Notes under the pieces: model-generated | The model's input: only the letters and a program-made list of their open reading frames with translations | What the model was told of the DNA's origin: nothing | The model's database searches: none | Shown here: positions 1-64,000 of the stretch, one piece after another | Layout: each line of letters starts with the position of its first letter | Numbering within the stretch: position 1 is the first letter of the stretch | Made by a program: the position numbers and the translations under genes | NCBI RefSeq assembly: GCF_964204645.1 | Contig: NC_134030.1 | Location: forward strand, 16,864,110-16,928,109 | Direction: 5' to 3' | Source of the DNA: Tubulanus polymorphus | Lineage: Eukaryota; Animalia; Nemertea | Length of the DNA: 64,000 nucleotides

Positions 1-2199
1 TCCCGGGTGTAGATTGCTGATAGATCCAGGACTGGGCCGATTCGAAAACTATCGTCCGGGAACTAAGGATTGGGCCCAACCCTATGTTAGAACCAACAGA
101 TTGCGATGCGCACCCTTCTGTCCACCCAATAACATACGACCTCGTAGTTATACATGAACCCAAATCGACCGTACCACACACCACGTCACCCACTCCCGAC
201 GTGGAATTTCCTCGCTTGAGCCTAAATTGCATAGCGGAATAAACAGAAACAGCCCGTCACCCGAACGGGATTGCACTACGTTCCGCTGGACTCCGAGAGC
301 AAACCTCTACGCAGACGTCGCTTCTCAAATATAATCATTCTGATATAGAATTTTTCAATATTGGCTTCGTTATTGTGGTATTTCTCTCGGCATCCATTAG
401 ATGATGTCATTATTAGCAAATTTAGATTGCAAGCTGCGCATTCGGTCCAGTGTGGCAGGTTTTAATACCGTGGCACTGTCGATGCACTGCTGTAGACCAG
501 AGCCTGGGCCTGAAAAAGCATAGAGAATTATTCCATTGGAAAATTATCGAGGCCATATTCCTCGACCTCGCTTTCTGTCGAATCGGGGAACTGTTTTAGG
601 CATACTTTTATGCAATAAAATTAATCGACGAGCTTACTTCAGACACCTCCAAATATTATCGAAACTTCCCCACTGGGCATTTAAGGTGTTTTTTGACGTG
701 TTTGTCCCGAGTTTTTACCCCGTGTTCGACACGTCGAAAATGCAACAGCAGAACACGTGTAGAAACTGGTGCCCGTTACGTATCACAACACCGAACTAGG
801 TCGAGCATTTCTTGTTTCCTGACACTTGATTCTTACAAGATCTCGAAAATAAACCGTTCCTCTCCGATGACCAGCGCGTTTTTTTTCTCGGAATTTTGCC
901 ACCAGACGAGTTCCTCGTTTCCAATCCATTTTGACAACCTTAACTACTAATTTATGTAAACGTATAAAATTTATTGAACATGCACTAATATATAGAGACA
1001 TTATACATATAGACTTTCATATAAAAACTAAAAACAATTTTCTTTACCTGAGACATAATAACTTTTAAGACATTATTCTTTCTCTGGTAAATAAACAAAA
1101 CATTGTTCGATGACATTTGACCGTTATATAACAAGGATTAACAAGTTTCAGTTGTTTCCGAATCCATGACTAATGTCTAAATGTATTTATTTCCGATTGA
1201 CATCGATATTTCGCTTAATGTTATGAACAAACACCTGAATTTGGTCTTAATAGGAAGAGTGAAACTCATCGTTTTTGTTGCAGTGCAGTCATCGTGAAGA
1301 ACTGCCAAAAAGTCGTCATTTGCTCATGTTGAAATGAGAAAAGATCAGCCTTTTTTCGAAATTCTAACCATAGTTTCCTGTGTTTCCATGCCTACGAATC
1401 ATGATTTTTTGATGCTTTGAAAATACCTTCAGATGGTAGGTATGGAAAGTATTGAAAAAATTGATTTAGTTTATGAAATGGAGTCTCTTTTCTTTGATTC
1501 AAACGAGTTAAGTAAGAATTTTTGGCATTCCTTCAAAACAGTGTACAATGGATATAAAAACGATGATTTATCTGGATTGCACAGTTTCACTGGTCATATC
1601 AAGATCAGTTGAGGTATATGTTCAAAAGATTAAGAGAAATATCCCAAAAAGATTGATGTCAATCAAAATTAAATAGACATTATTTAGTGGTAAGTCTTAT
1701 TTTTATGGGTCTTTTCTTAATACATTAAAAATACCTCATCCTCGCAGTCATTATCTACCACGCAGTACTGAAACCCTTGATGTCAACCCTTCTTTGGAAA
1801 ATTTATTTGAAAGCAGTGGAATAATGTACAATAATAAATGCATAAATTCTTAACACACACATTCTTCTGTATAAAAAACTGCCATGACATAGAAGGGAAA
1901 TCTTTCTCCTCCAACCTTATTAATTGATTCCTGCACATGTACCTTGTCGCTAATTATTACATAACTAAAATGTTTCTGAAATCCTGAAGTACACATCTTG
2001 TGATTGTAACCTTCATCATTTTCAAATAACTTGAGCTGTTATTTCCATTACTCAAAATTACCAATATATCATATTTGAAAATTTACAAATAATCACTCTT
2101 AACATGAAATAACATTTTCGTGGATCATACTTTACGGGGACCCTAGACAGTAAACGCATAAGTCAGATCGTTAAATGTGACTTCTCGAAAGTTTTCCGA

Positions 2200-2385
2200 A
2201 GGTAGAAATGTATATGGAGATGAATCCTGACTTTTGGAATGTGTCCTAGGTAGAACCATCGGTGGACACAAATCCTGACTTCTCGAATGTGTCTTGGGTA
2301 GAACTGCAGATGGAGATGAATCTTGACTTCTGGAATGTGTCGTGCTAGAACTGTAGGATGGAGATGACTACTGAATCCTCGAATT
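2200..2385. repeat. ~57-bp degenerate minisatellite (3-4 copies)
   Basis: Recurring GTAGAA...TGGAGATGAATCCTGACTT..GAATGTGTC unit. Confidence 0.7.
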
Positions 2386-3377
2386 GGTTTCAATCTCACT
2401 TCTTGGTCGCTTTAACGTCAGTCTTTCAATGCCATCTGATAAAGTGCTGCGTTTATGTATGTTCAACGCAAGACTCTCTGCAATAAACACAGAAAAATCG
2501 TATTATCTGTAAACATCATTGAGGAATAAAATCTTGGAAATGTATCGTCGATAGTCACATACCTGGTATATCTGGATAGGCTTTAACGTTGTCATTATTA
2601 TCGACATCTTCAGTCTTTTCATCATCTAGTAAATTACTATCATCATCATTTTCAGGAAAAAAGTCTGGAAATATATTCAGTCAATTGTTATATAAGTAAT
2701 CCACTAATAAAGTTAACTGCAATGTAAATAAAAATCCTTTTCGAAATTAGGCAGCCATTGTGAAAATAAAGTCCAATCAGTCCCTTACTGGTTCAAGCTG
2801 GATGGAATATTGATTCCAGGAACCGTATTTTCCAAATAGCATGGCAAATAAATTTGAAAGAAAAAAGTCCGACCGATTGGGTGGGCCAGTTTGTAACAAA
2901 AACAAAGTTTTAAATCCAATCAGTCAACTAAATTAGGAACGATTTGTCGAAAGCATTAATGTAGTAAACACTTTTAATACCTTATTTTGTGACGGCGCGG
3001 TTTTTCATCATCTCCTGATTGGCAAGCGCTAGTCTTGTTTAGATCTGAAGTCAGAATACTCCGTTTACCTGAGGAAACATTTGGTAGAAAAGCATGACTG
3101 GGATTTACCCGATAAATCGCCCAAATCGGAGACAACTGTGGACAGTTGGCCAGCATTAAGTAGCGCGTTCGTACGGCTAGGTCTACTTTTACGCAACACA
3201 AATGATAGCTTCAAATATTGTGATGGTGATCGCCCTTTTCGAAATACAAAATTTGAAATGCTTAATGCATTTCCGTGTGGTCATGTCAAATATCGATTAT
3301 GGCTTTGGCATATAAATACGGCATATAAATTTGGCATATGATCTCGATTGATAGAACACTATATCCGTGTTGACGCG

Positions 3378-3743
3378 ATGTAGAGAGAATCCCACAATTA
3401 TAACGAAAAAGTCTGAAAATGAAACTTCGAGATAGTAGTTTATTTCAACGTTTCGACTATATTCTTATAGTCAGATAGTATAATTACCCCTTAGTTTGCT
3501 TCCCTTTAATCTATTTTAGCGTGTAACTGTTTCTACGTTAATTTTTCTTTAGTTTGTATCATCTCTGATTACTTGAATTAGTCTCTTTGTCTCTGGATTG
3601 TATATATATATCTCATAATTTTTGTAGTATCTCATTATTCCTGAAGATGACTATTAGGATATCGTCGAAACGTTGAAATAAACTACTATCTCGAAGTTTC
3701 ATTTTCGGAATTTTTCGTTATAATTGTGGGATTCTCTCTACAT
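3378..3743. mobile_element. Penelope-like element relic with inverted pLTR ends (~96-bp inverted repeat)
   Basis: 3378-3473 is the near reverse complement of 3648-3743; contains CTGAAGA-stem-GAAACG followed by AATAAA, the typical pLTR arrangement. Confidence 0.7.
3635..3680 (+). ncRNA. Minimal hammerhead ribozyme core in Penelope-like pLTR
   Basis: CTGAAGA (CUGANGA) + TGACTATTAGGATATCGTC (imperfect stem II) + GAAAC. Confidence 0.5.
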
Positions 3744-4269
3744 AAATGCATATGAACTTGCTCTATTAACAGAAAAAGAAGCATTTGAATATAGATGGAA
3801 CATAGGCGTTAATCTCCGAGGAGGATTAGGACACAACATCGCTAATGATAATCTCGTTGAAACTCAAGTTTAAAAAATGAAGCAGAAATTGCGTGATCAA
3901 GGAGCAAATGTAACATTAAAATCAGCAAAACTTGCATTTGAATCCTGCCAAATAATTGACGAAATTGTGCAAAGTTTCATTGGTTCACCGATAAAAGGTG
4001 GCTCAAAAGGTCCAGTATCTAAATTTAAGGATGTTTCATTGATGGTAAATGAACTAGTTGCAGCTGATGTATTCAAAGTGAATGATGAACGTGATATGGG
4101 TGTGTTCAATAACTTTAAGAGTCCAACGGAAAGAATAAAAATTTCAGAGTTGAAAATATGGTTAGGGGATCAGAAATGTAGAGCTAAAAGAGAAATGATT
4201 TGAATTCACCAAACTATCTTATCTTCGCGATAGGAGTGGCTTAAATCAATGTGTATTAGTCATGTGCAA

Positions 4270-6019
4270 TGGTGCTGCCTCGTCCATTCGCACCTGCCAG
4301 TATCCTGAAGCGAGATCCATGACAGCGAACCAACGATTACCGGAAAGGGACCGAATAGAATCATCGATACGAAGTAAGGGGTAATTATCAGAGAGTGTAG
4401 CCTCGTTTAAGGCGCGGTAATAAACGCAGAATCGAGTGCTGTCGTCTTTTTTGAGACGAGCACGATCGGGCTACTCCATGGACTGGGATTCCTCTATCAC
4501 TCCGCAATCGATCAAATCTTTCAAAATCTTGTCTACCTCAGCCTCCTTGTGTATCGAGAGGTGACGGAATCGCTGTTTGATAGGGGTCGTATCACCCACT
4601 TCAATTATGCGCTCGGCATCGACAGCCGCGCCCAAGTCGGTGTCGGACTTAGCGAATATATCTGAATACTCAATTAAGAGTTCACGAACTGGGCGGCTCT
4701 GATCCTCGTCTAATTCGGAGCAACTACAATTAACCAAATCGAGCAAGAACTCGGGTACCTGATTATCAGGCGGAGACTCTCACGGAACGGGAGTCTCATT
4801 GATAAGACGGAGTCGTGAGCTCGACATCTCCTCAGGCCAGACGCATTTAACATTATAAATCGTTGCGATGGCCGAGTTCTGAAGTTCGAGAAGTATGCTT
4901 GAATTCATAACGGAGACAGGTATGATATCTCGCGCGGTGTCGACCACGCATCTAGCGACACACAGATCTGGGCCCAGTCTCGGGTTGTTTATTGTTTTCA
5001 ACTAATGCCCATTTCATAAGGTCACTCTTATCTGACACGCTACACGGGACAACCACTTCTGTCAGAGCAGGGATGACCATTCGCTCATTACATCGGACTA
5101 AGTTTTTATTTTCGGACTCGCAGATTTGGTGCCGGCACTCAATTTGTGACCTTGACACACGAGAGTCTTCTGTTACGGGAAGATTTGACAGTCGCATGAC
5201 ATGAGGAAATCCATTATTTACAAACGGTAAGACATTTACTCGAGCATCGGATACATCCGAGTTTCTATTTCTAATTTTTACCTCTCGTAGTGGCGATTCA
5301 GGGAGATTGTTTCTATTCCCAACCAACCTTACTCCCTCGGTGGGGCTGGTCGACGGGAGTTTAAATCATCGGTTTGACGCGGAGGCTGACTACAATTGCG
5401 CGAAATATGACCAGGTTGCCCGATAGCACAAACGAGGTCCTGGAGCCCTACGGTCGGTCATACGAGACATCATCTGGCTCAGAAACTTCTTTTCTCAAGG
5501 ACGCGATTTCATTATTAGGTGTCTTCGACGAGACTATCTGCCTGACGTATGAGTCGGACCGCTCCTTCTCGCGTTCGATCAAGAATATCCCTTCGAGTCG
5601 AAGCGCATGTATCAATGTCTAACTGCCACAGCCGGAGTCTCATCTCAGCGTCGGGCAGTGCCTCGATAAAGTGTGAACGGGCAAGTCTCTCTCGCTTCAC
5701 CGGATCAAAATCGGGATACGCACGGGAGCAGAGAATTACAATGACTTGGCCCAGTTCCTTCAAACTTTCGTTGCGCTTGCGACGACGATTTCTCAACTCC
5801 GCCAAGTGGACTTCGGCTGACTTATTGAGGCCAAAGCGTGCCTCTAATACGTCGCACATGGCGTCATAATCGCGCATCTGGACCGGGGATAGTTTAACGC
5901 AGACTTACTGTCTTGCAGTCCCCCTTAGCTAAGCAAACAGAAAATCTGCCTTCATATCGTCCGGCCAACCTTTAAGGCGGCTCACGGTTTCGAAGCTCAA
6001 CCTGTAGTCCTGCCATGGA
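4270..6019 (-). mobile_element. Ty3/Gypsy LTR retrotransposon, 3' part (gag C-terminal half, degraded protease-region sequence, N-terminal RT); truncated
   Basis: Minus strand gives WQDYRLSFETVSRLKGW...LRGTAR, YDAMCDVLEARFG (gag) and PIKQRFRHL...SPIVLV...LNEATLSDNYPLLRIDD...FAVMDLASGYWQV (RT). Confidence 0.9.
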
Positions 6020-6113
6020 AGTAATTGGGAAAGTAGGCTTTCATACCAGAGGTCGAGCGGTCGAAACACCACTCATCACCACAAGTAATTTTTTTTCCTA
6101 ATAAATGGGGGAG
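6020..6113 (+). repeat. Polinton left TIR (appears internally collapsed)
   Basis: 6020-6089 pairs with 19428-19497; 6069-6113 pairs with ~19111-19154. Confidence 0.9.
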
Positions 6114-9100
6114 AATGAACACCAGCCAGAAAACAATAATGTTAATAAAAATCAATATTATTGCCAATATTGTAAAAAAATACATCGATAAATCCCAAAA
6201 ATCACGACATGAAAAAACTGCAAATCATATAAAAAATGTAATAGATTTTGAAACTCCAGAAAATCCCAATGAAAGAAAAGAAAGATTAGAAAATATGAAT
6301 GTGGATGAAATAAAATGTGAAGTTTGTAATGAATTTATAGTAAAAAGGAATTATAATAGACATCTCGAATCACAAAAACACCGCCAAAATTTGAGTAATA
6401 ATGTTTTAGGAAAATATTATTTTGATGATAAACCTCAACAAGTAAAAAAACCAACTTCAAAAACTAAATCCATTTCAAATAAACCTTACATGGAAAATGT
6501 TAGAAATTATATTGATTCACTAGAAATAAAAGATACAATTGAAATTTTAGAAACATTACATAGTAAAATTGGTCCAGCAGCTATTATATTTAGATTTTTT
6601 AAAGGAACAACAATAGAAGATTATAGTAAATTTAATGAAATAATAGAAAAAATACTAGATTTGATAACAGATGTTGAATATCCAAAAATTAGTATCTCTG
6701 GGAAAGTAAGTTTTATAAAGTCAGAAGAAAAAATGAATTATAATATTCAAACACACTCTGAAGAAATAATTTCAAAAACACAAATAAAAGAGAAGTTAGA
6801 AAAAATATTTAATGAAATTAAACGTCATATTGAAGAAAGATATTTTGAGGGTTCTGGCTTAACATTGAATGAAATTATATATTTAGATTTAAATGTTTAC
6901 AATACAAAAAGGAATAAAACATCAAAAAGTAATAAAATGTTTAAAAATGATTCAAACTTTACAACAGAAAAGGATATTAAAGCATCATCTTATATTAAAT
7001 TACCATTTACAACAAAAGCAGTAATAAATGTTCAAAATGAAGATAATAAATGTTTTCTATGGTCAATTATTAGTTGTTTACACCCAACAGAAGATATGAC
7101 GCATAGTTTTAGAATAACAAATTACCGGAAATATGAAACATTATATAAAATTGATCAATATCCAGTAACTATAAAAATGATTCCTAAAATAGAAAAAGTT
7201 AATAATTTAAAAATAAATGTATTTGAATTAATGCAATTACCAAAGACAAAAGGTGAAAATATTAAAGATTATACATTGGAAGCTTTATATTTAACAGCAT
7301 ATTATGATGATGAAAATGCTATAGATTTGTTATATTACAAAAAAGATGAAAATGAACATTATATGTGGTTAAAACAAATTGATTTATTCTTTAGAACAGA
7401 AAGTGATCACCATAATAAAATGTATCTATGTAGAAAATGTTTATCTTAATTTATGACTGAGAATACATTATTAAAACATAAAGAATTATGTGATAATAAA
7501 GATTTTTGCAAATTAATAATGCCAACAGAAAAAGATTATAAATTGAAATTTACTAATCATAAATTTAAAAATATTGTTCCATTTGTAATTTATGGGGATT
7601 TTGAATCGTTGAATAAAGAATTAACTGATCAAGATAGAAAAGAAATATATAACAAAAAGCAATTATTAAAATCAATGGATAAAGGAAATGAATGAAATGA
7701 AGACATAATACAAGACCCACCAATTATAAATACAATTAAAAAAGTTCATCAAAGAGCTGCTGCTTATGAAATTTATACAAAATCAAATTATCCTGAATTA
7801 TATGAAAGTCAATATATTTCTTTTAGAGGTGAAAATGTAGTTAATGATTTTTGTGATAAAATGATTGAATTAGAAAGTGATTTTGCAAAATTATTAAACA
7901 CAAATAAAAGAATAGTTATGACAAAAGAAGATGAAATTGATTTTAATTATGCAACTCATTGTTGTTATTGTGAAAAACGTTTTTATTCATTTGATAAAAA
8001 AGTTAGAGATCATGATCATTTAAATTCAAAATATCGTGGAGCTGCTCATGAAGATTGCAATTTACAAGCTAAGAAAGTTAATTTCGTACCAATATTATTT
8101 CATAATTTATCAGGCTATGATACCCATCTATTTATAAAACAATTATCGGGAAAATTGGGCGCAATAAATCAAGAAATAGAAGAATATAATGCTATGAATG
8201 GTGTAAATGTAAGAAAATATGATTTTAAATTATTAGCTTAAACATCTGAAAATTATATTTCATTTCAATTTGGTTGCATTAGATTTTTAGATTCTTATAG
8301 ATTTCTAGCAAGTTCATTAGATAATTTATCAGAATTTTAGTTGATAATGATTTTGTTATAACTCGATATTATTATCCAAATGAACAAGATTTTAAATTAT
8401 TGAGATATAAAGGCGCAATTCCTTATTCATTTTATAAAACACACAATGATTTTAATGTAACAGAATTATTAAAAGATCAATTTTATGATCAATTAAAAGA
8501 GGAGTATTTAGAAGTGTTTATGAGAACGAAGTGTTTAATAGAACATTAAATATTTGGAACCATTTTAAGATGAAAAATCATGGCGAATTAGTTGATTTAT
8601 ATTTAAAATCAGACGTTATGATATTGGCGGACATATTTGAAAAATTTAGAGAAGTTAATTTGAATCATTTTAATGTTGATCCTTGTTATTGCTACTCTAG
8701 TCCTGGTTTAACCTGGCAATGTGGTTTAAAATATACAAATGTAGAATTAGATTTATTAAAAGAACCAGGTATGGTTTTATTATTTGAAAAATCAATTAGA
8801 GGTGGAATTAGTGGTGTTATGGGAGATAGGTATTTTAAAGCAAATGATGAATATAAATTATTATATATTGACGCCAATAATTTATATGGTTGGGCAATGA
8901 TGCAACCTCAACCATATAAAAATTATATATTAACAGAAGTTGAAAATGATGATAAAACTAATTGGGAAAGCGCAATTATGAGTTTAGAAGATGAAGCACC
9001 AATTGGTTATTTCTTTGTAGTTGATTTAGAATATCCTGAAAATATTTTATTTATAATATAAGTTTAAAACAAGAAACTTACCTTATTGCCCGGAACATTT

Positions 9101-11194
9101 AACTGTAGATGATAGTTATTTAAGTGAATACCAGAAGAAAATAAAACCGAAAGATCATGTTTTTACAGAAAAATTAATACTTACTCAAAATAATAAATAC
9201 AATTATATTGTTCATTATAGAATGTTAAAATTTTATCTAAAACAAGGAATGAAATTAAAGAAAGTACATAGATATATTGAATTTAATCAATCGAAGTGGT
9301 TAGAAAAATATATAGATTTTAATACTCAACAGAGAACCATATCAAAAACAGATTTTGAAAAAGATTTCTCCAAATTAATGAACAATAGTTTTTATGGTAA
9401 AACATGTGAAAATATTAGAAATAGAAATGATATTGAATTAGTAAATAATTCTGAAAGATTAAGACATTTACAATCAAGTCCTAGACATTTAGGAAATAAA
9501 AGATTTGAAGATTATTTAACAGCAGTTAAATTAAAAAGAACGTCAATGAAATTTAATAAACCTATATTTATTGGTTCAACTGTTTTAGAAGTATCAAAAT
9601 TATTAATGTATGATTTTTATTATAATGTTTTACAACCACTTTTTGGGGAAAAGCATATTGAAATATTATATTTTGATTCTGTAACAGCTGACACCCCAAT
9701 ATTATTAAAATGTAATGATAAAATATTGATAAGAAGAATTTCAGAAATGATTCCAAAACAAAATGAATGTTATATTTCATATGGTGAAAAAGAATTAATA
9801 CAAATAAATGGTTTAATGGATGTTTGGACAAGAAATGGATGGAAAAAATTAAAGAATATTATTAGGCATAAAACAAATAAGAAAATCTATAGAGTTAGAA
9901 ATTAGGATTTGTAGATGTTACAGAAGATCATAGTTTAATTAAACGAAATGGTGATGAAATAAAACCAACTGATATAAAAATTGGAGATGAATTATTACAT
10001 AAAAGATTTTTCCAAAGAATGAATCATATGTCATTTGATGAAATTATTGATAATATTTATGATATAGAACCCGAAACATTAGAAGAAAAAGAATATTTTA
10101 TCAAAGGATTTTTCATGGGTGATGGTTAAGCAGGTGTGTATAATTATGTTTGGGGTAATAAATATTGTTGGTATTTATGCAATCAAGACTTAAAATTATT
10201 AGAAAGAATTAAGAAATTCTGTGAAGAAGTTTATTCACATAAAACATTTAGAATCATGGATCATATGAAATCATCAGCAGTTTATAGAATACTTGTAAAT
10301 AATCCTAAAGATTTTGCTATAAAATATAATGATGAATTCTATATTCATGCAATAGTGAAAAGTAATACTTCAACTAAAGAAAAGATAGTACCAGATTATG
10401 TATTAAATGCCAAAAATAATTTAAGAAAATGGTTCTTTATTGGATTCTACGCAGCAGATGGTGCTAAAAAATTTACAAAGGATATAAAGATAACCTTTGC
10501 ACAGAAAGGAAAAGTTGCTATATCAGGATTGAATATATTATGCAATTCATTAGGTTTTAATATGAATATTGGATTGATTAAATCTAAACCAAATTGCTTT
10601 AATTTAAGCCACACAGAAAAAGATTTAACTGAAGAAGTTAAAGATTTATTTGAAATATAAAACCCAACAGATTATGTTTATGATTTATCAACTGAAGATG
10701 GTACATTTAACTGTGGATTTCCATTAATAGCAGTCAATACGGATGCGTACATACTAAAAATCAAGACAAATGACATAACAAAAGACTTAAAAACATTAAA
10801 ACATCATTTTGATTTTAGCAATTATCCCAAAGATCATGAACTATTTAGCAATGATAATAAAATGATTCCTGGTAAGTTTAAAGATGAATTAGGGGGCGAT
10901 GAAATGATTGAATTTGTTGGGATAAGAAGTAAAATGTATAGTTACAGAACAAAAGATCATGAAGCTAAAAAGTTAAAAGGAATAACAAAACATGTGGTTG
11001 ATAAACATATAGAATTTCAAGATTATATAAAGTGTTTATATAACTCAATTGTAATGAAACATAAAATGAATTGTTTAAGATCAGAAGATCACGAGATGTA
11101 CATTAATGAAGTTGAAAAAACTAGTTTAAATCCATTTGATGATAAAAGACATATTTCAGATGATGGTATAAAAACATTACCTTATGGCCATTAA
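6105..11194 (+). pseudogene. polB: Protein-primed family B DNA polymerase with N-terminal zinc fingers, vOTU-like region, endonuclease VII-like insert and an intein
   Basis: ExoI VIYGDFES, ExoII FHNLSGYD, ExoIII YLKSDV, motif A YIDANNLYGWAM, motif B KLMNNSFYGK, split motif C YFD/TDA, GKFKDE, KMYS, KLKGI; CxxC...DHDHL...RGAAHEDCN insert; several stops and frameshifts. Confidence 0.96.
9678..10738 (+). mobile_element. Intein with LAGLIDADG homing endonuclease in pPolB motif C (degenerate)
   Basis: Block A SVTADTPILL directly after YFD; block B VDVTEDHSL; endonuclease motifs FIKGFFMGDG and FFIGFYAADGA; block F YVYDLSTEDGTF; terminal Asn (LIAVN) followed by +1 Thr (TDA); frameshift near 9900, stops at 10127 and 10658. 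Confidence 0.93.
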
Positions 11195-12420
11195 AACATA
11201 AAATCAATATCATCATACTCGAAATCACTATTGGCTTCTTCATTTTCATTTAATTGTTCTTGTATAATTTGTATAGGTTCTTCCATTTCATTTTTCTCAT
11301 TTAAATAAAGTTCTATCTTGTACCACATTTCATCTCGCTCTCTTTGTTTCTTTTGTTTGTTAATTCGTCAAATGGAATTATAATATCGATGTTTAAATAA
11401 TTTACAATCTTATTTAAAAAGAATTCATAATTAATTGAATCTGTTATTCTATTTTCCAAATGATACATTAATATTTGTTTGAATATTTTTTTTATATTTT
11501 CCATATCTTCTTCTGTTAATTTAGGTTTTTCATAATAATCGTTAAATAATAAATATAAATACATTTTCTTTTGTTTTGTGTTAAATGTTGACGGAATAAT
11601 TGTTTTTATAATATCTTTTTTAGTTATTTCACCATTTTTATTTTCATTTTTTCAAGCCATTGATATATTCTGGTGTATGATCTTCTATAGAAAATATTTT
11701 AAAAATTTCATCTAGATAATTTAATTTTGGATCTATGAGAAAATTTCTAGTTTTTTCTTCACCCCATAAATTCTTTTGCCATCCACAATCAACACAAAAT
11801 AACACAGTACCTTCTTGTCTTAAGGTCGCATAACTACATTGTGGACATTTTCGTTTATAATTTATTGGTAATAGATCTTCATTAAGCTCCTGGTATTTCC
11901 TTACGTTTTCTTTATGTTTTAATGTTCTATTATGTAGATTTGAATTACTTGTTGTAATAATCAATTTACAATAATATGTTTTTCTTGTTAATTCATTGTA
12001 TTGTTTTTCTAACTTTTCAACTGTTTCTTTATTATCTGGTAACATTTTCTCATATTTTATTTTTTCTAATAAACTATTTTTTTCTTTCATTGAATTCAGT
12101 TTCAAATTTATTAGAAATTTTATCTATATGTACTTTACGAAATTGATGATTCTCCCAATCTTCTATATTTTCAGGGCTGTATTTTATTCGACAAGGCTCA
12201 CAGAAATGATCTTTTATATTATCCTTATCATAGAATAAGAAAGGTCTTTTCCAAATAATTTCAGGTTCAACTTCAACAGAATTACTATTACTTTCATTAC
12301 TATCAACATTAGCCGTTGCGCCATTAATTTTACACTTCTCTGAATGTTTTTAACATAATTTCTTAAGAATAACTTATTACATTTTGGGCAGTTTAGTTTA
12401 GGGGGTTTATAATTGGAAAT
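11191..12420 (-). pseudogene. Poxvirus late transcription factor VLTF3/A2-like protein with extra N-terminal Cys/His motifs (frameshifted)
   Basis: CPQC-x13-CVDC, RNFLIDPKLNYLDEIF, LTEEDMENIKKIFKQIL...SINYEFFLNKI and a later DEMW follow, in order, the vaccinia A2 motifs as I recall them (CxxC..CxxC, KLIHL, EIFKHL, INYSFFLDKI, W); stop overlaps the polB stop in TTAA at 11191-11194; 5' end uncertain. Confidence 0.78.
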
Positions 12421-12449
12421 TTAAATACATCATTTGATACACAGAAACA

Positions 12450-12956
12450 ATTCAAAGTTTTATTTAAAGATTCAATTCATAATGATAAAAATAGATCGAT
12501 TCCAGAAAACATTGTATATCATTGTATAGATATCAAAATTATTTAGATAAATCTCATGTAAGACTAAATTATTGTATAGGCCCTAATCTATTAATTATTT
12601 CTAATGATTTAGTACTAAAGATCGGAAACATAATTGGTTACAATAATCTAATTAAAACTGCAACAATAAATAATTCATTTGGATTAAATGATATAAATAA
12701 AAAGATTACCGCTATAAAATTAATGGAAGGTGAAAAAAATAAAAAACATATTCAATCAACAGAAACTAAAACTTAGAATATTAAATTAAATAATGATTCT
12801 AAACCGGATTATAATACATCAGAAAATATTAAAACTGATAATATTCGACATGATATATTTAAAACTGATAATGATAATAAATCCCATGAAAATACTAAAT
12901 TAGCTTTAACTTGTATAGGAATTGTTATAGGAGGAATATTATATTTTAAATTTTAA
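12450..12956 (+). pseudogene. C-terminal half of a conserved Polinton hypothetical protein; 5' part missing
   Basis: YRYQNYLDKSHVRLNYCIGPNLLIISNDLVLKIGNIIGYNNLI followed by a C-terminal hydrophobic tail LALTCIGIVIGGILYF; no start motif upstream. Confidence 0.5.
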
Positions 12957-12972
12957 TTTTTTTATTATATAA

Positions 12973-14386
12973 ATGGATGTAGAAGGTGGAGAAGATATTG
13001 GAATGGATAATTTTGATGAACCTGGCATAACTGATGAACAACAACCTGATTTTAGTGAAACAAGTTATAATGGTGGTAATGAGCCAGGATATAATAAATT
13101 TTAATATGCCTGATTATATTAAAATGCAGAATCACAATTAAATCCTGAAAACTTAGATCCAGATTTAGTAAAACAAGATTTATATAATTTAAACAAAATA
13201 GAGAAATTAGAATATATAATTGAAAATTCGAAACTTAACGTAAATGATGAAGACGTTGGACCTTTAGCAGATAAATTAATTAGATAATGGTAAATGTTAT
13301 TATCGTTTGAAAGGTGATTATCATATTTATATCACTAATCAAAGGACAAAACTAAAAAAATATTAGCGGAATCAACTTTGAAAAATTTAGAAACATTTAG
13401 AATTAAGAGAATAAGTAATAGTAATGAAATAACTGATGTTACACAAAAAGAAATAGATGATAATATAGACGTATTTAAACAAAGAATTAATGAATTATTT
13501 GAAATAATCAAAAAGAAATCAGAAACAGAAACAACTTCTGAACAGAATATAACTTCCAAAACTAGTAAACTTAAATCAAATAAAGTTTCAATTGAAAAAC
13601 TTTTACCGAATGGATTAATTGATGCAACAGATCAAGAATTAGAAGATTTAAATAATATATTTTCTGTTGAAGCAATTAGAGAAATTAAAAGTATAAGACT
13701 TGCATCTGATTAAATTGCGCATGATAAAAGTATGAGATTTTAAAATTAGAACTTTAGAAAAAGAATTAACTGATAAAAATAAAGAAATAGAACAATTAAA
13801 GTCTGTTTTAGATCATCAAGTAATTGATGAAATAGAATATAGGCAAAAAGAATTACGATTAGAATAAGAAATTAATAATTTAAAAGATAATTTAGAAGTA
13901 CAGAAAGAAGAAATTAAATTGTTATTAAAATCATATGATTATAATATTAATAGATTAAAATTTATTTTTAAAGATTTGTTGATAAAACCAAATTCTGAAA
14001 TATCATTGAGAGATAGAATAAAGTTATTATTTAAATTAGAAGGAATAACAATTCTTTCAATTCTAACAGCTGTAACTATGTTATTTACAACAATAGGTTT
14101 AGCAATATCAAATGCTTTGAAATCTACTCCTACTCCCAATAAACCAGATAAACCCCCAGATAATAATTCTATACAAGATGGTTTAAAGAAATTAGCAAAA
14201 TATTTACGGGAACTATCTAAAAAATCTGCTGCAGCTTTACCAGGAATTATTGCATCAATTGTTGGTTTTATATTGAAATCTGCAGGAAACATTATTAACT
14301 TTGCTGCTGAACATATTATTTTATTTTTAATTACAGTTGTAAGTGCTATTATTTTTGGGTTAGTGAATATGATAAAAAATAAATAA
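12973..14386 (+). pseudogene. Polinton coiled-coil protein with C-terminal hydrophobic/amphipathic helices (putative membrane-associated protein)
   Basis: ATG in the ATAAATGG motif; ORF pieces 13378-13713 and 13919-14386 with ITILSILTAVTMLFTTIGLAI and AAAALPGIIASIVGFIL. Confidence 0.65.
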
Positions 14387-14406
14387 TTAATTTTTTTGTT
14401 AAATAA

Positions 14407-15655
14407 ATGGGTGGGAGTGATATAAGTCCTCCTAAGATTTCTAGAATATCTAATGCTATTAAAGCAGAAAGATCACATCATATAATTACACATAATCCTT
14501 CAAATATTAATCCCGATGAAACTTTATATGTTAGAATTCCTAGATTAACACAAAATACTTTTTTATGTTCCAAATAGTATTTATTTATCAGCTGATATAA
14601 AAGTAACTGGTCATGATAATAATTATGTTGTTGATAATGTTGGGAGATATTTGATTAAAAAATTGACTATAAAGATTGGTCCAGAAACAGTTTTCTCATT
14701 AGATGATTATAATTTATTTATGCATTATAAAGATTTATGGTTAACTAAAGAAAATAGAAATAATATGATATTTCAGGGTATTCAATCGGATAACCATAAT
14801 AAATTAAGATCAGGAGCTAATGACGCAATAGTAACTCGTGCCACAGATAATTTGATTAAAAAGATTTATGGAAGCAAATATAAAATTCCATTAGACTTTG
14901 AATTGATAAATAATAATGCACCTTTATATAAATATGTAATTCAAGAAGATATTATATTTGAGATAACATTTGCTCCTGTAAATGAAATTGTATTATCTAG
15001 CGTTGTTAAAGATATGGGTTATAAATTATCAAATATATGTTTAGAATATGACACAGTAACTAATGAAAATATTGCTACCACAATTCAAACTCAATACAAT
15101 CAAGGATTTTCATTATTATATGATTATATTGATAAATTTAAAACTGTAACTATTAATGCAAATCATGAAATAATTAATGAGAATATTAACTTCCCAAGAA
15201 GATCTATTAAAGGTATATTAATATTTTTTACCATTGCAACATATTCTAATGGCGCAATAAAGGTAGATAATTATTATAATCCTGAAATAACAAAAGTAGA
15301 AATAACTATCGAAGGAATAGCAAATAAAATATTTTGTCAAGGAATGAGAATGATAGATCAATGGCCAGAAATTAGAAAACATTTTATGAATGAAAAAGTA
15401 AAATCATTTGAAAATTGTAATATTAATCAAATTGATTATTATACCGGCAATAAATATGCATTATGGTTAGATTTTAGAACAACAGAGGATAATTCATTAC
15501 ATGGTTCTGGGAAAAAACTACAGAACACTAAAGATGGAATACAATTATTTATGAAAAAGAAAAAAGGAAGCTTAAATTTTAAAATGCACATTTATATTAT
15601 ATCTGACGCACAATTAAATATTGTAAATTCACAATTAGATAGTATTCAATATTAG
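14407..15655 (+). pseudogene. Putative major capsid protein (one frameshift near 14560)
   Basis: About 415 codons when joined; HNPSNINPDETLYVRIP, VDNVGRYLIKKLTIKIG, LSNICLEYD, YALWLDFRT; size, apparent beta-rich pattern and position next to INT/ATPase fit a double jelly-roll MCP. Confidence 0.7.
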
Positions 15656-15685
15656 AAATATAAAGTTAAAATTAACGATATATAA

Positions 15686-16809
15686 ATGGGCGGTAAAAAA
15701 ACTCCTAATACTAAAGAACAATATTTAAGAAATTTATATTACAACCCTGAGAGTTCGGTTGCTTATTCTTCTACCAAAAATATATGGCGTCAAGTAAAAC
15801 AAGATAAATTAGATAAGATAATCCCACAAAATTTAGTTAAATATAAAGATATAAATGAATTTATGTTAGAACAACCAACATACACAACGCATAAAAAAAT
15901 TGTTAGAAAATATAAAACTCGTAAAACTATGGTAAGTTATGTAGATCAACAGTGGCAAGGAGATTTAATTGATATGAAAAAAGAAAGATAATAATGATTA
16001 TTGGTGGTTATTGAATATAATTGAAATTTTTAGTCGTTATGTATGGAGTTTCCCACTTTATAGAAAAGATGCTGTACAAACATCAAATGTTTTAAGAAAA
16101 TTTCTTTCGGATGATAAACTAAAACCAGAAAAAAATACAATTTGATGATGGGAAGGAGTTTGATAATTCACTTGTTCGTGAACTCTTAGATAATCATAAT
16201 ATTAAATATTTTTCAACAAAATCGGATAAAAAAGCAGCAGTTGTTGAACGATTTAATAGAACATTAAGAACAAGAATGTGGAAATATTTTACAGCAAATA
16301 ATACTTTTAAATGGATTGATGTTTTACCAAAATTGATAGAAGGATATAAAAATTCTTATCATTCTTCTATTTGAATGAAACCTATTGATGCTAGAAAACC
16401 TGAAAATGCTGAAATTGTTTGGAATAATTTATATGGAGCATTTCTTGTAGATGATTTTGGTGAACCTAAATTTAAAGTTGGTCAAAATGTTAGAATTTCT
16501 AAGTATAAAAAGATATTTGATAAAGGATACGATCGAAATTTTACTAGAGAAATATATAAAATAAAAAAGGTTATAACAACAAAACCATATGTCTATAAAT
16601 TAGAAGATTTAGATAGTGAAGAAGTTGATGGCTACTTTTACGAAGAAGAATTGAGTTTAACTACTGAAAATCTAGAACAAGAATATAAAATTGAAAAAGT
16701 AGTAAAAACAAAAACTATTAAAAGAAAAAAATATTCTTTAGTAAAATGGGTTGGATGGCCAGATAAATTCAATGAATGGATATTATCAAGTAAAATTAAA
16801 AATATATAA
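15686..16809 (+). pseudogene. Retroviral-type (rve) integrase with C-terminal chromodomain
   Basis: QWQGDLIDM, DDGKEF and KAAVVERFNRT (DDE triad); YKIEKV...LVKWVGWPDKFNEWI chromodomain; frameshifts and a stop. Confidence 0.93.
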
Positions 16810-17417
16810 ATGTATAAGGAATTATTTATATTTGAGCCTCATAATATGTTAATTTCTGGCGTAACAAATTGTGGAAAACTTATTTTATATTAAATTTATT
16901 AGAAACTGTTTATGAAAACTATTTTGATAATAAAGTATAATTTTGTCCAACATATGAATTTAATCCAACTCATGATAGAAATATTACTAGAAATAATAAA
17001 TTGATTATATTAGATCCTAAAACAGTAAAAGAAAATTTAGATAATTGTATAAAGATAGCAATTGATATTTATAAAGGATCAAATACATTATTCATTATAG
17101 ATGATTGTGCTAATCTACATGATTCAAAAGTTAGAGAGAGTGAGTTATGCTATTTAGCTTTTTCTGGCAGACATTCTCGGATAACAACTTGGGTTTTAAA
17201 TCAAAAATATAATTCAATTGTTAAAGACTTTAGAGAAAACATTAGATTTCTAGTTTTATTCTACAATAAAGATAGAAAATCGATGAAAAATGCACTTGAG
17301 GAAAATGATATTATTCCACATGATTTACATAATGAATATATGGATAAGTTGAAAAATATTAAAAGATCAAAATTACTATTTAGATTACAACACCCATTTA
17401 AATATGAATTTATTTAA
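16810..17417 (+). pseudogene. A32/FtsK-like genome packaging ATPase
   Basis: Walker A GVTNCGK(T), Walker B LFIIDD, SGRH and LNQ motifs; frameshifted after Walker A. Confidence 0.88.
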
Positions 17418-17419
17418 AT

Positions 17420-17695
17420 TCAACTAGCTCGTTAATCTAGTTGAATTCTAGTTACATTCTAGTTGAATTCTAGTTATTGGTAGTTGGAACAAAAATCAAC
17501 TAGATTTAACAATATTTTAACTAGCTTGTTAATCTAGTTTAATTCTAGTTACATTCTAGTTGAATTCTAGTTATTGGTAGTTGGAACAAAAATCAACTAG
17601 ATTTAACAAGAAATAAACAAAAACAACAATATTTCAACTAGCTTGTTAATCTAGTTGAATTCTAGTTACATTCTAGTTGAATTCTGGTTGCAACA
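17420..17695. repeat. Palindrome-rich tandem repeat (~2.6 copies of a ~100-117-bp unit) inside the Polinton
   Basis: CAACTAGCTTGTTAATCTAGTTGAATTCTAGTTACATTCTAGTTGAATTCT repeated at ~17421, ~17518 and ~17635. Confidence 0.9.
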
Positions 17696-17721
17696 TCACA
17701 ACTAATTTTTTTGTTATATAA

Positions 17722-18327
17722 ATGGTAGGTGAAAAGAAAATAAAATCTAAAAATGGTGATGTTCCAATTGAAAAAACTTTAGATGATTTAGGAATAACAG
17801 AAAACAAATTAATTCCAGATGATGGCGCTTTAAATAATGTTACAACAAATAATAATTATGAATATTATCTTTATTGTAAACATCAATTAGAAATATTAAT
17901 AGCATCTGGAAAATGTAAAAATTTTGTCGGTAAAAATTTCACTTATAATGAATTAGATACAATGAAATCAGATGAAATTATTAGATTATTTAAGATTTAT
18001 GAAGCCGCGAGAACAGCTAGAATTAATGACGCGATATCAGAAAATGTAGTAAAAGGTTATAGTAAATTATGTAATTATATACTACCAATTGAAGATGAAA
18101 ATAGATTATATTCCTTTTTAAAAAATGACTATTTAGTTATGACTGAATTACATAAATGGATTGGATATTTATCATTTCAATTAGGTGGATCTATGACATT
18201 ATTATCAACTGGAGTTTTAACATTTTCAAATATTGAAAGTAAAAATATTTCTATAATAAATGAACAAGGTGGAAGAAGTGAAGGAATTAAATGTGAAGAA
18301 AAAACCGAGATCACAGAAACAAATTGA
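17722..18327 (+). CDS. Polinton hypothetical protein (201 aa)
   Basis: Open ORF starting at the shared AATTTTTTT-N5-ATAAATGG motif. Confidence 0.65.
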   Translation: MVGEKKIKSKNGDVPIEKTLDDLGITENKLIPDDGALNNVTTNNNYEYYLYCKHQLEILIASGKCKNFVGKNFTYNELDTMKSDEIIRLFKIYEAARTARINDAISENVVKGYSKLCNYILPIEDENRLYSFLKNDYLVMTELHKWIGYLSFQLGGSMTLLSTGVLTFSNIESKNISIINEQGGRSEGIKCEEKTEITETN

Positions 18328-18628
18328 ATGGTCTCGGCAATTAGGAATTAAATCACAAGAATATAAAAAAGCTGTAAAAGAAAAAATAAGTAGTAAAAAT
18401 GTTAATAAAAATAGTGAAAATATTGTTATTTCTACTCCTTCTAATGATAGAATATTTGATAAATGTCTATATTTTACAGTTGGATTTGTAATTGTATTCA
18501 TTTTGATTGGGTGTAATTGGTATAAGAAATCAAATAAAATTCATGATATTAATAATTCTGAAACAACTGCTATCAAAAATGAAAATACTTCTGAAATTCC
18601 AAAATTGACAATAAAAAAAATGGATTAA
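18260..18628 (+). CDS. Polinton small protein with one predicted TM helix
   Basis: ATAAATG start; hydrophobic CLYFTVGFVIVFILIGCNW segment. Confidence 0.6.
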   Translation: MNKVEEVKELNVKKKPRSQKQIEWSRQLGIKSQEYKKAVKEKISSKNVNKNSENIVISTPSNDRIFDKCLYFTVGFVIVFILIGCNWYKKSNKIHDINNSETTAIKNENTSEIPKLTIKKMD

Positions 18629-18759
18629 TATTTTAGAAAAAAAAAGCAAAAAAATAATTTTTTTAAATTAATTGAATATTAATTGAATATCCCTCTACTT
18701 TTGTCTATCTATGCGGAGCAATTAAATTGTCCAGATAAGTCATTTCGGATTCTAGATAT

Positions 18760-19118
18760 TCATTATTTTTATTAATTTATTTTTTTAAATTTAATCAACA
18801 ATTTCTAAATCATGATGGCCATCTTCATTTTTTCCATGATAGATTATTTTAAAGCCTTCTAAATCTTTTAATTCCTCTGTACTCAATGAAACCCATTTAT
18901 CAGGTAAAAATACTTAAAATTCTCGCGATGTACTAACATTACAGTAGCTTAAATTAGCTGATACTTTCTCTCCATATTTAGTTTTTATCTTTTCTAATTT
19001 CAATATTTTATGTTCAATTTCTTTTGTAACATCAACTAACTTTTTTATTTCAAATTGTTTTTTTTGCTGGTTTTATTCTGTTATTTATTGTTGCTAAGAA
19101 TGCTTTTCTATCTCCCAT
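18760..19118 (-). pseudogene. Degraded small Polinton ORF(s) initiating at the right-end repeat
   Basis: Minus-strand ATAAATGG starts at 19118 and 18896; broken reading frames. Confidence 0.35.
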
Positions 19119-19497
19119 TTATAAGGAAAACAAATTACTTGTGGTGATGAGTGGGGATTACTTCCCCCTGTATATAACAAACACGCTATTAACCGTTCTC
19201 ACCCAAGCCTCACAGCATCTATTTATCTGGGCACAGTTGACACGCAATCACTGTACTACAGTAATAGCACACGCGTTAATAACCGTTCTCAGTAGAGACT
19301 CACTGTATCGATCTATCCACGCGCAGCTGTTGTTACGCGCACTCACTGTATATGTGTACCACAGAGCAATCGTCCGTTCTCACTAGAGCCTAGCTGTGAT
19401 GAGTGGTGTCTCATACTCAATTGATTTATTACTTGTGGTGATGAGTGGTGTCTCGACTGCTCGACCTCTGGTATGAAAGCCTACTTTCCCAATTACT
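19111..19497 (-). repeat. Polinton right TIR/subterminal region with internal direct repeats
   Basis: GTGATGAGTGG three times (~19144, ~19396, ~19438), CCGTTCTCA three times, CACTGTA three times; ends AATTACT then TSD. Confidence 0.85.
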
Positions 19498-19895
19498 CAT
19501 GGACCATCGCCCGAAAAACTTTCAGGTTTTATATTGCAGGTCGCAAAGTTACGACTTGGTGCAATTGGAATCGGCGTGCCCTTACGAGGAATATCGCGAC
19601 GATCTCTCAATGGAGACATCTCATTTCGGGGCATATTCAAATCTTCAGTACTATGGCTACGCGGACCAAGCGAAGGCGAAGAGGCACGAGTTATCGGACG
19701 GCTCATCTTAACGGATTTTCTTACGCAAAAACTATGAGATAAAGACGGACTATTATAAACCCTATACTCATTCGACAACGTGTAATCGACTTAAACTAAT
19801 TCGTCATGTGATGTTTCTGGGTATTTGATCCGAAACCGAGGCATCCAACCACAAAAAAGAATACATCGCAATAGCCGAGAGGATTATGATAAATC
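19498..19895 (-). mobile_element. Gypsy element 5' part: leader and gag N-terminus, continuous with the sequence ending at 6019 once the Polinton is removed
   Basis: ORF ends NIKPESFSGDGP and joins through the CATGGA TSD to WQDYRLSFETV. Confidence 0.9.
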
Positions 19896-19913
19896 ATCCC
19901 ACCGCTGCCACCA
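19896..19913 (-). promoter_or_regulatory. Primer binding site complementary to the tRNA-Leu 3' end
   Basis: Minus strand TGGTGGCAGCGGTGGGAT, 4 nt from an LTR end (...CGCTACA). Confidence 0.85.
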
Positions 19914-19917
19914 TTTT

Positions 19918-21410
19918 TGTAGCGTAAGGGAGGGGGGAATAAGCGAGCACGCAGCGTCCGCTCCGGTGTCTTCTCGCGACACGAAGTCTCCTCAGGGAAG
20001 TGGGTTTGCACGCTTCCGGTCACTTGGTTCTTCGAGTTCCTCGTGGTAGCATGAACGGCGAGGGGGAAAGTGGACGTCGCTACATAAGTTCGCTGATGTC
20101 GAACGGACTCTTTTAGTATACAATCTAATAACGCGCCCTTGGATGGAACCGGAGCGAAAACGCGACATGACGCTTGATGGAGAACCGGAGTTCGATCGCG
20201 CAACCAAGCGTCGCGAATTCAAGAAATAAAATAGTAACGCGCACTCGGACGGAACAGGGGCGGAAACGCGATAGGACGCTCGCATTTTAGTATACAATCT
20301 AATGCACCCTCGGATGGAACCGGGGCGAAAACGCGACAGGACGCTTGGTGGAGAACCGGAGTTCGATCGCGCAACCAAGCGTCGTGAATTCAAGAAATAA
20401 AATAAAAGCGCCCCCTCGGACGAAACCGGGGCGGAAACGCGATAGGACGCACGCATTTTAGTATAGCTACTAAATTAGGCCCAATCAAAGGAACGGTAAC
20501 TTTAGATGAAAATAACGAGCGAGACCGGTTCAGGACACGGCGACAACTCGTCCACCCATCCGATCTACTCAGGTCAGGGTAAGAGGGAAGACAAGAAGGT
20601 CTGCGACACTGCCGGTCCATCACCGATCGCAATGAATAAGGTACACGGAGAGAATCGAATCTCCACGCGCCTTACCCCAAGAGAGTTCTGAATCAGAATG
20701 AATCCCCCTGGACAAACAATTACAAACGTTAATTAAAGAACTGGGAGACGAGCACCGCAATCGGTTCGGAGCATAGAAATACCAACAATAGGTAACGGAG
20801 ATTCCCCTCGCGAGCGAGACCTCGCAAGGGAAGCCTGAAACATAATATAGATGGCTGCGAACGCAAAATATTACGGAACACGCAATTTTTGTAATGTTGA
20901 AACCATCCACAAATCAATGTAATGCGAATGCGCTGGACTTAGAAAATTCTAAGAGATCCACGAAAATTGGGATTCGAACACGCAAGCACAAGAGTGCTAG
21001 CCTAGCGTTTCCCCCAGCGCTATCGCCGAAGCTGCCAGGACTCGTAACTTTCTAACTACTTATAGCCTCATCCTAACCCTACCCTATTATACTAGCCTAT
21101 GTAACGGAACCTAATCCTAACCCTTACCCTCTGGACCTTCTAGACCCTAAACCCTGGACCCTAAACCCTATCCCTTCTGCTATTCAAAAAGCCGCCATTT
21201 TTTATCTTTCCAATATCACTTCCGTTTTTTGGATGGTTTCAACATTTCCTAAATTGCACGGAACACGGAGTGTAAACTATACGATACAGAAAAAGATAGG
21301 ATTATTTACATAACATATAAAAACAGGTAATACGGGTCGAACAGGTTCTAAAAGAGGGTGGGACGGGAGTTGGACTCTGTAGCAGAAAGGAACCCCGCTG
21401 TTCCGCTACA
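19918..21410 (-). repeat. Gypsy 5' LTR (outer boundary uncertain: 20084 or 21410); internal ~172-bp tandem duplication at 20111-20465
   Basis: TGTAGCG at 19918 adjacent to the PBS; complementary CGCTACA at 20078-20084 and 21404-21410. Confidence 0.55.
20882..21257. mobile_element. Non-autonomous MULE-like element (9-bp TSD)
   Basis: Imperfect ~27-bp TIR GCAATTT...AATGTTGAAACCATCC; TSD ACGGAACAC at 20873-20881 and 21258-21266; internal CCCTAA-like repeats. Confidence 0.85.
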
Positions 21411-21479
21411 GAGGCGGATACTAAGTCCCTCGCCCGCGGCCTACGCCTAGCTCTCGCTAGCCGCGGCCTATAAGCTCTA

Positions 21480-23060
21480 GTTGTAGCAGCCTGATGTGCA
21501 CCTCTTTTGATCGGGAAAGTCGCAGATGTTCGATTTCCTGATTGACAAGATTTTTATCTAGACACAATGATTTTCCAGGTGCACAATCAGCATCTTCAAA
21601 GAAAACAAACATATCTGCTTTCTGCCTCACATTCCCATTCAATTTTCTCATTTCACCATCGAAATATTTTGAAATCTAATCGCTTGGTAGAGTCATATCG
21701 AGATCAGATGTACTAGATGCCAAATCCTTGAAGTGGAGGAAGTGACCATAACAAGTAGGTTTGCAGACAGTAATTTTCGGGTTTCCGTAATGTGTCTTTC
21801 TTAGGCCATGGGAGAAAGGTCAAATCCTGACCACCTATGTACCAGCGATCACCGGCCTGTATTTTTCCAGGGTGAGATTGACAGATAGGACGAGGACAGC
21901 CAACTTTGTAGCAGCATGTGAGTGCAACAACATATTTACAAGTCAACTGCATTTCAGGATTGTCGATTACAGATTCGACACTCGAGAAGTACATAAGTTG
22001 CTCCTTTTCTTTTCCCCTGGCTCAGCTCATTCAATCATTCGTTGTTTATCCTTGGCCTTTAAGTATTCTAAGAGCAGAGGGCGCTGAGCCTGCAATTCAT
22101 CTGCCTTTTCACCACATCATGCGGCAGGGTACATGTACATTGGATGGCCATATACATATAGCCATCGACACGGTTGATAAAAAAACTGAGCCGCTGTAGT
22201 CAGGTTATCTTTCACGAGATTTTCATTGGTTTCCCCCTGACGGGATCCCTGTTTGACCCTAACATTTGCGAAGGAATGAAAATGTTTGCTACAGCTCAGC
22301 CAATTTCTCCATTGAGGCGTTCAATTTCATTCAAATATCTATTGCATGAACATCATGTAGTGACATATGTAGCCAGCTTTCCCCCTTTCATGTGCCATTC
22401 TGCCCATAAAAATCTTGTCTCACTGTGCGAGGGACTTTCATCATTCCCTCCACCAACACGGATGCAATCAATTTTTCGATTCATGTATTCGAAATTGTTT
22501 GAGCTTAGATAAATCAGCCTAGTGTTTGAAAGTTTAGGAGTGACTTTTATGGCTTTAACTACACCTGTATATCTGTCGTTTTTATTGTCGTTAGAAGAGA
22601 AGCAATATGACTGTTCTTTGTTCGTGAAATCCGAATACGTTGCCAAATCCAATTCAGATCTATCCATCAGAGTTTTGTGTCTCAATGCTGTTAAAAAGTG
22701 TATAATCTGTGACCCATTGTGTCATCTCTATTCAAGTACATGATACGCCGCTCATCAGTCCCTTGGAGGTTATCTAATGATTTGTAGAATGAGCTTGACC
22801 ATTTAGCGTCCATATTTAACTTAATATTGAAGCCTTTTCTAGGCCTACGACTGACAATATTTGCCGGACTTTTGTAGCGACTACTTGACCTGTTTCGTCT
22901 GTTTGCGAGCAACACACAGTGATGCCATATTGTCAATCCTGAGTTCTATACAGATGGTTAGCATTTTCAATGAAATTTCTGTAGTACACCTCCGGTAGGG
23001 TTCTGTCAAACAGGTTTTTGATCAATGGAATGGTTTCATCAGTTTAGTAAAAAGGGAAAA
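21480..23060 (-). pseudogene. Degraded transposase-like gene of an unclassified invertebrate family
   Basis: LNMDAKWSSSFYKSLDNLQ, YLNRDD, DCIRVGGGNDESPSHSETRFLW, YLNEIERLNG...NIFIPS: acidic motifs consistent with an RNase H-fold nuclease; many stops. Confidence 0.5.
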
Positions 23061-23244
23061 AGGTTTTATCTTCGAGAAGTGTAGATACCCATTTTCAGCC
23101 ACAATACAAACAATAAAAACGTAATATAATATTTAATTAACATTCAACTGTATTTTAAAACCTAAGGTAATGCACTATTGACAGATTATAGACAAGATAA
23201 CACAGATACAGAGAGGATTGCATTATTTACAATTACATTATTTT

Positions 23245-23335
23245 TTCATATACATTAAGCATTACAGTACGCAATTGCACTTACCCCTCTCTCCTCCCCT
23301 TTCTAATGCGTTCGTAATAAATGAATGATCACTAA
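23245..23335. mobile_element. Partial copy of Harbinger/Tourist-like MITE (same family as 30701 and 40137)
   Basis: ATTACAGTACGCAATTGCAC...TAATAAATGAATGATC shared with the other copies. Confidence 0.65.
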
Positions 23336-23832
23336 TATTTATGCGAGATCAAGATGATTAATCTAAGTCTCTTCAAAATTTCACTTGACAACAAATGTGT
23401 AAACATGGCTAATTTTGGCGAACAACAATTGTCGCCACTTGGCCATATCGAATATTATCGGGTCAGTTAAAAAACAAGACTATCAATACCTTATAATTAA
23501 CACATTAGAATATCAAGGTCATCCATCCGATTTGAGAAAAAGCATTTTTCCCGGACTTTGCCAATTGTCAATGATATTTTCTGTGGTGCAATTAAAAATA
23601 TTCCTCCCAAAAATCAAATCAAATAAAGATTTCGCAGAAATCTATATTGAGATACAATTTTAGATCTTAACATAAAACCCGGTAGTAAAACGGTAGACGA
23701 TACCGCGGGTTCACGTGAACACCTGCTGATCTCTGCGGCTAAGCCAATCATGGAGGAGTCTTTGCTTTCTGATTGGCTTTTTAAAACTGATATTATTGCT
23801 ATCAGTTTTTCGCGATAAAGCTCATATAAATT

Positions 23833-24348
23833 TTAACGAGGCCCTCTTTCAAAATTCAGCTTCGTAATCCATAATTCGTTTTCAATTTTCTTCACGTGAC
23901 CCTCGTAATTTCTCCAATTTTCTGCCGTGACTTGTTTTCTCCCTTCAATGATTAACTTTTTCACATCTCTCAGTTTATTTGTAGTGTTTCTTTTCTTAGC
24001 GTATGCTTTCATCTGGTGCCAAGCCATTTCAATGGGGTTGAGCTCGCAATGTCTGACTGGTAATGTCAGTAACTCGTGTCCAGAATCGAGAATCAGCTGC
24101 TCTGATTTGTAAACTTTATTCGGTAATTGAGTTTGACATAGTTTTACAAGTTGTTGTTTGTTTAAATTTTGGTCGTATATCATTTTTGGTTTACCTTTGT
24201 CAGCAGTATGAGGTTGGCATTGAGCCAATTCATGTAAAATCGCGGTACGTTTTTTTATGTGAGCATTTGCTTCATTGGTTCTCGGCCTAAACGACGTATA
24301 ATCGATGCGATTGAAGACATGGCGAACCTCCGTTGATGACATGGTCAA
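23833..24348 (-). pseudogene. Tc1/IS630-like (DDE_3) transposase C-terminal fragment
   Basis: LLTLPVRHCELNPIEMAWHQMKAY...VTAENWRNYEGHV. Confidence 0.8.
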
Positions 24349-25434
24349 CTGAGTTAAATTTCTACGAATAACTGTTTTTGGCGGGAAAATTCTTAGCTCT
24401 TGCGTATAAAATTACAATGACCTCGATTGGGGGCGTCGTCTCTATACAAATGTGATTGGCTGTTTGTGGGATATACGGGGAATTCCAGCGCTACTAAAAT
24501 AATTATGGGAAACGTTAATGGCAAACGTTTCATTGGACTGGTGCCGTATATGTGCGAATTTTAAATGCTCATTGCTGGTGAGAATATAATTATTTCACAT
24601 ATCGCCATAGGTATTGTTTCATTTTGATACCCGGTGATTGAGATTGAAGTGAAGCAAACGTTCACTACACAAGGCCTCCACGTGCACAAGAGTGCTGAAC
24701 ATTAGACTGTTGCGCACACTAACACACGCTCATACATAATACTATATGGTGATGCTGTAACGCTGCTTGGCGCGTGCACGTTTGGTATGATAATCGTCGT
24801 AGCAGAAGATGAGCGTTGTGTTTTCTGGTTGATAGAATTTGTGATAAATTGTAATTTCTTGTGACCTGAAAATACTAAGCAGCAAACTATAGCTGTATAG
24901 GTCGAGGTCTGAATAGTGTAGTGGTAAATTCCAGGTTTTAAAACGATCTAATACTACGCCCCGGTGTTATAGCTTCCGCGGCCATACATTGGAAGAGGTT
25001 TCGTTCCCAAGACTCAATATTCAGCCACCCTCTGATATGTGACATCATATGAATTTTATTTGAATATTTTTTCATATTGTGAAAAATATTTTTTTGAAAA
25101 TATGAAATAGTTTCCCTGCCGCGCCTGCCTGTACCCTACGGAATTTTGGACGTAGACCATAAACAAATGTTTATCTTTGGTCTTATTTGACTACAAAATA
25201 ATTTTTTAAAGGGTTAGTGACACATTTTCGCAATAAGTTAAAATTTTACCATTTTTAGGCAGAAATATGTTTAAACTTGTCATCTTAGTCGAAAAAACTG
25301 TTTTGCAACTCTGCCAGTTAAAATAAAAACGCATTTTAAAACATCCGGTAGTGTTGTTGTTTTCATACAAGCACGTGCTTAGGTCGTGACGTCACGTCGT
25401 GAAAACAAAGAATGTAAACAATAGACTATTCACA

Positions 25435-26750
25435 ATGGCGTCCGACAGCGAGTCTTCAACTACGGACATTTCTTCGAATGAATCGTCTAATATTAGTTCA
25501 AATGTTAGCGATGAAGACGGAGAGCATATTACTATTGGTCCATATTTATATGAACCAGACTTAGAACCCGAAGAAAATGGAGAGAGACCAGATGATCAGC
25601 CAGATATTAGATGGAGATTAGATGTTCAAAGATTGAAAGACTGGTACGTTTAAAATCATTCAATACACTGTGAGTTTACCTTAGTAAACTTCCCGGCGTC
25701 TAGGGGAACCCAGGGCCGTAGCTAGCATTTGAATTTTAGGCCAGGTTTTTTTATTTTTTGGTTTACGGATCCGCCGACGTTATTTTTTAGGAATGAAAAA
25801 ATTAATAAAATTGGATATTCTTTAGTTTTTTTTATTTTTCCATCATTCCTCCGGTTGATGAGATCCAAAATCTGAGGATCGGAAGAATAAAAACCTAAAG
25901 CTGTGTTCAACATGTGGCATTAAATTAAGCAATATCGATCTTTTCCGGGAGTGAATCTACTTTAGTACTTGAAAAATGTAAAAGAAGGCAAGCAGGTGCT
26001 GCCACTCTCAGGTGATGAAAGGTTAAGTAGAGGGTTTTCCCCTAGGTAGAAAAATCTATTAATAAAGTCAGGAAAAGAATCGTTAATGTATGGTCTGCAA
26101 TATATGTTTGGTATTCTCTTGTCAAATTTCAAGGTGTTATTTATCTTATAAAGGTACGGTTTTCTGTATTTTTATCATCTATTGGGATCATCCATCAATT
26201 TTAGAATTTTGCTTTTTGAGAGTGAGGCACATTCTAATTGAGTTGTATTGATGGGGTTATAATTAGCAGATGTTTCGAGTTAAGACCAGTAACTGCAAAC
26301 ACTTGAAACACCATTGAATCTTTTCTTTTTCTCACATGCAGGTGTCAATGTAATAACTGCCAAGTTTTACAAACTGCTACAGAATGCTGTTGCTGCCAAG
26401 AGATTGATGTTGTCAGAGAAAAGATGGAGGAGGTGGCCCAAACGCATAACCAGAATGTTGCTCCATGTATCACCGACTCGGATGCATTTCGTCGAATCTG
26501 TTTGGAACCTTGGGTGCTACAAGTTGCATGGCTTGGATTTAGGCAGCACTATGGACGCAAAGCTTTCGAAGGCAACATCAACGAAAAACACCGTCATGTA
26601 GCTTATCGTCAGTTCGTACGATGGTGCTGGGGCTACTGTGGACCGAAGAATCGAAAAATTCTACCGAGTTGTGTCGTGAGCGCTATCAGAGCTCAGTTTC
26701 CGAATGGTGACAATATGTACAAAGGTTTTAGACTTCCAAAATTTGAATAA
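25435..26750 (+). CDS. KolX accessory protein (P2X7 C-terminal-like Cys-rich domain), 2 exons: 25435-25643 and 26342-26750
   Basis: GT-AG splicing gives in-frame W-CQCNNC...ECCCCQE...CIT...RHVAYRQFVRWCWG...ILPSCVVSAIRAQFP; no stops. Confidence 0.85.
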
Positions 26751-26822
26751 TGCATATTTCTTTATTCATTTTATAAGTAAAGTGATAACAATATAACAAA
26801 GTACATAATATGAGATTCGTGT

Positions 26823-29800
26823 TCAATTTTTATCTTTTCTTTGACCAGAAAAATTTCGCTTTTTCCCTCGTCCTCTCACTGCAGTAGGCGTAGATGAATT
26901 TATTCGCAATGGAACTTTTTCGGTTGAACGAAATCTGCTTTTATGAGCTGCTATGGCTGCTGATTTAGCAATACGGTGGTGATTTGCACTTAAGCTCGGT
27001 GGGACTTGAATCACATTTTTTACTAACTTCCTCGGACAAACTTTAGCTGTGGCAAAAACTTGCGATACTATTTGGTCAATATAACCTAAAATGTAGTAAA
27101 TGTAGAGATAGTTCTTAGTAGATTTTTACTTGTGCATTTATATAATTCATGGGGATAATAGCTCGAAACTTACTGTATGTGGCATCTTGAAGAATTTTAT
27201 GGACGACGTATCCATCTTTATACTTAGGATAGTAAATACTGTACTGCAGTTCTCCCGTTTTCCACTTTCTTGCCTGAGGCCTCTTGCTATTTTCATTCCA
27301 GTGGAGAATAGCTGTATACACTCTGAAGAAAATATGTTTTAAATTACAAATCTTTCTACGATTTTTAGTAGTATCATTCCATCATACAGATTTATATACA
27401 ACTGTACCTTGAAATCATTCCTTTATATGAGAAATGAATCATTTTTGGTGCAAAGTGATTCACGAAACTACGAAAGGATTCCAGATCACTTGTTTGCCCA
27501 TAAGGGGACATCTTCATAATCTTATTGACAGTTCTCGTACTAGTTAGAAGTGTTTTTACCGAGTCGGCTGGTCTAGACCCTAAAATTTAAATTGTATGAA
27601 AAATCAACTGCAAGAACGCAACCAGTACATTGATCGATTTGAAAATAATTCCTTACCTGGGATTAACCAATTCTTCTTTTTTTCATGTGGTTGGTGATAA
27701 CAGTTTGTATGTACATTCTGTATATGGTCTATGCACGATAGCCATTTTTCTTTGATTTCGTTCGACTGGCCAGGGGTGGAAGACAGAGCACACCAATACA
27801 AATGCAGCTTTATGCTCTTGATCCAGTCACTAACAATTGCCATCTCTTTTTGTTTTCCCAATTTCTCCAGTTTCTTTGTAATAGCTGCAACAGAAGAAAA
27901 ATGAAGTGAATTCATAATCATTTGTTAGTACATTAGATTCAGCCTTGAATTTTGTTCACTCACATTTAACGACGTGCCAGCAATCATAAAAGTGGCTAAT
28001 ACTCCAATTTTCACGCACCCACTTCGCTATTTGCAAGTGCATGTCTGTCACCAGAGCAAGAACCTTAAAGTTTTTCATGGTCTTGTAACAGCGCTTCAAC
28101 CCTTCACACTCCATCTTATTGGCTGATCCAGTTTCTGTACTCTAAATAGGATAGTTCATAAGTGATCAATGCCAAAATTGTCCATTGAAAACATTTCATT
28201 CAAATTTAGAAAATGTTAATTTTCAGCACTGGCAAAAACAAAATATTTACCTGAACCAATTCCATGCATAGAATTTTCGAAGTCACAATATCAATGATAC
28301 TGTACATCCCATATTTAGCCGAGTGACCAACAGAATCACACCTTCCGTCTCCACCGATCAATAAAGTTTCATTTTTCCGTTCTTCCAATAACTGTTGCTG
28401 CTGTTTTTTCCATACTGCTGCTGTTGCCGAGTGGATATACTTCGACTGGTGCCGGAAAAAAGTGCGTCTGGTTCCACAGCATACTCCCATGAAACTTTAA
28501 AATATGAATAAATGTGATTGTGAATTCTCTCCTCTGAAGTTACAATTTCAAATTGCCATATATATATAAAATTGTGTTTTCTTACCTAAACAATCTGAGA
28601 ACTTAAGATTGTAGACTACCAGTTAAAACTATGAGTGCACTCAGTAACAAACTTAGTGAACAAATACCACGAACTTTCGGACAATTCTCCCACTTGGTCA
28701 CGTGACCGCAGTGACAGCATACACTGGTTACCTCGATATGTGATGCTACAACCTTTTTAGTCACGCTAGTTTGACTACTACAAATATGACAGTTTCTAAA
28801 TAGTTTGAACAAATTTGACTGAGTCACAATATATTTCTCTTGGTCTTTAAACTGTTTATCACTGTCATCTGTGGAATGTTAATAAAGTGTAGAATTAATT
28901 ATCATGTATGAAGTTCAAATTTTTTGGGTGGATGAAGCTAGCAGAATATAATTTTTTCTTGAAATGTAACCGGTCATTTCTCATTTATGCTTGAAATGTT
29001 TCATAGGATCAATCATGAAATACAAATGTGATCTGCCTCAAAATGAAAATTTACCTCATGTCTCCAAATTTTAAATTCTCGTGATCTTCACTAAAATCTG
29101 GTCTGAAGTCGGCAGATTCATCCGCACTTGTACTGCTATTATCTGAGGCTGTAGTGTGGTTTTCTTCAATTTCTGAAATTTTTGGCCTGGACAACCTTCT
29201 CGTCTGTATGCCAATCGACCGCTTTGGGTTGTATCGTCTGACACGTGACGTATGTCTTCGCGTACATCTTTGGACCCACTTACGAGTCTGTATCCCTAAA
29301 AACGGCACATTTTGTCAATTCAATAATCCTTTTTCAGATTAAAATTCATAAATTATACATTGTTTATGCCTTACACAAACCAATTGAATTCTTAGAAAAT
29401 TCAGTCTGGACCGATTTGTCCAAATCAAGCCAGTCACTTTCATTTGGTAGATTGGTTTCTTCTTCCTCATTACAATCACTACCGAGAGTTTTGATCATAT
29501 CGATTCGTCGCCTTTTCTCAAATGCAGACCTGCCCTTTTTGGTTGGTGGCGAGAACATATTCTTTTCTGTGTCTAGACTCTCAGATTGATCAGTGTCTTG
29601 GATATGGATTGTTGGAACAGCATCTTTATTTAGAATTAACCTGAAATAAACATTTTATCAACATTAGTTTATCTTTTTTGTTAGGAATAAAATCTATTAA
29701 AAATGAGGTTCAATTCGAGTACATAAAGCAAATCATTACAATGGGTGAATAGCTAGTCTATTCATTCATTGTGATTCGAAACATGTCAAAAGGGAATAGG

Positions 29801-30161
29801 ATTGTGGTGGGCTGTTTTGTTAGATATTTTGATTTTGAATTGAAGTTGTACAAAGGATTCATTTCATTTAGGCCTAAGACAAATATTTTTGCATGCATTA
29901 TAGAAGAGAGTGAGTTATTTATTCAGAAATATACCATTTTGCAAATCCGGCTCGGTATTTCATCAGATTCGAGAAAGAACCATCGTCGAAATGCCTGGCA
30001 CATAGTAGGCTACGTGTTTTTCCGGCGTCGGCTGGCTTCCAATGAATGCGTTTCAAACACACGAAATTTGTCCATTTTTTTGCTAGTACAGGATCCGCCG
30101 GCCATTGAAACAAATCTTTTTCAGATGTACTGCATCCGTAATAGACACAGCGTCTTGGCAT
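26823..30161 (-). pseudogene. Kolobok THAP-domain transposase (multi-exon, slightly decayed)
   Basis: THAP MPRRCVYYGC...FQWP...W...LLCARHF; GDGRCDSVGHSAKY; VTDMH; FYDCWHV; QTSDLESF...FAPK; AILHWNEN; apparent in-frame stop near 28603. Confidence 0.85.
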
Positions 30162-30700
30162 CCTTGGAAATATTAACTTAAAAACGTACTGTACAGTGTG
30201 CGTGTCGGTTTAGCACGGGAACCGGCGTATTTTTACTTCCGCATTCCAATCTCCTTCACGACGTGACGTCAGCACTACTCACTTGCCGATGCAACTTTCT
30301 TTCGTAAACGCGTCAAAACGCGCGATTTTTAAAAGCCTGTAGCTGACTAACGCGACATTTTACATTCATGAAACCAATTTTATTAAGTTCACACATGATA
30401 CATTTATCATTTTACAGGGAAATATTTTGAAAAATGCATACTTTGAAAAAACTGTCACTAACCCTTTAAGAAAGATAAAATACAATATAAACTTCTATAA
30501 CTTTGAAGTCACGAATTAAAAAGGTTTTTCAAGCAATGCCCTTACTCCAAACAACCTCTAGCTTTCAAGGTAAACCACGCTTTGCCCATGGGCAATTTAT
30601 TTTATTTTCCAGCCATCTCTGATAAAGAAAATTTAATGTTATTAGCATCATATGCATACAAAATAGATTCTTCATTCCTTGAGCCTGTTAGGCACTCTAA

Positions 30701-30850
30701 GGGGTCATTCATTTATTCTGTATGCATTAGGGGAGGGGAAGGGGTCTGTGCAATCGCGTACTGTAATGCTTAATGTATATGAAAAAATGGCCGAGGGTGG
30801 GTTGATTGAAAAATTCAAATTTTCTGCGTACGTAATAGATGAATGATCCC
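30701..30850. mobile_element. Harbinger/Tourist-like MITE
   Basis: TIR GGGGTCATTCAT / ATGAATGATCCC with TAA/TTA flanks; ~150 bp. Confidence 0.75.
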
Positions 30851-31609
30851 TTATCAGAATTCACACCCTCTTAAGGCCACACAAAAAAACCTGGTTCTCG
30901 GGCGGGGCAATCACCAAAATGGGTAGGTAGGTAGGACTTGTTTTCTTTTCATAGAAAAAAAAATCGCTTATTCTTCTAATAGTGGGTTGGTCGCCGTAAA
31001 TGATTTTTACTGGACTAAATTTTTAGTCAGGAATATGATAGACAGCTAGTAGACCACAATAATAAACGGAAATTGAGGTGTTTGTAAAATTTCCTACAAT
31101 CCAAGGTCGACATCAAAGCCCGATTAGCAAAATTGTCTGAGCATGGCTGCACCATTTTCAGAATCAAATTTTAAATCCCATTTAATAAAATGTTTTATGA
31201 TGTTGATCACAGTGCCAACATCATGATTTGATTTTTAAAACATTTTAGAGAAAGGAGAGTTTGGTAGTCGGTCAGCCACGTATATATTTTTGAAAAAAGT
31301 TGTTTCACCCAAAATGAAAAAGGGTCAGTAGGCAATTTATTCTAAAAATGATTATTTGAAATGACGAAATATCGGGTCGGTCGGGCCCGAGAAACAGGGT
31401 TTTCCCTTGGTTTCGAGTTTTAAGTAAACAAAACCAGAGTAAATAAACATTTGACAGTGAGAACATTACTTTTTCGCAAATATATGATTAGTTTCGAAAT
31501 TGATGATTGATGTATGCTGATTCTATGGAACGCAATCAATGCAAAAAATGTAATTCGCAATATTACATTCTCAAGTGGTTACTTTACAAACAATTCACAA
31601 GCTTAGATA

Positions 31610-31945
31610 GTCAACTCATCATCTAACAATCAACTCGTAATCTTACACAGTCAACTCATAATCTTACAGTCAACTCGTAATATTACAGTCAACTCGTAAT
31701 CTTACAGTCTATTCGTAATCTTAAAGTCTACTCGTAATATTACATTTAGCTCATAATCTTACAGTCAACTCGTAATCTTACAGTCAACTGGTAATATTAC
31801 AGTCAACTGGTAATATTACCTTTAGCTCATAATCTTACAGTCAACTAGTAATCTTACACTCAACTCTTAATCTTACAGTCAACTCGTAATATTACAGTTA
31901 ATAGCTCAGAATCTTACAGTCAACTCATAATCTTATAGTCAACCC
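31610..31945 (+). repeat. ~20-bp tandem array (CAGTCAACTCGTAATCTTA) in the left TIR
   Basis: About 16 degenerate copies; mirrored at ~38335-38605. Confidence 0.9.
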
Positions 31946-32029
31946 GTCATTTACGCCAATATATAACGCCAGATGTCACCATAGGATGGTATTTTTCAAG
32001 GTCATGAGGAGTGTACCAACAAAAAATGA

Positions 32030-34620
32030 ATGAAGTGAAAATGATTCGTAAGTAGGCTAGTTTAAACGCTGCTAAAAATGAAATTTCTGAGCGTCTTCAG
32101 TTAATGCAGGGAAGTGTTAACTTCCCTGGTTAATGATATCTGCTTGTTCCAATCCCGAAGACACGTCCCTGGAATGGTTAGAATATCAATAGACGGATTT
32201 TGTAGAGACTTGTTATACTTCTACAGTTCACATTTGACATTACCCGAAGAAATAATCCAGTTTAGACACGTAAAATGCGTGTCTAGACACGTAAAATGCT
32301 GTGTCGGCATGTTTACAGCCAGCGCATACCCGTCCTGGTGAAGAGGAAGTAGGTGATAGACCATTATGTGAGGCATCTGGGTTAAGGGGCCGACCCCGTT
32401 TTATCATTGATAAAGATCAACTTCTTTCATTATTAGGTGAGCTTTAGTAAATCATTCTTTTTGATATACAGTATACGATACTCACTTACATACGTAGTAA
32501 TGTTACGTATCGGTTGTCAAATTTCCTCTAATCTTTTAAGGCCTAGTGAATAAGCAGCCATTTATTTTACTTGATGAAACAAGGGTTATCAAGGTCATGG
32601 AGTGAGTGAAATATCTGAATCTCTTGGCTGAGCCTGAAAGCCAATGCAATTTTCTTCCAGCGTAATCCAATGTTGCTTATTAGTATTCTAACCTGCACTT
32701 CATCTGATATTCCGACTTTAGCCTAAGGCTTAACTACAGTGTACAAGTTTTTTTCAGGAAATGGCTTTACAATACCAGAGATTGCGAAAATGTTACACGT
32801 TTCCCCTAGAACTATCGCATATAGGATGGAGAAATTAAATTTGAAAGCTAAAAACCGATATTCAAATATCGATGATGAGTTGCTGGAAAGTGAAATTACA
32901 CATATCCTAACTCTTTTTCCAAATGCAGGTCAGAGTTCACATGAAAAAAAACACAACACTGGGTAAGCTAGTTTTACAGCGTGATAGTAATGCTGTTCTA
33001 AATCCATTTACAGGGGAGCGAACAATCCAGGAGCACCTGACGTCGAAACATATTATAGTTCAACGTCAAAGAATACGTCATGCTGTTCGTTGTATTGACC
33101 CAAACAGATCCCAGTTGCGTAGACTGAGTTCGATACGAAGACGCAAGTATTCCGTACCATCGCCTATGGCCCTCTGGCACATTGATGTCAACCATAAATT
33201 GATTAGGTAAATTAAGTTGGATTATTTCTTTTAGAATTTTCATATTCGTATAAAATGCATTCCTTGGCCACTCTCTCATTGTTCATACAGTAGAACCTGC
33301 TTAATTTGGATCATTTGGGAAAATTAAACCGGTTTATCAGAAATCTGATTTATAAATATTCTATAAATAATTCATCTATCGATGAGCTGTATCCGGCTAT
33401 AATGTAAATTTGGATTGAACTTCTCTATCTTCATTGAATTGAGGAAGTTTTACTACCGTCTTGATGGTATGGTATATCGTATCTAGAAATTGTCAATGAT
33501 ATAATAGGCCTAAACATAATTGGCTTACCTAAAACCAAGATTGCAAATTAGTCTTCAATACTATGCTCAGGCTTGTACTGTTATTCACAGAAACATTTCA
33601 GGAAATCAAAAGCCTTGGAAAAATTAAGATCTTCTTGTAGGTGGCGAATTGTTGTCCACGGTGGAATTGATGGTTACAGTCGGCACATTGTGTACCTAAA
33701 GGCAAATTCAAACAATTTGTCATCAACCGTATTAGATGTTTTTGATGAAGCTGTCGTTAAATGGGGCCTGCCATCTAGAGTTCATGCAGATCTAGGTGTT
33801 GAAAATCGAGATGTTGCACTTTTCATGCTTAGCAATAGAGGACCTGATTGACGTAGTTTCATAACTGGTAGGAGTGTACACAATTCACGAATTGAAAGAT
33901 TATGGCGAGATGTATATGAAATTGTGCTGGGGTCATTCTACCAAATATTCTACCATTTAGAAGACCTTGATATTCTTGATCCAGCAAGTGACCTAGACCT
34001 ATACATTTTACACATTGTCTACCTGAAGAAAGTAAATCAACTTTTGTCAGAATTCGCAGAATTATGGAACAACCACAAAATACGCACAGCTAGGAATAAG
34101 ACACCATTACAGCTCTTTATCATCGGAATGCACCAATTGCGAGGCACTAACAATCTCATTGCCTCAGAGTATTTCCAGCAGGTATGCAATATATCAATGT
34201 CTCAAAGCTGATTTAATCGAAAAACAAAATGGGTTTCTAGCATAACATATGGTTAGTTATGGTTATGGTTAGCTTGATCATGATTTAAAAAGTAATGTAC
34301 AGGGTCAGCAGACTTAGAAACAAGGTATCATTTTTTGGCCTAAATTCCACGTAGAGATATAGCATGCACATTTGTGTTTTTTTTAGAATGTGTCAGATTC
34401 TTTTGGACAGGATCCAGAAGGGTTAATCCCAATTGAAGAGAACCATGTAGTAGTTAGTGCCAGACAATCCAAAACCTTTCCAGTCAGCAAATGAGGAAGC
34501 ATTGTTTGAAGAAAGAGCCAGGGAAATCGATGAAGAATGTAGACAGTCAAGTTTCTGGGATATCACCTACTATAGACTTTTAAGAGAATCGCTGAATACA
34601 ATTATACGAAACTGAATTAA
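32030..34620 (+). pseudogene. IS3EU integrase-core transposase (spliced; premature stop at ~33849)
   Basis: HTH IAKMLHVSPRTI; RRRKYSVPSPMALWHIDVNHKLIR|[14 protein letters not shown]; [13 protein letters not shown]; GRSVHNSRIERLWRDV; WNNHKIRT; 5' exon limits approximate. Confidence 0.85.
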
Positions 34621-35029
34621 TTAACAAGAAGAATTTATATCATTTATTGTGGAATCCGTCGTAAAACACAATAAAGGACCAATGGTCCAGACTTTTGACG
34701 ACAACAAAATCTTTCAAAGATTGATTGGAATTTTAGAATCAACAAATGTTCAGAATTTTAATACATCACGAGTAATACATATTTTCTCCGCGAGCATTGA
34801 GGATACCGTTTTTCAAGATTACTTAAAATTTTAGGACTTAAACAAAACATGAAAAATGCTAATTAAGAATAGAGACCGGCAACCAGTCCAGAGAATCTAT
34901 TGTTTATCGCCATCGGTGAGGGCCCTGATCAATTTCGAACATAGCAAAAGATAATGTATAGTGACGTCACGGAGTCAGCACCTTCCCTTAGTTTATAGTT
35001 CCATGGTTTTCCAAATAAATTCTTGAGAA

Positions 35030-36850
35030 AATTCATAAAATTCCAAAGTAAGTGCTCATGAAGCATTCGTCCTAAGAATCCATTACATCATTAGTTATGT
35101 TTAATGGCAGGTATAATACATTTATACAAGTACGACTTGTCGGCAGCACTTGATCCATAAATTCAATCCTAGGCGGCTTGGAGAAGCCCATAAATGGTTG
35201 ATCTCGCGACCCAGTCATAAACTGTAAGATGTCTTCAAGTTTTATTACACGGCCATCTTCCGTTTTCCTACGACCAGCTGTAAAGAATTTAAGACCAATT
35301 AATAGATTCATATGGAATGGTAAAACGTCTTGTTGTAAAACAGACTTTTCATAAGCACTCACCTGAAACAGCCGTCAAATAACGACTGAGGTTCTATATG
35401 TACAATCCTCCTTAATGAATCTGTTGCTTCCACTCTCCGAGAAAACTGGCTTCAACAGTTTGACAATTTGTCGGAACGACAGGGGTGACACACAACCTTT
35501 CTCGAAAATCTTCTTAAGGCAAGCTTTTCTGCGAACAAGCTGTAATGATTACGACTTAGATTGGTGGTTAGGCAGAAATGTGACGATTAGAATGGGCAAC
35601 CGGCACACCAGCCATCCCGTCAGATGGCGCCACTGAGATATCAGACAAACTCGACCAAAATTAGTTCATTTTCGAGTTACTTTGATCTCAATAGTTATTT
35701 AAAGAAAGTTATTTATAAATCGAAACTGATGAGAAACAAGCAACTTTTTGTGTGGCCTTAAGTACATTTTGTGAAATTTGAATTCAGCTATAATTAGCAA
35801 GACCTTAAGAAAGCCCCAAACTCTCTTCTAGGGCTTTGCGCCTACAGTGCTTGCTTTCATTAGACTTAAGTTACCTGAAGAATACCAGTCGCTTCAAGTC
35901 TCTGAATTTTTTTTCATCTTCAGAGCATTGTGATGATGAATCAGTCACAAGTTTCTCCACAAGGTTTTGACTCATGAAGGATGGTAGTGGCCCATACTGC
36001 AAAATACTGAGACCTGTAAAAGATATTGTAAATCATGTACTATTTATTACAAATACCATGGTTAATAAGCACTAGCCTCTACAAATACCATGGTTAATAA
36101 GCACTAGCCAGAGGCTAGCAGTTTTACTTAAATACTAATGACGATTTACACTTAATCAACTGAATTAGAATGCCACTCACCTATTAAAAGACCTGCACCA
36201 AAATAATGGTTGTTGCGACTGTGATACGGATTGTTGATTATGTCTCCATCTTTAAACATACGATACTGTATCTCCTGCATTATAATCGTTAGGAACTGTT
36301 TCCGAGGTCCTCCAAGATCAACAGCTTCCTAACCATAAAAAAAAAATTCAAGAGGAAGACGAATATTGACATCCGTCTGGAGTATAGCAGTGACTCCATC
36401 GTCGAACAAATTGAGTCGTGATACATGGATGAATGTTGTTTCACCAGTATTTTCATCCTCCTCATTATCCACATCTAATGCTCTAACGATCATGAGGTGT
36501 TTGGAATACGACCTTAGGATGGTGACTGGGTCATCACACTGCACCCTAGAGAATCATAAGGGAAAAATGTAGATTACTCATTCATGTCACTGTAATTTAT
36601 ATTAGTACCTATGCATATTTTGTATAACCAATTGCAAACTTGTACTCATGAAAAGTTCTATGATTGTGGTGGGTTTCAAGGTAATTGTTTTTTTTTGTAT
36701 AAGTTCACCAGGGGCATTGAACAATTAACTTTCAACTTGTCAGATTGTGAAGCGTCTCATCAAGTTGGTATGGTGTCCCTGGACCCCTAGTTAACACTTA
36801 CATTTCATCCATAGTTTCTTTGATGGAGCCAATCCATGTTTCAACAGGAC
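35030..36850 (-). pseudogene. HECT-type E3 ubiquitin ligase-like gene carried by the IS3EU element (spliced, degraded)
   Basis: HVSRLNLF...FFFYG-EAVDLGGPRKQF (HECT N-lobe start); ILQFMTGS...P..GF...IEF...LPTSRTCINVLYLP (catalytic Cys motif). Confidence 0.75.
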
Positions 36851-38334
36851 CTATTACATGCTGCTATACGAACTAGGGGTCCAGGGACACCATGCCCACT
36901 CGGAAGTGGTTTGAAATGATCATCTGATGATTTCAATATTCAATGCCCCCTGATGCTGAAACCAATGAGCTCATGGACTACAAATATATATGAAAGATCA
37001 AGAAAATGAATCGTTTTCGAGGCGTTTTCAAAATTTCCCTTTAAAACTTCAAAAATGTGTAAAAATTGCCATTTTTGGTGTACAAACCAAATATTAAGAC
37101 AATCCATTGAAGCGTCTTCAAAACTTCCCAAAATAACTGGATTCCGTCTGCAGACGTCCCAAGCGGGCTAAAAATGCGTGCTTTAATCTTCAAGAAATAA
37201 TGAGCTACGTGAACTGATTTTCCAAATAAAATTGTATACGTATATCTTAGTGGGAGAGAGTTAATAAAACACATGATATCAACAATGCATCCTATTGGTT
37301 GGTAAAAATGGATCGCTCGGCGGAAGTGCGGGCAGACGAGCGAATTTGTGGGCGATCCGGTCGCCGGTGTAAATAATCGGTCGAAAATATCAGACATGTT
37401 TAATACAGGCGATTGAGTCGGCCGACAAAATCGCTGTCGCTGTGAGCTGCCACACTGCCGATTTTTCATTGCCATCCAAACTTCTAAATGCCAACTATGT
37501 CTTGGATATTAATTTAAAAAACGTTTTGTCGATAACTTCTATGTTTTTTGCCTTAAAAATGAAAAATAATGAAATGTGCACTCGGGCGATTGACGAACCA
37601 ATTCCAGCACAGCACAGGCCATTCTATGACTATAACTGCAGTTTAGGTTACCTTCTAGGCCCACATAGTAAACATCTTATCTAATAAATAATATACATAT
37701 ATCATTAAATGTATATATACATACCCAACGGGCTCATGTACATAGGCCTAAAAACTGGATGGCCGGAAGTAACTCTCTAAAAGAAAAGCCCGGGAGAATA
37801 TACATGCGCAATTTTAAATATAGGCCTACCACTGCCAGAGACCCTTTGCTTAACCCACCCATGGTGACCATAATTACCGTAAGCGAATTGTTGTATTATA
37901 CATATATGTAAAACTCACCTAAGGTGTAATGAAATGAGATGAAATTATGCCAGAATTTTTCCCAAGCTGATTCCAAAAGTGGAATTCGGCCGTGCGCACG
38001 TGCAAATCGTCTCGCCCGGACGACTACCCGGACTGGAGGTGGCAGCACAGCCTAGAACGAAACACTTGAATGAACTCCTTGTTCATCGACACGGTCCAAA
38101 CCCCTGCACTACAATCTATGAGAAAACAGTCTCAGACATAGCGATTCACCAATACTGTAGGCTAGCTATGCCAGGATAAATACGATTTTACTTAAAAAAT
38201 TTGACGTGAAAGATTTGCTTCAAAATGTTTATTAGACTGGTTGCCTGTCCAATTCTGTGACACCTGCGAGACCGGTAATCAGTCTAAATGTTTATGACAC
38301 AGCGACATCTGGCGTTATATATTGGCGTAAATGA

Positions 38335-38605
38335 CGGGTTGACTGTAAGATTATGAGCTAACTGTAATATTACGAGTTGACTAAGATTATGAGCTAAATG
38401 TAATATTGACTGTAAGATTACGAGTTGACTGTAAGATTATGAGCTAAATGTAATATTACGAGTAGACTTTAAGATTACGAATAGACTGTAAGATTACGAG
38501 TTGACTGTAATATTAGGAATTGACTTTAAGATTATGAGTTGACTGTAAGATTATGAGTTGACTGTGTAAGATTACGAGTTGATGGTTAGATGATGAGTTG
38601 ACTAT
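38335..38605 (-). repeat. ~20-bp tandem array in the right TIR of the IS3EU element
   Basis: TAAGATTACGAGTTGACTG repeats, reverse complement of the left array. Confidence 0.9.
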
Positions 38606-39238
38606 CTAAGCTTGTGAATTGACTGTAAAGTAACCACTTGAGAATGTAATATTGCGAATTACATTTTTTGCACTGATGGCGTTCCATATGATTCGATCAG
38701 CATTTTTCATACGACTATTAGAGAGTGATGTTTTTCACGGGTATACTTACCACACCAATAAGACCTTTACCAGATATTTACCACCAAAACCGACTGAGCT
38801 AGGCCATCCGATATGTTCTGAATCCATGTTGAAATAGACATTAATATGGATATTGAAAACAAAAACTTAATAACATTCACCATCAATTTGGTGATGATAA
38901 TCTCCAGAACTATTTTTTGCCACAAAAACCAGATTCGCACCTGGCACAAAGCCATTTCGACTTCCCGCATCTACAAATGATAAGCCGTGCACCTTTACCA
39001 TTTTGTTCTACAAGTTCACAATCTTTACATGGTGGATGGGAAAAGCTTGTCATTCCTTTTTCCCAATTTTCTGTCCATTCGCCTGTTGAAGATATAAGTG
39101 ATTCCAGGTTTGAAAACAGGTTACACACAATGTACTTTGACTTAGCTGAGATAAGATGCATGTGAAAAATATGGAAAAAAACTTAATTTTTGTGTGAAAA
39201 AACTTTTTCGAAAATTGTTGCCAGGTAATTTCTTTATA

Positions 39239-39299
39239 CAGTTAACCCCGATATACCGCCCTCACACCAGTATATGGGCAGTATATCGGGGGTTGACTG
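39239..39299. mobile_element. Tiny palindromic Tc1/pogo-type MITE
   Basis: TA-CAGTTAACCCCGATATAC...GTATATCGGGGTTGACTG-TA. Confidence 0.6.
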
Positions 39300-40136
39300 T
39301 AGTTTTACTTGTAGGGTGTATATGTTCTTCTATCTGTGGGCTCTGATTTGGCCCTAGATGGGTCATAGTACATGTACATGTTCATTGTCTAGCGTAATTT
39401 GAAAAATTCTTGTTTTGATATGAAGAAATGTGAAATGGAAAAACATGGCATTGTGAAAATGTCGGAACCCTTAATCCCTAACTTAGGCCATGTGATTTTA
39501 AGGTTCACAACGTCGTATCTCTTGGATTTATCCACGTTTCATCCAAATACACGATCTGTTTGTTCTCCTGTCTAGCTTTTTTATTTTCAGTAGATAATTT
39601 CTTCTTTGACGTACAATGTCGGGTCTTTCATGACTAAAGCTAAAAGAAGATACAATGATTTTAGATATTGATCAATTTGACACATAAATCTTCGGGCAGA
39701 CTGGAAGGGAACAGGGAAAGTCATTATACATAGACCTATGAAACATCAGATAATTAATCAAAATTATTGGATATGAAACTGTTTTGCCTACCGTTTTCCC
39801 CTTTTTTCAACCACCTAAAACCAATTCTCCTTATCCATTTCCATATCGAAACTCCTTTCAACTGAACTGATAGTTTGTTTTTGATTCTCGCATATATTCT
39901 ATAGAGATAAATACATAAATATGGAGATCAAATATTTCAAATCTGCTGTACCAAGATGGATGGTAAATTTATATTGACATTTTTGTAGTTAATATCCATT
40001 CACAGCCCTCTCAGAAGGGATTCGAAACTGACATCGGGACTGCTGCAGTATGAAATCCAGCTTGACTAGCCCTAGTGAACAGATTTGCAAGGATTTGAAA
40101 GGTTGCTTACCAATTATCAGATAACCTGATCACTTA

Positions 40137-40293
40137 GGGATCATTCATTTATAACGTACGCATAAAATTTGAATTCCTCAACCACCCCCCCCCTCTGTAC
40201 TCAAAATCTTTTCATATACACTTATCATTACAGTACGCAATTGCACTGACCCGTCCCCCTCCCTTAATGCGTACGTAATAAATAAATGACCCC
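40137..40293. mobile_element. Harbinger/Tourist-like MITE
   Basis: GGGATCATTCATTTAT...ATAAATAAATGACCCC with TTA flanks; reverse-orientation homologue of 30701-30850. Confidence 0.75.
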
Positions 40294-40393
40294 TTAGGCA
40301 AATTTTGCGGATAATCATAGTTGAGTTAACTTGGACAATGGACATTGACAAGCTGATGATATCATCTAAGCAGTGCTTATGTATCCGGGCTAG

Positions 40394-41776
40394 CAGGGTT
40401 CATAGCCTCCAGGCCCAACTTAATTCAGGTACTTTCAAGGACCTATTTCAACAAAATTCAAGTACTATTTTCTGAAAAATACCATATAAACACTAGCATT
40501 TAAGGCGAATTTATTGCGATGAAAATTCCTTTATTGCAGAAATTTAAAAGAAGTACAAACGCAAATCATCATAAAGAAACATCCACGCGTAGCAGCGTAC
40601 TTGATAACTTTGGAATCTTTCAGCTTTATTTTAAGAAAGATTTACTACATGTATCAGAAATTAATAACTTTAAAACAAGAAATCTGTGGGCCTTTCAACG
40701 GAACTACACGTAGACCTCGCCATCAAAAAGCCATACTATCGAAAGCAAAAAATAACAAAATTATACAAAATCAAATTACAGCTCATCGACCTATTTACAA
40801 TCGATTAATTTGCTCCTTTTGAGTTTCGATGGCTGAAATTAGCTCTTTAGAGCCGCTTCTCCCATCGAAGATATGTCAATGGTTTTGGCGCATATCTTGC
40901 ACCTAGCTTCTGTTGAAATTGGTCTGCGTTGAATCAAACTTTTGTATGATTCATGCACCAACCAGGCGTCAGAGAAATGGCACTTTCCCATACTGGCCTA
41001 TCTAATTTTGAATCCAACAAATTTCGATGACCGGCTTAAACGTCTAAATGATAACAGCTTAACGCTTAATCATGATCAGCTCGGGATACCCTGACATAAA
41101 AAATCACTTTTCGATAGTTAATGCTCCAAAGATCGTCAAAATCAAGAACGGTCTTTATATTAATTTGAGGTCATTATTTACTACCAATAATCTATTTAGA
41201 ATTATTTTGAAGTATTTTGTTTGTTTATTTCATCACAACGGCATTTGTATATACGCGGCGCGCGATAGCGGTAGTGCCGCCACGTGTCTACTAATAGATT
41301 TGTATACGCATTGTCAGCAGTGAGCCACGTGCCTAATACATTTGTACTGTATATATACACAAGTCAGCAGTGTATACGAGTCAATTCAATTCAATATTTA
41401 TTTCACGGAAAAGCAGAACAATCAAATCATAAGAAAGCTAAACAAATTTTAAAAAGAACGAGAAAATAAAAAAAAATTTACAAATGTTATAGCGCGCTTT
41501 TCCATGTTGGCCTTGCAAAGCCTTAAAGGCCGCTAACGCAGTCTATAGCACGCTGACAGTACAGAATCACAGCACTCTCACACGTGGTTGGCAGTGCGCG
41601 GGCGTATTGAAGTCAATACAACAAACTAAATGACAAAATTTGGACAACATTAAAAATTCAAGGACTTCCAATGATTTTTACTGAAATTTTGAAAATTCAA
41701 TCATTTTCAAGGCCTTGAAAACGCATTTTGTGATTCAAGCACTATTAAGCACTTTCCAGGATCGCTACGAACCCTG
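40394..41776. mobile_element. Possible non-autonomous hAT-like element
   Basis: CAGGGTTCATAG...CTACGAACCCTG inverted ends and TTTCAAGG subterminal motifs; no matching 8-bp TSD seen. Confidence 0.45.
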
Positions 41777-42950
41777 TAGTCTGGCTGGATTTTTGGCTGT
41801 GGCAAACTCGAAGCAATCATGTTGGGGAGGATGCGTTTTTCTGGCAGTTGTTGATTCTTACCCATCTATTGTAATGTATTTCTTATCTCTGGTCATATCA
41901 TGAATTTCTCTTCGGATTATGTCTTGATCAAATTGGTCTAGTTCTATAGATGGACGTCCGGTGTTACTAGGTTCAGGTACTGAAGACTTTTTTTCTGAAA
42001 ATCCACTGAAAATTAAGTTAAGTTCATTTATCGAACCAGCAGGGTTTGCAAAAAGAATTGTAAAAAGTTTGTATTGTATGATTTTCTATAGGCCTGAATG
42101 AAGAGAACCGGTCCATATTGTTTTGAAACATGTCTCTTTAATCAAGATTTTTTTTGTAACAGGCCTACGTATGAAAAATGATTACCTTCATATTTTTGAA
42201 GTGTATATAGTTTATTACTTAAAATCGAATTTATAACAGGCCTTCCATAGGCCTAAATAGTTATATGAAAAATAAAATTATAATAGTAAATAAGCAACGC
42301 ATGAACTTCCTTCTATAACATACCGTAATTCCTCTTAATCGAATCTGTGGATACTTTTTTCTTGAGAGCGGCCCGAATTCTTTCCTAAGTGCTGTTGTTT
42401 GGGATGTTTCGGCCTGTCCTCTCTTCTCGACGTATATGTGTAGTAAATAGATTTATAATTTCCCATTGCGGTTTTAAAAAGATAATATTGTGTTGCGCGT
42501 TCGTTTGTGTTTATATTTACTATTTAGCGATTAACCTGAATGCATATGCATAAGCGCAGTATGCAACACTGTGATTCTTTGAGCATTAATAAAATTCAAA
42601 AGCTACCACCCCTACGCAGAAATACTGCGTCAAAGTGCATGCGAAAAAGACGAACATGGCGGTTGTTTTCGCCGATTTAAGATGAGATTTCCTACTCTTC
42701 TTTCCAATCCTTCTAAGCGGTGATAAACGGATAAAAAATCGGATATTCATATGTCGCCTGCGACTTATGTGATCACGATAAGACCTAAATGAGGTGTGTA
42801 CTACAAATATTAAGCAAGATATCGCGAAAAAACAGGTCTCATACATTAATAAATAGACATTATATCCATAACCTTCATGTGGTCACGGCTTGTATACCAG
42901 AAATCATTGTAGGCATTTTGCTGTCGCAGTATTTTCAAGCGGTTCCCTGA

Positions 42951-44254
42951 ATGTTCCCAAGAAATTCTTTGATACATTTTAAATGTTCTGCCAATTTCCG
43001 GGGAAGCTTTTTAGAACTCTTTATAACTTTCAGGTACATAGTTGATGGGAAAGTAAATACGAAATTTCTAAAACTCATCAAAATCAAGGACGGGACAGCT
43101 CCAGCCATGTTTGAAGCAATTAAGTTTGTACTGAACGAGTATGATGTTGACATCAAACAGGTGATGGGCCTCGGTGCTGATGGTACCAACAGTATGTCGG
43201 GTGAACGAAATGGTCTGCAAGCAATTTTCAGAAGAAATAGCCCATTCTGTATCTATATCCATTGTGTTTACCATCGATTGCATTTGGCTGTAAGCCAAGC
43301 TGGGAAAGATATTAATGAAATTGAAAGTCTTCAAAAAATCGTATCATCTATTTATGTGTATATCCAAGGATCATCGAATGGTCTGGAAAACATAGCTGAG
43401 ATTCTTTAACAGGACACAGTGAAATTCAAAATAATATTTGAGATAAGATGTTTGTGTTTGGGGGAAGCTGTAGTTGCTATAGTTAGAAATTTCAAGCCTT
43501 TGCTGGTATTTTTGAGTTGGGATGCTGTAGCACAGTCCGAGCCGGTGGCAGAGGGCTTAGTCAAACAACTAACTTCATATAAAATCTTGGCCCTCCTGCA
43601 CCTAGCTGCAGATGTGTTAACTAGAACGAATCGTCTAAGTAAAATTTTTCAGTATCGGGACATGTCCTTCGTATCAATTAAACACAATGTAAGTTATTTC
43701 CGAATCTCAGTATCAGCAGGAGTGCTGTCACTCGTTCTTCTTCAGGGAAGGATGTTTGAATTAAATACGAATATCCCGGAACTTTAATTTCATTTCTAGA
43801 ACCAATAAAGATATATAATTGTCTTAGCTGATCTGAGCTGCAAAGGTCGTACGATCAAAAATCAATGATCAATCATCGTTGATTGATATATTACTAATAT
43901 GGTTGTGGTTTCTTTTTTCAAGCCCACCCTCACCATTGAGGCATTAGATGGCATGAAAACTACCCCTTGGCCATATTTGCAGTCATATATGGAAAACCTC
44001 CTAGCCCAGGCTAACGGTAGTTTGCTCTTCAAAGACCAGCGTGTACTGAACTCAGCGCGGCGTGGTGAACAGGCTCAGGACCAGCAGTTTGATGGTGTCA
44101 AAATACATTCCTGCAGAACATAATGGACAACTTAAATAATAGATTCCCAAACGTACAAATTCTTGATTCAATGAAGGTATGTTAAGAAATCTACCCATAA
44201 TTATGATTTGCTTTGTAAAAATAAAAAAAGGATAATTCAATTTAATGTATTATT

Positions 44255-44285
<31 letters not shown>

Positions 44286-44435
44286 TTATTATTATTATTA
44301 TACAATTCGCACATATTTCACATATTTCAACCAAGGCAGTACCCAGACGAGCCACGGGACTTGAACAGATGGGGAACTATAGAAATTGAAAATCTCCTTG
44401 GTCATAACGGGATAGCAAAATTTGAAATATTTTAA
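42951..44435 (+). pseudogene. hAT (ZNF862-like) transposase relic
   Basis: TKFLKLIKIKDGTA, GLGADGTNSMSGERNGL, IHCVYHRLHLA, ADVL...LSKIFQ. Confidence 0.85.
44248..44300. repeat. (TTA)n microsatellite
   Basis: Direct inspection. Confidence 0.95.
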
Positions 44436-45739
44436 AAATTTTCTAAATTTGAATTATTTCATTGAATAAGTATAACAATGGGCCCATACACATGGATTAT
44501 TTCTTACTTTTACACAAAGAAAATTCATTTTTTGAGCACCCAAAATGCACCAAATTGCTTGCGATATTTGAAAATTTTCCGAAAATTCGAAAAATTGAAT
44601 ATGCCGAAGCTCCGATCGCACCGAAGCACCGAAGTTCCTGCTATACTGAAATATGCCCAACGTTCATTCAAACATCCATCATCGGTGAAAGTATGATTAC
44701 TGTATACATGTACTGCAGGTTTTAATGTTGTATGAATATTTTGCAGTTCAAATGGGTATGATGCTGATTCCAATTTAAAACACATGAAGTTAAATGGTCA
44801 AGGACAGTCAACACCAAGATATCTCTCTTCGACCGATGTTGTACCATAGAAGATATGATTCTTTCAACAAAAGCAAAGTGATTCAACACGATCGACATAA
44901 CACTGGAATAGGTTTGCAGTGAATAACAGTTCATTTCATTTAGTTCTATGTACTTTTTAGCCAATCTGGATTTGATTGTTATTGAAACTCTGGGACTGTT
45001 AACAAGAGACAAGTAAGACAAGTGGAAAAAACACAAGTTATGCTTGATTCTCATATTCAAATTTAATTCGAATGCAAATTTATTCTATTACATCATATTA
45101 CAAAGCATATCATTGGTTCATACAGTAATACAAATTAGGAAAGAACAAATTGTATTATAGAATTTTCAAAAAGGTAATGAATTTCTATAACTAAATGAAC
45201 ATTCTTTTTCTATTACTAAGATCAGGAGTGACTCTCCCGTTTATTAGAAAGAAATGCACGCAGCTGATGGAATAGGTTTGATATTTACACACATGTTGCA
45301 GGTATAAATTGTTTATCAGTATAGAATTTGTAATCCATAAACATCGGCCCGAAACCCAGACCACATCAATTCAGAATTTATTGATTGAATCTACACTATA
45401 GTATATGTACATATTCAAATAATTCAATGAAAAGATTAACTTCTTAAATCTATTCCAAATCATAATACGTTCTTCTCTGTACTAATCATAATTTACTCAG
45501 TCTATCGACTCAGAAGGTGCTTAAGACGAGTTCTTAATAGGACAGGTTAATTTTTTAAGCGTGGTGATAATACAGTATCATGAAGTTTGAATGCCAAAAT
45601 AAATGCCTGGTCGAATAAATTCATATTTGTTGATTTTACGTCCGTGTATGTTCGGTTTCAAAGATGATTCACATTTGACGTGTACATAGCTGTTGCATAT
45701 TAGGTTCGAATCTGTCGATGCATTTTATTCTATGTATCG

Positions 45740-48600
45740 GTATAGTGACCATCGCCCAATCAAGCAACAACCGAGGCGTTTACCACCGGGTCATAGTAAG
45801 TTTTTCGAGTGTCATACTGCCAAATTACATAGTCACGGCCTCATCCGACCATCACAATCCCCCTGGGCCAGTCCCATCGTCTTGGCCAAGAAGTCCGATG
45901 GTAGCCTTAGGCTGTGTTGTGATTATCGGAAGTTAAACGACGCTACGATAAAGGACAGCCATCAGGTGGGACGAACTGACTCCACTCTTGAGGCTCTTTC
46001 GGGGTCGTCATGGTTCTCCTCTCTTTACCTCACAAGTGGGTACCATCAGGTGCCTATACAGGAGATGGATAAACCAAAGCATTCTGCACATAAAATCGAT
46101 TGTGGGAGTGGAACGTCATGGCGTTTGGCCTAACTAAAGCCCCTGCCTGTTTTTCTCGGCTTATGACTATGGCCCTGGATAAGGTTTCATGGAAAACTGC
46201 GTTGATATATCTCGATGATGTCATTGTTCACTCAGCTGATGTTGCGTTACACATCAGTAAACTCGCTGAGGTGTTTTCATGTTTCCGATCCGCAAACCTT
46301 AAACTGAAACCGAGAAAATGTCTCCTACTGCGGAGACGGTTGAAGTTTTTGGGCATCATTGTTAGTGGGAATGGTATGGAGGCTGACCCGTCCAAAGTTG
46401 AGAAAATTATGAACTGGCCTGTTCCAACCACGGTTTCAGAGGTCCGCAGGTTCACAGGGTTAGTGACCTATTATTCAAAGTGTATTGAGGGGTATTCCCA
46501 AATGTGTCGTCCCCTACACCAACTTACTAAAAAGGGCCATGTTTTTGTATGGGGAATGGAGCAACAGCAAGCATTTGACGCCATAAAGATGGCACTTATT
46601 TGCCTTCCTGTTTTGGCCTTCCCTGATTTCGAGACAGGTGCAGGCAAATTTATTATCCACTGTGACGCTAGTGACAGGGCAAGTGGTGCCGTACTTACGT
46701 GTAGGCAGACTCGTCCAAACGGGTGATCGCGTATTCTGGTCGCACATTACGGGGTGGTGAAGAGAATTACTGTGCCACCAGGCGAGAGATGCTTGCCCTA
46801 GTCGATATGATTGAACACTTCCGGCATTACCTGTTGGGCCTGAAATTTTTGGTGCGTACTGACCATGCAGCACTTAAATCCGGTCTTCAAACATTCAGTC
46901 TGGACAAGTTGCCCGCTGGAATGAACGGTTGACCGACTATAACTTTGATATTGAACACCTGCCCGGGCGTATCCACTTAAATGCGGATGCGCGGTTACAG
47001 GACGAGGACGCCGACATATCGATAGTTAAGGACTTAGTTTTCATCGACAACAGGTTAAACCTAGTGCCGATGTTATGCGTAAGTTTAGCACGAAAACCAG
47101 AGTGTTTCTTGGTGAATATGAGCAACTTGTTATTGACAAGGCCGTTTTATGTTTGAGACCTGCCCCTGGATCCAGCCTTTAAAACCACGTGTCGTTCTGT
47201 CTTACGTGTTACTGCCTAAGGCTTTGTCACACCTTCATGACGGTATCTCAGGACAGAACGCACTAAGACAGAACGGAAGATGCGCGAACGATTTTGGTCC
47301 CCTGGCATTACTAGAGCTGTGCACGAGTACATCCAACAGTGCCAGAAATGTCAACAGTGCAAAAATCCACCCTAGCGACCGAAGGCACCTTTGGTGTCGA
47401 CACCAGTTGGTCCTAGAGGGCAGAGGTTGCACGTTGATATAGTGGGCCCCCTACAGTGTATTAAACGTGACAACACATACGTTATTGTTGTCCAGGACGC
47501 TTAAACTAAGTGGGTGGAGGCATGGCCAGTACGGAATGAAAAGGCCCCCACTGTGGCTCGAAAAGTTGTGGACGAATGAGTGACGAGGTATGGCTGCCCA
47601 GAAAGCATTCACTCCGACCGAGGAGCCAACTTTGAGTCCAAGGTTTTGGCAGAAGTTTGTCGACTGTTGGGTATCGATAAGACAGGTACCACCTCGTATC
47701 ACCCAATGGGAAATGGTCAGGTGGAAAACTTAAGTAAATCAATCAAGGCCAAGCTGACCATATCCGTGAACGAAACCGGCACTGACTGGGATACGAAGCT
47801 GTCATCTTGCCTGATGGCATTCCGTTCTAGTGTTCAGGAGTCCACTGGCGAGATCCCTTTTTACCTGACCTTTGGTTCAGAGATGGTCTTTCCTCTGGAT
47901 ATCATGGTTGGACCACCCGAAGAACCAGTGTACAATATTAAGTTTAGCCGTGATGTACACGCCAACCTACAGGAGGCGCACCGTAGGGTTAGGGAGAGAC
48001 TGGGTAAGGCTCAGCGGCGTCAGACTACTAATTACGATAGATTTGCTAGGCGGGGTGGGCATAACGTTGGTGATAGGGTATGGCTCAATAGTCATGCCAT
48101 TAAGTCAGGGGAGGCTGCCAAATTTCATAAGAAGTGGAAGGCCCTTCATTATGATCGAAAAGCTGTCTGAGGTGACGTATCAGGTCAGACCGGAGGGTGG
48201 TCCCCGAAAGCCAAAGGCCGTCCACTTTAATGATATGAAGCCAGCGTTTGGCAAGCCCCCTACCAACGTTAACAAGGCTTTCCCTGTCAGAACGAATAAA
48301 AGAACAGTAGAGCCCCATCCAGCCCATGAGAGTGAAAGTTCAAGCTCTTCAGGGAGCGATGATGGGGAGATTGTCTGGTGGCGCCCCAACGACCGGATTG
48401 TTGCAGCACCTACAAATGACGCTACACCAATCGAAGCAGAGGCAGAAGTCGATCCCCCAGCGAGTCAGCCTGTGGAAAATGCCCAGCCGCATCCACCGGC
48501 CGACAACGCAGATCAATTTTGTCGTTTGCGTCCGAGGAGAGCATTGAAACAGCCAGCCCGATTCAGTGACTTAGTTCGTCATTGCTCGATGACCCAGAAT
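45740..48600 (+). pseudogene. pol: Gypsy pol (RT-RNaseH-integrase), frameshifted
   Basis: ORF pieces 45693-46133, 46100-46726, 46723-46932, 47580-48170 and 47872-48768 carry successive pol motifs. Confidence 0.92.
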
Positions 48601-48726
48601 CCGGGAGAAGAAAGACCTGTGGCTGAAGAAAGGGCGAAAATTGCTGCGAGACAGAAAACACCTCACCGGTTAAACTCTCTGCTCTCCAGCCAACTTAACG
48701 TTTTTCTCTGTTTTTTAGCTACCAAA

Positions 48727-50722
48727 ATGTCTGACGTGCTCCAGTTGGATACGTTGAATGAGATATGAACCCGAGATCTAATGAAAGCTGTTGTGCATGA
48801 TGTGCGGAGATAAGTACAAAGCTACACAAAGAGGACTGAGCCTGAATGGACACCGGACTTCAGCGCTCTGATAAGTTCTTGTGAGGCCCACTTATACCAG
48901 CAAGGTTACATGGTTGCGGGGTCGATAGTCGCTGGCGTCAAGGCTTTCCTGGCGTCAGCCAAGCGTTCACGGCCATACATGTCGTTGGGACGGTTTAATC
49001 GGCTGGGGACAGAACTCGGCTATTTGATATCCCAACATGGGGGTACGAGTTTACGCCTCGAAGATGAGCTGGAGAAGCTTAAACGGCAGCTTCGTCCAAT
49101 TCTCCTGTTGAGCGACTCGATGTTTAAAGGAGTCAAGTGCAGCGGTATGGCTTGTATGTAATCGCTCACTCAGGACATCGAGTTGAAGACGTAAGCCGGA
49201 CGATAAGACTGATGAGCGTCAGTTGCTCTGCTGTCGTCGTTAACCACGGGGTAAACAACGCGCGGGAATTCAGTGACACTGTCAAGGAGATATACTCCTT
49301 AGCAAACATGATACGGCAGAAGTATCCACTTGTCCCGATTTTCCACCTTCCCGTTCCAAAGGCCCCATGTATGCGAGGCAAGCGTGAGACGGTCATCCCG
49401 ATTGACCGTATCAATCTACACTTCGAGAAAGCTGAGTTCAGCACCATCGAACATCCATATCTCGAAGACCATGGCTACAGAGGGCGGTGTTGTCATATCG
49501 CGGAAAGACGGAATCGCGGAATTTTCCAAAAACGCGGAATTTCTTCATTTTTACTATAAATAGTAAACAGGTTTTCCCACGGGGATACCCACTGTCGGAC
49601 AGGGCACCGGACCCAGGTTTTCAACACCGGGAATTAGTATTTGATAATTTATTATATCACCAGTCAACAACTTAACGATACTGTTCCAAATAATGGAGAA
49701 CCTAGGCAATACGTGCTTTGCGAATTCAGTGATACAGAGTATCGCTGCATTAACTGAAGGAATACAAATCGATGGTACGTAAACGTAGGATTTGTGATGA
49801 CACCATGGGTCATTCTCAAGGACTCACTTCCGAGTTAAGATTTGACTCTGATCTCTGGATTTAAAACATTGGAAATGAATTGATTCTAAGTAACTCAGAG
49901 TTAACTCACAACTGTGGAACTGGATCGATGTCAGACGAAAATAAATAGACATTATGTTTATTTCATTCTGGTTTAAGATTGTTCATGCGTGTTGTGTGTC
50001 TACATTGTTGTTATAAGCGAAGAATGTGGTTTATCTTTTAGAATTAAATGATATGAAAGATTATAAAATGGTTTCGTTTTTTTTAATTTTTACTTTGTGA
50101 GTGCTATAACATATATGTTCCTATGCTGATTATTTGGATCAAAAGAATTTTATTGGTACCGGTACTGGACGGCCGTAAAATTATAATAATTTCAAAGGAA
50201 TTTGAACCGGTACTTGTTCGGTCGTAGGATTTCATGTTTGCAACCATCTACAACTACGGTCCGACACCGCGAACGTGCTCAATATTTATCTGATAATATT
50301 CGTTTCTGAAGTTCTCAAAAAGTCGATGAACTTCGATAACCGAAGTTTGCCTAGTAGAAATAGACATTAGGTGCCTGGTCTCTTTCACCTCACTTGATTC
50401 TGACTTCTTCTACAGGTGGCAGCCAGTCAACGGTATCGTAATATAATAATTCCATATAAAATTGCCTGCAAATAATGGGATTCGAACCTAAGTCGTTGCA
50501 TCGATCAGTCCGGTGCCCTGTCCGACAGTGGGTATTCCCGTGGGAAAACCTGTTTACTATTTAAAGTAAAAATAAAGAAATTCCGCGTTTTTGGAAAATT
50601 CCGCGATTCCGTCTTTCCGCGATATGACAACACCATACAGAGGGATCCATTATCGACCGAAGGCAGTCAACGAAGTAGTTCGTCATGTTATTGCCTCCGT
50701 CAAGAGTCATCTAGAGTCCTAA
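48727..50722 (+). pseudogene. SGNH/GDSL hydrolase-like ORF between pol and the 3' LTR, split by a MULE-like insertion
   Basis: Block I LLLSDSMFKGV, block II HSGHRVED, block III VNHGVNN; after removing 49485-50644 the frame reads EDHGYRGIHYRPKA (block V His) to a TAA near 50722. Confidence 0.65.
49485..50635. mobile_element. Non-autonomous MULE-like element with ~125-bp TIRs
   Basis: TIR GGTGTTGTCATATCGCGGAAAGACGG...; 9-bp TSD TACAGAGGG at 49476-49484 and 50636-50644. Confidence 0.9.
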
Positions 50723-51267
50723 GTTTTGGACACCTCACTACGGTCAATACCCACTCTACGAAACCTGGCCACCTTACTACGGTCAATACCCACTCTACGA
50801 AACCTGGCCTTTTGACTTATGCATCCCTGGCTGTCCTGCTTCTGTGGATTAGAACTTTTTCTGCTGGCCTCCTACTATTACTTTTTCAGCGCTACTGGAA
50901 TCATCATACATCATAGACCATCACTTGTATATAGACCATCATTTGTATCAAGACCGCAAGTACCGACACGTGAGTAGGTGTGGGGATGGCGGGGCCAACA
51001 CTGGATATCGGTAAATGGCCAGCCATCTACCCTGCAGCGGTGAACCCGAGTCTACCTCGTGCTTCAGGAATCGATTCAGTAGAAGTGTTAATAATCATTT
51101 AAACTCATATGGACACCGTGCTATAACATCGCGTGTTATCTCTTGTGAACATTTTCGATGGAAACCCTGCGCGTTGGACTTACATGTTATCATGTTGGAC
51201 TTATAGTATTGCAAAAGTTATCTTTGGTACTGATCCGTGTTTCAGTACGCATTTTTAGGAGGAGTGG

Positions 51268-51497
51268 TGTAACGGTGTGACTGCGACGTAATTATATTGT
51301 AATATAGTGTATTTGTATTTGTATTTGTAATAATAAATGTTAACGATAGGTGGCGTATCTGTCGCTCTCTTGAAAAGAAGTCCTGACGAGTTGTGTGTGC
51401 TTCTATTGTCCCGGCTCAAGACTCTGATTGTCCCCTATAACAGCGGCGATTAACCCCGATATACCCATAAGAATACCCCAAGACGACAATTGTTACA
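51268..51497 (+). repeat. Gypsy 3' LTR (230 bp) preceded by a polypurine tract
   Basis: AGGAGGAGTGG then TGTAAC...GTTACA; internal AATAAA. Confidence 0.8.
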
Positions 51498-51763
51498 AAA
51501 AATTTATTTTTGTACACTTCAAAAATAAACTTGTATATCCCTAGAATGCTTCAATAACATTATAATTTGTACATGTATGAACTTAATTAAATTTTGTGTG
51601 AGTTTGGTTGCCAGAAATTGAAGTATGCTGAAGCAGCATTGATGTGAAAACTGAAAATGAAAATTCCGTTGACACCTATGTCACACCTGCACCATTTTTG
51701 CATTCATATTTTGTAGTTTGTAAACACTATAAATGCTCTTTTATATCATTTTATGTAAGAATA

Positions 51764-52482
51764 CAGTAAACTCTGCCTAAGTCGGATCCGGCCGAGTCGT
51801 ATAACCGTATACCACCTGTAGTCGTATCAACTCGGTGCAATATTTAAAAGAAAATTCAGTTTCCTATAAAAAGTGATGCTTTCGTTTTCAACTAAGCCGT
51901 AGCCGGTCAAGTCGGATAATCGCTTTTCTCGTAGCACTGGCTTTTCGTTTTCGTTACTTACTGCGCCTAACTCTCATATACTGAACGACCATTGGTATAA
52001 CCAGTATTATTTAACCCCCAGTGAATTCTGACAATTTATGACCGGACCAATAATGCTCATAGGGCTGGCGTCGATGGTTGCAAACAGTAATAAATGAATT
52101 CAGCGGGAGGGTTCGAATCCCGGATAAATGACGCTGACAGCAGAGCAACTGCTGGCATGCAAACACCCGGCATGTGAATGCTGACGAGGGGGTTCCCCGT
52201 CTACAGATTGAGATAGGGCCAATCGATCGTACATCAGACAGATGATACAAGCCGCAAACCACCAAAAACTGAGGTTACTTATTCAAATAGTACACTTGAT
52301 TATTGGTTACGTTTTTTTCTGCATATAACAGTTTTTACAGTGAATAAACCGTATATCAGCAACCGTAGTCCTTAAAAAATTAGTTCCAAAATATTAAAAA
52401 GAATTTGCCTTCCAAGTCGGATTCCCGCTATGTCGGACGAAATCATCGGGAACAAATTGATCCGACTTAGCGGAGTTCACTG
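51764..52482. mobile_element. Tc1/pogo-type MITE (TA TSD)
   Basis: TA-CAGTAAACTCTGCCTAAGTCGGATC...GATCCGACTTAGCGGAGTTCACTG-TA; a related end starts at ~63851. Confidence 0.75.
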
Positions 52483-52907
52483 TATAGCTTTGTCAATATA
52501 TCATGGGCATATCCTGTCAATAATGCAAAATAAGAAATATTTTATTCGAAAAATCTGCTTCCGTTAACAGTTGTCACACCTGCAATACATGTCACACCTG
52601 CAACAATACTCTTACAAAAATGGCTTCATATTCATTCATGAAAAATTAAAGCTCCTCATATTTTTCTCAAACCTTTTATGCTTCTAAAAGCCCCAATTCT
52701 GATATTAGTAACTTGATGGAATCTTTTTGATACAATTTTCGGTTCAAGTATAAAATATGATGATAAACTCCCTCATTGCGGAAGCTTGAGATAAAATGAA
52801 TGAGTGATTCGGTTCATAATTCTGTATTTTAATTATAACATCGGCAATCCCGACATTCCGACACTCCCGACATACCGGCAATCCGACATACCGAAAATTT
52901 GACATAC

Positions 52908-53203
52908 TACGATCCCAGCACCTCTCTATAGGGGATTATTAGGTACCAAACACCCCACGATCCCTGCACCTCTATACAGGTGAATATTAGGAACCAAACA
53001 CCCCACGATCCCAGCACCTCTTTTCAGGGGAATATTAGGAATCAAACGCCTCACGATCCCAGCATCTCTGTACAGAGGAATACAAGGAACCAAACACCCC
53101 ACGATCCCTGCACTTCTGTACAGAGGAATATTAGGAACCAAACACCCTACGATCCCAGCACCTCTGTACTGGGGAATATTAAAAACCAATGCCCCCACGA
53201 TCT
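52908..53203. repeat. 48-bp minisatellite (~6 copies)
   Basis: ACGATCCCAGCACCTCT.TACAG.GGAATATTAGGAACCAAACACCCC unit. Confidence 0.9.
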
Positions 53204-55716
53204 TTGTGAATCCTCAAACCGAGACAGTGCTCCAAAGAAACTTGACTCGACGCTCGAATGAGATCAATGCCTATTTATTTCTTGTCTTTAAACACGATAA
53301 ACTGAAAGATACAAACAGTATGTTTACATTCTCAGTTATAGATACAACTAGCGGTGCTGCCATCGTTTAGCAAGTGTGCAAACTAAAAATTCAACAGATA
53401 TACACTAAGCATCTTAAATCTTTCTTATGAATAAAGCTAATGCAGGGGTAACAACAATAAGTGTTGCACCTGAATGGAGAAGCATTACAGATAAAGTAAA
53501 ATGAACAAAGATTAAAACTAGATTACACGAGGAAAGGGCCAAAATGGCGCCAAATATGAACCAAGGAATATATCTATATTTAGGCGAGAACTACAAAATG
53601 ATATCTTACTCATAAGAATAACGAGTATGTAAAATAATTGCTTACAGAAACATTCGACCACATATAAAATCACGGGTCTCGGAGAGAAAAACACGAGGGA
53701 AAGAAAACTCAACCAGTCTTCACTGGACCAGTTACACGCTCTAAGACGTGGCAAGAAAAGCGAGTTAATTATCGCCGAAAACCAACAAATTCCAAACCGA
53801 CATAACATACCATACCCCCAATAGGGCAGGGCCCTATTAACACCAACGAATGGTCAAATGCTTAGGTTTACATTAAAAAGAACAAACCAACCTCACATGA
53901 GCCTATAATCATACAGTTACGGTGCTTGACTTGTTATAGTATCTAATATCATAATTCAAGAAACCTGAATTCGCGACTTGACCATCATTATGAAATTGTT
54001 TATAGATCTCACTTTGATTTTAACTCACTAGTCTATACATATAAATGCGTAAGTACATAAGACAACACACGTGCCTTAAAAATGCGGGTTAATTTAATGG
54101 CAAAATATACAGTCCTTATACTGCTCAGAAATTCGCGTTAAACTTTACGGGATAATTAAGCCTCCGATTCCAATATTATGCACAATTTATCCACTGGTCT
54201 ACGGAATTCGCCTACCGATGTTTTTACTGTAACAGCTCTGACGTATCCGTTTAAATCGCACTCGACGCTTTTCACAATTCCACGAACCCAAGAGCTCCTG
54301 ATATTAGAGTCCATAATAAGAACGATATCGCCTACGGTCACATTTCTGCGAGAACGGTGCCACTTTGAGCGCACTTGTAAAAAACGCATATATTCGTCCG
54401 ACCACCGCTTCCAGAATTGAGTGGCCAAGTATTGCACTTGTAGCCATCGGCGTTTGATGTAACTGTCCTTACTGTCGAAAGTTCCAGTTGGAAAGTCGGA
54501 TTTTGGTTCAATATGTAATGCGTGATTCGGGGTTAGCGGCTTTGGGTCGTCGTTGTCAAACTCATATAGAGGCGGTTATTAATAACCATTTCCGCTTCGC
54601 ACAGAACGGTATAGAACAGCTCGTCGCTCAGAGACTGTTGACGCAATAAGTGAAACAGGATTTTACGCACCGTCCTAATTATGCGCTCCCGAATACCTCC
54701 GAAGTGAGAGCCTAAAGGGTTAAAGCCGGAACTATTGCCCTTTTGAGGCGTCCACCAACTCGGATAACGCCGTCTTTAATGCAAGGGTCTAACACATACA
54801 GAGGGCTATTCTTAGAAACTCTGCCGATTCCATCGGTACTCATAGCGGTTAACTACTTGTCGAAGCTAGTCTTCTACACGTGTTTCACAATACGTTCCTC
54901 TGCTTGTTCAAGCATGCCGGTCGTAAGATGAATTTTAGAATCGTCAGATCGAGCATTACGTCCAATTCTCCCGCGTAGTCGTCTCACGCATTGGATTAGC
55001 CATGATACGCTTCTCTTGACTTTCCACCAACATGAATAGTGGTTAATCAACTCCTCTAACGGGTGTTGAGGGCTGTCGACTAAACTTGTGGCCATAGCGG
55101 GGGCTTTCTTGACTTCGACATCGTCTTCCCTTATCTCGCGATCTATATTCCCGCTCGGCCAACCTACTTCGGGTACGTGTAGAAAGGCTGGACCGTGAAA
55201 CCATGTCTGATTAACTACGGTAGATTTCTTAGGGTTTACGCCTCTCGATGCATAATCGGTGGGATTTAGTTTAGTGGCCACGTATCACCACTGATCAACT
55301 CTGCTTCCTTCGCGGATAACGTTAACCCGATTCGCTATGAACGTTTGATACCTCGCCGTTTCGTTGGCGATGTAACGCAGCACACTTTTACTATCGGTTC
55401 ATAAAACAACATCATTTACTGGAAATTCGACCTGTTTCAATAGCATCTTGTTCAAACGCGCAGCCATCGCCGCTGCGGTCAATTCCATCCTAGGGATTGT
55501 GACCTTTTTCAGAGGCGCCACCCTGGATTTGGACATAACTAGTTGACAGGCCACTCGATTGTTGACTTGTCTACTGTTCTCAGGTAACAGACTACACCGT
55601 AACCTGTTTCACTCGCATCTGCGAAGTAGTGTGATAGGGAAAATGTAGAATTCACAACTTAGGCTATTTCGCCGCGACGTGGACACGTATTGTCCACAAA
55701 CAATTGAAATAGCAAA

Positions 55717-57181
55717 TGGCGACACTCGAATGTGGTTCATTATCAGCGTAGGCGTCCTATTCATCTATATAATCCCTTTTGTAAGAGATGACCTGTCGAT
55801 GATTTATTGGTGTCATGAAAACAATGAACAAAATTAAAAAAATGAAATCAATCGTTGAAATAGAATGAGGGGAGAATCATCTGTATCATTATTCTGATGA
55901 TGGTGCAAACCAAATAACGAGAAAGGGAGTTCTTACTCCAGGCTCATGGGCGTCATGGGCAGAGTGTACTACTGATGCTGGTGTTTATATGCAAAATCAC
56001 CTAGAAAGAGATGAGCCTGCGAGGTTGATATACGAGAATGTTACGGAGGGGAAAAAACGTCTATCATATTTCATTCATCGAGTTATGAGGAGGTAGGTTT
56101 TCAAGGCTAACAAGGAAAATAAAAATTTCCAATAATATTAGGAGATCAAACTTAACTCCTGCCCAAACCACATGGGGGATGCTCAGACCCAGCCCGATGT
56201 AGCCAAAATATGATATAAACAGGCTCAAAAAAGTACATAACATGTAACGATTGTATTTAAGACTGAAACCCATTATTTCAAGTAATTCTTCCATTATACA
56301 GCATTTGAGGTAGCAATGAAAAGCATAATATAATTATTTTGAAAATCCCAGGTCCAATGGGCCGCATATTTTTTTTTTAAATTATGGAATATATACTAAT
56401 CAATTTTATTTTTCAGGATGATAGCAACGTCAACATTTGGAGGGATAATATAATTATTTTGAAAATCCCAGGTCCAATGGGCCGCATATTTTTTTTTTAA
56501 ATTATGGAATATATACTAATCAATTTTATTTTTCAGGATGATAGCAACGTCAACATTTGGAGGGAGGACAAGGTATACGACTGAACGAAATCGGTGAAGA
56601 GCGTCAACTGAATCATCCACCAGCCGACGTTGCGCAGCGGGCAGTGGGATGGTCCCCAGTAAATGTAGGTCAACCACCACAAGTAACCATGGTACAGCCT
56701 CCAGTAGATGAGGGCCAACCACCTCAAGAAGCCATGGTACAGCCTCCAGCAGATGAAGGCCAACCACCCCAAGAAGCCGTGGTACAGCCCCCAGTAGATG
56801 AGGGCCAACCACCCCAAGAAGCCATGGTACAGCCTCCAGCAGATGAAGGCCAACCACCCCAAGAAGCCGTGGTACAGCCTCCAGCGCGTCAGCAGCATGG
56901 AGAACAGCATCAGGAAGTTCCCAGGGAACCTATCGTTCGTGGAGCATATCCTCCGTTTATCCACGATATACTAGGGCCGAATAGACCGCCAGGCGTTCAG
57001 AGAGACCCCTGGGAGCAATAGTCAGGCGTGGTTGGGAAAGCTGGCATACTGTACGTCGGTGTTGTTACCTCCACTCATTCAGGAAATCACTCGGAGTAGT
57101 CAAGCCTTCCGGGAGCATATAGTGGCTATGAATAGCGGACATAACAATCATAAGAACGATGAAAATAACAACAACAATTAG
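55717..57181 (+). pseudogene. Harbinger accessory gene relic with Pro/Gln-rich 45-bp coding repeats
   Basis: (VQPPxDEGQPPQEAx)n at ~56670-56885; splice acceptor TTTTCAG duplicated within a 120-bp tandem duplication (~56325-56565). Confidence 0.45.
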
Positions 57182-57349
57182 ACGCCGTTGTAGTGGTTGA
57201 AATCACAATATCCATCAAATTACCATGGATGAACTGTCTCAGTTACTTTATTTTTTTTTGTATTTTATACGTACAGTGTATATTAGTTTTAGTTTTGTTA
57301 TTTTATTCAATGATGCTGAAAATTAAGATTAGCCAACAATATCATCGAT

Positions 57350-58160
57350 TGCTTCTAAATTCGTGAAATACACATACATCTAGTAAAGCAAAACTATCGT
57401 AATTGTTCAAAATACATTCGAGCGTGTCTTTGGGCCAAAAATGCGCAAACATCAGCTACAGTTGGAAACATATCGATTTCATGACGGTATAGGATGCCAA
57501 CTACCCGGTACGTTTTGAATATTCTGATTATGTGCTCGACAAAAACGTTTTCGATTAAGTTCTCTATCGAAAAGTCTCATTTCAGGACGAGAATCCGGAT
57601 CCACAGCTCTTATTGTAGGTTCCCTGAATGGGGTAATCTGGGGATACCTATTTCCGTAACCTTTATCCGCCATTAAGTTGCATTCTGCCGGGAAATTTAA
57701 ATCCATTCCAGGACCAATATTGGGGATTTGAAGAATTTGTCCCGCGTCATTCATACGACCGAAAAAACCGTACTGGATGAACCGTACTATCCGTTTGTTA
57801 TCAATAATGATTTGAGTACTTAAGCAATGATATTTATGGTGACCACTATAAAAGTTCCTCTGATCATTCTCGGGTCGTTGAATTTCATGTACAGTGCCGT
57901 CTATAGCACCAACAACACATAGTAAAATGTGTATGTCCCCATCATTTGTCTCCATTCATCATCTTCGGGCCAGCGAATTGACTGGCTACAATAATTCCAA
58001 AAAACTATTAGCATTTCATTTATAACAGAGTTCACGATGGTTTCTTCAATATCAAATATAACTGCCAGGACATAGTAAGGTTGATACGTCTTTAACCAGC
58101 ACAGAAATAATAATATCCGGTTATTAATATCCAGTTTATGATTTCGTCCAGAGCCGTGAT
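57350..58160 (-). pseudogene. Harbinger (HARBI1-like DDE_Tnp_4) transposase
   Basis: GAIDGT, FYSGHHKYH, GRMNDA, ADKGY, R..VEH motifs; preceding HTH region NRILLFLCWLK; frameshifts. Confidence 0.88.
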
Positions 58161-61100
58161 TGCGTGGAGTCCGGATCTGCTCCAGGTTGGAAACACCCTC
58201 GAACCACGATTTAAAACGCTTCCGATACAAGTCGCAAATTTCTTCGTCCTATCCGACGTTAGATTTGCACAGTTCTTGTAGTAAGATCTTCGCAGGCAGT
58301 ATGAATGGTGATGCTAACCCTACCGGGTTGTACACTGCGCTCACGACAGACAGAATTCCTCGACGTGTTACAGGTTTGTTATCGTCAAGATTTATTTTGA
58401 AAGTCAGTTCATTATACTCTGCATCCCATATGACGCCTAACGCGCGATCCGTGGGAAGACAGCCGTCAAGGTCGAGACTTACAATCGATGGCCATTCTTG
58501 AGCCGGGGAGACCTTCATAACCTCGCGGCTACTGCTAAGAATTTTGTGGAGATGAAACCGCCATCGGAACACGTTTTAACGGTAGCGCGAAATAGATCCA
58601 CTGCCTCGTCGACGGTATAGTACGAGCGCAAATGGTCATCCACGTAGAATGACCGTGTGATGGCACTTACTTCGTCTGCATTCTTGATCTCGCCCCATCG
58701 TTGCACCGCTGTACGCAGCGCTAAGTTAGCGCAACACGGAGACGACGTACCGCCGAACAGATGCACGACCATTCGGTAGCATTGTGGCTTGTTATCGAGG
58801 TTGTCGCCTTCCCACCACAGGGATCTAAGATAGTCCGTATGGTTCTTTGCGACGCGTACCTGATGAAACATTGATTCTATGTCGGCTGATACGGCCACTG
58901 GTTTCTCCCTGAATCTCAAGAGGACGGCAACAAGGTTAAGGTTATTCGTTAAGTCGGGACCCTGCAACAGGGCATCGTTGAGTGATACGCCGTTGTATTT
59001 AGCCGCACAATCGAAAACTACGCGTAATTTAGCCTTCTTAGGATGATACACCCCGTGATGCGGTATGTACCAAACTTCGGAGGTCTTATGAAGATCTGCT
59101 TCGGGGACTAACTCGGCATACCCTTTACTGATGACGTCGTTCATACACGCTACGTACTCGGCACGGAGTCGCGAATCTGCCATAAGCCGTTTCCGTAAGT
59201 TCGTCAGGCGAGATTCGGCGGCAGGTCTGTTGCACGGCAACTTAATACTTTCCCTAAAGGGTAGGGATATTTCGTAATGCCCATCTACGAGTTTGATTTG
59301 ACTCCCGACCTTTTCCATAAAGGCTCGATCTTCCTGTGACCACTGTTTTTCATCGTCGATTGTTCTCTCGGTGAAGCCGAAGTTAAAGGTTTCCACGAGA
59401 CGAGATTCGAGGTTCTTCAATTCTTCGTTTTCGGTTAACCACGTTCGGTGAACGACTTTATTCTTAGATTTTTCTCTGACTACATTCCATACGACCCAAC
59501 CCAGTGTGGTAATGGCCGCGTATGGGCTTCCGCTGGGACCAGTCCATATCGCAGTCGGGGTGAACGCGTCGGGAACGTTTGCGCCAATCATCAGGCCAAC
59601 TTCGGTCTTTAATCTGGCAAATGGTCTCAGCGAGTTGAGGTGAGGCCATGACTGTAGCTCTCCTTCTTTGTCCATATCTTCTTCGGTGACGGGGATGCTT
59701 TGTAGTGTGTAAACGGCTGGGAGCTTTACGGAGCCCTCGTCGACCATTTCCAACGGGCGGACTTCCAGCCCAGCGACCTTACATGTTTTAATGAGTTCAC
59801 CGTTGGGTGAATTCACGGTTCCTACATTTATGTTTGACGGTCGTTTCGAAGCTCCCAATTTTTCCGCTAACTTGACACAGCAGATCGAGATGGAGCTGCC
59901 TGGGTCTAAGAAGGCGTATGTTACGACTTCTTTCAGACCGCCTTTGGTGCGCAGTCTGACGGGAACTACGGCCATGGATCCTTGAATTTCTTCCGAATCA
60001 GAGAAATTAGTTGCACCGCTTGGCGTCTACTTTCGTGATAGTAGGCTCGGTGACTTCGCCAGTATTCGAGTATTTACGTTCTTCACCACTAAGAGCCAAC
60101 TTTTCGACATGAAGTACCATTGGGTGTTTCTTTTGGCACGATTCAACTTTGCATGTCGACCGGTGCTGACAATTCTGAGAACGATGACTGGCTCTACAAC
60201 AGCCGTAGCATAGATTCTTTTCTCGGAAGGTTTTTAACCCGTCGTCAATGCTCTGTTTCTGAAGAGCTTTAAAATTTTCCGTCGAGTGAGAGTCTACTAT
60301 GCAGTAGGCGCATTGGTGTCGACGGTTGGTAGTAGTAACCGTAGCTCCAGTCGTAATCGGGTTTCTAATCGGTTTCTTCTCGAAACGCGGGTATACGGCT
60401 GCGATAGCCATTTTACCGTAGATCGGATCGTTTGCCTTTCTGACCTCGCGACGCACGAAGTCCACCAGTTCCACGAACGAAATCGGCCAATACTTCGCCA
60501 TCGTTCTTGAAGATGTAGCGGTAATTTGGCAACAATGCGCTTTATGTTATCTGGGTATTCAAGTATACGTATACTACTCAAATCGTTGATGGTATGCAAG
60601 CACTCCGTGAGGAACATTCCGATTTCGTCTAGTGCCTTAGGTTTATCTGGCCGTACTGCGGGCCAGTCGAGGGCCTTCTGGACGTATTCGCACGCAACAA
60701 TTTCGCCGTCTCCATAGCGAGACTTTAGCTCGTCAATAGCGGCGCGAAAAGCTATATCAGAGTTAAGCATTCCATAGCCGACGACGACCCTATCAGCTTC
60801 GCCAAAGGTGAATTGTTCCAAGAAGTTCATACACTCGGAACTGTCTGAAGAGTTCGCGACGGCTTTGGCGTTAAACTGGCGTACGAATCTTCCGAACTCC
60901 AACGGATCTCCACCGAATCTTCTGACGTCTGCCGGCGGTTTACTGAGGTGTTTCACGATAGCGGCCACCTCAAGTGTTTGGCTTTCGTGCGTGAACACGG
61001 GGGCGGAAATCGATAACTGTTTAACACCGCGATTTACTTTATTATCGACACAGGGATTCTTCGCGGTTGTTTATATCCAATACATTCGAACACTTTTCCA

Positions 61101-61495
61101 GCGACCCTTCCCGACTCTTCGAATCGAGCCTTTCCTTCGAGCAACTTTAGAATGGCTGTGCCGCGCGGAGCGTGCCCGACCGAACGAGCACTCTGATTCA
61201 ACCCTTTCAACTGCCTCCAACTCGGCCTGCGCACAAGCCAGTTCCTTTTCGAGGGAGAGCCGTCGTAATCCTTCTTCTTCGTGGAGTCGCTTTAGCTTTC
61301 TTCTCCGACTCTAAATTTAAGGACTTAAGTTCGACTTCATGTCTAGCAGCCTTTGCTGCTATCCTGCTTCTAAGTTTACTGGACGACTGCGTGGACGCGA
61401 CACTCATGTCATCGACTGCTTTCGATCGTATCTCTGCCGCGCTAGCGAGGGCTTCCAGTCCATCCATCTTACTGTCGGGACTCGGTCCAATGGAG

Positions 61496-61863
61496 TGACT
61501 GGCGGTGGTTATTTATTTAAACATATTGATAAAAATGGATCATTAACAGAACAAAAAAGACATAACTTAGCATTAGAAAAATTCAATAAAGCAGCAGAAG
61601 AATATAGTGAAAAGAGGCAAAACTATATGGATTATATTAACAAGGAATTATATGATCAGAAGATTTCACATAGAGATTTTCAATCAGTTGATGATGCAAT
61701 GAGTTTATATAACGCGGTAACCAATAAAGAAAAATTACATCTATACAAACCTAAATTATCAGATTATTATACCCCAAGTAAAGAACAACAGAAATATGAA
61801 ATAATATGGATTTTAGGTGGAACTGTTATTGTTATATTTGTAGCATATAGATTTACTAATTAG
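61496..61863 (+). pseudogene. 5'-truncated Polinton protein with C-terminal TM helix
   Basis: EQKRHNLALEKF...PKLSDYYTPSKEQQKYEIIWILGGTVIVIFVAY. Confidence 0.55.
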
Positions 61864-61882
61864 TAATTTTTTTGCTAAATAA

Positions 61883-62310
61883 ATGGATGATAATATTGAT
61901 ATTATTCCTCATGATATAAATAAAACTAAATTAAAAACATATTTAGAAAAACAAATATTAGAATTTGAAAGTTACTTAAAGATAAAAAAGAAAAAATTAT
62001 TAAAATCTAAAATTATATATTATTTTATTATCAGTGGTTCGGTTACAATTAGTTCTGTAATAACATTTCTAGCAATATTCAGTCCATTAACACCTTTAGC
62101 TATATCAATTGGTGTATTAGGATTATCATCAAGTGTATTAACTGGTATAAGTTCAAAATTAAATATAAAAAGTAATAAAGATAAAAATTAAAACTAATAT
62201 AAAAGAAATTAATAAATTAAAGAATACACTAGATTATATAATCAGTTTAAATGGTCATATAACAGTTGAAGAAAAAGATAAATTATTAAAAGAATTAATA
62301 AATTATTGAT
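61883..62310 (+). pseudogene. Polinton two-TM small protein (frameshift near 62190)
   Basis: Hydrophobic hairpin IIYYFIISGSVTISSVITFLAIFSPLTPLAISIGVLGLSSSVLTGI. Confidence 0.55.
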
Positions 62311-62325
62311 TTTTTAATTATATAA

Positions 62326-62930
62326 ATGGTAGATAGTTTTCCAAAAGCTTTCCAATATAATAAATCAATTAAATATAATATTCCAGCAATAGATTTTAAT
62401 AAAGATATTTCATATAGAAATGAAGTTTTAAATTCATTAATTGATTTATATATTTATGTTACTGAAACTAATTATTTTAATGTTAAGATGGAAAATATGT
62501 TTCATGTGTATACAATTAATTTTAAAAATTTAAATGAGGCAAATGGTTATTAAAATCTAATATGAAGTATTGGCAGAACCAATTAAATTTTGCTGTTTAT
62601 TGCGCAACAACAGGATGTGGAATTAGTTGGAATGATCATTTAAACAAACCAAGTTTACCATTGATGTTATCACTTTTTAGATTTCATACATATTTTCAAG
62701 TAAAATTAATATTAGATGAATTAGAATGTCCTTTACCAGGTTCAAAATATTTTAAAGAATTGAATAATAATATTAATTTTTCTAAGTTTTATAAAATATG
62801 TAATGAATTTAATATTAATTCAAATAAATATTCAAATAATTAATTCAAAAATTGGAACAATGGGTGGATTAGGAATATTATATACTAAAGAATTTGGAAA
62901 AAAAAGTCCTCCCAAATTACATTCAACTTG
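62326..62930 (+). pseudogene. N-terminal half of a conserved Polinton hypothetical protein
   Basis: YWQNQLNFAVYCATTGCGIS...FRFHTYFQ..IL.EL..PLP; in-frame stops. Confidence 0.55.
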
Positions 62931-63366
62931 AAGAAAAATACAAACTAAAACCATAAACATATATGTACCATACAAACTTTTTTATTTCACAAATTTTTAA
63001 ATTTGAATAAACATTGTTCTGATATAAATCAACTTACACAATTTTGAAATGTGAATATACATGTTCATAGTTCTGATTGACTTAAAAAAATTGGATTACA
63101 ACACGGCCTTACAGCATTTTAATAGTGCATACGGTGCAGATGATGTTAGGTGACATTGAGTACAATATGGTGAATATTACAAGTCATTGATATACAAATA
63201 TGGTGATTGTCAAACGTTTCTCTACAACGATCGGGTTACTAAGATATAAGAAATTATTATGTGTAAAAAGTTAAAAAGCAAACCAAAATGGCCAAATTAG
63301 TTCACCTGTTGCCGAAGTGTGCAGAAAATAGATGTTATCAAATTACCTACCTCCAATTATTATATA

Positions 63367-63476
<110 letters not shown>

Positions 63477-64000
63477 GGTATATATATGCCAATGAGTCCA
63501 CACATTTACAATGGACAAAAATTTTCCACAACTTTAAATGTCCCTATATTCAAATAATTAGCATATTTTTTATGTGAACTAATCGACACCACATTTGTGC
63601 TGTGTAATGATCCCAATAACCTTTATCAAAAATACATCATATACATGTTATATGGAGTATTAGACAAAAACATTAAGTCAAAAAGCAATAAGTGAAAGAG
63701 AAAAAAGCATGTTGCACCCCCACCAAAAATATGTTTTGGTATTAAGTATGCAGTCAGAAAGTCCAGACAGACTTTCAGACTGTATGAACATAAAATACTT
63801 ACTACATTAAAAGCAGTTCAGTGATAGAAGAGTTTCGAAAGTAAATACTACAGTAGACTCAGCCTATGTCGGATCCATATCAGTCTCGGATTCATTTAGC
63901 TCGGATTGAATTTCTGGTCTCTTTGCTTCATATTTCATTCAAAATAGCCTTGCTTATGTCGGAATATGTGATTTCGCTGAAATGAATTGAAGTGGTTTGC

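Follow-up and report, generated by a model that had tools for sequence, protein, structure and literature searches.

The window, that is, the whole 64,000-nucleotide stretch of DNA analyzed here, contains at positions 6020-19497 a decayed Polinton with an internal deletion. The element has the termini AG...CT and is flanked on both sides by the 6-bp target-site duplication (TSD) CATGGA; its G+C content is 22-26%, compared to 31-49% in the preceding 6 kb and 41-49% in the following 4 kb. The original prediction of an element bounded by terminal inverted repeats (TIRs) and a TSD and carrying core Polinton genes is confirmed, as the TIRs, the TSD, and the genes for a DNA polymerase B of the protein-primed type (pPolB), integrase, ATPase, and capsid protein were all recovered (Table 1). 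All core genes are interrupted by stops or frameshifts, with pPolB and its intein split into nine pieces, and the window copy is a dead Polinton copy. The element family has many insertions, the read depth over the element is ~34x that of the flank, and the reads are mostly 1-10% divergent from the window copy. In the marine metagenome X5 only a small share was observed, as scattered short pieces that mostly continue into unlike DNA. An Rfam search of the element returned no families.

Table 1. Features of the Polinton copy and of a second fragment in the window.
Feature	Positions	Strand	Remarks
Left TSD, CATGGA	6014..6019
Left TIR	6020..6089		70 nt, 97% identical to 19428-19497
Sub-terminal repeat, T-run and TAAATG	6069..6112	+	Inverted match at 19111-19154, 44 nt, 93%
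pPolB	6105..11194	+	TAAATG at apparent start; nine frame pieces including the intein
pol-c allele intein with LAGLIDADG domain	9678..10738	+	Within the catalytic YxD/TD motif; broken
VLTF3-like and zinc-finger gene	11191..12414	-	Five pieces; internal deletion took the 5' end and promoter
Conserved Polinton gene, family 2, function unassigned, 3' third	12409..12956	+
Conserved Polinton gene, family 1, function unassigned	12973..14386	+	TAAATG start; broken
Double-jelly-roll major capsid protein	14407..15655	+	TAAATG start; two pieces
Retroviral-type integrase with chromodomain	15686..16809	+	TAAATG start; four pieces
A32-like packaging ATPase	16810..17417	+	TAAATG start, its TAA being the integrase stop; broken
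Conserved 201-aa ORF, function unassigned	17722..18327	+	TAAATG start; open
122-aa ORF with hydrophobic stretch	18260..18628	+	TAAATG start within the upstream ORF
Small conserved ORF, 5' part	18917..19118	-	TAAATG start; broken
Right TIR	19428..19497
Right TSD, CATGGA	19498..19503
Second decayed fragment of the same family	61492..62901	+	Carries genes that the main copy lost by deletion; TAAATG at 61880 and 62323

Profile matches were obtained for pPolB (DNA_pol_B_2, PF03175, E 1.5e-7), the A32 ATPase (E 2e-7), and the chromo domain (E 1e-4). The rve match of the window integrase is weak (E 0.016); the intact integrase of the relative L001, which is 68-79% identical to the window pieces, matches rve with E 1.5e-10. 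The capsid protein is of the double-jelly-roll type, and in the structure ranking the mavirus and Sputnik capsids come at 39-43, behind the PBCV-1 and iridovirus capsids. Candidates for the minor capsid (penton) protein gave no Pfam or NCBIfam matches, the window copy carrying a deletion. Scanning of 30 window pieces and of L001, both incomplete, yielded no adenovirus-type cysteine protease and, in agreement with the original prediction, no RNA polymerase gene. L001 encodes a deoxynucleoside kinase whose sole viral-contig match is 37% identical. Scans of viral contigs with the capsid protein, the ATPase of a relative, and one intein piece found no relative.

The gene initially called VLTF3-like at 11191-12420 retains this assignment, but not its extent: it ends near 12414 and its 5' part is deleted. 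The internal deletion joined it to the family 2 gene's 3' third, and, since the 5' end and the promoter were removed, its own start is not scorable in the window. The VLTF3-like piece scores 15.5 bits against PF04947 (cut-off 25), and the PF04947 scan gave no match for the read-through or for three intact relatives. Alignment with hhalign revealed distant similarity to VLTF3 over a zinc ribbon and a helical domain (86%, E 4.8e-6, 185 columns), with a score of 50 versus 14 for the reversed sequence and no more than 19 across 30 shuffles. Judged by this comparison, the gene is a true, distant homolog of VLTF3. The top Foldseek match is a Megaviridae VLTF3; the fold, predicted from a single sequence, is poor (pLDDT 45.7), and thus the Foldseek ranks serve as a lead only. 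Homolog searches with the VLTF3-like pieces found none, PDB searches gave no VLTF3 match, and all scores of the Atlas search with the zinc-ribbon part were below 0.9. The VLTF3-like proteins of intact relatives contain several extra C2H2 fingers. VLTF3 is also present in L029, an element of the sister clade without TAAATG, and is described for polintoviruses of stony corals (PMC11131425). Mriyaviruses, which have no RNA polymerase and are considered nuclear, retain it as well (PMC11253617). The presence of VLTF3 in Polintons is already published, is not tied to TAAATG, and is not diagnostic.

The predicted PolB intein was identified as a pol-c allele: it contains Hint and LAGLIDADG domains, is ~350 aa long, and runs from Ser to Asn, with Thr at +1. 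It shares the YxD/TD site, the terminal residues, the length, and the LAGLIDADG domain with the mimivirus PolB pol-c intein (PMC549080); unlike the latter, it is broken and interrupts the protein-primed PolB carried by an integrated element. Compared with the PolB inteins of giant viruses, it shows 36-45% identity, and three of its four best matches are labelled giant-virus bins with the same GFPLI..N ending. By sequence it is closest, among the viral inteins compared, to those of giant viruses, not poxviruses, and the contact it points to is with the former group rather than the latter. In the intein tree it has no supported placement, and PDB searches gave no intein match. The clade member L005 lacks the intein, which is therefore a later gain.

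The claim of a fixed TAAATG start motif holds for all eight recognizable 5' ends in the window element, whereas among plus-strand ATGs TAAATG is found at 24 of 332; the second fragment adds two further TAAATG starts. The total counts in the element (24 on the plus and 14 on the minus strand) are near the Markov-model expectation (16-21 and 11-18, respectively), hence there is no bulk excess. In 11 related loci, TAAATG opens 28/28 distinct starts from eight conserved families, against a background of 6.8% of the 1807 ATGs in these loci; for unfiltered ORFs of at least 100 aa the count is 46/52. The carriers form one capsid clade (support 99/98) in a tree consisting of unnamed loci only, and thus the 11 loci represent one evolutionary origin and not 28 independent events. 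Capsids of the clade members are 50-75% identical, and their genes are open. TAAATG starts are absent from the sister clade (0/10) and rare in a far clade (5/127), and the neighboring clades have other start-proximal motifs, such as, in the sister clade, a TATA initiator placed immediately upstream of the ATG. In viral control loci, TAAATG opens 19 of 157 genes (12%), so the motif is not exclusive to poxviruses. One helper candidate, G001, was rejected after its TAAATG starts changed from 3/3 to 3/10 with more DNA, one of them belonging to an antisense ORF.

The sequence upstream of TAAATG is also conserved. In 49 starts, positions -18 to -11 are almost all A/T, with T at 0.88 at position -12, and G directly follows the ATG in 73%. 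A T-rich core lies ~6 nt upstream of TAAATG, and TTTT within -26..-9 is found at 18 of 28 starts versus a background of 17.5%. In five divergent gene pairs, the ATG-to-ATG distance is 19-30 nt, with TAAATG on each side. The vaccinia late promoter is composed of an A/T core with Ts, a 5-7-nt spacer, and TAAAT(G/A) over the start codon (PMC5294985), and the same layout is given in PMC12722222. At the sequence level, the clade signal has the same core, spacer, and overlap with the start. Literature searches found no published account of such a promoter in Polintons.

Several other sources of TAAATG were rejected. That the word serves translation, by stop-start coupling or as a start context, or arises as an artefact of the low G+C content is largely refuted and retains hardly any probability. 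Both the window copy and L001 do have the integrase stop abutting the start of the ATPase, and the element is A/T-rich; however, an upstream stop abuts the start in only 1/45 cases and 14 starts were scored as divergent. The word shows no bulk excess, is kept at 3/4 starts of L005 at 44% G+C (background 2.2%), and is missing from L010 at 30% G+C. Kozak context was rejected as well: a purine at -3 occurs at 0/28 clade starts versus 109/127 in the far clade. All 28 clade starts have T at -3, a poor Kozak context for scanning ribosomes unless this position lies outside the mRNA. A Pol II TATA box was rejected, since capsid N-termini are conserved from the ATG of TAAATG, and so was an upstream poly(A) signal, with AATAAATG found at only 19/49 starts. 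In support of the helper reading, TTTTTNT is depleted in coding strands of the clade (7 versus 17.0; 1/200 shuffles) and not in the far clade (14 versus 11.0). For AATAAA, the clade shows a slight depletion (68 versus 79; 7/200); its avoidance is absent in the far clade too, so this test fails to separate nuclear from cytoplasmic. A splice-donor avoidance test gave no discrimination.

A near-universal start signal of the poxvirus late type makes helper-virus transcription of the active form likely. We consider it fairly probable that a co-infecting large DNA virus supplied the RNA polymerase that transcribed this form, in a virophage-like manner. The helper would most likely be pox-like in its transcription; that it was a poxvirus proper is somewhat less likely than not. 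Of the original arguments for a poxvirus helper, the promoter turned out stronger than the original reading could show, and VLTF3 and the intein weaker than claimed. In the proposed mechanism, transcription would begin within TAAAT, yielding an mRNA with a poly(A) head, and the polymerase would be supplied by a helper replicating in the cytoplasm. The VLTF3-like protein may aid recruitment or diversion of the helper polymerase, and the intein may have been acquired during co-residence with a giant virus in one cell.

A less probable scenario is a nuclear, autonomous element that uses the host RNA polymerase with a compact promoter of its own, assisted by the VLTF3-like zinc-finger protein, the likeness of this promoter to those of poxviruses being inherited or convergent. 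It agrees with the retention of VLTF3 by the mriyaviruses, with the integrated, multi-copy state of the element, and with the start-proximal motifs of neighboring clades, and the extra C2H2 fingers of intact relatives could perhaps bind DNA unaided. The invariant T at -3 and the close spacing of divergent ATGs argue against it, as does the frequency of AATAAA in coding strands (2.6 per kb, with 23 in the 5.1-kb pPolB of the window). As a sub-case of the helper explanation, a mimivirus-type or other giant virus with a TAAATG-like late promoter might have served as the helper. This option, which we regard as unlikely, draws on the intein identities, the Megaviridae Foldseek match, and the deoxynucleoside kinase of L001. 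On the other hand, genomes with the nearest inteins have TAAATG at 1/10 scored starts, the intein is missing in L005, and the described late motifs of mimivirus, CroV, and ASFV differ. Finally, the promoters could be a relic of a helper-dependent ancestor, the family having since spread solely as a nuclear transposon. The dead window copy and the divergence of the reads are compatible with such a history, which is nevertheless improbable: the motif is retained at nearly all genes across diverged members with open genes, implying continued selection.

The start signal bears on gene expression and the need for a helper in Polintons of multicellular hosts, whose virions have not been observed according to 10.64898/2026.06.19.733378. 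The 30-nt promoter common to the whole clade makes the helper question directly testable. Tentatively, the TAAATG clade of marine (probably animal) genomes may comprise widespread endogenous poxvirus virophages with their own late factor diverting the polymerase, and the TATA sister clade asfarvirus virophages. If true, start motifs of Polintons would record which large viruses infect each host, pox-like viruses would await discovery in these hosts, and integrated copies could serve as an inherited antiviral defence. The virophage lifestyle would then reach beyond protists and include elements integrated in larger hosts. The intein would be an independent record of co-residence with a large DNA virus.

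Among known systems, the element shares with Polintons/Mavericks (Polintoviricetes, "adintoviruses"; PMC8502044) the TIRs, the 6-bp TSD, pPolB, the rve integrase, the A32 ATPase, the double-jelly-roll capsid, and the multicopy state, and with the coral subgroup (PMC11131425) also the VLTF3-like gene. Unlike known Polintons, it has the clade-wide poxvirus-late-type start signal and the pol-c intein, and a cysteine protease was not found in it; the words "promoter" and "intein" are absent from the searched parts of both papers. Against helper dependence stands the expression of genes of coral polintoviruses, of unspecified clade and promoter type, in colonies for which section 9 of PMC11131425 mentions no helper. 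Entomopoxvirus-associated Polinton-like viruses (Barth et al., 2024, PMC11296320) are likewise small elements, proposed to be poxvirus parasites. According to that paper, they occur in poxvirus occlusion bodies and carry a gene for a cysteine protease, and an integrase was not detectable in the two members with PolB. The present element differs from them in having an rve integrase, promoter evidence, and no protease found, and "promoter", "VLTF", and "intein" do not appear in PMC11296320. Mavirus/EMALE of Cafeteria, the Halocafeteria virophages, and the Tetraselmis Polinton-like viruses are described as integrated, helper-reactivated elements with a promoter motif of the helper late type, and in protist virophages helper-type promoters are considered a mark of helper dependence. 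The hosts of these systems are protists, the helpers are of the mimivirid type, and the motifs differ; their dependence was established experimentally, whereas for our element it is only inferred. The virophage trait of one helper-type late motif at most genes is observed in the element clade.

The element is a decayed, internally deleted Polinton, and each of the 8 gene 5' ends that can be recognised in it carries TAAATG, as the original prediction of a fixed start motif proposed; one of these starts, that of the protein-primed DNA polymerase (pPolB) at 6105, is assigned by position alone, since its frame differs from that of the first long piece. TAAATG overall is not over-represented in the element (24 and 14 occurrences on the two strands, against expectations of 16-21 and 11-18). 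The predicted combination of pPolB, integrase, ATPase and capsid genes between terminal repeats and a target-site duplication is likewise confirmed (see the table). Among 30 frame pieces, Pfam matches identify pPolB, the A32 ATPase, and chromo plus weak rve domains. The capsid piece has a predicted fold (pLDDT 86, 63-row alignment) that matches PBCV-1 and iridovirus capsids in structure comparison (E 3e-14). G+C content is 22-26%. Every core gene contains stops or frameshifts, and comparison with relative L001 reveals an internal deletion at about 12409-12414. Non-coding sequence at about 17420-17700 separates the ATPase from the gene that follows it; it is made up of short CTAG-rich repeat units with a duplication at about 110-150 nt. 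A gag-like remnant, recognised by eye and lacking a Pfam match, is split by the element.

Features of the window and their coordinates
Feature	Position	Details
Inverted repeats	6020-19497 (element bounded)	70 nt, 97%
CATGGA duplication		flanks both element ends
TAAATG starts	6105, 12973, 14407, 15686, 16810, 17722, 18260; 19118(-)	
Intein	9678-10738	YFD/TD motif; Ser first, Asn last, Thr next
Second decayed fragment, same family	61492-62901	holds genes missing from main copy; 2 further TAAATG starts
LTR retrotransposon and DDE transposase remnants	46094-48765, 58518-61070, 23836-24411	

In raw DNA reads, median depth over the element is 34 times (range 12-87) that of the 4000-5963 flank, a rough figure from 12% of the run with a possibly repetitive reference. 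At the left end, 353 reads exit into mixed sequence (agreement 0.36), and therefore many insertion sites exist.

The capsid search retrieved the best 80 of at least 369 confirmed metagenome loci, plus 6 strays from genome contigs. The window element and ten loci form one clade (support 99/98) in a 28-row capsid tree that keeps one in three far-clade rows and omits L030 (near-identical to L029) and L012 (without a full ORF). In this clade, with L012 added, TAAATG is found at 28/28 conserved-family starts; the sister clade (L029, L010 and L043) has it at 0/10 and the far clade at 5/127. These counts cover eight gene families after family and length filtering and de-duplication, with L030 and L084-L086 omitted. 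When the family filter is removed, TAAATG opens 46 of the 52 clade ORFs of at least 100 aa; antisense ORFs and internal starts are among the exceptions, as are two integrase genes. Because all these counts come from one clade, they reflect one origin kept by selection, not independent events. The large TAAATG-started ORFs L003:2287-3117, L006:2461-3684 and L007:1669-2355 have no Pfam or NCBIfam match. Capsids of the P0008 cluster, 56% identical to that of the window, are found on small contigs of several Bartonella assemblies, where they are probably host DNA carried along; the strays L081-L086 in prokaryote bins are a similar case.

The 49 TAAATG starts share a wider context. Positions -18 to -11 are nearly pure A/T with a T peak at -12, followed by a mixed spacer; A occupies -4 in 80%, and G follows ATG in 73%. 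In sequence, this core and spacer resemble the vaccinia late promoter, for which PMC5294985 and PMC12722222 give an A/T core that precedes TAAAT(G/A) by about 5-7 nt, and late mRNAs whose poly(A) leaders arise by slippage. Capsid N-termini are conserved starting from the ATG of TAAATG, and five divergent gene pairs in the clade lie 19-30 nt apart. TTTTTNT is the poxvirus early stop signal, and its depletion is seen in the TAAATG clade only. Counting against a poxvirus-type reading, AATAAA is likewise mildly depleted there (ratio 0.86), and TAAATG is also used by 12% of the 157 control starts from viral loci.

Other origins of the motif were rejected. The TAA is an upstream stop in just 1/45 TAAATG starts, which speaks against stop-start coupling; of the 14 starts scored as divergent in that count, one faces a spurious ORF. 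A Kozak-type context is contradicted by a purine at -3 in 0/28 clade starts vs 109/127 in the far clade. The conserved capsid N-termini contradict a Pol II TATA box. An upstream poly(A) signal was rejected too; AATAAATG is found at no more than 19/49 starts.

The related clades carry different signals. In the sister clade TATA lies within 14 nt of ATG in 7/10 starts, against a background of 7.6%; a T-run often precedes it, and it can be likened to the ASFV late initiator. In the far clade, 50/127 starts have TATA within 14 nt vs 4.4% background; about 20 nt ahead of many capsid starts in this clade (e.g. L013-L060), the palindromic TTTCAATTGAAA followed by TATA loosely resembles the giant-virus early motif AAAATTGA.

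The VLTF3 (poxvirus late transcription factor) similarity of the 11191-12420 product, whose absence had been set beforehand as refuting, holds narrowly. Profile-profile comparison gives 86% and E 4.8e-6 over 185 columns; reversed and shuffled controls score far lower. The Pfam match on 11316-11651 (E 0.015) is below cut-off, and neither the read-through gene nor three intact relatives match Pfam VLTF3. When 1261 sequences were searched with a profile built from seven viral VLTF3s, the window piece came first (E 0.008). In an Atlas search, VLTF3 clusters make up 29/30 matches at 0.93, with low recognition; structure search with a poor model ranks VLTF3 proteins 1st, 3rd and 4th, none reaching E 0.001. 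Intact relatives are 281-697 aa long, and two of them have additional zinc fingers at the N-terminus. TAAATG opens this gene in L001; a deoxynucleoside kinase gene (10343-10981, minus strand; PF01712, E 2e-31), also TAAATG-started, lies back to back with it at 72 nt. VLTF3 in a polintovirus subgroup is already published (PMC11131425, in the part seen, citing Krupovic and Koonin 2016).

The predicted intein is confirmed. Its pol-c site and end residues equal those of the mimivirus intein described in PMC549080, and its best match among the viral inteins compared is L090 from a giant-virus bin (45% and 38% identity over two pieces, E 1e-47). LAGLIDADG_3 scores above cut-off and TIGR01445 slightly short of it (E 7e-5). 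From 120 viral loci, 77 inteins were extracted, and every one matches that of the window; the set was collected by one motif and from viral contigs only, and a tree gave no supported placement among these viral inteins. In a 484-kb uncultured phage record, a related intein occupies this motif of a PolB (L088:2737-4602; 28%, E 3e-12). The site is empty in L028, L070, L081 and the clade member L005. In this genome, depth is 21 times the flank over the intein vs 28 times beside it, and therefore most copies carry it. Nuclease inserts in Polinton pPolBs were suggested to derive from inteins (PMC11161782); in the literature searched, a full pol-c intein in a Polinton pPolB did not turn up.

We think it rather probable that the active element infected, or was reactivated in, cells in which a large DNA virus was replicating in the cytoplasm. 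The helper polymerase would start inside TAAAT for all element genes at once, and the VLTF3-like protein might serve it as an adaptor. Particles would be built by the pPolB, capsid and ATPase of the element, while its integrase would insert further copies into the chromosomes. The type of promoter speaks for a pox-like polymerase, the intein for an earlier encounter with a different kind of virus, a giant one. The main rival, nuclear transcription using the element's own factor, seems unlikely. It draws on mriyaviruses, which carry VLTF3 and were inferred to be nuclear. A VLTF3-like protein (E 6e-4) is likewise encoded in L029, which lacks TAAATG, and therefore the gene holds little information on the site of transcription. 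L029 further encodes a Bcl-2 protein (E 2e-18).

In the mainly open-access literature searched, no paper turned up that reports promoters of the poxvirus type in Polintons. PLVs associated with poxviruses have been described (PMC11296320), with no promoter analysis in the main text, and their gene content as given there differs from that of the window element. Helper-matched promoters, according to the excerpts available, are known in protist virophages and in a transpoviron.

What the first reader, a model, noticed from the sequence alone, without database searches (positions are those of the whole stretch)
6087..19136. Fixed-spacing AATTTTTTT-N5-ATAAATGG motif at Polinton gene starts, resembling a poxvirus late promoter
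Seen: the motif begins exactly 18 nt before the ATG for polB (6087/ATG 6105), the 12973 gene (12955), MCP (14389/14407), the 17722 gene (17704), two minus-strand starts (ATG 19118 and, more weakly, 18896), and two genes of the second fragment (61865/61883, 62308/62326). INT (15686), ATPase (16810) and 18260 keep only ATAAATG. Known: vaccinia late promoters consist of a T-run, a short spacer and TAAAT(G) overlapping the start codon; TTTTTNT is also the poxviral early terminator. Inference: a shared virus-type promoter yielding near-leaderless or 5'-poly(A)-leader mRNAs.
Basis: partly seen in the sequence, partly recalled or inferred. Interest (0 to 1): 0.8.

Follow-up and report, generated by a model that had tools for sequence, protein, structure and literature searches.

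The report
Polinton with poxvirus promoters and factor
A virus-like jumping element in an animal genome, and its relatives, start nearly every gene at a short signal laid out like the late promoters of poxviruses and carry a gene predicted to encode a poxvirus-type late transcription factor, so the element likely borrows the RNA polymerase of a co-infecting poxvirus-like virus to switch its genes on.

Summary
The motif is real and lineage-wide. It lies in a decayed 13,478-bp Polinton (6020-19497, terminal repeats, 6-bp target duplication). A matrix trained only on relatives ranks the ten gene starts first among 591 element ATGs; 0 of 1,899 host ATGs reach them. In close relatives 30 of 33 starts read TAAATG, against 53 of 1,097 other ATGs. 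The signal has two parts: an A/T-only core at -18..-12 (T-run or A-run) and TAAATG over the start codon, the layout of vaccinia late and intermediate promoters. Corrections: 18896 is not a start; integrase, ATPase and 18260 have an A-run core. New here: a broken minus-strand gene (about 12420-11194) whose intact relative folds like VLTF3, best hits from poxviruses. No RNA polymerase gene was seen. Best reading: transcription by a poxvirus-type helper polymerase (0.55); rival: host Pol II steered by the element's own factor (0.25). No helper virus, transcript or 5' end was observed. The scan noted poxvirus-style promoters in a Polinton of another animal genome before (e1-8580207); I found neither claim in print.

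The parts
6020..19497 (.). Decayed, internally deleted Polinton, 13,478 bp, 24.6% GC against 40.2% in host DNA; inserted in a retrotransposon gag-like frame
6014..6019 (.). Target-site duplication CATGGA, left copy (right copy 19498-19503)
6020..6089 (+). Left terminal inverted repeat, 70 nt, 97% complementary to 19428-19497
6087..6108 (+). T-core promoter-like site before polB (ATG 6105); part of a subterminal repeat shared with the 19118 site. Start inferred from position and a CxxC pair in the first 28 codons, no homologous N-terminus found
6105..11194 (+). Protein-primed DNA polymerase B gene in pieces (endonuclease VII-like domain, PF03175), interrupted by an intein-like insert at about 9681-10723
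11194..12420 (-). VLTF3-like gene in pieces: zinc fingers, C2-C2 zinc ribbon, helical domain; its first codons and promoter are missing from this copy at a junction near 12400
12397..12956 (+). 3' part of a gene whose 5' part lies in the second fragment (homolog L055:2996-4321)
12955..12976 (+). T-core promoter-like site before the 12973 gene (homolog L055:4328-5782; gene 12973-14386, in pieces)
14389..14410 (+). T-core promoter-like site before the major capsid protein gene (14407-15655, in two pieces)
15668..15689 (+). A-core promoter-like site before the integrase-chromodomain gene (15686-16809, in pieces)
16792..16813 (+). A-core promoter-like site before the A32-type packaging ATPase gene (16810-17417, in pieces); the site lies inside the end of the integrase frame
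17704..17725 (+). T-core promoter-like site before an intact 201-codon conserved Polinton gene of unknown function (17722-18327)
18242..18263 (+). A-core promoter-like site before the 122-codon gene 18260-18628; the site lies inside the end of the 17722 frame
19115..19136 (-). T-core variant before the minus-strand gene starting at 19118 (homolog L055:125-466); within subterminal repeat 19111-19159
19428..19497 (-). Right terminal inverted repeat
61495..62930 (+). Second fragment of the same lineage: three genes matching L055:2014-3568, a part that the first copy lacks
61865..61886 (+). T-core promoter-like site before the 61883 gene
62308..62329 (+). T-core variant before the 62326 gene

Best explanation
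The motif is a two-part signal (A/T-only core at -18..-12, TAAATG over the start codon) at nearly every gene start of this Polinton lineage, and it is likely a poxvirus-type post-replicative promoter read by the RNA polymerase of a co-infecting poxvirus-like helper virus, aided by the element's own predicted VLTF3-like factor. Shown: the motif, its fixed position, its conservation, two core types, the VLTF3-like fold, no polymerase gene in the parts seen. Inferred steps: (1) the integrated element is silent until a helper infects the cell, since polB, integrase and the VLTF3-like gene all start at TAAATG and no host-type early promoter is left to begin the cycle; (2) helper intermediate-stage factors read the A-core class (ATPase, integrase), as vaccinia A32L and A2L are intermediate genes; (3) the element's TFIIB-like factor joins or displaces the helper's A2-type factor and draws the polymerase to T-core sites; (4) transcription begins inside the AAA and slips, adding a 5' poly(A) leader that replaces the genomic T at -3 and gives a strong AAAAUGG start context.
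For: TAAATG at 30 of 33 starts in close relatives and 22 of 35 in mid-distance ones, against 53 of 1,097 and 36 of 1,289 other ATGs, with starts called blind to the motif (near-duplicate contigs included). Held-out matrix test: ten window starts rank 1-10 of 591, 0 of 1,899 host ATGs reach them, and the core alone separates starts from 33 other TAAATG sites (p 6e-6). Kept at 40-44% GC (L057 3 of 4, L058 2 of 3) and absent at 29-30% GC (L067 0 of 3, L068 0 of 4), so not a product of AT content. T at -3 in 79% of 68 starts, against the purine of Kozak contexts (recalled). Six head-to-head pairs (four independent) have TAAATG on both sides with only 19-30 nt between the ATGs. Geometry matches vaccinia late and intermediate consensus. 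Fold of an intact relative's domain (pLDDT 79): Foldseek ranks 1, 2 and 4 are poxvirus VLTF3 (E 3e-5 to 3e-4); language-model search gives Pox_VLTF3 clusters for 26 of 30 hits at 0.93. The relative's gene starts at TAAATG in Polinton contig L055. AATAAA is not avoided in coding strands of close relatives (126 against 129 expected in 29 ORFs, 5.6 per kb), as expected for cytoplasmic transcription. Precedent: mavirus uses the CroV late promoter (PMC8547959); PLVs co-purify with entomopoxviruses (PMC11296320).
Against: No helper virus was found and the host genome could not be searched. The VLTF3 call rests on predicted folds: Pfam gave only E 0.015, below cut-off and below an unrelated family, in 1 of 7 rows, none for the three full relatives; rmsd of the top Foldseek hits is 11-12 A, and the lead of poxviruses over other large DNA viruses is small and may reflect similar length. 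Mriyaviruses carry VLTF3 without RNA polymerase and are thought to be nuclear (PMC11253617). AATAAA is mildly depleted in mid-distance relatives (26 against 36.7, z -2.4). The core class is not fixed per gene: capsid starts are T-core in most loci but A-core in L058 and L064-L066, and the VLTF3-like start has a mixed core AAAATTT, which weakens the two-stage reading. TAAAN initiators are also used by yeast virus-like elements (PMC6211774), so the motif does not single out Poxviridae.
Confidence: 0.55

Rival explanations
1. Autonomous nuclear mode: the same motif is a promoter, but host RNA polymerase II reads it, recruited by the element's own TFIIB-like VLTF3 homolog, with no helper virus.
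For: The factor has a zinc ribbon plus a helical domain whose weak best PDB matches are TFIIB and cyclins (Z 4.2-4.8). Mriyaviruses have VLTF2/VLTF3 and no polymerase and are proposed to be nuclear (PMC11253617). The element integrates, so it reaches the nucleus. AATAAA is mildly depleted in mid-distance relatives. Earlier scan notes report Polintons with their own TBP or TBP-TFIIB pair (unchecked).
Against: The factor's own gene starts at the same TAAATG site, so nothing obvious starts the cascade. Two starts 19-30 nt apart leave little room for Pol II complexes (footprint recalled). Coding strands of close relatives hold 5.6 AATAAA per kb without depletion, and only 14 of 60 genes have AATAAA within 63 nt after the stop. 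T at -3 is a poor start context unless slippage replaces it.
Confidence: 0.25
2. Helper dependence, but on a large DNA virus outside Poxviridae (an egovirus-, asfarvirus- or iridovirus-like virus) whose late promoters happen to share TAAAT.
For: VLTF3 is common to nearly all Nucleocytoviricota, and ranks 6-33 of the fold search are mostly their VLTF3 proteins. Basal egoviruses, relatives of poxviruses, were recovered from marine sediments (10.1101/2024.03.23.586382). Some ranavirus promoters contain TAAAT (PMC5294985). The host's retroelement relatives are mostly from marine invertebrates and fish.
Against: TAAAT(G) overlapping the start codon with a T-core 5-7 nt upstream is described for poxviruses; mimivirus, CroV and PgV motifs in the passages read are different. 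The best named fold hits are poxviral.
Confidence: 0.12
3. Not a promoter: a translation-start context, a stop-start junction or the poly(A) signal of the upstream gene (AATAAA overlaps many sites).
For: Many sites read AATAAATG, TAA directly precedes ATG in frame, and +4 is often G.
Against: The motif stands on both sides of head-to-head pairs where no upstream gene exists; many sites read TATAAATG instead; upstream frames usually end 7-100 nt away or in another frame; a fixed core 12-18 nt upstream carries its own information; T at -3 is unfavourable for translation.
Confidence: 0.06

Closest known systems
Vaccinia virus late and intermediate promoters (PMC11980589, PMC5294985; passages)
   Same: TAAAT(G/A) overlapping the start codon; T-rich core centred on the 10th base upstream of TAAAT with a 5-7 nt spacer; a second class with an A-rich core followed by T; ATPase in the A-rich class (vaccinia A32L is intermediate).
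   Different: Found in an integrating Polinton with no RNA polymerase gene seen; used by all genes including DNA polymerase, with no early class; start sites and poly(A) leaders unmapped; class not fixed per gene across the lineage.
Mavirus and type-4 EMALEs of Cafeteria burkhardae (PMC8547959; passages); Gezel-14T/PgVV (10.1101/2022.07.28.501842; passages)
   Same: Small integrating virus, AT-richer than its host, whose genes share a promoter motif typical of a large DNA virus.
   Different: Motif is poxvirus-type, not TCTA or AAAATTGA; host is an animal; capsid lineage is Polinton; the element brings its own VLTF3-like gene; the helper is unknown.
Entomopoxvirus-associated polinton-like viruses (Barth et al. 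2024, PMC11296320; parts 1 and 3 of 8, passages, supplement term search)
   Same: Proposed hyperparasites of poxviruses; two of them are divergent members of the mavpol2 capsid clade.
   Different: That paper has 0 occurrences of promoter, TAAAT or transcription in the main text and none of VLTF or promoter in its supplement. Relation of their capsids to this lineage was not tested.
VLTF3 (poxvirus A2-type late transcription factor, PF04947) in Nucleocytoviricota, mriyaviruses and some PLV/MELD viruses
   Same: Predicted fold and language-model features. VLTF3-like genes are labelled in figure legends for a MELD virus (PMC8502044) and for PLVs, and atlas clusters include Preplasmiviricota.
   Different: Below the Pfam cut-off; long N-terminal zinc-finger extension in P0262 and P0263; here paired with matching poxvirus-type promoters in an integrase-bearing animal Polinton.
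Yeast cytoplasmic virus-like elements pGKL1/2 (PMC6211774; passages)
   Same: Linear elements with a TAAAN initiator that yields non-templated 5' poly(A) by slippage.
   Different: They encode their own RNA polymerase and capping enzyme and have an early-type upstream element; none of these was seen here.

Membership tests
Polinton/Maverick (Polintoviricetes) | Protein-primed family B DNA polymerase | tested here: met
   PF03175 E 2e-7 on piece 8570-9058
Polinton/Maverick (Polintoviricetes) | Retrovirus-like integrase | tested here: met
   Window pieces 63-79% identical to the L055 integrase region, which hits rve E 1.5e-10 and Chromo
Polinton/Maverick (Polintoviricetes) | Terminal inverted repeats and 6-bp target-site duplication | tested here: met
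   70-nt repeats at 97%; CATGGA on both flanks
Polinton/Maverick (Polintoviricetes) | A32-type packaging ATPase | tested here: met
   Pox_A32 E 2e-7 on piece 16941-17414
Polinton/Maverick (Polintoviricetes) | Double jelly-roll major capsid protein | tested here: inconclusive
651 homologs, all unnamed or hypothetical among the 120 listed; no Pfam hit; fold not predicted.
Polinton/Maverick (Polintoviricetes) | Maturation protease | tested here: inconclusive
   Not detected in this deleted copy or in 30 ORFs of relatives; contigs are partial
Poxvirus post-replicative promoter | TAAAT(G/A) overlapping the start codon | tested here: met
   10 of 10 window starts; 30 of 33 starts in close relatives
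Poxvirus post-replicative promoter | T-rich (late) or A-rich (intermediate) core at fixed distance upstream | tested here: met
   28 T-core and 17 A-core of 46 TAAATG starts; G/C nearly absent at -18..-12; literature geometry
Poxvirus post-replicative promoter | [quoted passage not shown] | not testable with these tools
   Only contigs were available, which cannot show RNA ends
Poxvirus post-replicative promoter | Read by poxvirus RNA polymerase with VITF or VLTF factors | not testable with these tools
   Needs biochemistry or reporter assays
VLTF3 family (PF04947) | Pfam gathering score of 25 bits | tested here: not met
   15.5 bits on window piece 11316-11651; no hit at E 0.1 for P0262-P0264. 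Filed as VLTF3-like only.
VLTF3 family (PF04947) | N-terminal zinc ribbon followed by the VLTF3 helical domain | tested here: met
   Model pLDDT 79; named top Foldseek hits are VLTF3, TM by query 0.55-0.63; atlas 0.93
VLTF3 family (PF04947) | Activates late transcription | not testable with these tools
   No assay possible
Virophage-like satellite (mavirus/EMALE type) | No own RNA polymerase | tested here: inconclusive
   None among window pieces and 30 ORFs of relatives by Pfam, but several ORFs are unassigned and no complete element was seen
Virophage-like satellite (mavirus/EMALE type) | Promoter shared with an identified helper virus | tested here: inconclusive
   Matches a known virus family's consensus; no helper identified in this host
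Virophage-like satellite (mavirus/EMALE type) | Replication depends on helper co-infection | not testable with these tools
   No culture or infection data
Yeast virus-like elements (pGKL type) | Own RNA polymerase and capping enzyme, no capsid or integrase | tested here: not met
   Integrase and ATPase present; no polymerase or capping enzyme hit

The most novel reading that the evidence does not exclude
An animal Polinton lineage is the virophage of an undiscovered poxvirus-like virus of marine invertebrates. It keeps a miniature poxvirus transcription cascade of its own: helper intermediate factors switch on its VLTF3, which then captures the helper polymerase for the element's late promoters. 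Its many integrated copies would act as a heritable, infection-triggered antiviral.
Probability: 0.35. Interest if true: 0.92.

Novelty: new variant of a known kind. Interest (0 to 1): 0.78.

Why it matters
How animal Polintons are transcribed and mobilised is a long-open question: they look like viruses but have no RNA polymerase. A 25-nt promoter with poxvirus geometry at every gene, plus a matching element-encoded late factor, turns this into direct tests (5' end mapping, short reporter assays, in vitro transcription). If the helper reading holds, it extends the mavirus-type virophage lifestyle to animals and to poxvirus-like helpers, predicts an unseen virus in this host, and shows a satellite carrying its own factor to redirect the helper's polymerase. 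If the host-polymerase reading holds, it shows VLTF3 working as a stand-alone TFIIB substitute with Pol II, which bears on mriyaviruses and other polymerase-less large DNA viruses.

Tried and rejected
No whole genome is held, so other copies and endogenous helper genes could not be searched. Sequencing runs: no RNA holder listed; the one run guessed to be RNA gave no contig on the stretch laid; neither is evidence on expression. The right end of the element was not covered by the read laying. Exact motif scan of viral contigs: 52 loci with one match each, consistent with chance, not used. Searches for related loci found nothing in viral contigs or genome contigs; all relatives come from one metagenome scan (25 loci, of which L073-L077 were dropped as short degraded matches). 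Word-index search for longer homologs of the VLTF3-like piece: none; PDB by sequence and by Foldseek: nothing significant; VIA-align best Z 4.8, none at 5 or more. No tree with poxvirus VLTF3 sequences could be built, as the tools returned none. Fold of the 17722 product (pLDDT 63) and atlas search of the 126-aa L055 ORF gave no assignment. Rfam: no match. TTTTTNT terminator idea: depleted on both strands (9 against 22.8 sense, 142 against 183 antisense in close relatives), not specific. A five-residue likeness between the 18896 frame and another gene's start was judged chance, because the site is conserved as coding sequence in a different frame. A Pol II TATA-box reading was rejected on geometry: a TATA box at -6..-1 would start transcription downstream of the ATG (recalled spacing). 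Host taxon was not resolved beyond an animal. Capsid tree: the motif-bearing loci group together but with weak support (0.585) because three outer sequences are partial.

Full report
Observation. The pattern AATTTTTTT-N5-ATAAATGG occurs exactly five times in the window, all on +, each 18 nt before an ATG (6087, 12955, 14389, 17704, 61865). With one mismatch the shorter pattern occurs 9 times against 1.38 expected. Shuffling only the AT-rich element gives 0 exact matches in 500 shuffles against 4 observed, and 47.6 kb of host DNA has none. ATAAATG alone is barely enriched (17 against 11.1), so the information lies in core plus initiator. 18896 is not a start: it is out of frame inside the 19118 gene. 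Integrase, ATPase and 18260 have an A-run core at the same position. The polB and 19118 sites are two copies of one subterminal repeat.

The element. It spans 6020-19497, with 70-nt terminal inverted repeats, a CATGGA target duplication, and 24.6% GC against 40.2% for host DNA. It sits in a retrotransposon gag-like frame. It has polB, integrase with chromodomain, A32-type ATPase and a capsid-type gene, most in pieces. A junction near 12400 joins the start region of a minus-strand gene to the 3' part of a plus-strand gene; the second fragment at about 61495-62930 matches part of what is missing. Contigs of three public runs pile up on the element far above the unique flanks (single contigs at depth 323-672 against 11-30 in X2), so it is a multi-copy family; this is not a copy number. 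The host is an animal on a 23-Mb contig; its retroelement's nearest named relatives are marine invertebrates and fish.

Relatives. A capsid alignment found 25 metagenome loci; L073-L077 were dropped as short degraded matches. With ORFs of 100 codons or more called blind to the motif, TAAATG stands at 30 of 33 starts in five close loci (53 of 1,097 other ATGs), 22 of 35 in twelve mid-distance loci (36 of 1,289), and 1 of 8 in three far loci. L054, L064 and L066 nearly duplicate L053 and L065, so these counts overstate independence. Several misses are internal methionines of broken frames. The motif persists at 40-44% GC (L057, L058) and is missing at 29-30% GC (L067, L068). L070 uses TAAAAATG at 3 of 4 starts. 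A matrix trained on 52 starts from 11 loci, without the window, ranks the ten window starts 1-10 among 591 ATGs; no host ATG of 1,899 reaches the lowest of them; among TAAATG sites the core alone separates 10 starts from 33 others.

Anatomy. Positions -18..-12 are almost free of G and C, the spacer -11..-7 tolerates them, and -6..-1 reads WWATAA. Of 46 TAAATG starts, 28 have a T-core and 17 an A-core ending in T at -12. Vaccinia late promoters have TAAAT(G) over the start codon and a conserved T ten bases upstream; intermediate ones have TAAA and an A-rich stretch followed by T (PMC11980589, passages; PMC5294985, passages). The window's T-run covers -16..-10, centred on that tenth base; in relatives T peaks at -12 to -15. 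ATPase starts are A-core in the window and in 5 of 5 TAAATG-bearing loci, and vaccinia A32L is intermediate. Capsid starts switch class in some loci, so the two-stage reading is weaker than the promoter reading. Six head-to-head pairs have TAAATG on both sides with 19-30 nt between ATGs, one shared core serving as T-run one way and A-run the other. This excludes a poly(A) signal or stop-start junction as the general cause. T at -3 (79%) with G at +4 (66%) fits a start context completed by a slipped poly(A) leader, the mechanism shown for vaccinia and yeast virus-like elements (PMC6211774, passages); this step is inferred.

A matching factor. The minus-strand pieces at about 12420-11194 hold zinc fingers, a C2-C2 ribbon and a helical domain. 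One piece hits Pox_VLTF3 weakly (E 0.015, below cut-off, second to an unrelated family). An exhaustive search found three relatives, and P0262 matches three consecutive window pieces. Its cluster member P0266 is 141 of 143 identical to the last ORF of Polinton contig L055, which starts at TAAATG with a mixed core. P0264 lies on a contig of the same length as a capsid homolog (12,994 bp), which suggests but does not show linkage. The P0262 domain folds with pLDDT 79. Foldseek against viral models gives five hits at E 0.001 or better: ranks 1, 2 and 4 are VLTF3 of two entomopoxviruses and cowpox virus, ranks 3 and 5 are unnamed; ranks 6-33 are mostly VLTF3 of other large DNA viruses. The atlas independently returns Pox_VLTF3 clusters (26 of 30 hits, 0.93). 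Solved structures give only weak TFIIB and cyclin matches. Pfam does not recognise the full relatives. I call it VLTF3-like; the poxvirus affinity is a ranking, not a tree.

Mechanism. No RNA polymerase gene was seen, so the polymerase is borrowed. Every intact start, including polB, integrase and the VLTF3-like gene, uses the same initiator, which leaves no host-type early gene to begin an autonomous cycle. Close relatives do not avoid AATAAA in coding strands (126 against 129), though mid-distance ones do mildly (26 against 36.7). I put a poxvirus-type helper polymerase at 0.55, host Pol II steered by the element's factor at 0.25 (mriyaviruses have VLTF3 without polymerase; PMC11253617, passages), another helper family at 0.12, and a non-promoter role at 0.06. 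That the motif is a promoter of the viral post-replicative kind is about 0.9 likely.

Known and new. Promoter sharing between a small integrating virus and its helper is known for mavirus (PMC8547959, passages) and Gezel-14T (10.1101/2022.07.28.501842, passages). Poxvirus-associated PLVs are described without any promoter analysis (PMC11296320, parts 1 and 3 of 8, passages and supplement term search). VLTF3-like genes appear in figure legends for a MELD virus (PMC8502044, passages; 0 occurrences of promoter) and for PLVs. Ten library searches and passages of four more papers showed no report of poxvirus-type promoters, or of such promoters paired with VLTF3, in animal Polintons. The library lacks most subscription papers; supplements of PMC8502044 were not searched and those of preprints are closed. 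An earlier unchecked note of this scan reports poxvirus-style promoters in a Polinton of another animal genome (e1-8580207); my reading was on record before I saw it. Notes on Polinton-encoded TBP and TFIIB led me to look for a transcription factor among the unassigned frames.

Verdict. Real feature, first reading partly supported and extended. New variant of a known kind (virophage-type promoter borrowing), interest 0.78. What is missing is any RNA end, any helper virus and any activity test.

Noticed in passing
window 9681-10723 (+): Intein-like insert in the polB catalytic motif: the two flanks are contiguous in L057 and the insert has a weak LAGLIDADG hit (E 0.023).
   Followed up: partly
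window 17419-17729: Two and a half tandem 97-nt AT-rich repeats built of TCTAGTT units between the ATPase gene and the 17722 promoter; possible origin or expanded spacer.
   Followed up: no
window 6070, 19153, 19405, 19447: CACTCATCAC occurs four times, only in the terminal regions, twice directly upstream of a promoter core; possible binding site of an element protein.
   Followed up: no
window 19174-19329: Two 66-nt GC-richer direct repeats (71%) in the right subterminal region.
   Followed up: no
L055:10343-10981 (-): Deoxynucleoside kinase gene (PF01712, E 2e-31) in a close relative, head-to-head with the VLTF3-like gene, with its own T-core site.
   Followed up: partly
L053:5568-6080, L057:3289-4020, L058:1717-2445: Free-standing HNH-type endonuclease-like genes at different positions carry the same promoter motif, so acquired genes adopt it.
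   Followed up: partly
P0008 cluster: Capsid homologs at 56% identity are filed under Bartonella assemblies on short contigs; likely host-arthropod DNA, which would extend this lineage to insects or other arthropods.
   Followed up: partly
L070:553, 1837, 1875: A distant relative uses TAAAAATG, one A longer, at three of four starts, including a two-way pair 37 nt apart.
   Followed up: partly
L053:2461-3684, L054:1748-3040, L062:2287-3117: Unassigned zinc-finger gene after the capsid gene with the purest A-core (AAAAAAT).
   Followed up: no
window 45732-49559 and 57479-61467: Host Gypsy-type and BEL/Pao-type retrotransposon frames; the BEL element abuts the second Polinton fragment.
   Followed up: partly

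What the first reader, a model, noticed from the sequence alone, without database searches (positions are those of the whole stretch)
9678..10738. Homing-endonuclease intein inside the catalytic motif of a Polinton protein-primed DNA polymerase in an animal-like genome
Seen: motif C (YxD-TDx) is split exactly as YFD|SVTADTP...LIAVN|TDA by ~354 codons. These contain intein blocks A, B (TEDH), F (VYDL) and a terminal Asn, plus two LAGLIDADG-like motifs. Known: this D|T site is the classic pol-c intein site of archaeal and giant-virus RNA-primed family B polymerases, whose inteins also begin with Ser; self-splicing inteins are essentially unreported in animal nuclear genes. Inference: the intein moved from a co-infecting large DNA virus into a protein-primed polymerase and reached the host genome by Polinton integration.
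Basis: partly seen in the sequence, partly recalled or inferred. Interest (0 to 1): 0.9.

Follow-up and report, generated by a model that had tools for sequence, protein, structure and literature searches.

The report
Homing intein inside animal Polinton polymerase
A virus-like Polinton transposon integrated in an animal-type genome carries a homing-endonuclease intein in the catalytic motif of its DNA polymerase; this copy is broken, but unbroken relatives and intein-free alleles exist, so protein splicing and homing, which reviews say animal genomes lack, likely operate in these elements.

Summary
A 1,061-bp insert splits motif C (YFD|TDA) of the protein-primed polymerase of a 13.5-kb Polinton with inverted ends and a perfect 6-bp target duplication, set among BEL/Pao and THAP elements (animal host inferred). 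The flanks align end to end with intein-free polymerases. This copy is a pseudogene, but most DNA reads of the same species lack its three intein breaks, and 40 reads show the empty allele. Twelve other 90%-identity protein clusters of protein-primed polymerases carry the intein, ten seen complete. They keep the splicing residues and both LAGLIDADG aspartates, and a model folds like archaeal VMA inteins. Polinton inteins form one clade (100/99) placed among giant-virus pol-c inteins, but AU tests do not prove the nesting (p 0.20, 0.26). This is not a recent capture: intein and polymerase divergence track each other (Mantel r 0.95), presence is patchy, and one intein sits in a very distant polymerase class. 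In one family, differences cluster around the site, as homing predicts. Ten literature searches found no Hint intein in a Polinton; the scan's earlier findings hold none. Splicing and cutting are untested.

The parts
6020..19497 (.). Polinton/Maverick element, 13,478 bp, about 24% GC against 33-47% in the neighbouring flanks, AG...CT termini
6014..6019 (.). left copy of the 6-bp target-site duplication
   Evidence: identical to 19498-19503
19498..19503 (.). right copy of the 6-bp target-site duplication
6020..6089 (+). left terminal inverted repeat (70 nt)
   Evidence: I2; 2 mismatches in 70
19428..19497 (-). right terminal inverted repeat
   Evidence: I2
6105..9677 (+). pPolB N-extein (protein-primed family B polymerase with EndoVII-like insert); broken by 3 stops and 3 frame changes
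   Evidence: Pfam DNA_pol_B_2 E 1.5e-7, Endonuclease_7 E 0.0026; tblastn with P0235 60-75%
9678..10738 (+). pol-c-type intein: Ser1, block B TxxH, two LAGLIDADG motifs, block F Asp, terminal Asn; broken by a frameshift near 9897-9901 and stops at 10127 and 10658
   Evidence: 62% identical to the unbroken intein of P0001
10739..11194 (+). pPolB C-extein, starting with the +1 Thr of motif C (TDA)
   Evidence: 74-80% identical to P0235-P0237 from their matching residue
14407..15655 (+). major-capsid-like gene, broken near its start
   Evidence: Pfam Capsid_N E 0.01, weak; start motif
15686..16809 (+). retroviral-type integrase with C-terminal chromodomain, broken
   Evidence: Pfam Chromo E 1e-4; integrase-like motifs read by eye; Pfam rve not matched
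16810..17417 (+). A32-like packaging ATPase, broken
   Evidence: Pfam Pox_A32 E 2e-7

Best explanation
The insert is a pol-c-type intein with a LAGLIDADG homing-endonuclease domain in the catalytic motif of a Polinton protein-primed DNA polymerase, and it belongs to a Polinton-specific intein clade that was likely gained once from a giant virus and likely persists by protein splicing and homing between Polinton copies. Shown: the anatomy; exact insertion at D|T; unbroken relatives; intein-bearing and empty alleles side by side; one clade; patchy presence; equal divergence of intein and polymerase. Inferred: in unbroken copies Ser1, the block B and F residues, the terminal Asn and the +1 Thr splice the intein out and restore the catalytic aspartate motif, so every active copy would depend on splicing. 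Inferred: the freed endonuclease cuts intein-free polymerase genes at motif C, and repair from an intein-bearing copy carries over the intein and short flanks. A multicopy element supplies a standing pool of empty targets, which would explain why the endonuclease stays conserved. Whether this happens between chromosomal copies or between replicating linear genomes is not known. The copy in this window is dead: it decayed after insertion, polymerase and intein alike.
For: Contiguous exteins. Catalytic residues invariant in 11 of 11 aligned inteins: S1, T82/H85, D149, D261, D336, N354. The model of a relative (P0109; pLDDT 92, pTM 0.90) matches TliVMA, PhoVMA, PI-PfuI and PI-SceI inteins (E 7e-17 to 1e-11). 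The only PDB sequence hits are the two halves of the Nanoarchaeum pol-c split intein (E 0.004 and 0.07). Reads of run X6, a different study from the best-matching runs: 238 of 239 and 175 of 181 reads differ at the two stops, 163 of 212 at the frameshift; 40 reads join across the site as an empty allele; depth inside the intein is 0.53 of the flanks. Cluster of P0002: 7 intein-bearing, 6 empty, 2 not covering the site, of 15 listed out of 136. There 12-13 of 19-26 differences between the two allele types lie within -7..+44 of the site in about 1,190 residues (p < 1e-9). P0091 and P0094 have identical flanks next to the site with and without the intein. The intein label needs 9 changes on a 52-row extein tree (shuffled mean 10.9). 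Intein vs extein identity: Mantel r 0.95, p 0.0001, 10 sequences. The endonuclease domain is about as conserved between lineages (46%) as the N-terminal splicing part (50%). P0007: intein 42-50% identical to the others, polymerase 18-23%, and sister to the window's lineage (98/89).
Against: No splicing, cutting or expression data exist here. AU tests do not reject Polinton inteins as sister to, rather than nested in, giant-virus inteins. Codivergence with the polymerase also fits vertical descent with repeated loss. The penultimate His is missing in the window (Val) and in 3 of 10 complete relatives. The patch of differences cannot be given a direction: it may be co-conversion or escape by empty alleles. 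One family (P0091/P0094) shows no such patch at protein level. Hosts of nearly all other carriers are unnamed, so only this window's host is inferred to be an animal. The jump to a distant polymerase class rests on one protein (P0007).
Confidence: 0.8

Rival explanations
1. The intein was gained once long ago and passed on only vertically; it splices, but homing has stopped and empty alleles come from repeated precise loss.
For: Intein and extein identities track almost 1:1. P0091 and P0094 differ only by the intein near the site. A presence pattern alone cannot tell gain from loss.
Against: Both LAGLIDADG aspartates are invariant and the domain is about as conserved as the splicing part, which is not expected of an unused nuclease. 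Differences cluster at the site. P0007 needs a jump between polymerase classes. Only 1 of 128 pPolB representatives has the intein, which would need very many losses.
Confidence: 0.1
2. The intein is real and homing, but it did not come from giant viruses: Polinton and giant-virus inteins share an unsampled donor, or the transfer ran the other way.
For: AU p 0.195 and 0.259. The sister group is unresolved. The support for nesting is not starred in the archaea-rooted tree (94/95).
Against: In 0 of 200 bootstrap trees do the giant-virus rows form one group without the Polinton clade. A shared C-terminal motif found giant-virus-type PolB in 56 of 57 loci. The allele is far more diverse in giant viruses (809 hits). 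Phages gave 1 weak hit (27%).
Confidence: 0.15
3. This element captured the intein recently and directly from a co-infecting large DNA virus, as a one-off event.
For: The nearest non-Polinton relatives are giant-virus pol-c inteins.
Against: Polinton relatives are closer (40-62%) than any giant-virus intein (at most 41%). The clade is supported at 100/99. GC content of intein and exteins is the same (25.2% vs 25.0%).
Confidence: 0.03
4. The DNA is not animal: it comes from a protist or fungal co-occupant, or from a free virus mis-joined into the assembly.
For: No host gene of fixed taxonomy was identified in the window. No whole genome is held.
Against: The element has a perfect 6-bp target duplication at both ends. 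The flanks hold BEL/Pao domains (Peptidase_A17, DUF1759, DUF5641), THAP and P2RX7_C; that these mark animal DNA is recalled knowledge. The family is present at high depth in a second study of the same species label.
Confidence: 0.04

Closest known systems
Giant-virus pol-c inteins (Mimivirus APMV Pol intein; Ogata et al. 2005, PMC549080, passages seen)
   Same: Same D|T site in motif C (YGD|TDS there), Ser1, terminal Asn, +1 Thr, LAGLIDADG domain, no penultimate His; 37% identical to the P0002 intein (P0206).
   Different: Here the host protein is a protein-primed polymerase of an integrating element, carried in many copies in nuclear DNA.
Archaeal pol-c inteins, including the Nanoarchaeum equitans split Pol intein (PDB 5OXX)
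   Same: Same allele site and junction chemistry.
   Different: Only 24-29% identical over long matches; they form a distant outgroup.
HNH and VSR nuclease inserts in Polinton pPolB2 (Jeong et al. 2023, PMC10748475; Krupovic et al. 2024, PMC11161782)
   Same: Nuclease domains inside Polinton polymerases; Krupovic et al. suggest in one sentence that such inserts come from 'intein invasions'.
   Different: No Hint or LAGLIDADG domain is named in either main text, and Jeong et al. never use the word intein. The insert here is a complete Hint plus LAGLIDADG intein in the catalytic motif.
Eukaryotic nuclear inteins (fungal VMA1/Prp8, Green et al. 2018, PMC5784728; Anaeramoeba and viral-like polymerase inteins in algal genomes, PMC10710043)
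   Same: Inteins in nuclear DNA, with viruses proposed as vectors; some sit in viral-like polymerases.
   Different: No animal or Polinton case appears in the passages seen; PMC8529194 states that inteins are absent from metazoan genomes. Iridovirus inteins are known from viruses of animals but are not integrated.

Membership tests
Intein, class 1, pol-c allele | In-frame insert whose removal leaves a contiguous host protein | tested here: met
   P0235 1187|1188 and four more; 113 of 120 relatives align across the site
Intein, class 1, pol-c allele | Ser/Cys at 1, block B TxxH, block F Asp, terminal Asn, +1 Ser/Thr/Cys | tested here: met
   Invariant in 11 of 11 aligned inteins; +1 Thr
Intein, class 1, pol-c allele | Penultimate His (common, not universal) | tested here: not met
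   Val in the window; His in 7 of 10 complete relatives, Lys in 2, Ser in 1; Lys in the Mimivirus intein
Intein, class 1, pol-c allele | Curated profile score | tested here: inconclusive
   The window's pieces fall below the cut-offs; P0002, P0005 and P0109 pass TIGR01445 and P0002 passes PF14890
Intein, class 1, pol-c allele | Hint fold enclosing an endonuclease domain | tested here: met
   Tested on relative P0109, not on the window's copy: Foldseek E 7e-17 to 7QSU
Intein, class 1, pol-c allele | Self-splicing activity | not testable with these tools
   No assay; the window's copy cannot be translated through
LAGLIDADG homing endonuclease (two-motif) | Two LAGLIDADG helices, each ending in an acidic residue | tested here: met
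   D149 and D261 invariant; Pfam LAGLIDADG_3 above cut-off in P0001, P0002, P0007, P0008 and P0108; fold matches I-DmoI
LAGLIDADG homing endonuclease (two-motif) | Cleaves the intein-free allele and homes into it | tested here: inconclusive
   Indirect only: clustered flank differences, patchy presence, coexisting alleles
Polinton/Maverick | Terminal inverted repeats, AG...CT ends, 6-bp target duplication | tested here: met
Polinton/Maverick | pPolB, retroviral-type integrase, packaging ATPase, capsid protein | tested here: met
   pPolB and ATPase above Pfam cut-off; capsid weak (E 0.01); integrase by chromodomain and motifs read by eye
Polinton/Maverick | Maturation protease | tested here: not met
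   No Pfam protease hit in the ORFs or read-through frames scanned; not all frames of the element were scanned; often absent or lost

The most novel reading that the evidence does not exclude
A giant-virus-derived homing intein is active inside animal germ-line Polintons. It makes their replication depend on protein splicing, drives between copies, has jumped between the two polymerase classes, and has pushed host families to change the otherwise fixed catalytic motif to escape cutting: 55 of 72 empty alleles of one intein-exposed lineage depart from TDS, against 2 of 45 in other lineages and 1 of 127 broad representatives.
Probability: 0.4. Interest if true: 0.93.

Novelty: new variant of a known kind. 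Interest (0 to 1): 0.82.

Why it matters
Reviews state that metazoan genomes hold no inteins, and use this as an argument for intein-directed drugs (PMC8529194). This is a complete intein family in animal-type nuclear DNA, although inside an endogenous virus-like element and not a host gene. It extends the pol-c allele from RNA-primed to protein-primed polymerases, records genetic contact between giant viruses and Polintons, and gives real support to a one-sentence speculation about intein invasion of Polinton polymerases. Because intein-bearing and empty alleles coexist in multicopy families, the homing cycle and target-site escape become testable within single genomes. The family may also supply inteins and LAGLIDADG nucleases that work in animal cells.

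Tried and rejected
No whole genome is held, so no genome-wide copy survey was possible. Only one read-laying result was obtained, so copy number per genome, other insertion sites and any RNA signal stay open. No RNA holder was listed. The small share in marine metagenome run X5 was laid and covers only scattered pieces; it was not used. The search for related loci with P0001 in viral contigs found nothing among 57 candidate stretches. The DNA pattern found 0 matches in prokaryote genomes. A single-sequence fold failed (pLDDT 33) and was replaced by the 74-row fold. ESM Atlas hits were all under 0.9 (best 0.87, Nucleocytoviricota PolB/intein clusters) and count as a lead only. A spliceosomal or group I intron was rejected because the insert is protein-coding and open in relatives. 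A Hedgehog-type Hint domain was rejected because the insert is internal, has exteins on both sides and carries an endonuclease. A mini-intein in P0448 or P0509 was rejected: the gaps are a duplication and a low-complexity insert. A test of selection from read variants was not attempted, because only 40 of 346 variant rows were shown. No exact-skip joint keeping this copy's own flank appeared among the 15 of 25 joints shown. Rows left out of trees: long branches P0063, P0064, P0186 and L009 and partial P0132; RNA-primed PolB rows thinned from 74 to 23; 10 of 39 archaeal inteins used; empty polymerases thinned from 117 to 40 and P0007 omitted. Repbase and InBase could not be searched, and no supplements were read; the alignments of Jeong et al. 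(20,702 pPolB1) may contain intein-bearing rows.

Full report
1. The observation. The window holds a 13,478-bp AT-rich element at 6020-19497 with 70-nt inverted ends (2 mismatches), AG...CT termini and an exact 6-bp target duplication. It encodes a protein-primed family B polymerase (Pfam DNA_pol_B_2, E 1.5e-7), an A32 ATPase (E 2e-7), an integrase with chromodomain and a weakly matched capsid gene: a Polinton. No protease was found in the frames scanned. Polymerase motif C is split as YFD | SVTADTP...GFPLIAVN | TDAY by 1,061 bp at 9678-10738. The two flanks align end to end with intein-free polymerases, for example P0235 residues 1187|1188 at 77-78% identity. The copy is a pseudogene: one frameshift and two stops in the insert, three stops and three frame changes in the rest of the gene.

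2. It is an intein. The broken copy scores weakly against Intein_splicing, LAGLIDADG_3 and TIGR01445. A search with the insert returned 73 proteins; 10 of the top 12 are protein-primed polymerases with the same insert at the same site, led by P0001 at 63%. Unbroken relatives pass the curated cut-offs. Ser1, the block B Thr and His, the block F Asp, the terminal Asn and both LAGLIDADG aspartates are invariant in 11 of 11 aligned inteins, and +1 is Thr. The penultimate His is missing in the window and in 3 of 10 complete relatives, as in the Mimivirus intein. A model of P0109 from a 74-row alignment (pLDDT 92) matches full LAGLIDADG inteins, best TliVMA at E 7e-17. The only PDB sequence hits are the two halves of the Nanoarchaeum split Pol intein, whose site Ogata et al. 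equate with the Mimivirus pol-c site (PMC549080, passages).

3. The host. No genome is held. The window is rich in transposons, with BEL/Pao domains, THAP and P2RX7_C; that these mark animal DNA is recalled knowledge, so 'animal' is an inference, though a strong one. Four runs of one study under the label organism A hold over half of the sampled words and may be the source of the assembly. Run X6, from another study with the same species label, was laid on 9000-11400 (about 12 in 100 of the run, 6,012 reads). Depth averaged 211 inside the intein and 397 in the flanking bins, so the family is multicopy and roughly half of related copies carry the intein. The breaks belong to this copy: 238 of 239 and 175 of 181 reads differ at the two stops, and 163 of 212 at the frameshift. 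Forty reads join across the site and read F-D-T-D-S-Y, an empty allele whose codons after the site differ from this copy's. Reads of 150 bases cannot show that any one copy is open from end to end.

4. Distribution. The intein is present in 12 clusters at 90% identity besides the window (P0001-P0009, P0012, and partial P0132, P0315). It is rare: 4 of 118 nearest polymerases that cover the site, and 1 of 128 polymerases among the top 150 representatives at 50% identity, where clustering can hide intein-bearing members. Hosts are mostly unnamed. P0006 is filed by NCBI under a bacterial symbiont MAG from a clam, which may reflect co-assembled host DNA. The P0002 cluster lies on contigs up to 1 Mb.

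5. Origin. Polinton inteins form one clade (100/99; 100/100). With topoisomerase inteins or archaeal pol-c inteins as outgroup, the clade falls among RNA-primed PolB inteins that are of giant-virus type. A C-terminal motif shared with one such group found 57 loci, 56 with giant-virus-type PolB, and 13 of 15 viral contigs named GVMAG. Against this, AU tests did not reject a sister position (p 0.195; p 0.259). A giant-virus donor is therefore favoured but not shown.

6. History within Polintons. Across 10 carriers, intein identity tracks polymerase identity from about 40% to 86% (Mantel r 0.95), and GC content is the same in intein and exteins: the intein is an old resident. Yet presence is scattered, needing 9 changes on a 52-row extein tree, with empty sister rows next to most carriers. 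The endonuclease domain is about as conserved as the splicing domain. P0007 carries the intein in a polymerase only 18-23% identical to the others, and its intein is sister to the window's lineage, which points to a jump between polymerase classes; this rests on one protein. In the P0002 family, intein-bearing and empty alleles are about 98% identical, but 12-13 of their 19-26 differences lie within -7..+44 residues of the site. That is the pattern expected from co-conversion during homing or from escape by surviving empty alleles. In the same lineage 55 of 72 empty alleles depart from TDS, against 2 of 45 in other lineages and 1 of 127 representatives; these rows are not independent. One family shows identical flanks with and without the intein.

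7. Mechanism. Shown: structure, site, residues, coexisting alleles, clade. Inferred: unbroken copies splice the intein out through Ser1, Asn and the +1 Thr to restore motif C; the endonuclease cuts empty polymerase genes; repair from a carrier copies the intein. A multicopy element offers a renewing supply of targets. Neither activity was tested, and expression is unknown.

8. What is known. Ten full-text searches listed no paper that, in its listing or in the passages I read, reports a Hint-domain intein in a Polinton or in a protein-primed polymerase; most listed papers were seen only as listings. Krupovic et al. (PMC11161782, passages) suggest that nuclease inserts in Polinton polymerases come from intein invasions, citing Jeong et al. 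(PMC10748475, passages), who describe HNH and VSR inserts and use none of the words intein, Hint or LAGLIDADG. Starrett et al. (PMC8502044, word count only) has none of these words. Green et al. (PMC5784728, passages) find eukaryotic inteins in fungi, algal plastids and large DNA viruses. PMC10710043 (passages) adds Anaeramoeba and viral-like polymerases in algal genomes, with no mention of animals or Polintons. PMC8529194 (passages) says inteins are absent from metazoan genomes. PMC12220804, PMC3671162, PMC13768754 and bioRxiv 10.64898/2026.10.13.758929 (passages) mention inteins or homing endonucleases only in general terms. Supplements, Repbase and InBase were not seen. Four look-ups in this scan's earlier findings returned no intein in a Polinton.

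9. Verdict. The feature is real and, as far as I could search, undescribed: a known intein allele in a new class of host protein and in animal-type nuclear DNA. It is a new variant of a known kind. Interest 0.82. The main limits are that the intein lies in an endogenous viral gene, that this copy is dead, that the donor's direction is unproven, and that activity is inferred.

Noticed in passing
window 6089-6107, 12957-12975, 14391-14409, 17706-17724: Four gene starts, including the polymerase and capsid genes, share a TAAT-T-run ... TAAATG motif (D6; 4 observed, 1.2 in shuffles, 4 of 300 shuffles as high). TAAATG resembles the poxvirus late promoter (recalled). The lead came from earlier finding e1-8580207; it would fit contact with a large DNA virus.
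   Followed up: partly
P0241-P0334 range, lineage of P0002/P0003/P0004: Empty polymerases of this lineage vary in the catalytic motif (YMD|CDS 29, YMD|TDS 17, YID|TDA 6, YID|TDG 6 of 72), while TDS is nearly fixed elsewhere. Possible target-site escape; the rows are related and may come from few genomes.
   Followed up: partly
P0007: A very distant protein-primed polymerase, with a VSR-like insert by eye (pPolB2 type of Jeong et al., inferred), carries the same intein at motif C.
   Followed up: partly
P0013, P0051-P0053: The same intein family sits in type II topoisomerases at DQD|T and EGD|S sites; P0013 holds two copies. The family seems to retarget to D|T or D|S motifs in unrelated enzymes.
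   Followed up: partly
window 17419-17729: Array of 11-nt units in three 97-nt blocks inside the Polinton, between the ATPase and the next gene.
   Followed up: no
window 4500-6013 and 19504-21500: The Polinton appears to sit inside a GC-richer element that looks like an LTR retrotransposon by eye; no Pfam hit on the ORFs scanned.
   Followed up: no
window 53500-61300: BEL/Pao retrotransposon interrupted by a DDE_Tnp_4 (Harbinger-like) transposase; a Gypsy-type RT/RNase H/integrase at 45700-48800; THAP, HECT and P2RX7_C fragments elsewhere.
   Followed up: no
L058, L059, L060-L064: Giant-virus-like PolB inteins (24-40% to the query) lie on contigs filed under archaeal and bacterial MAGs; probably mis-binned viral contigs.
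   Followed up: no
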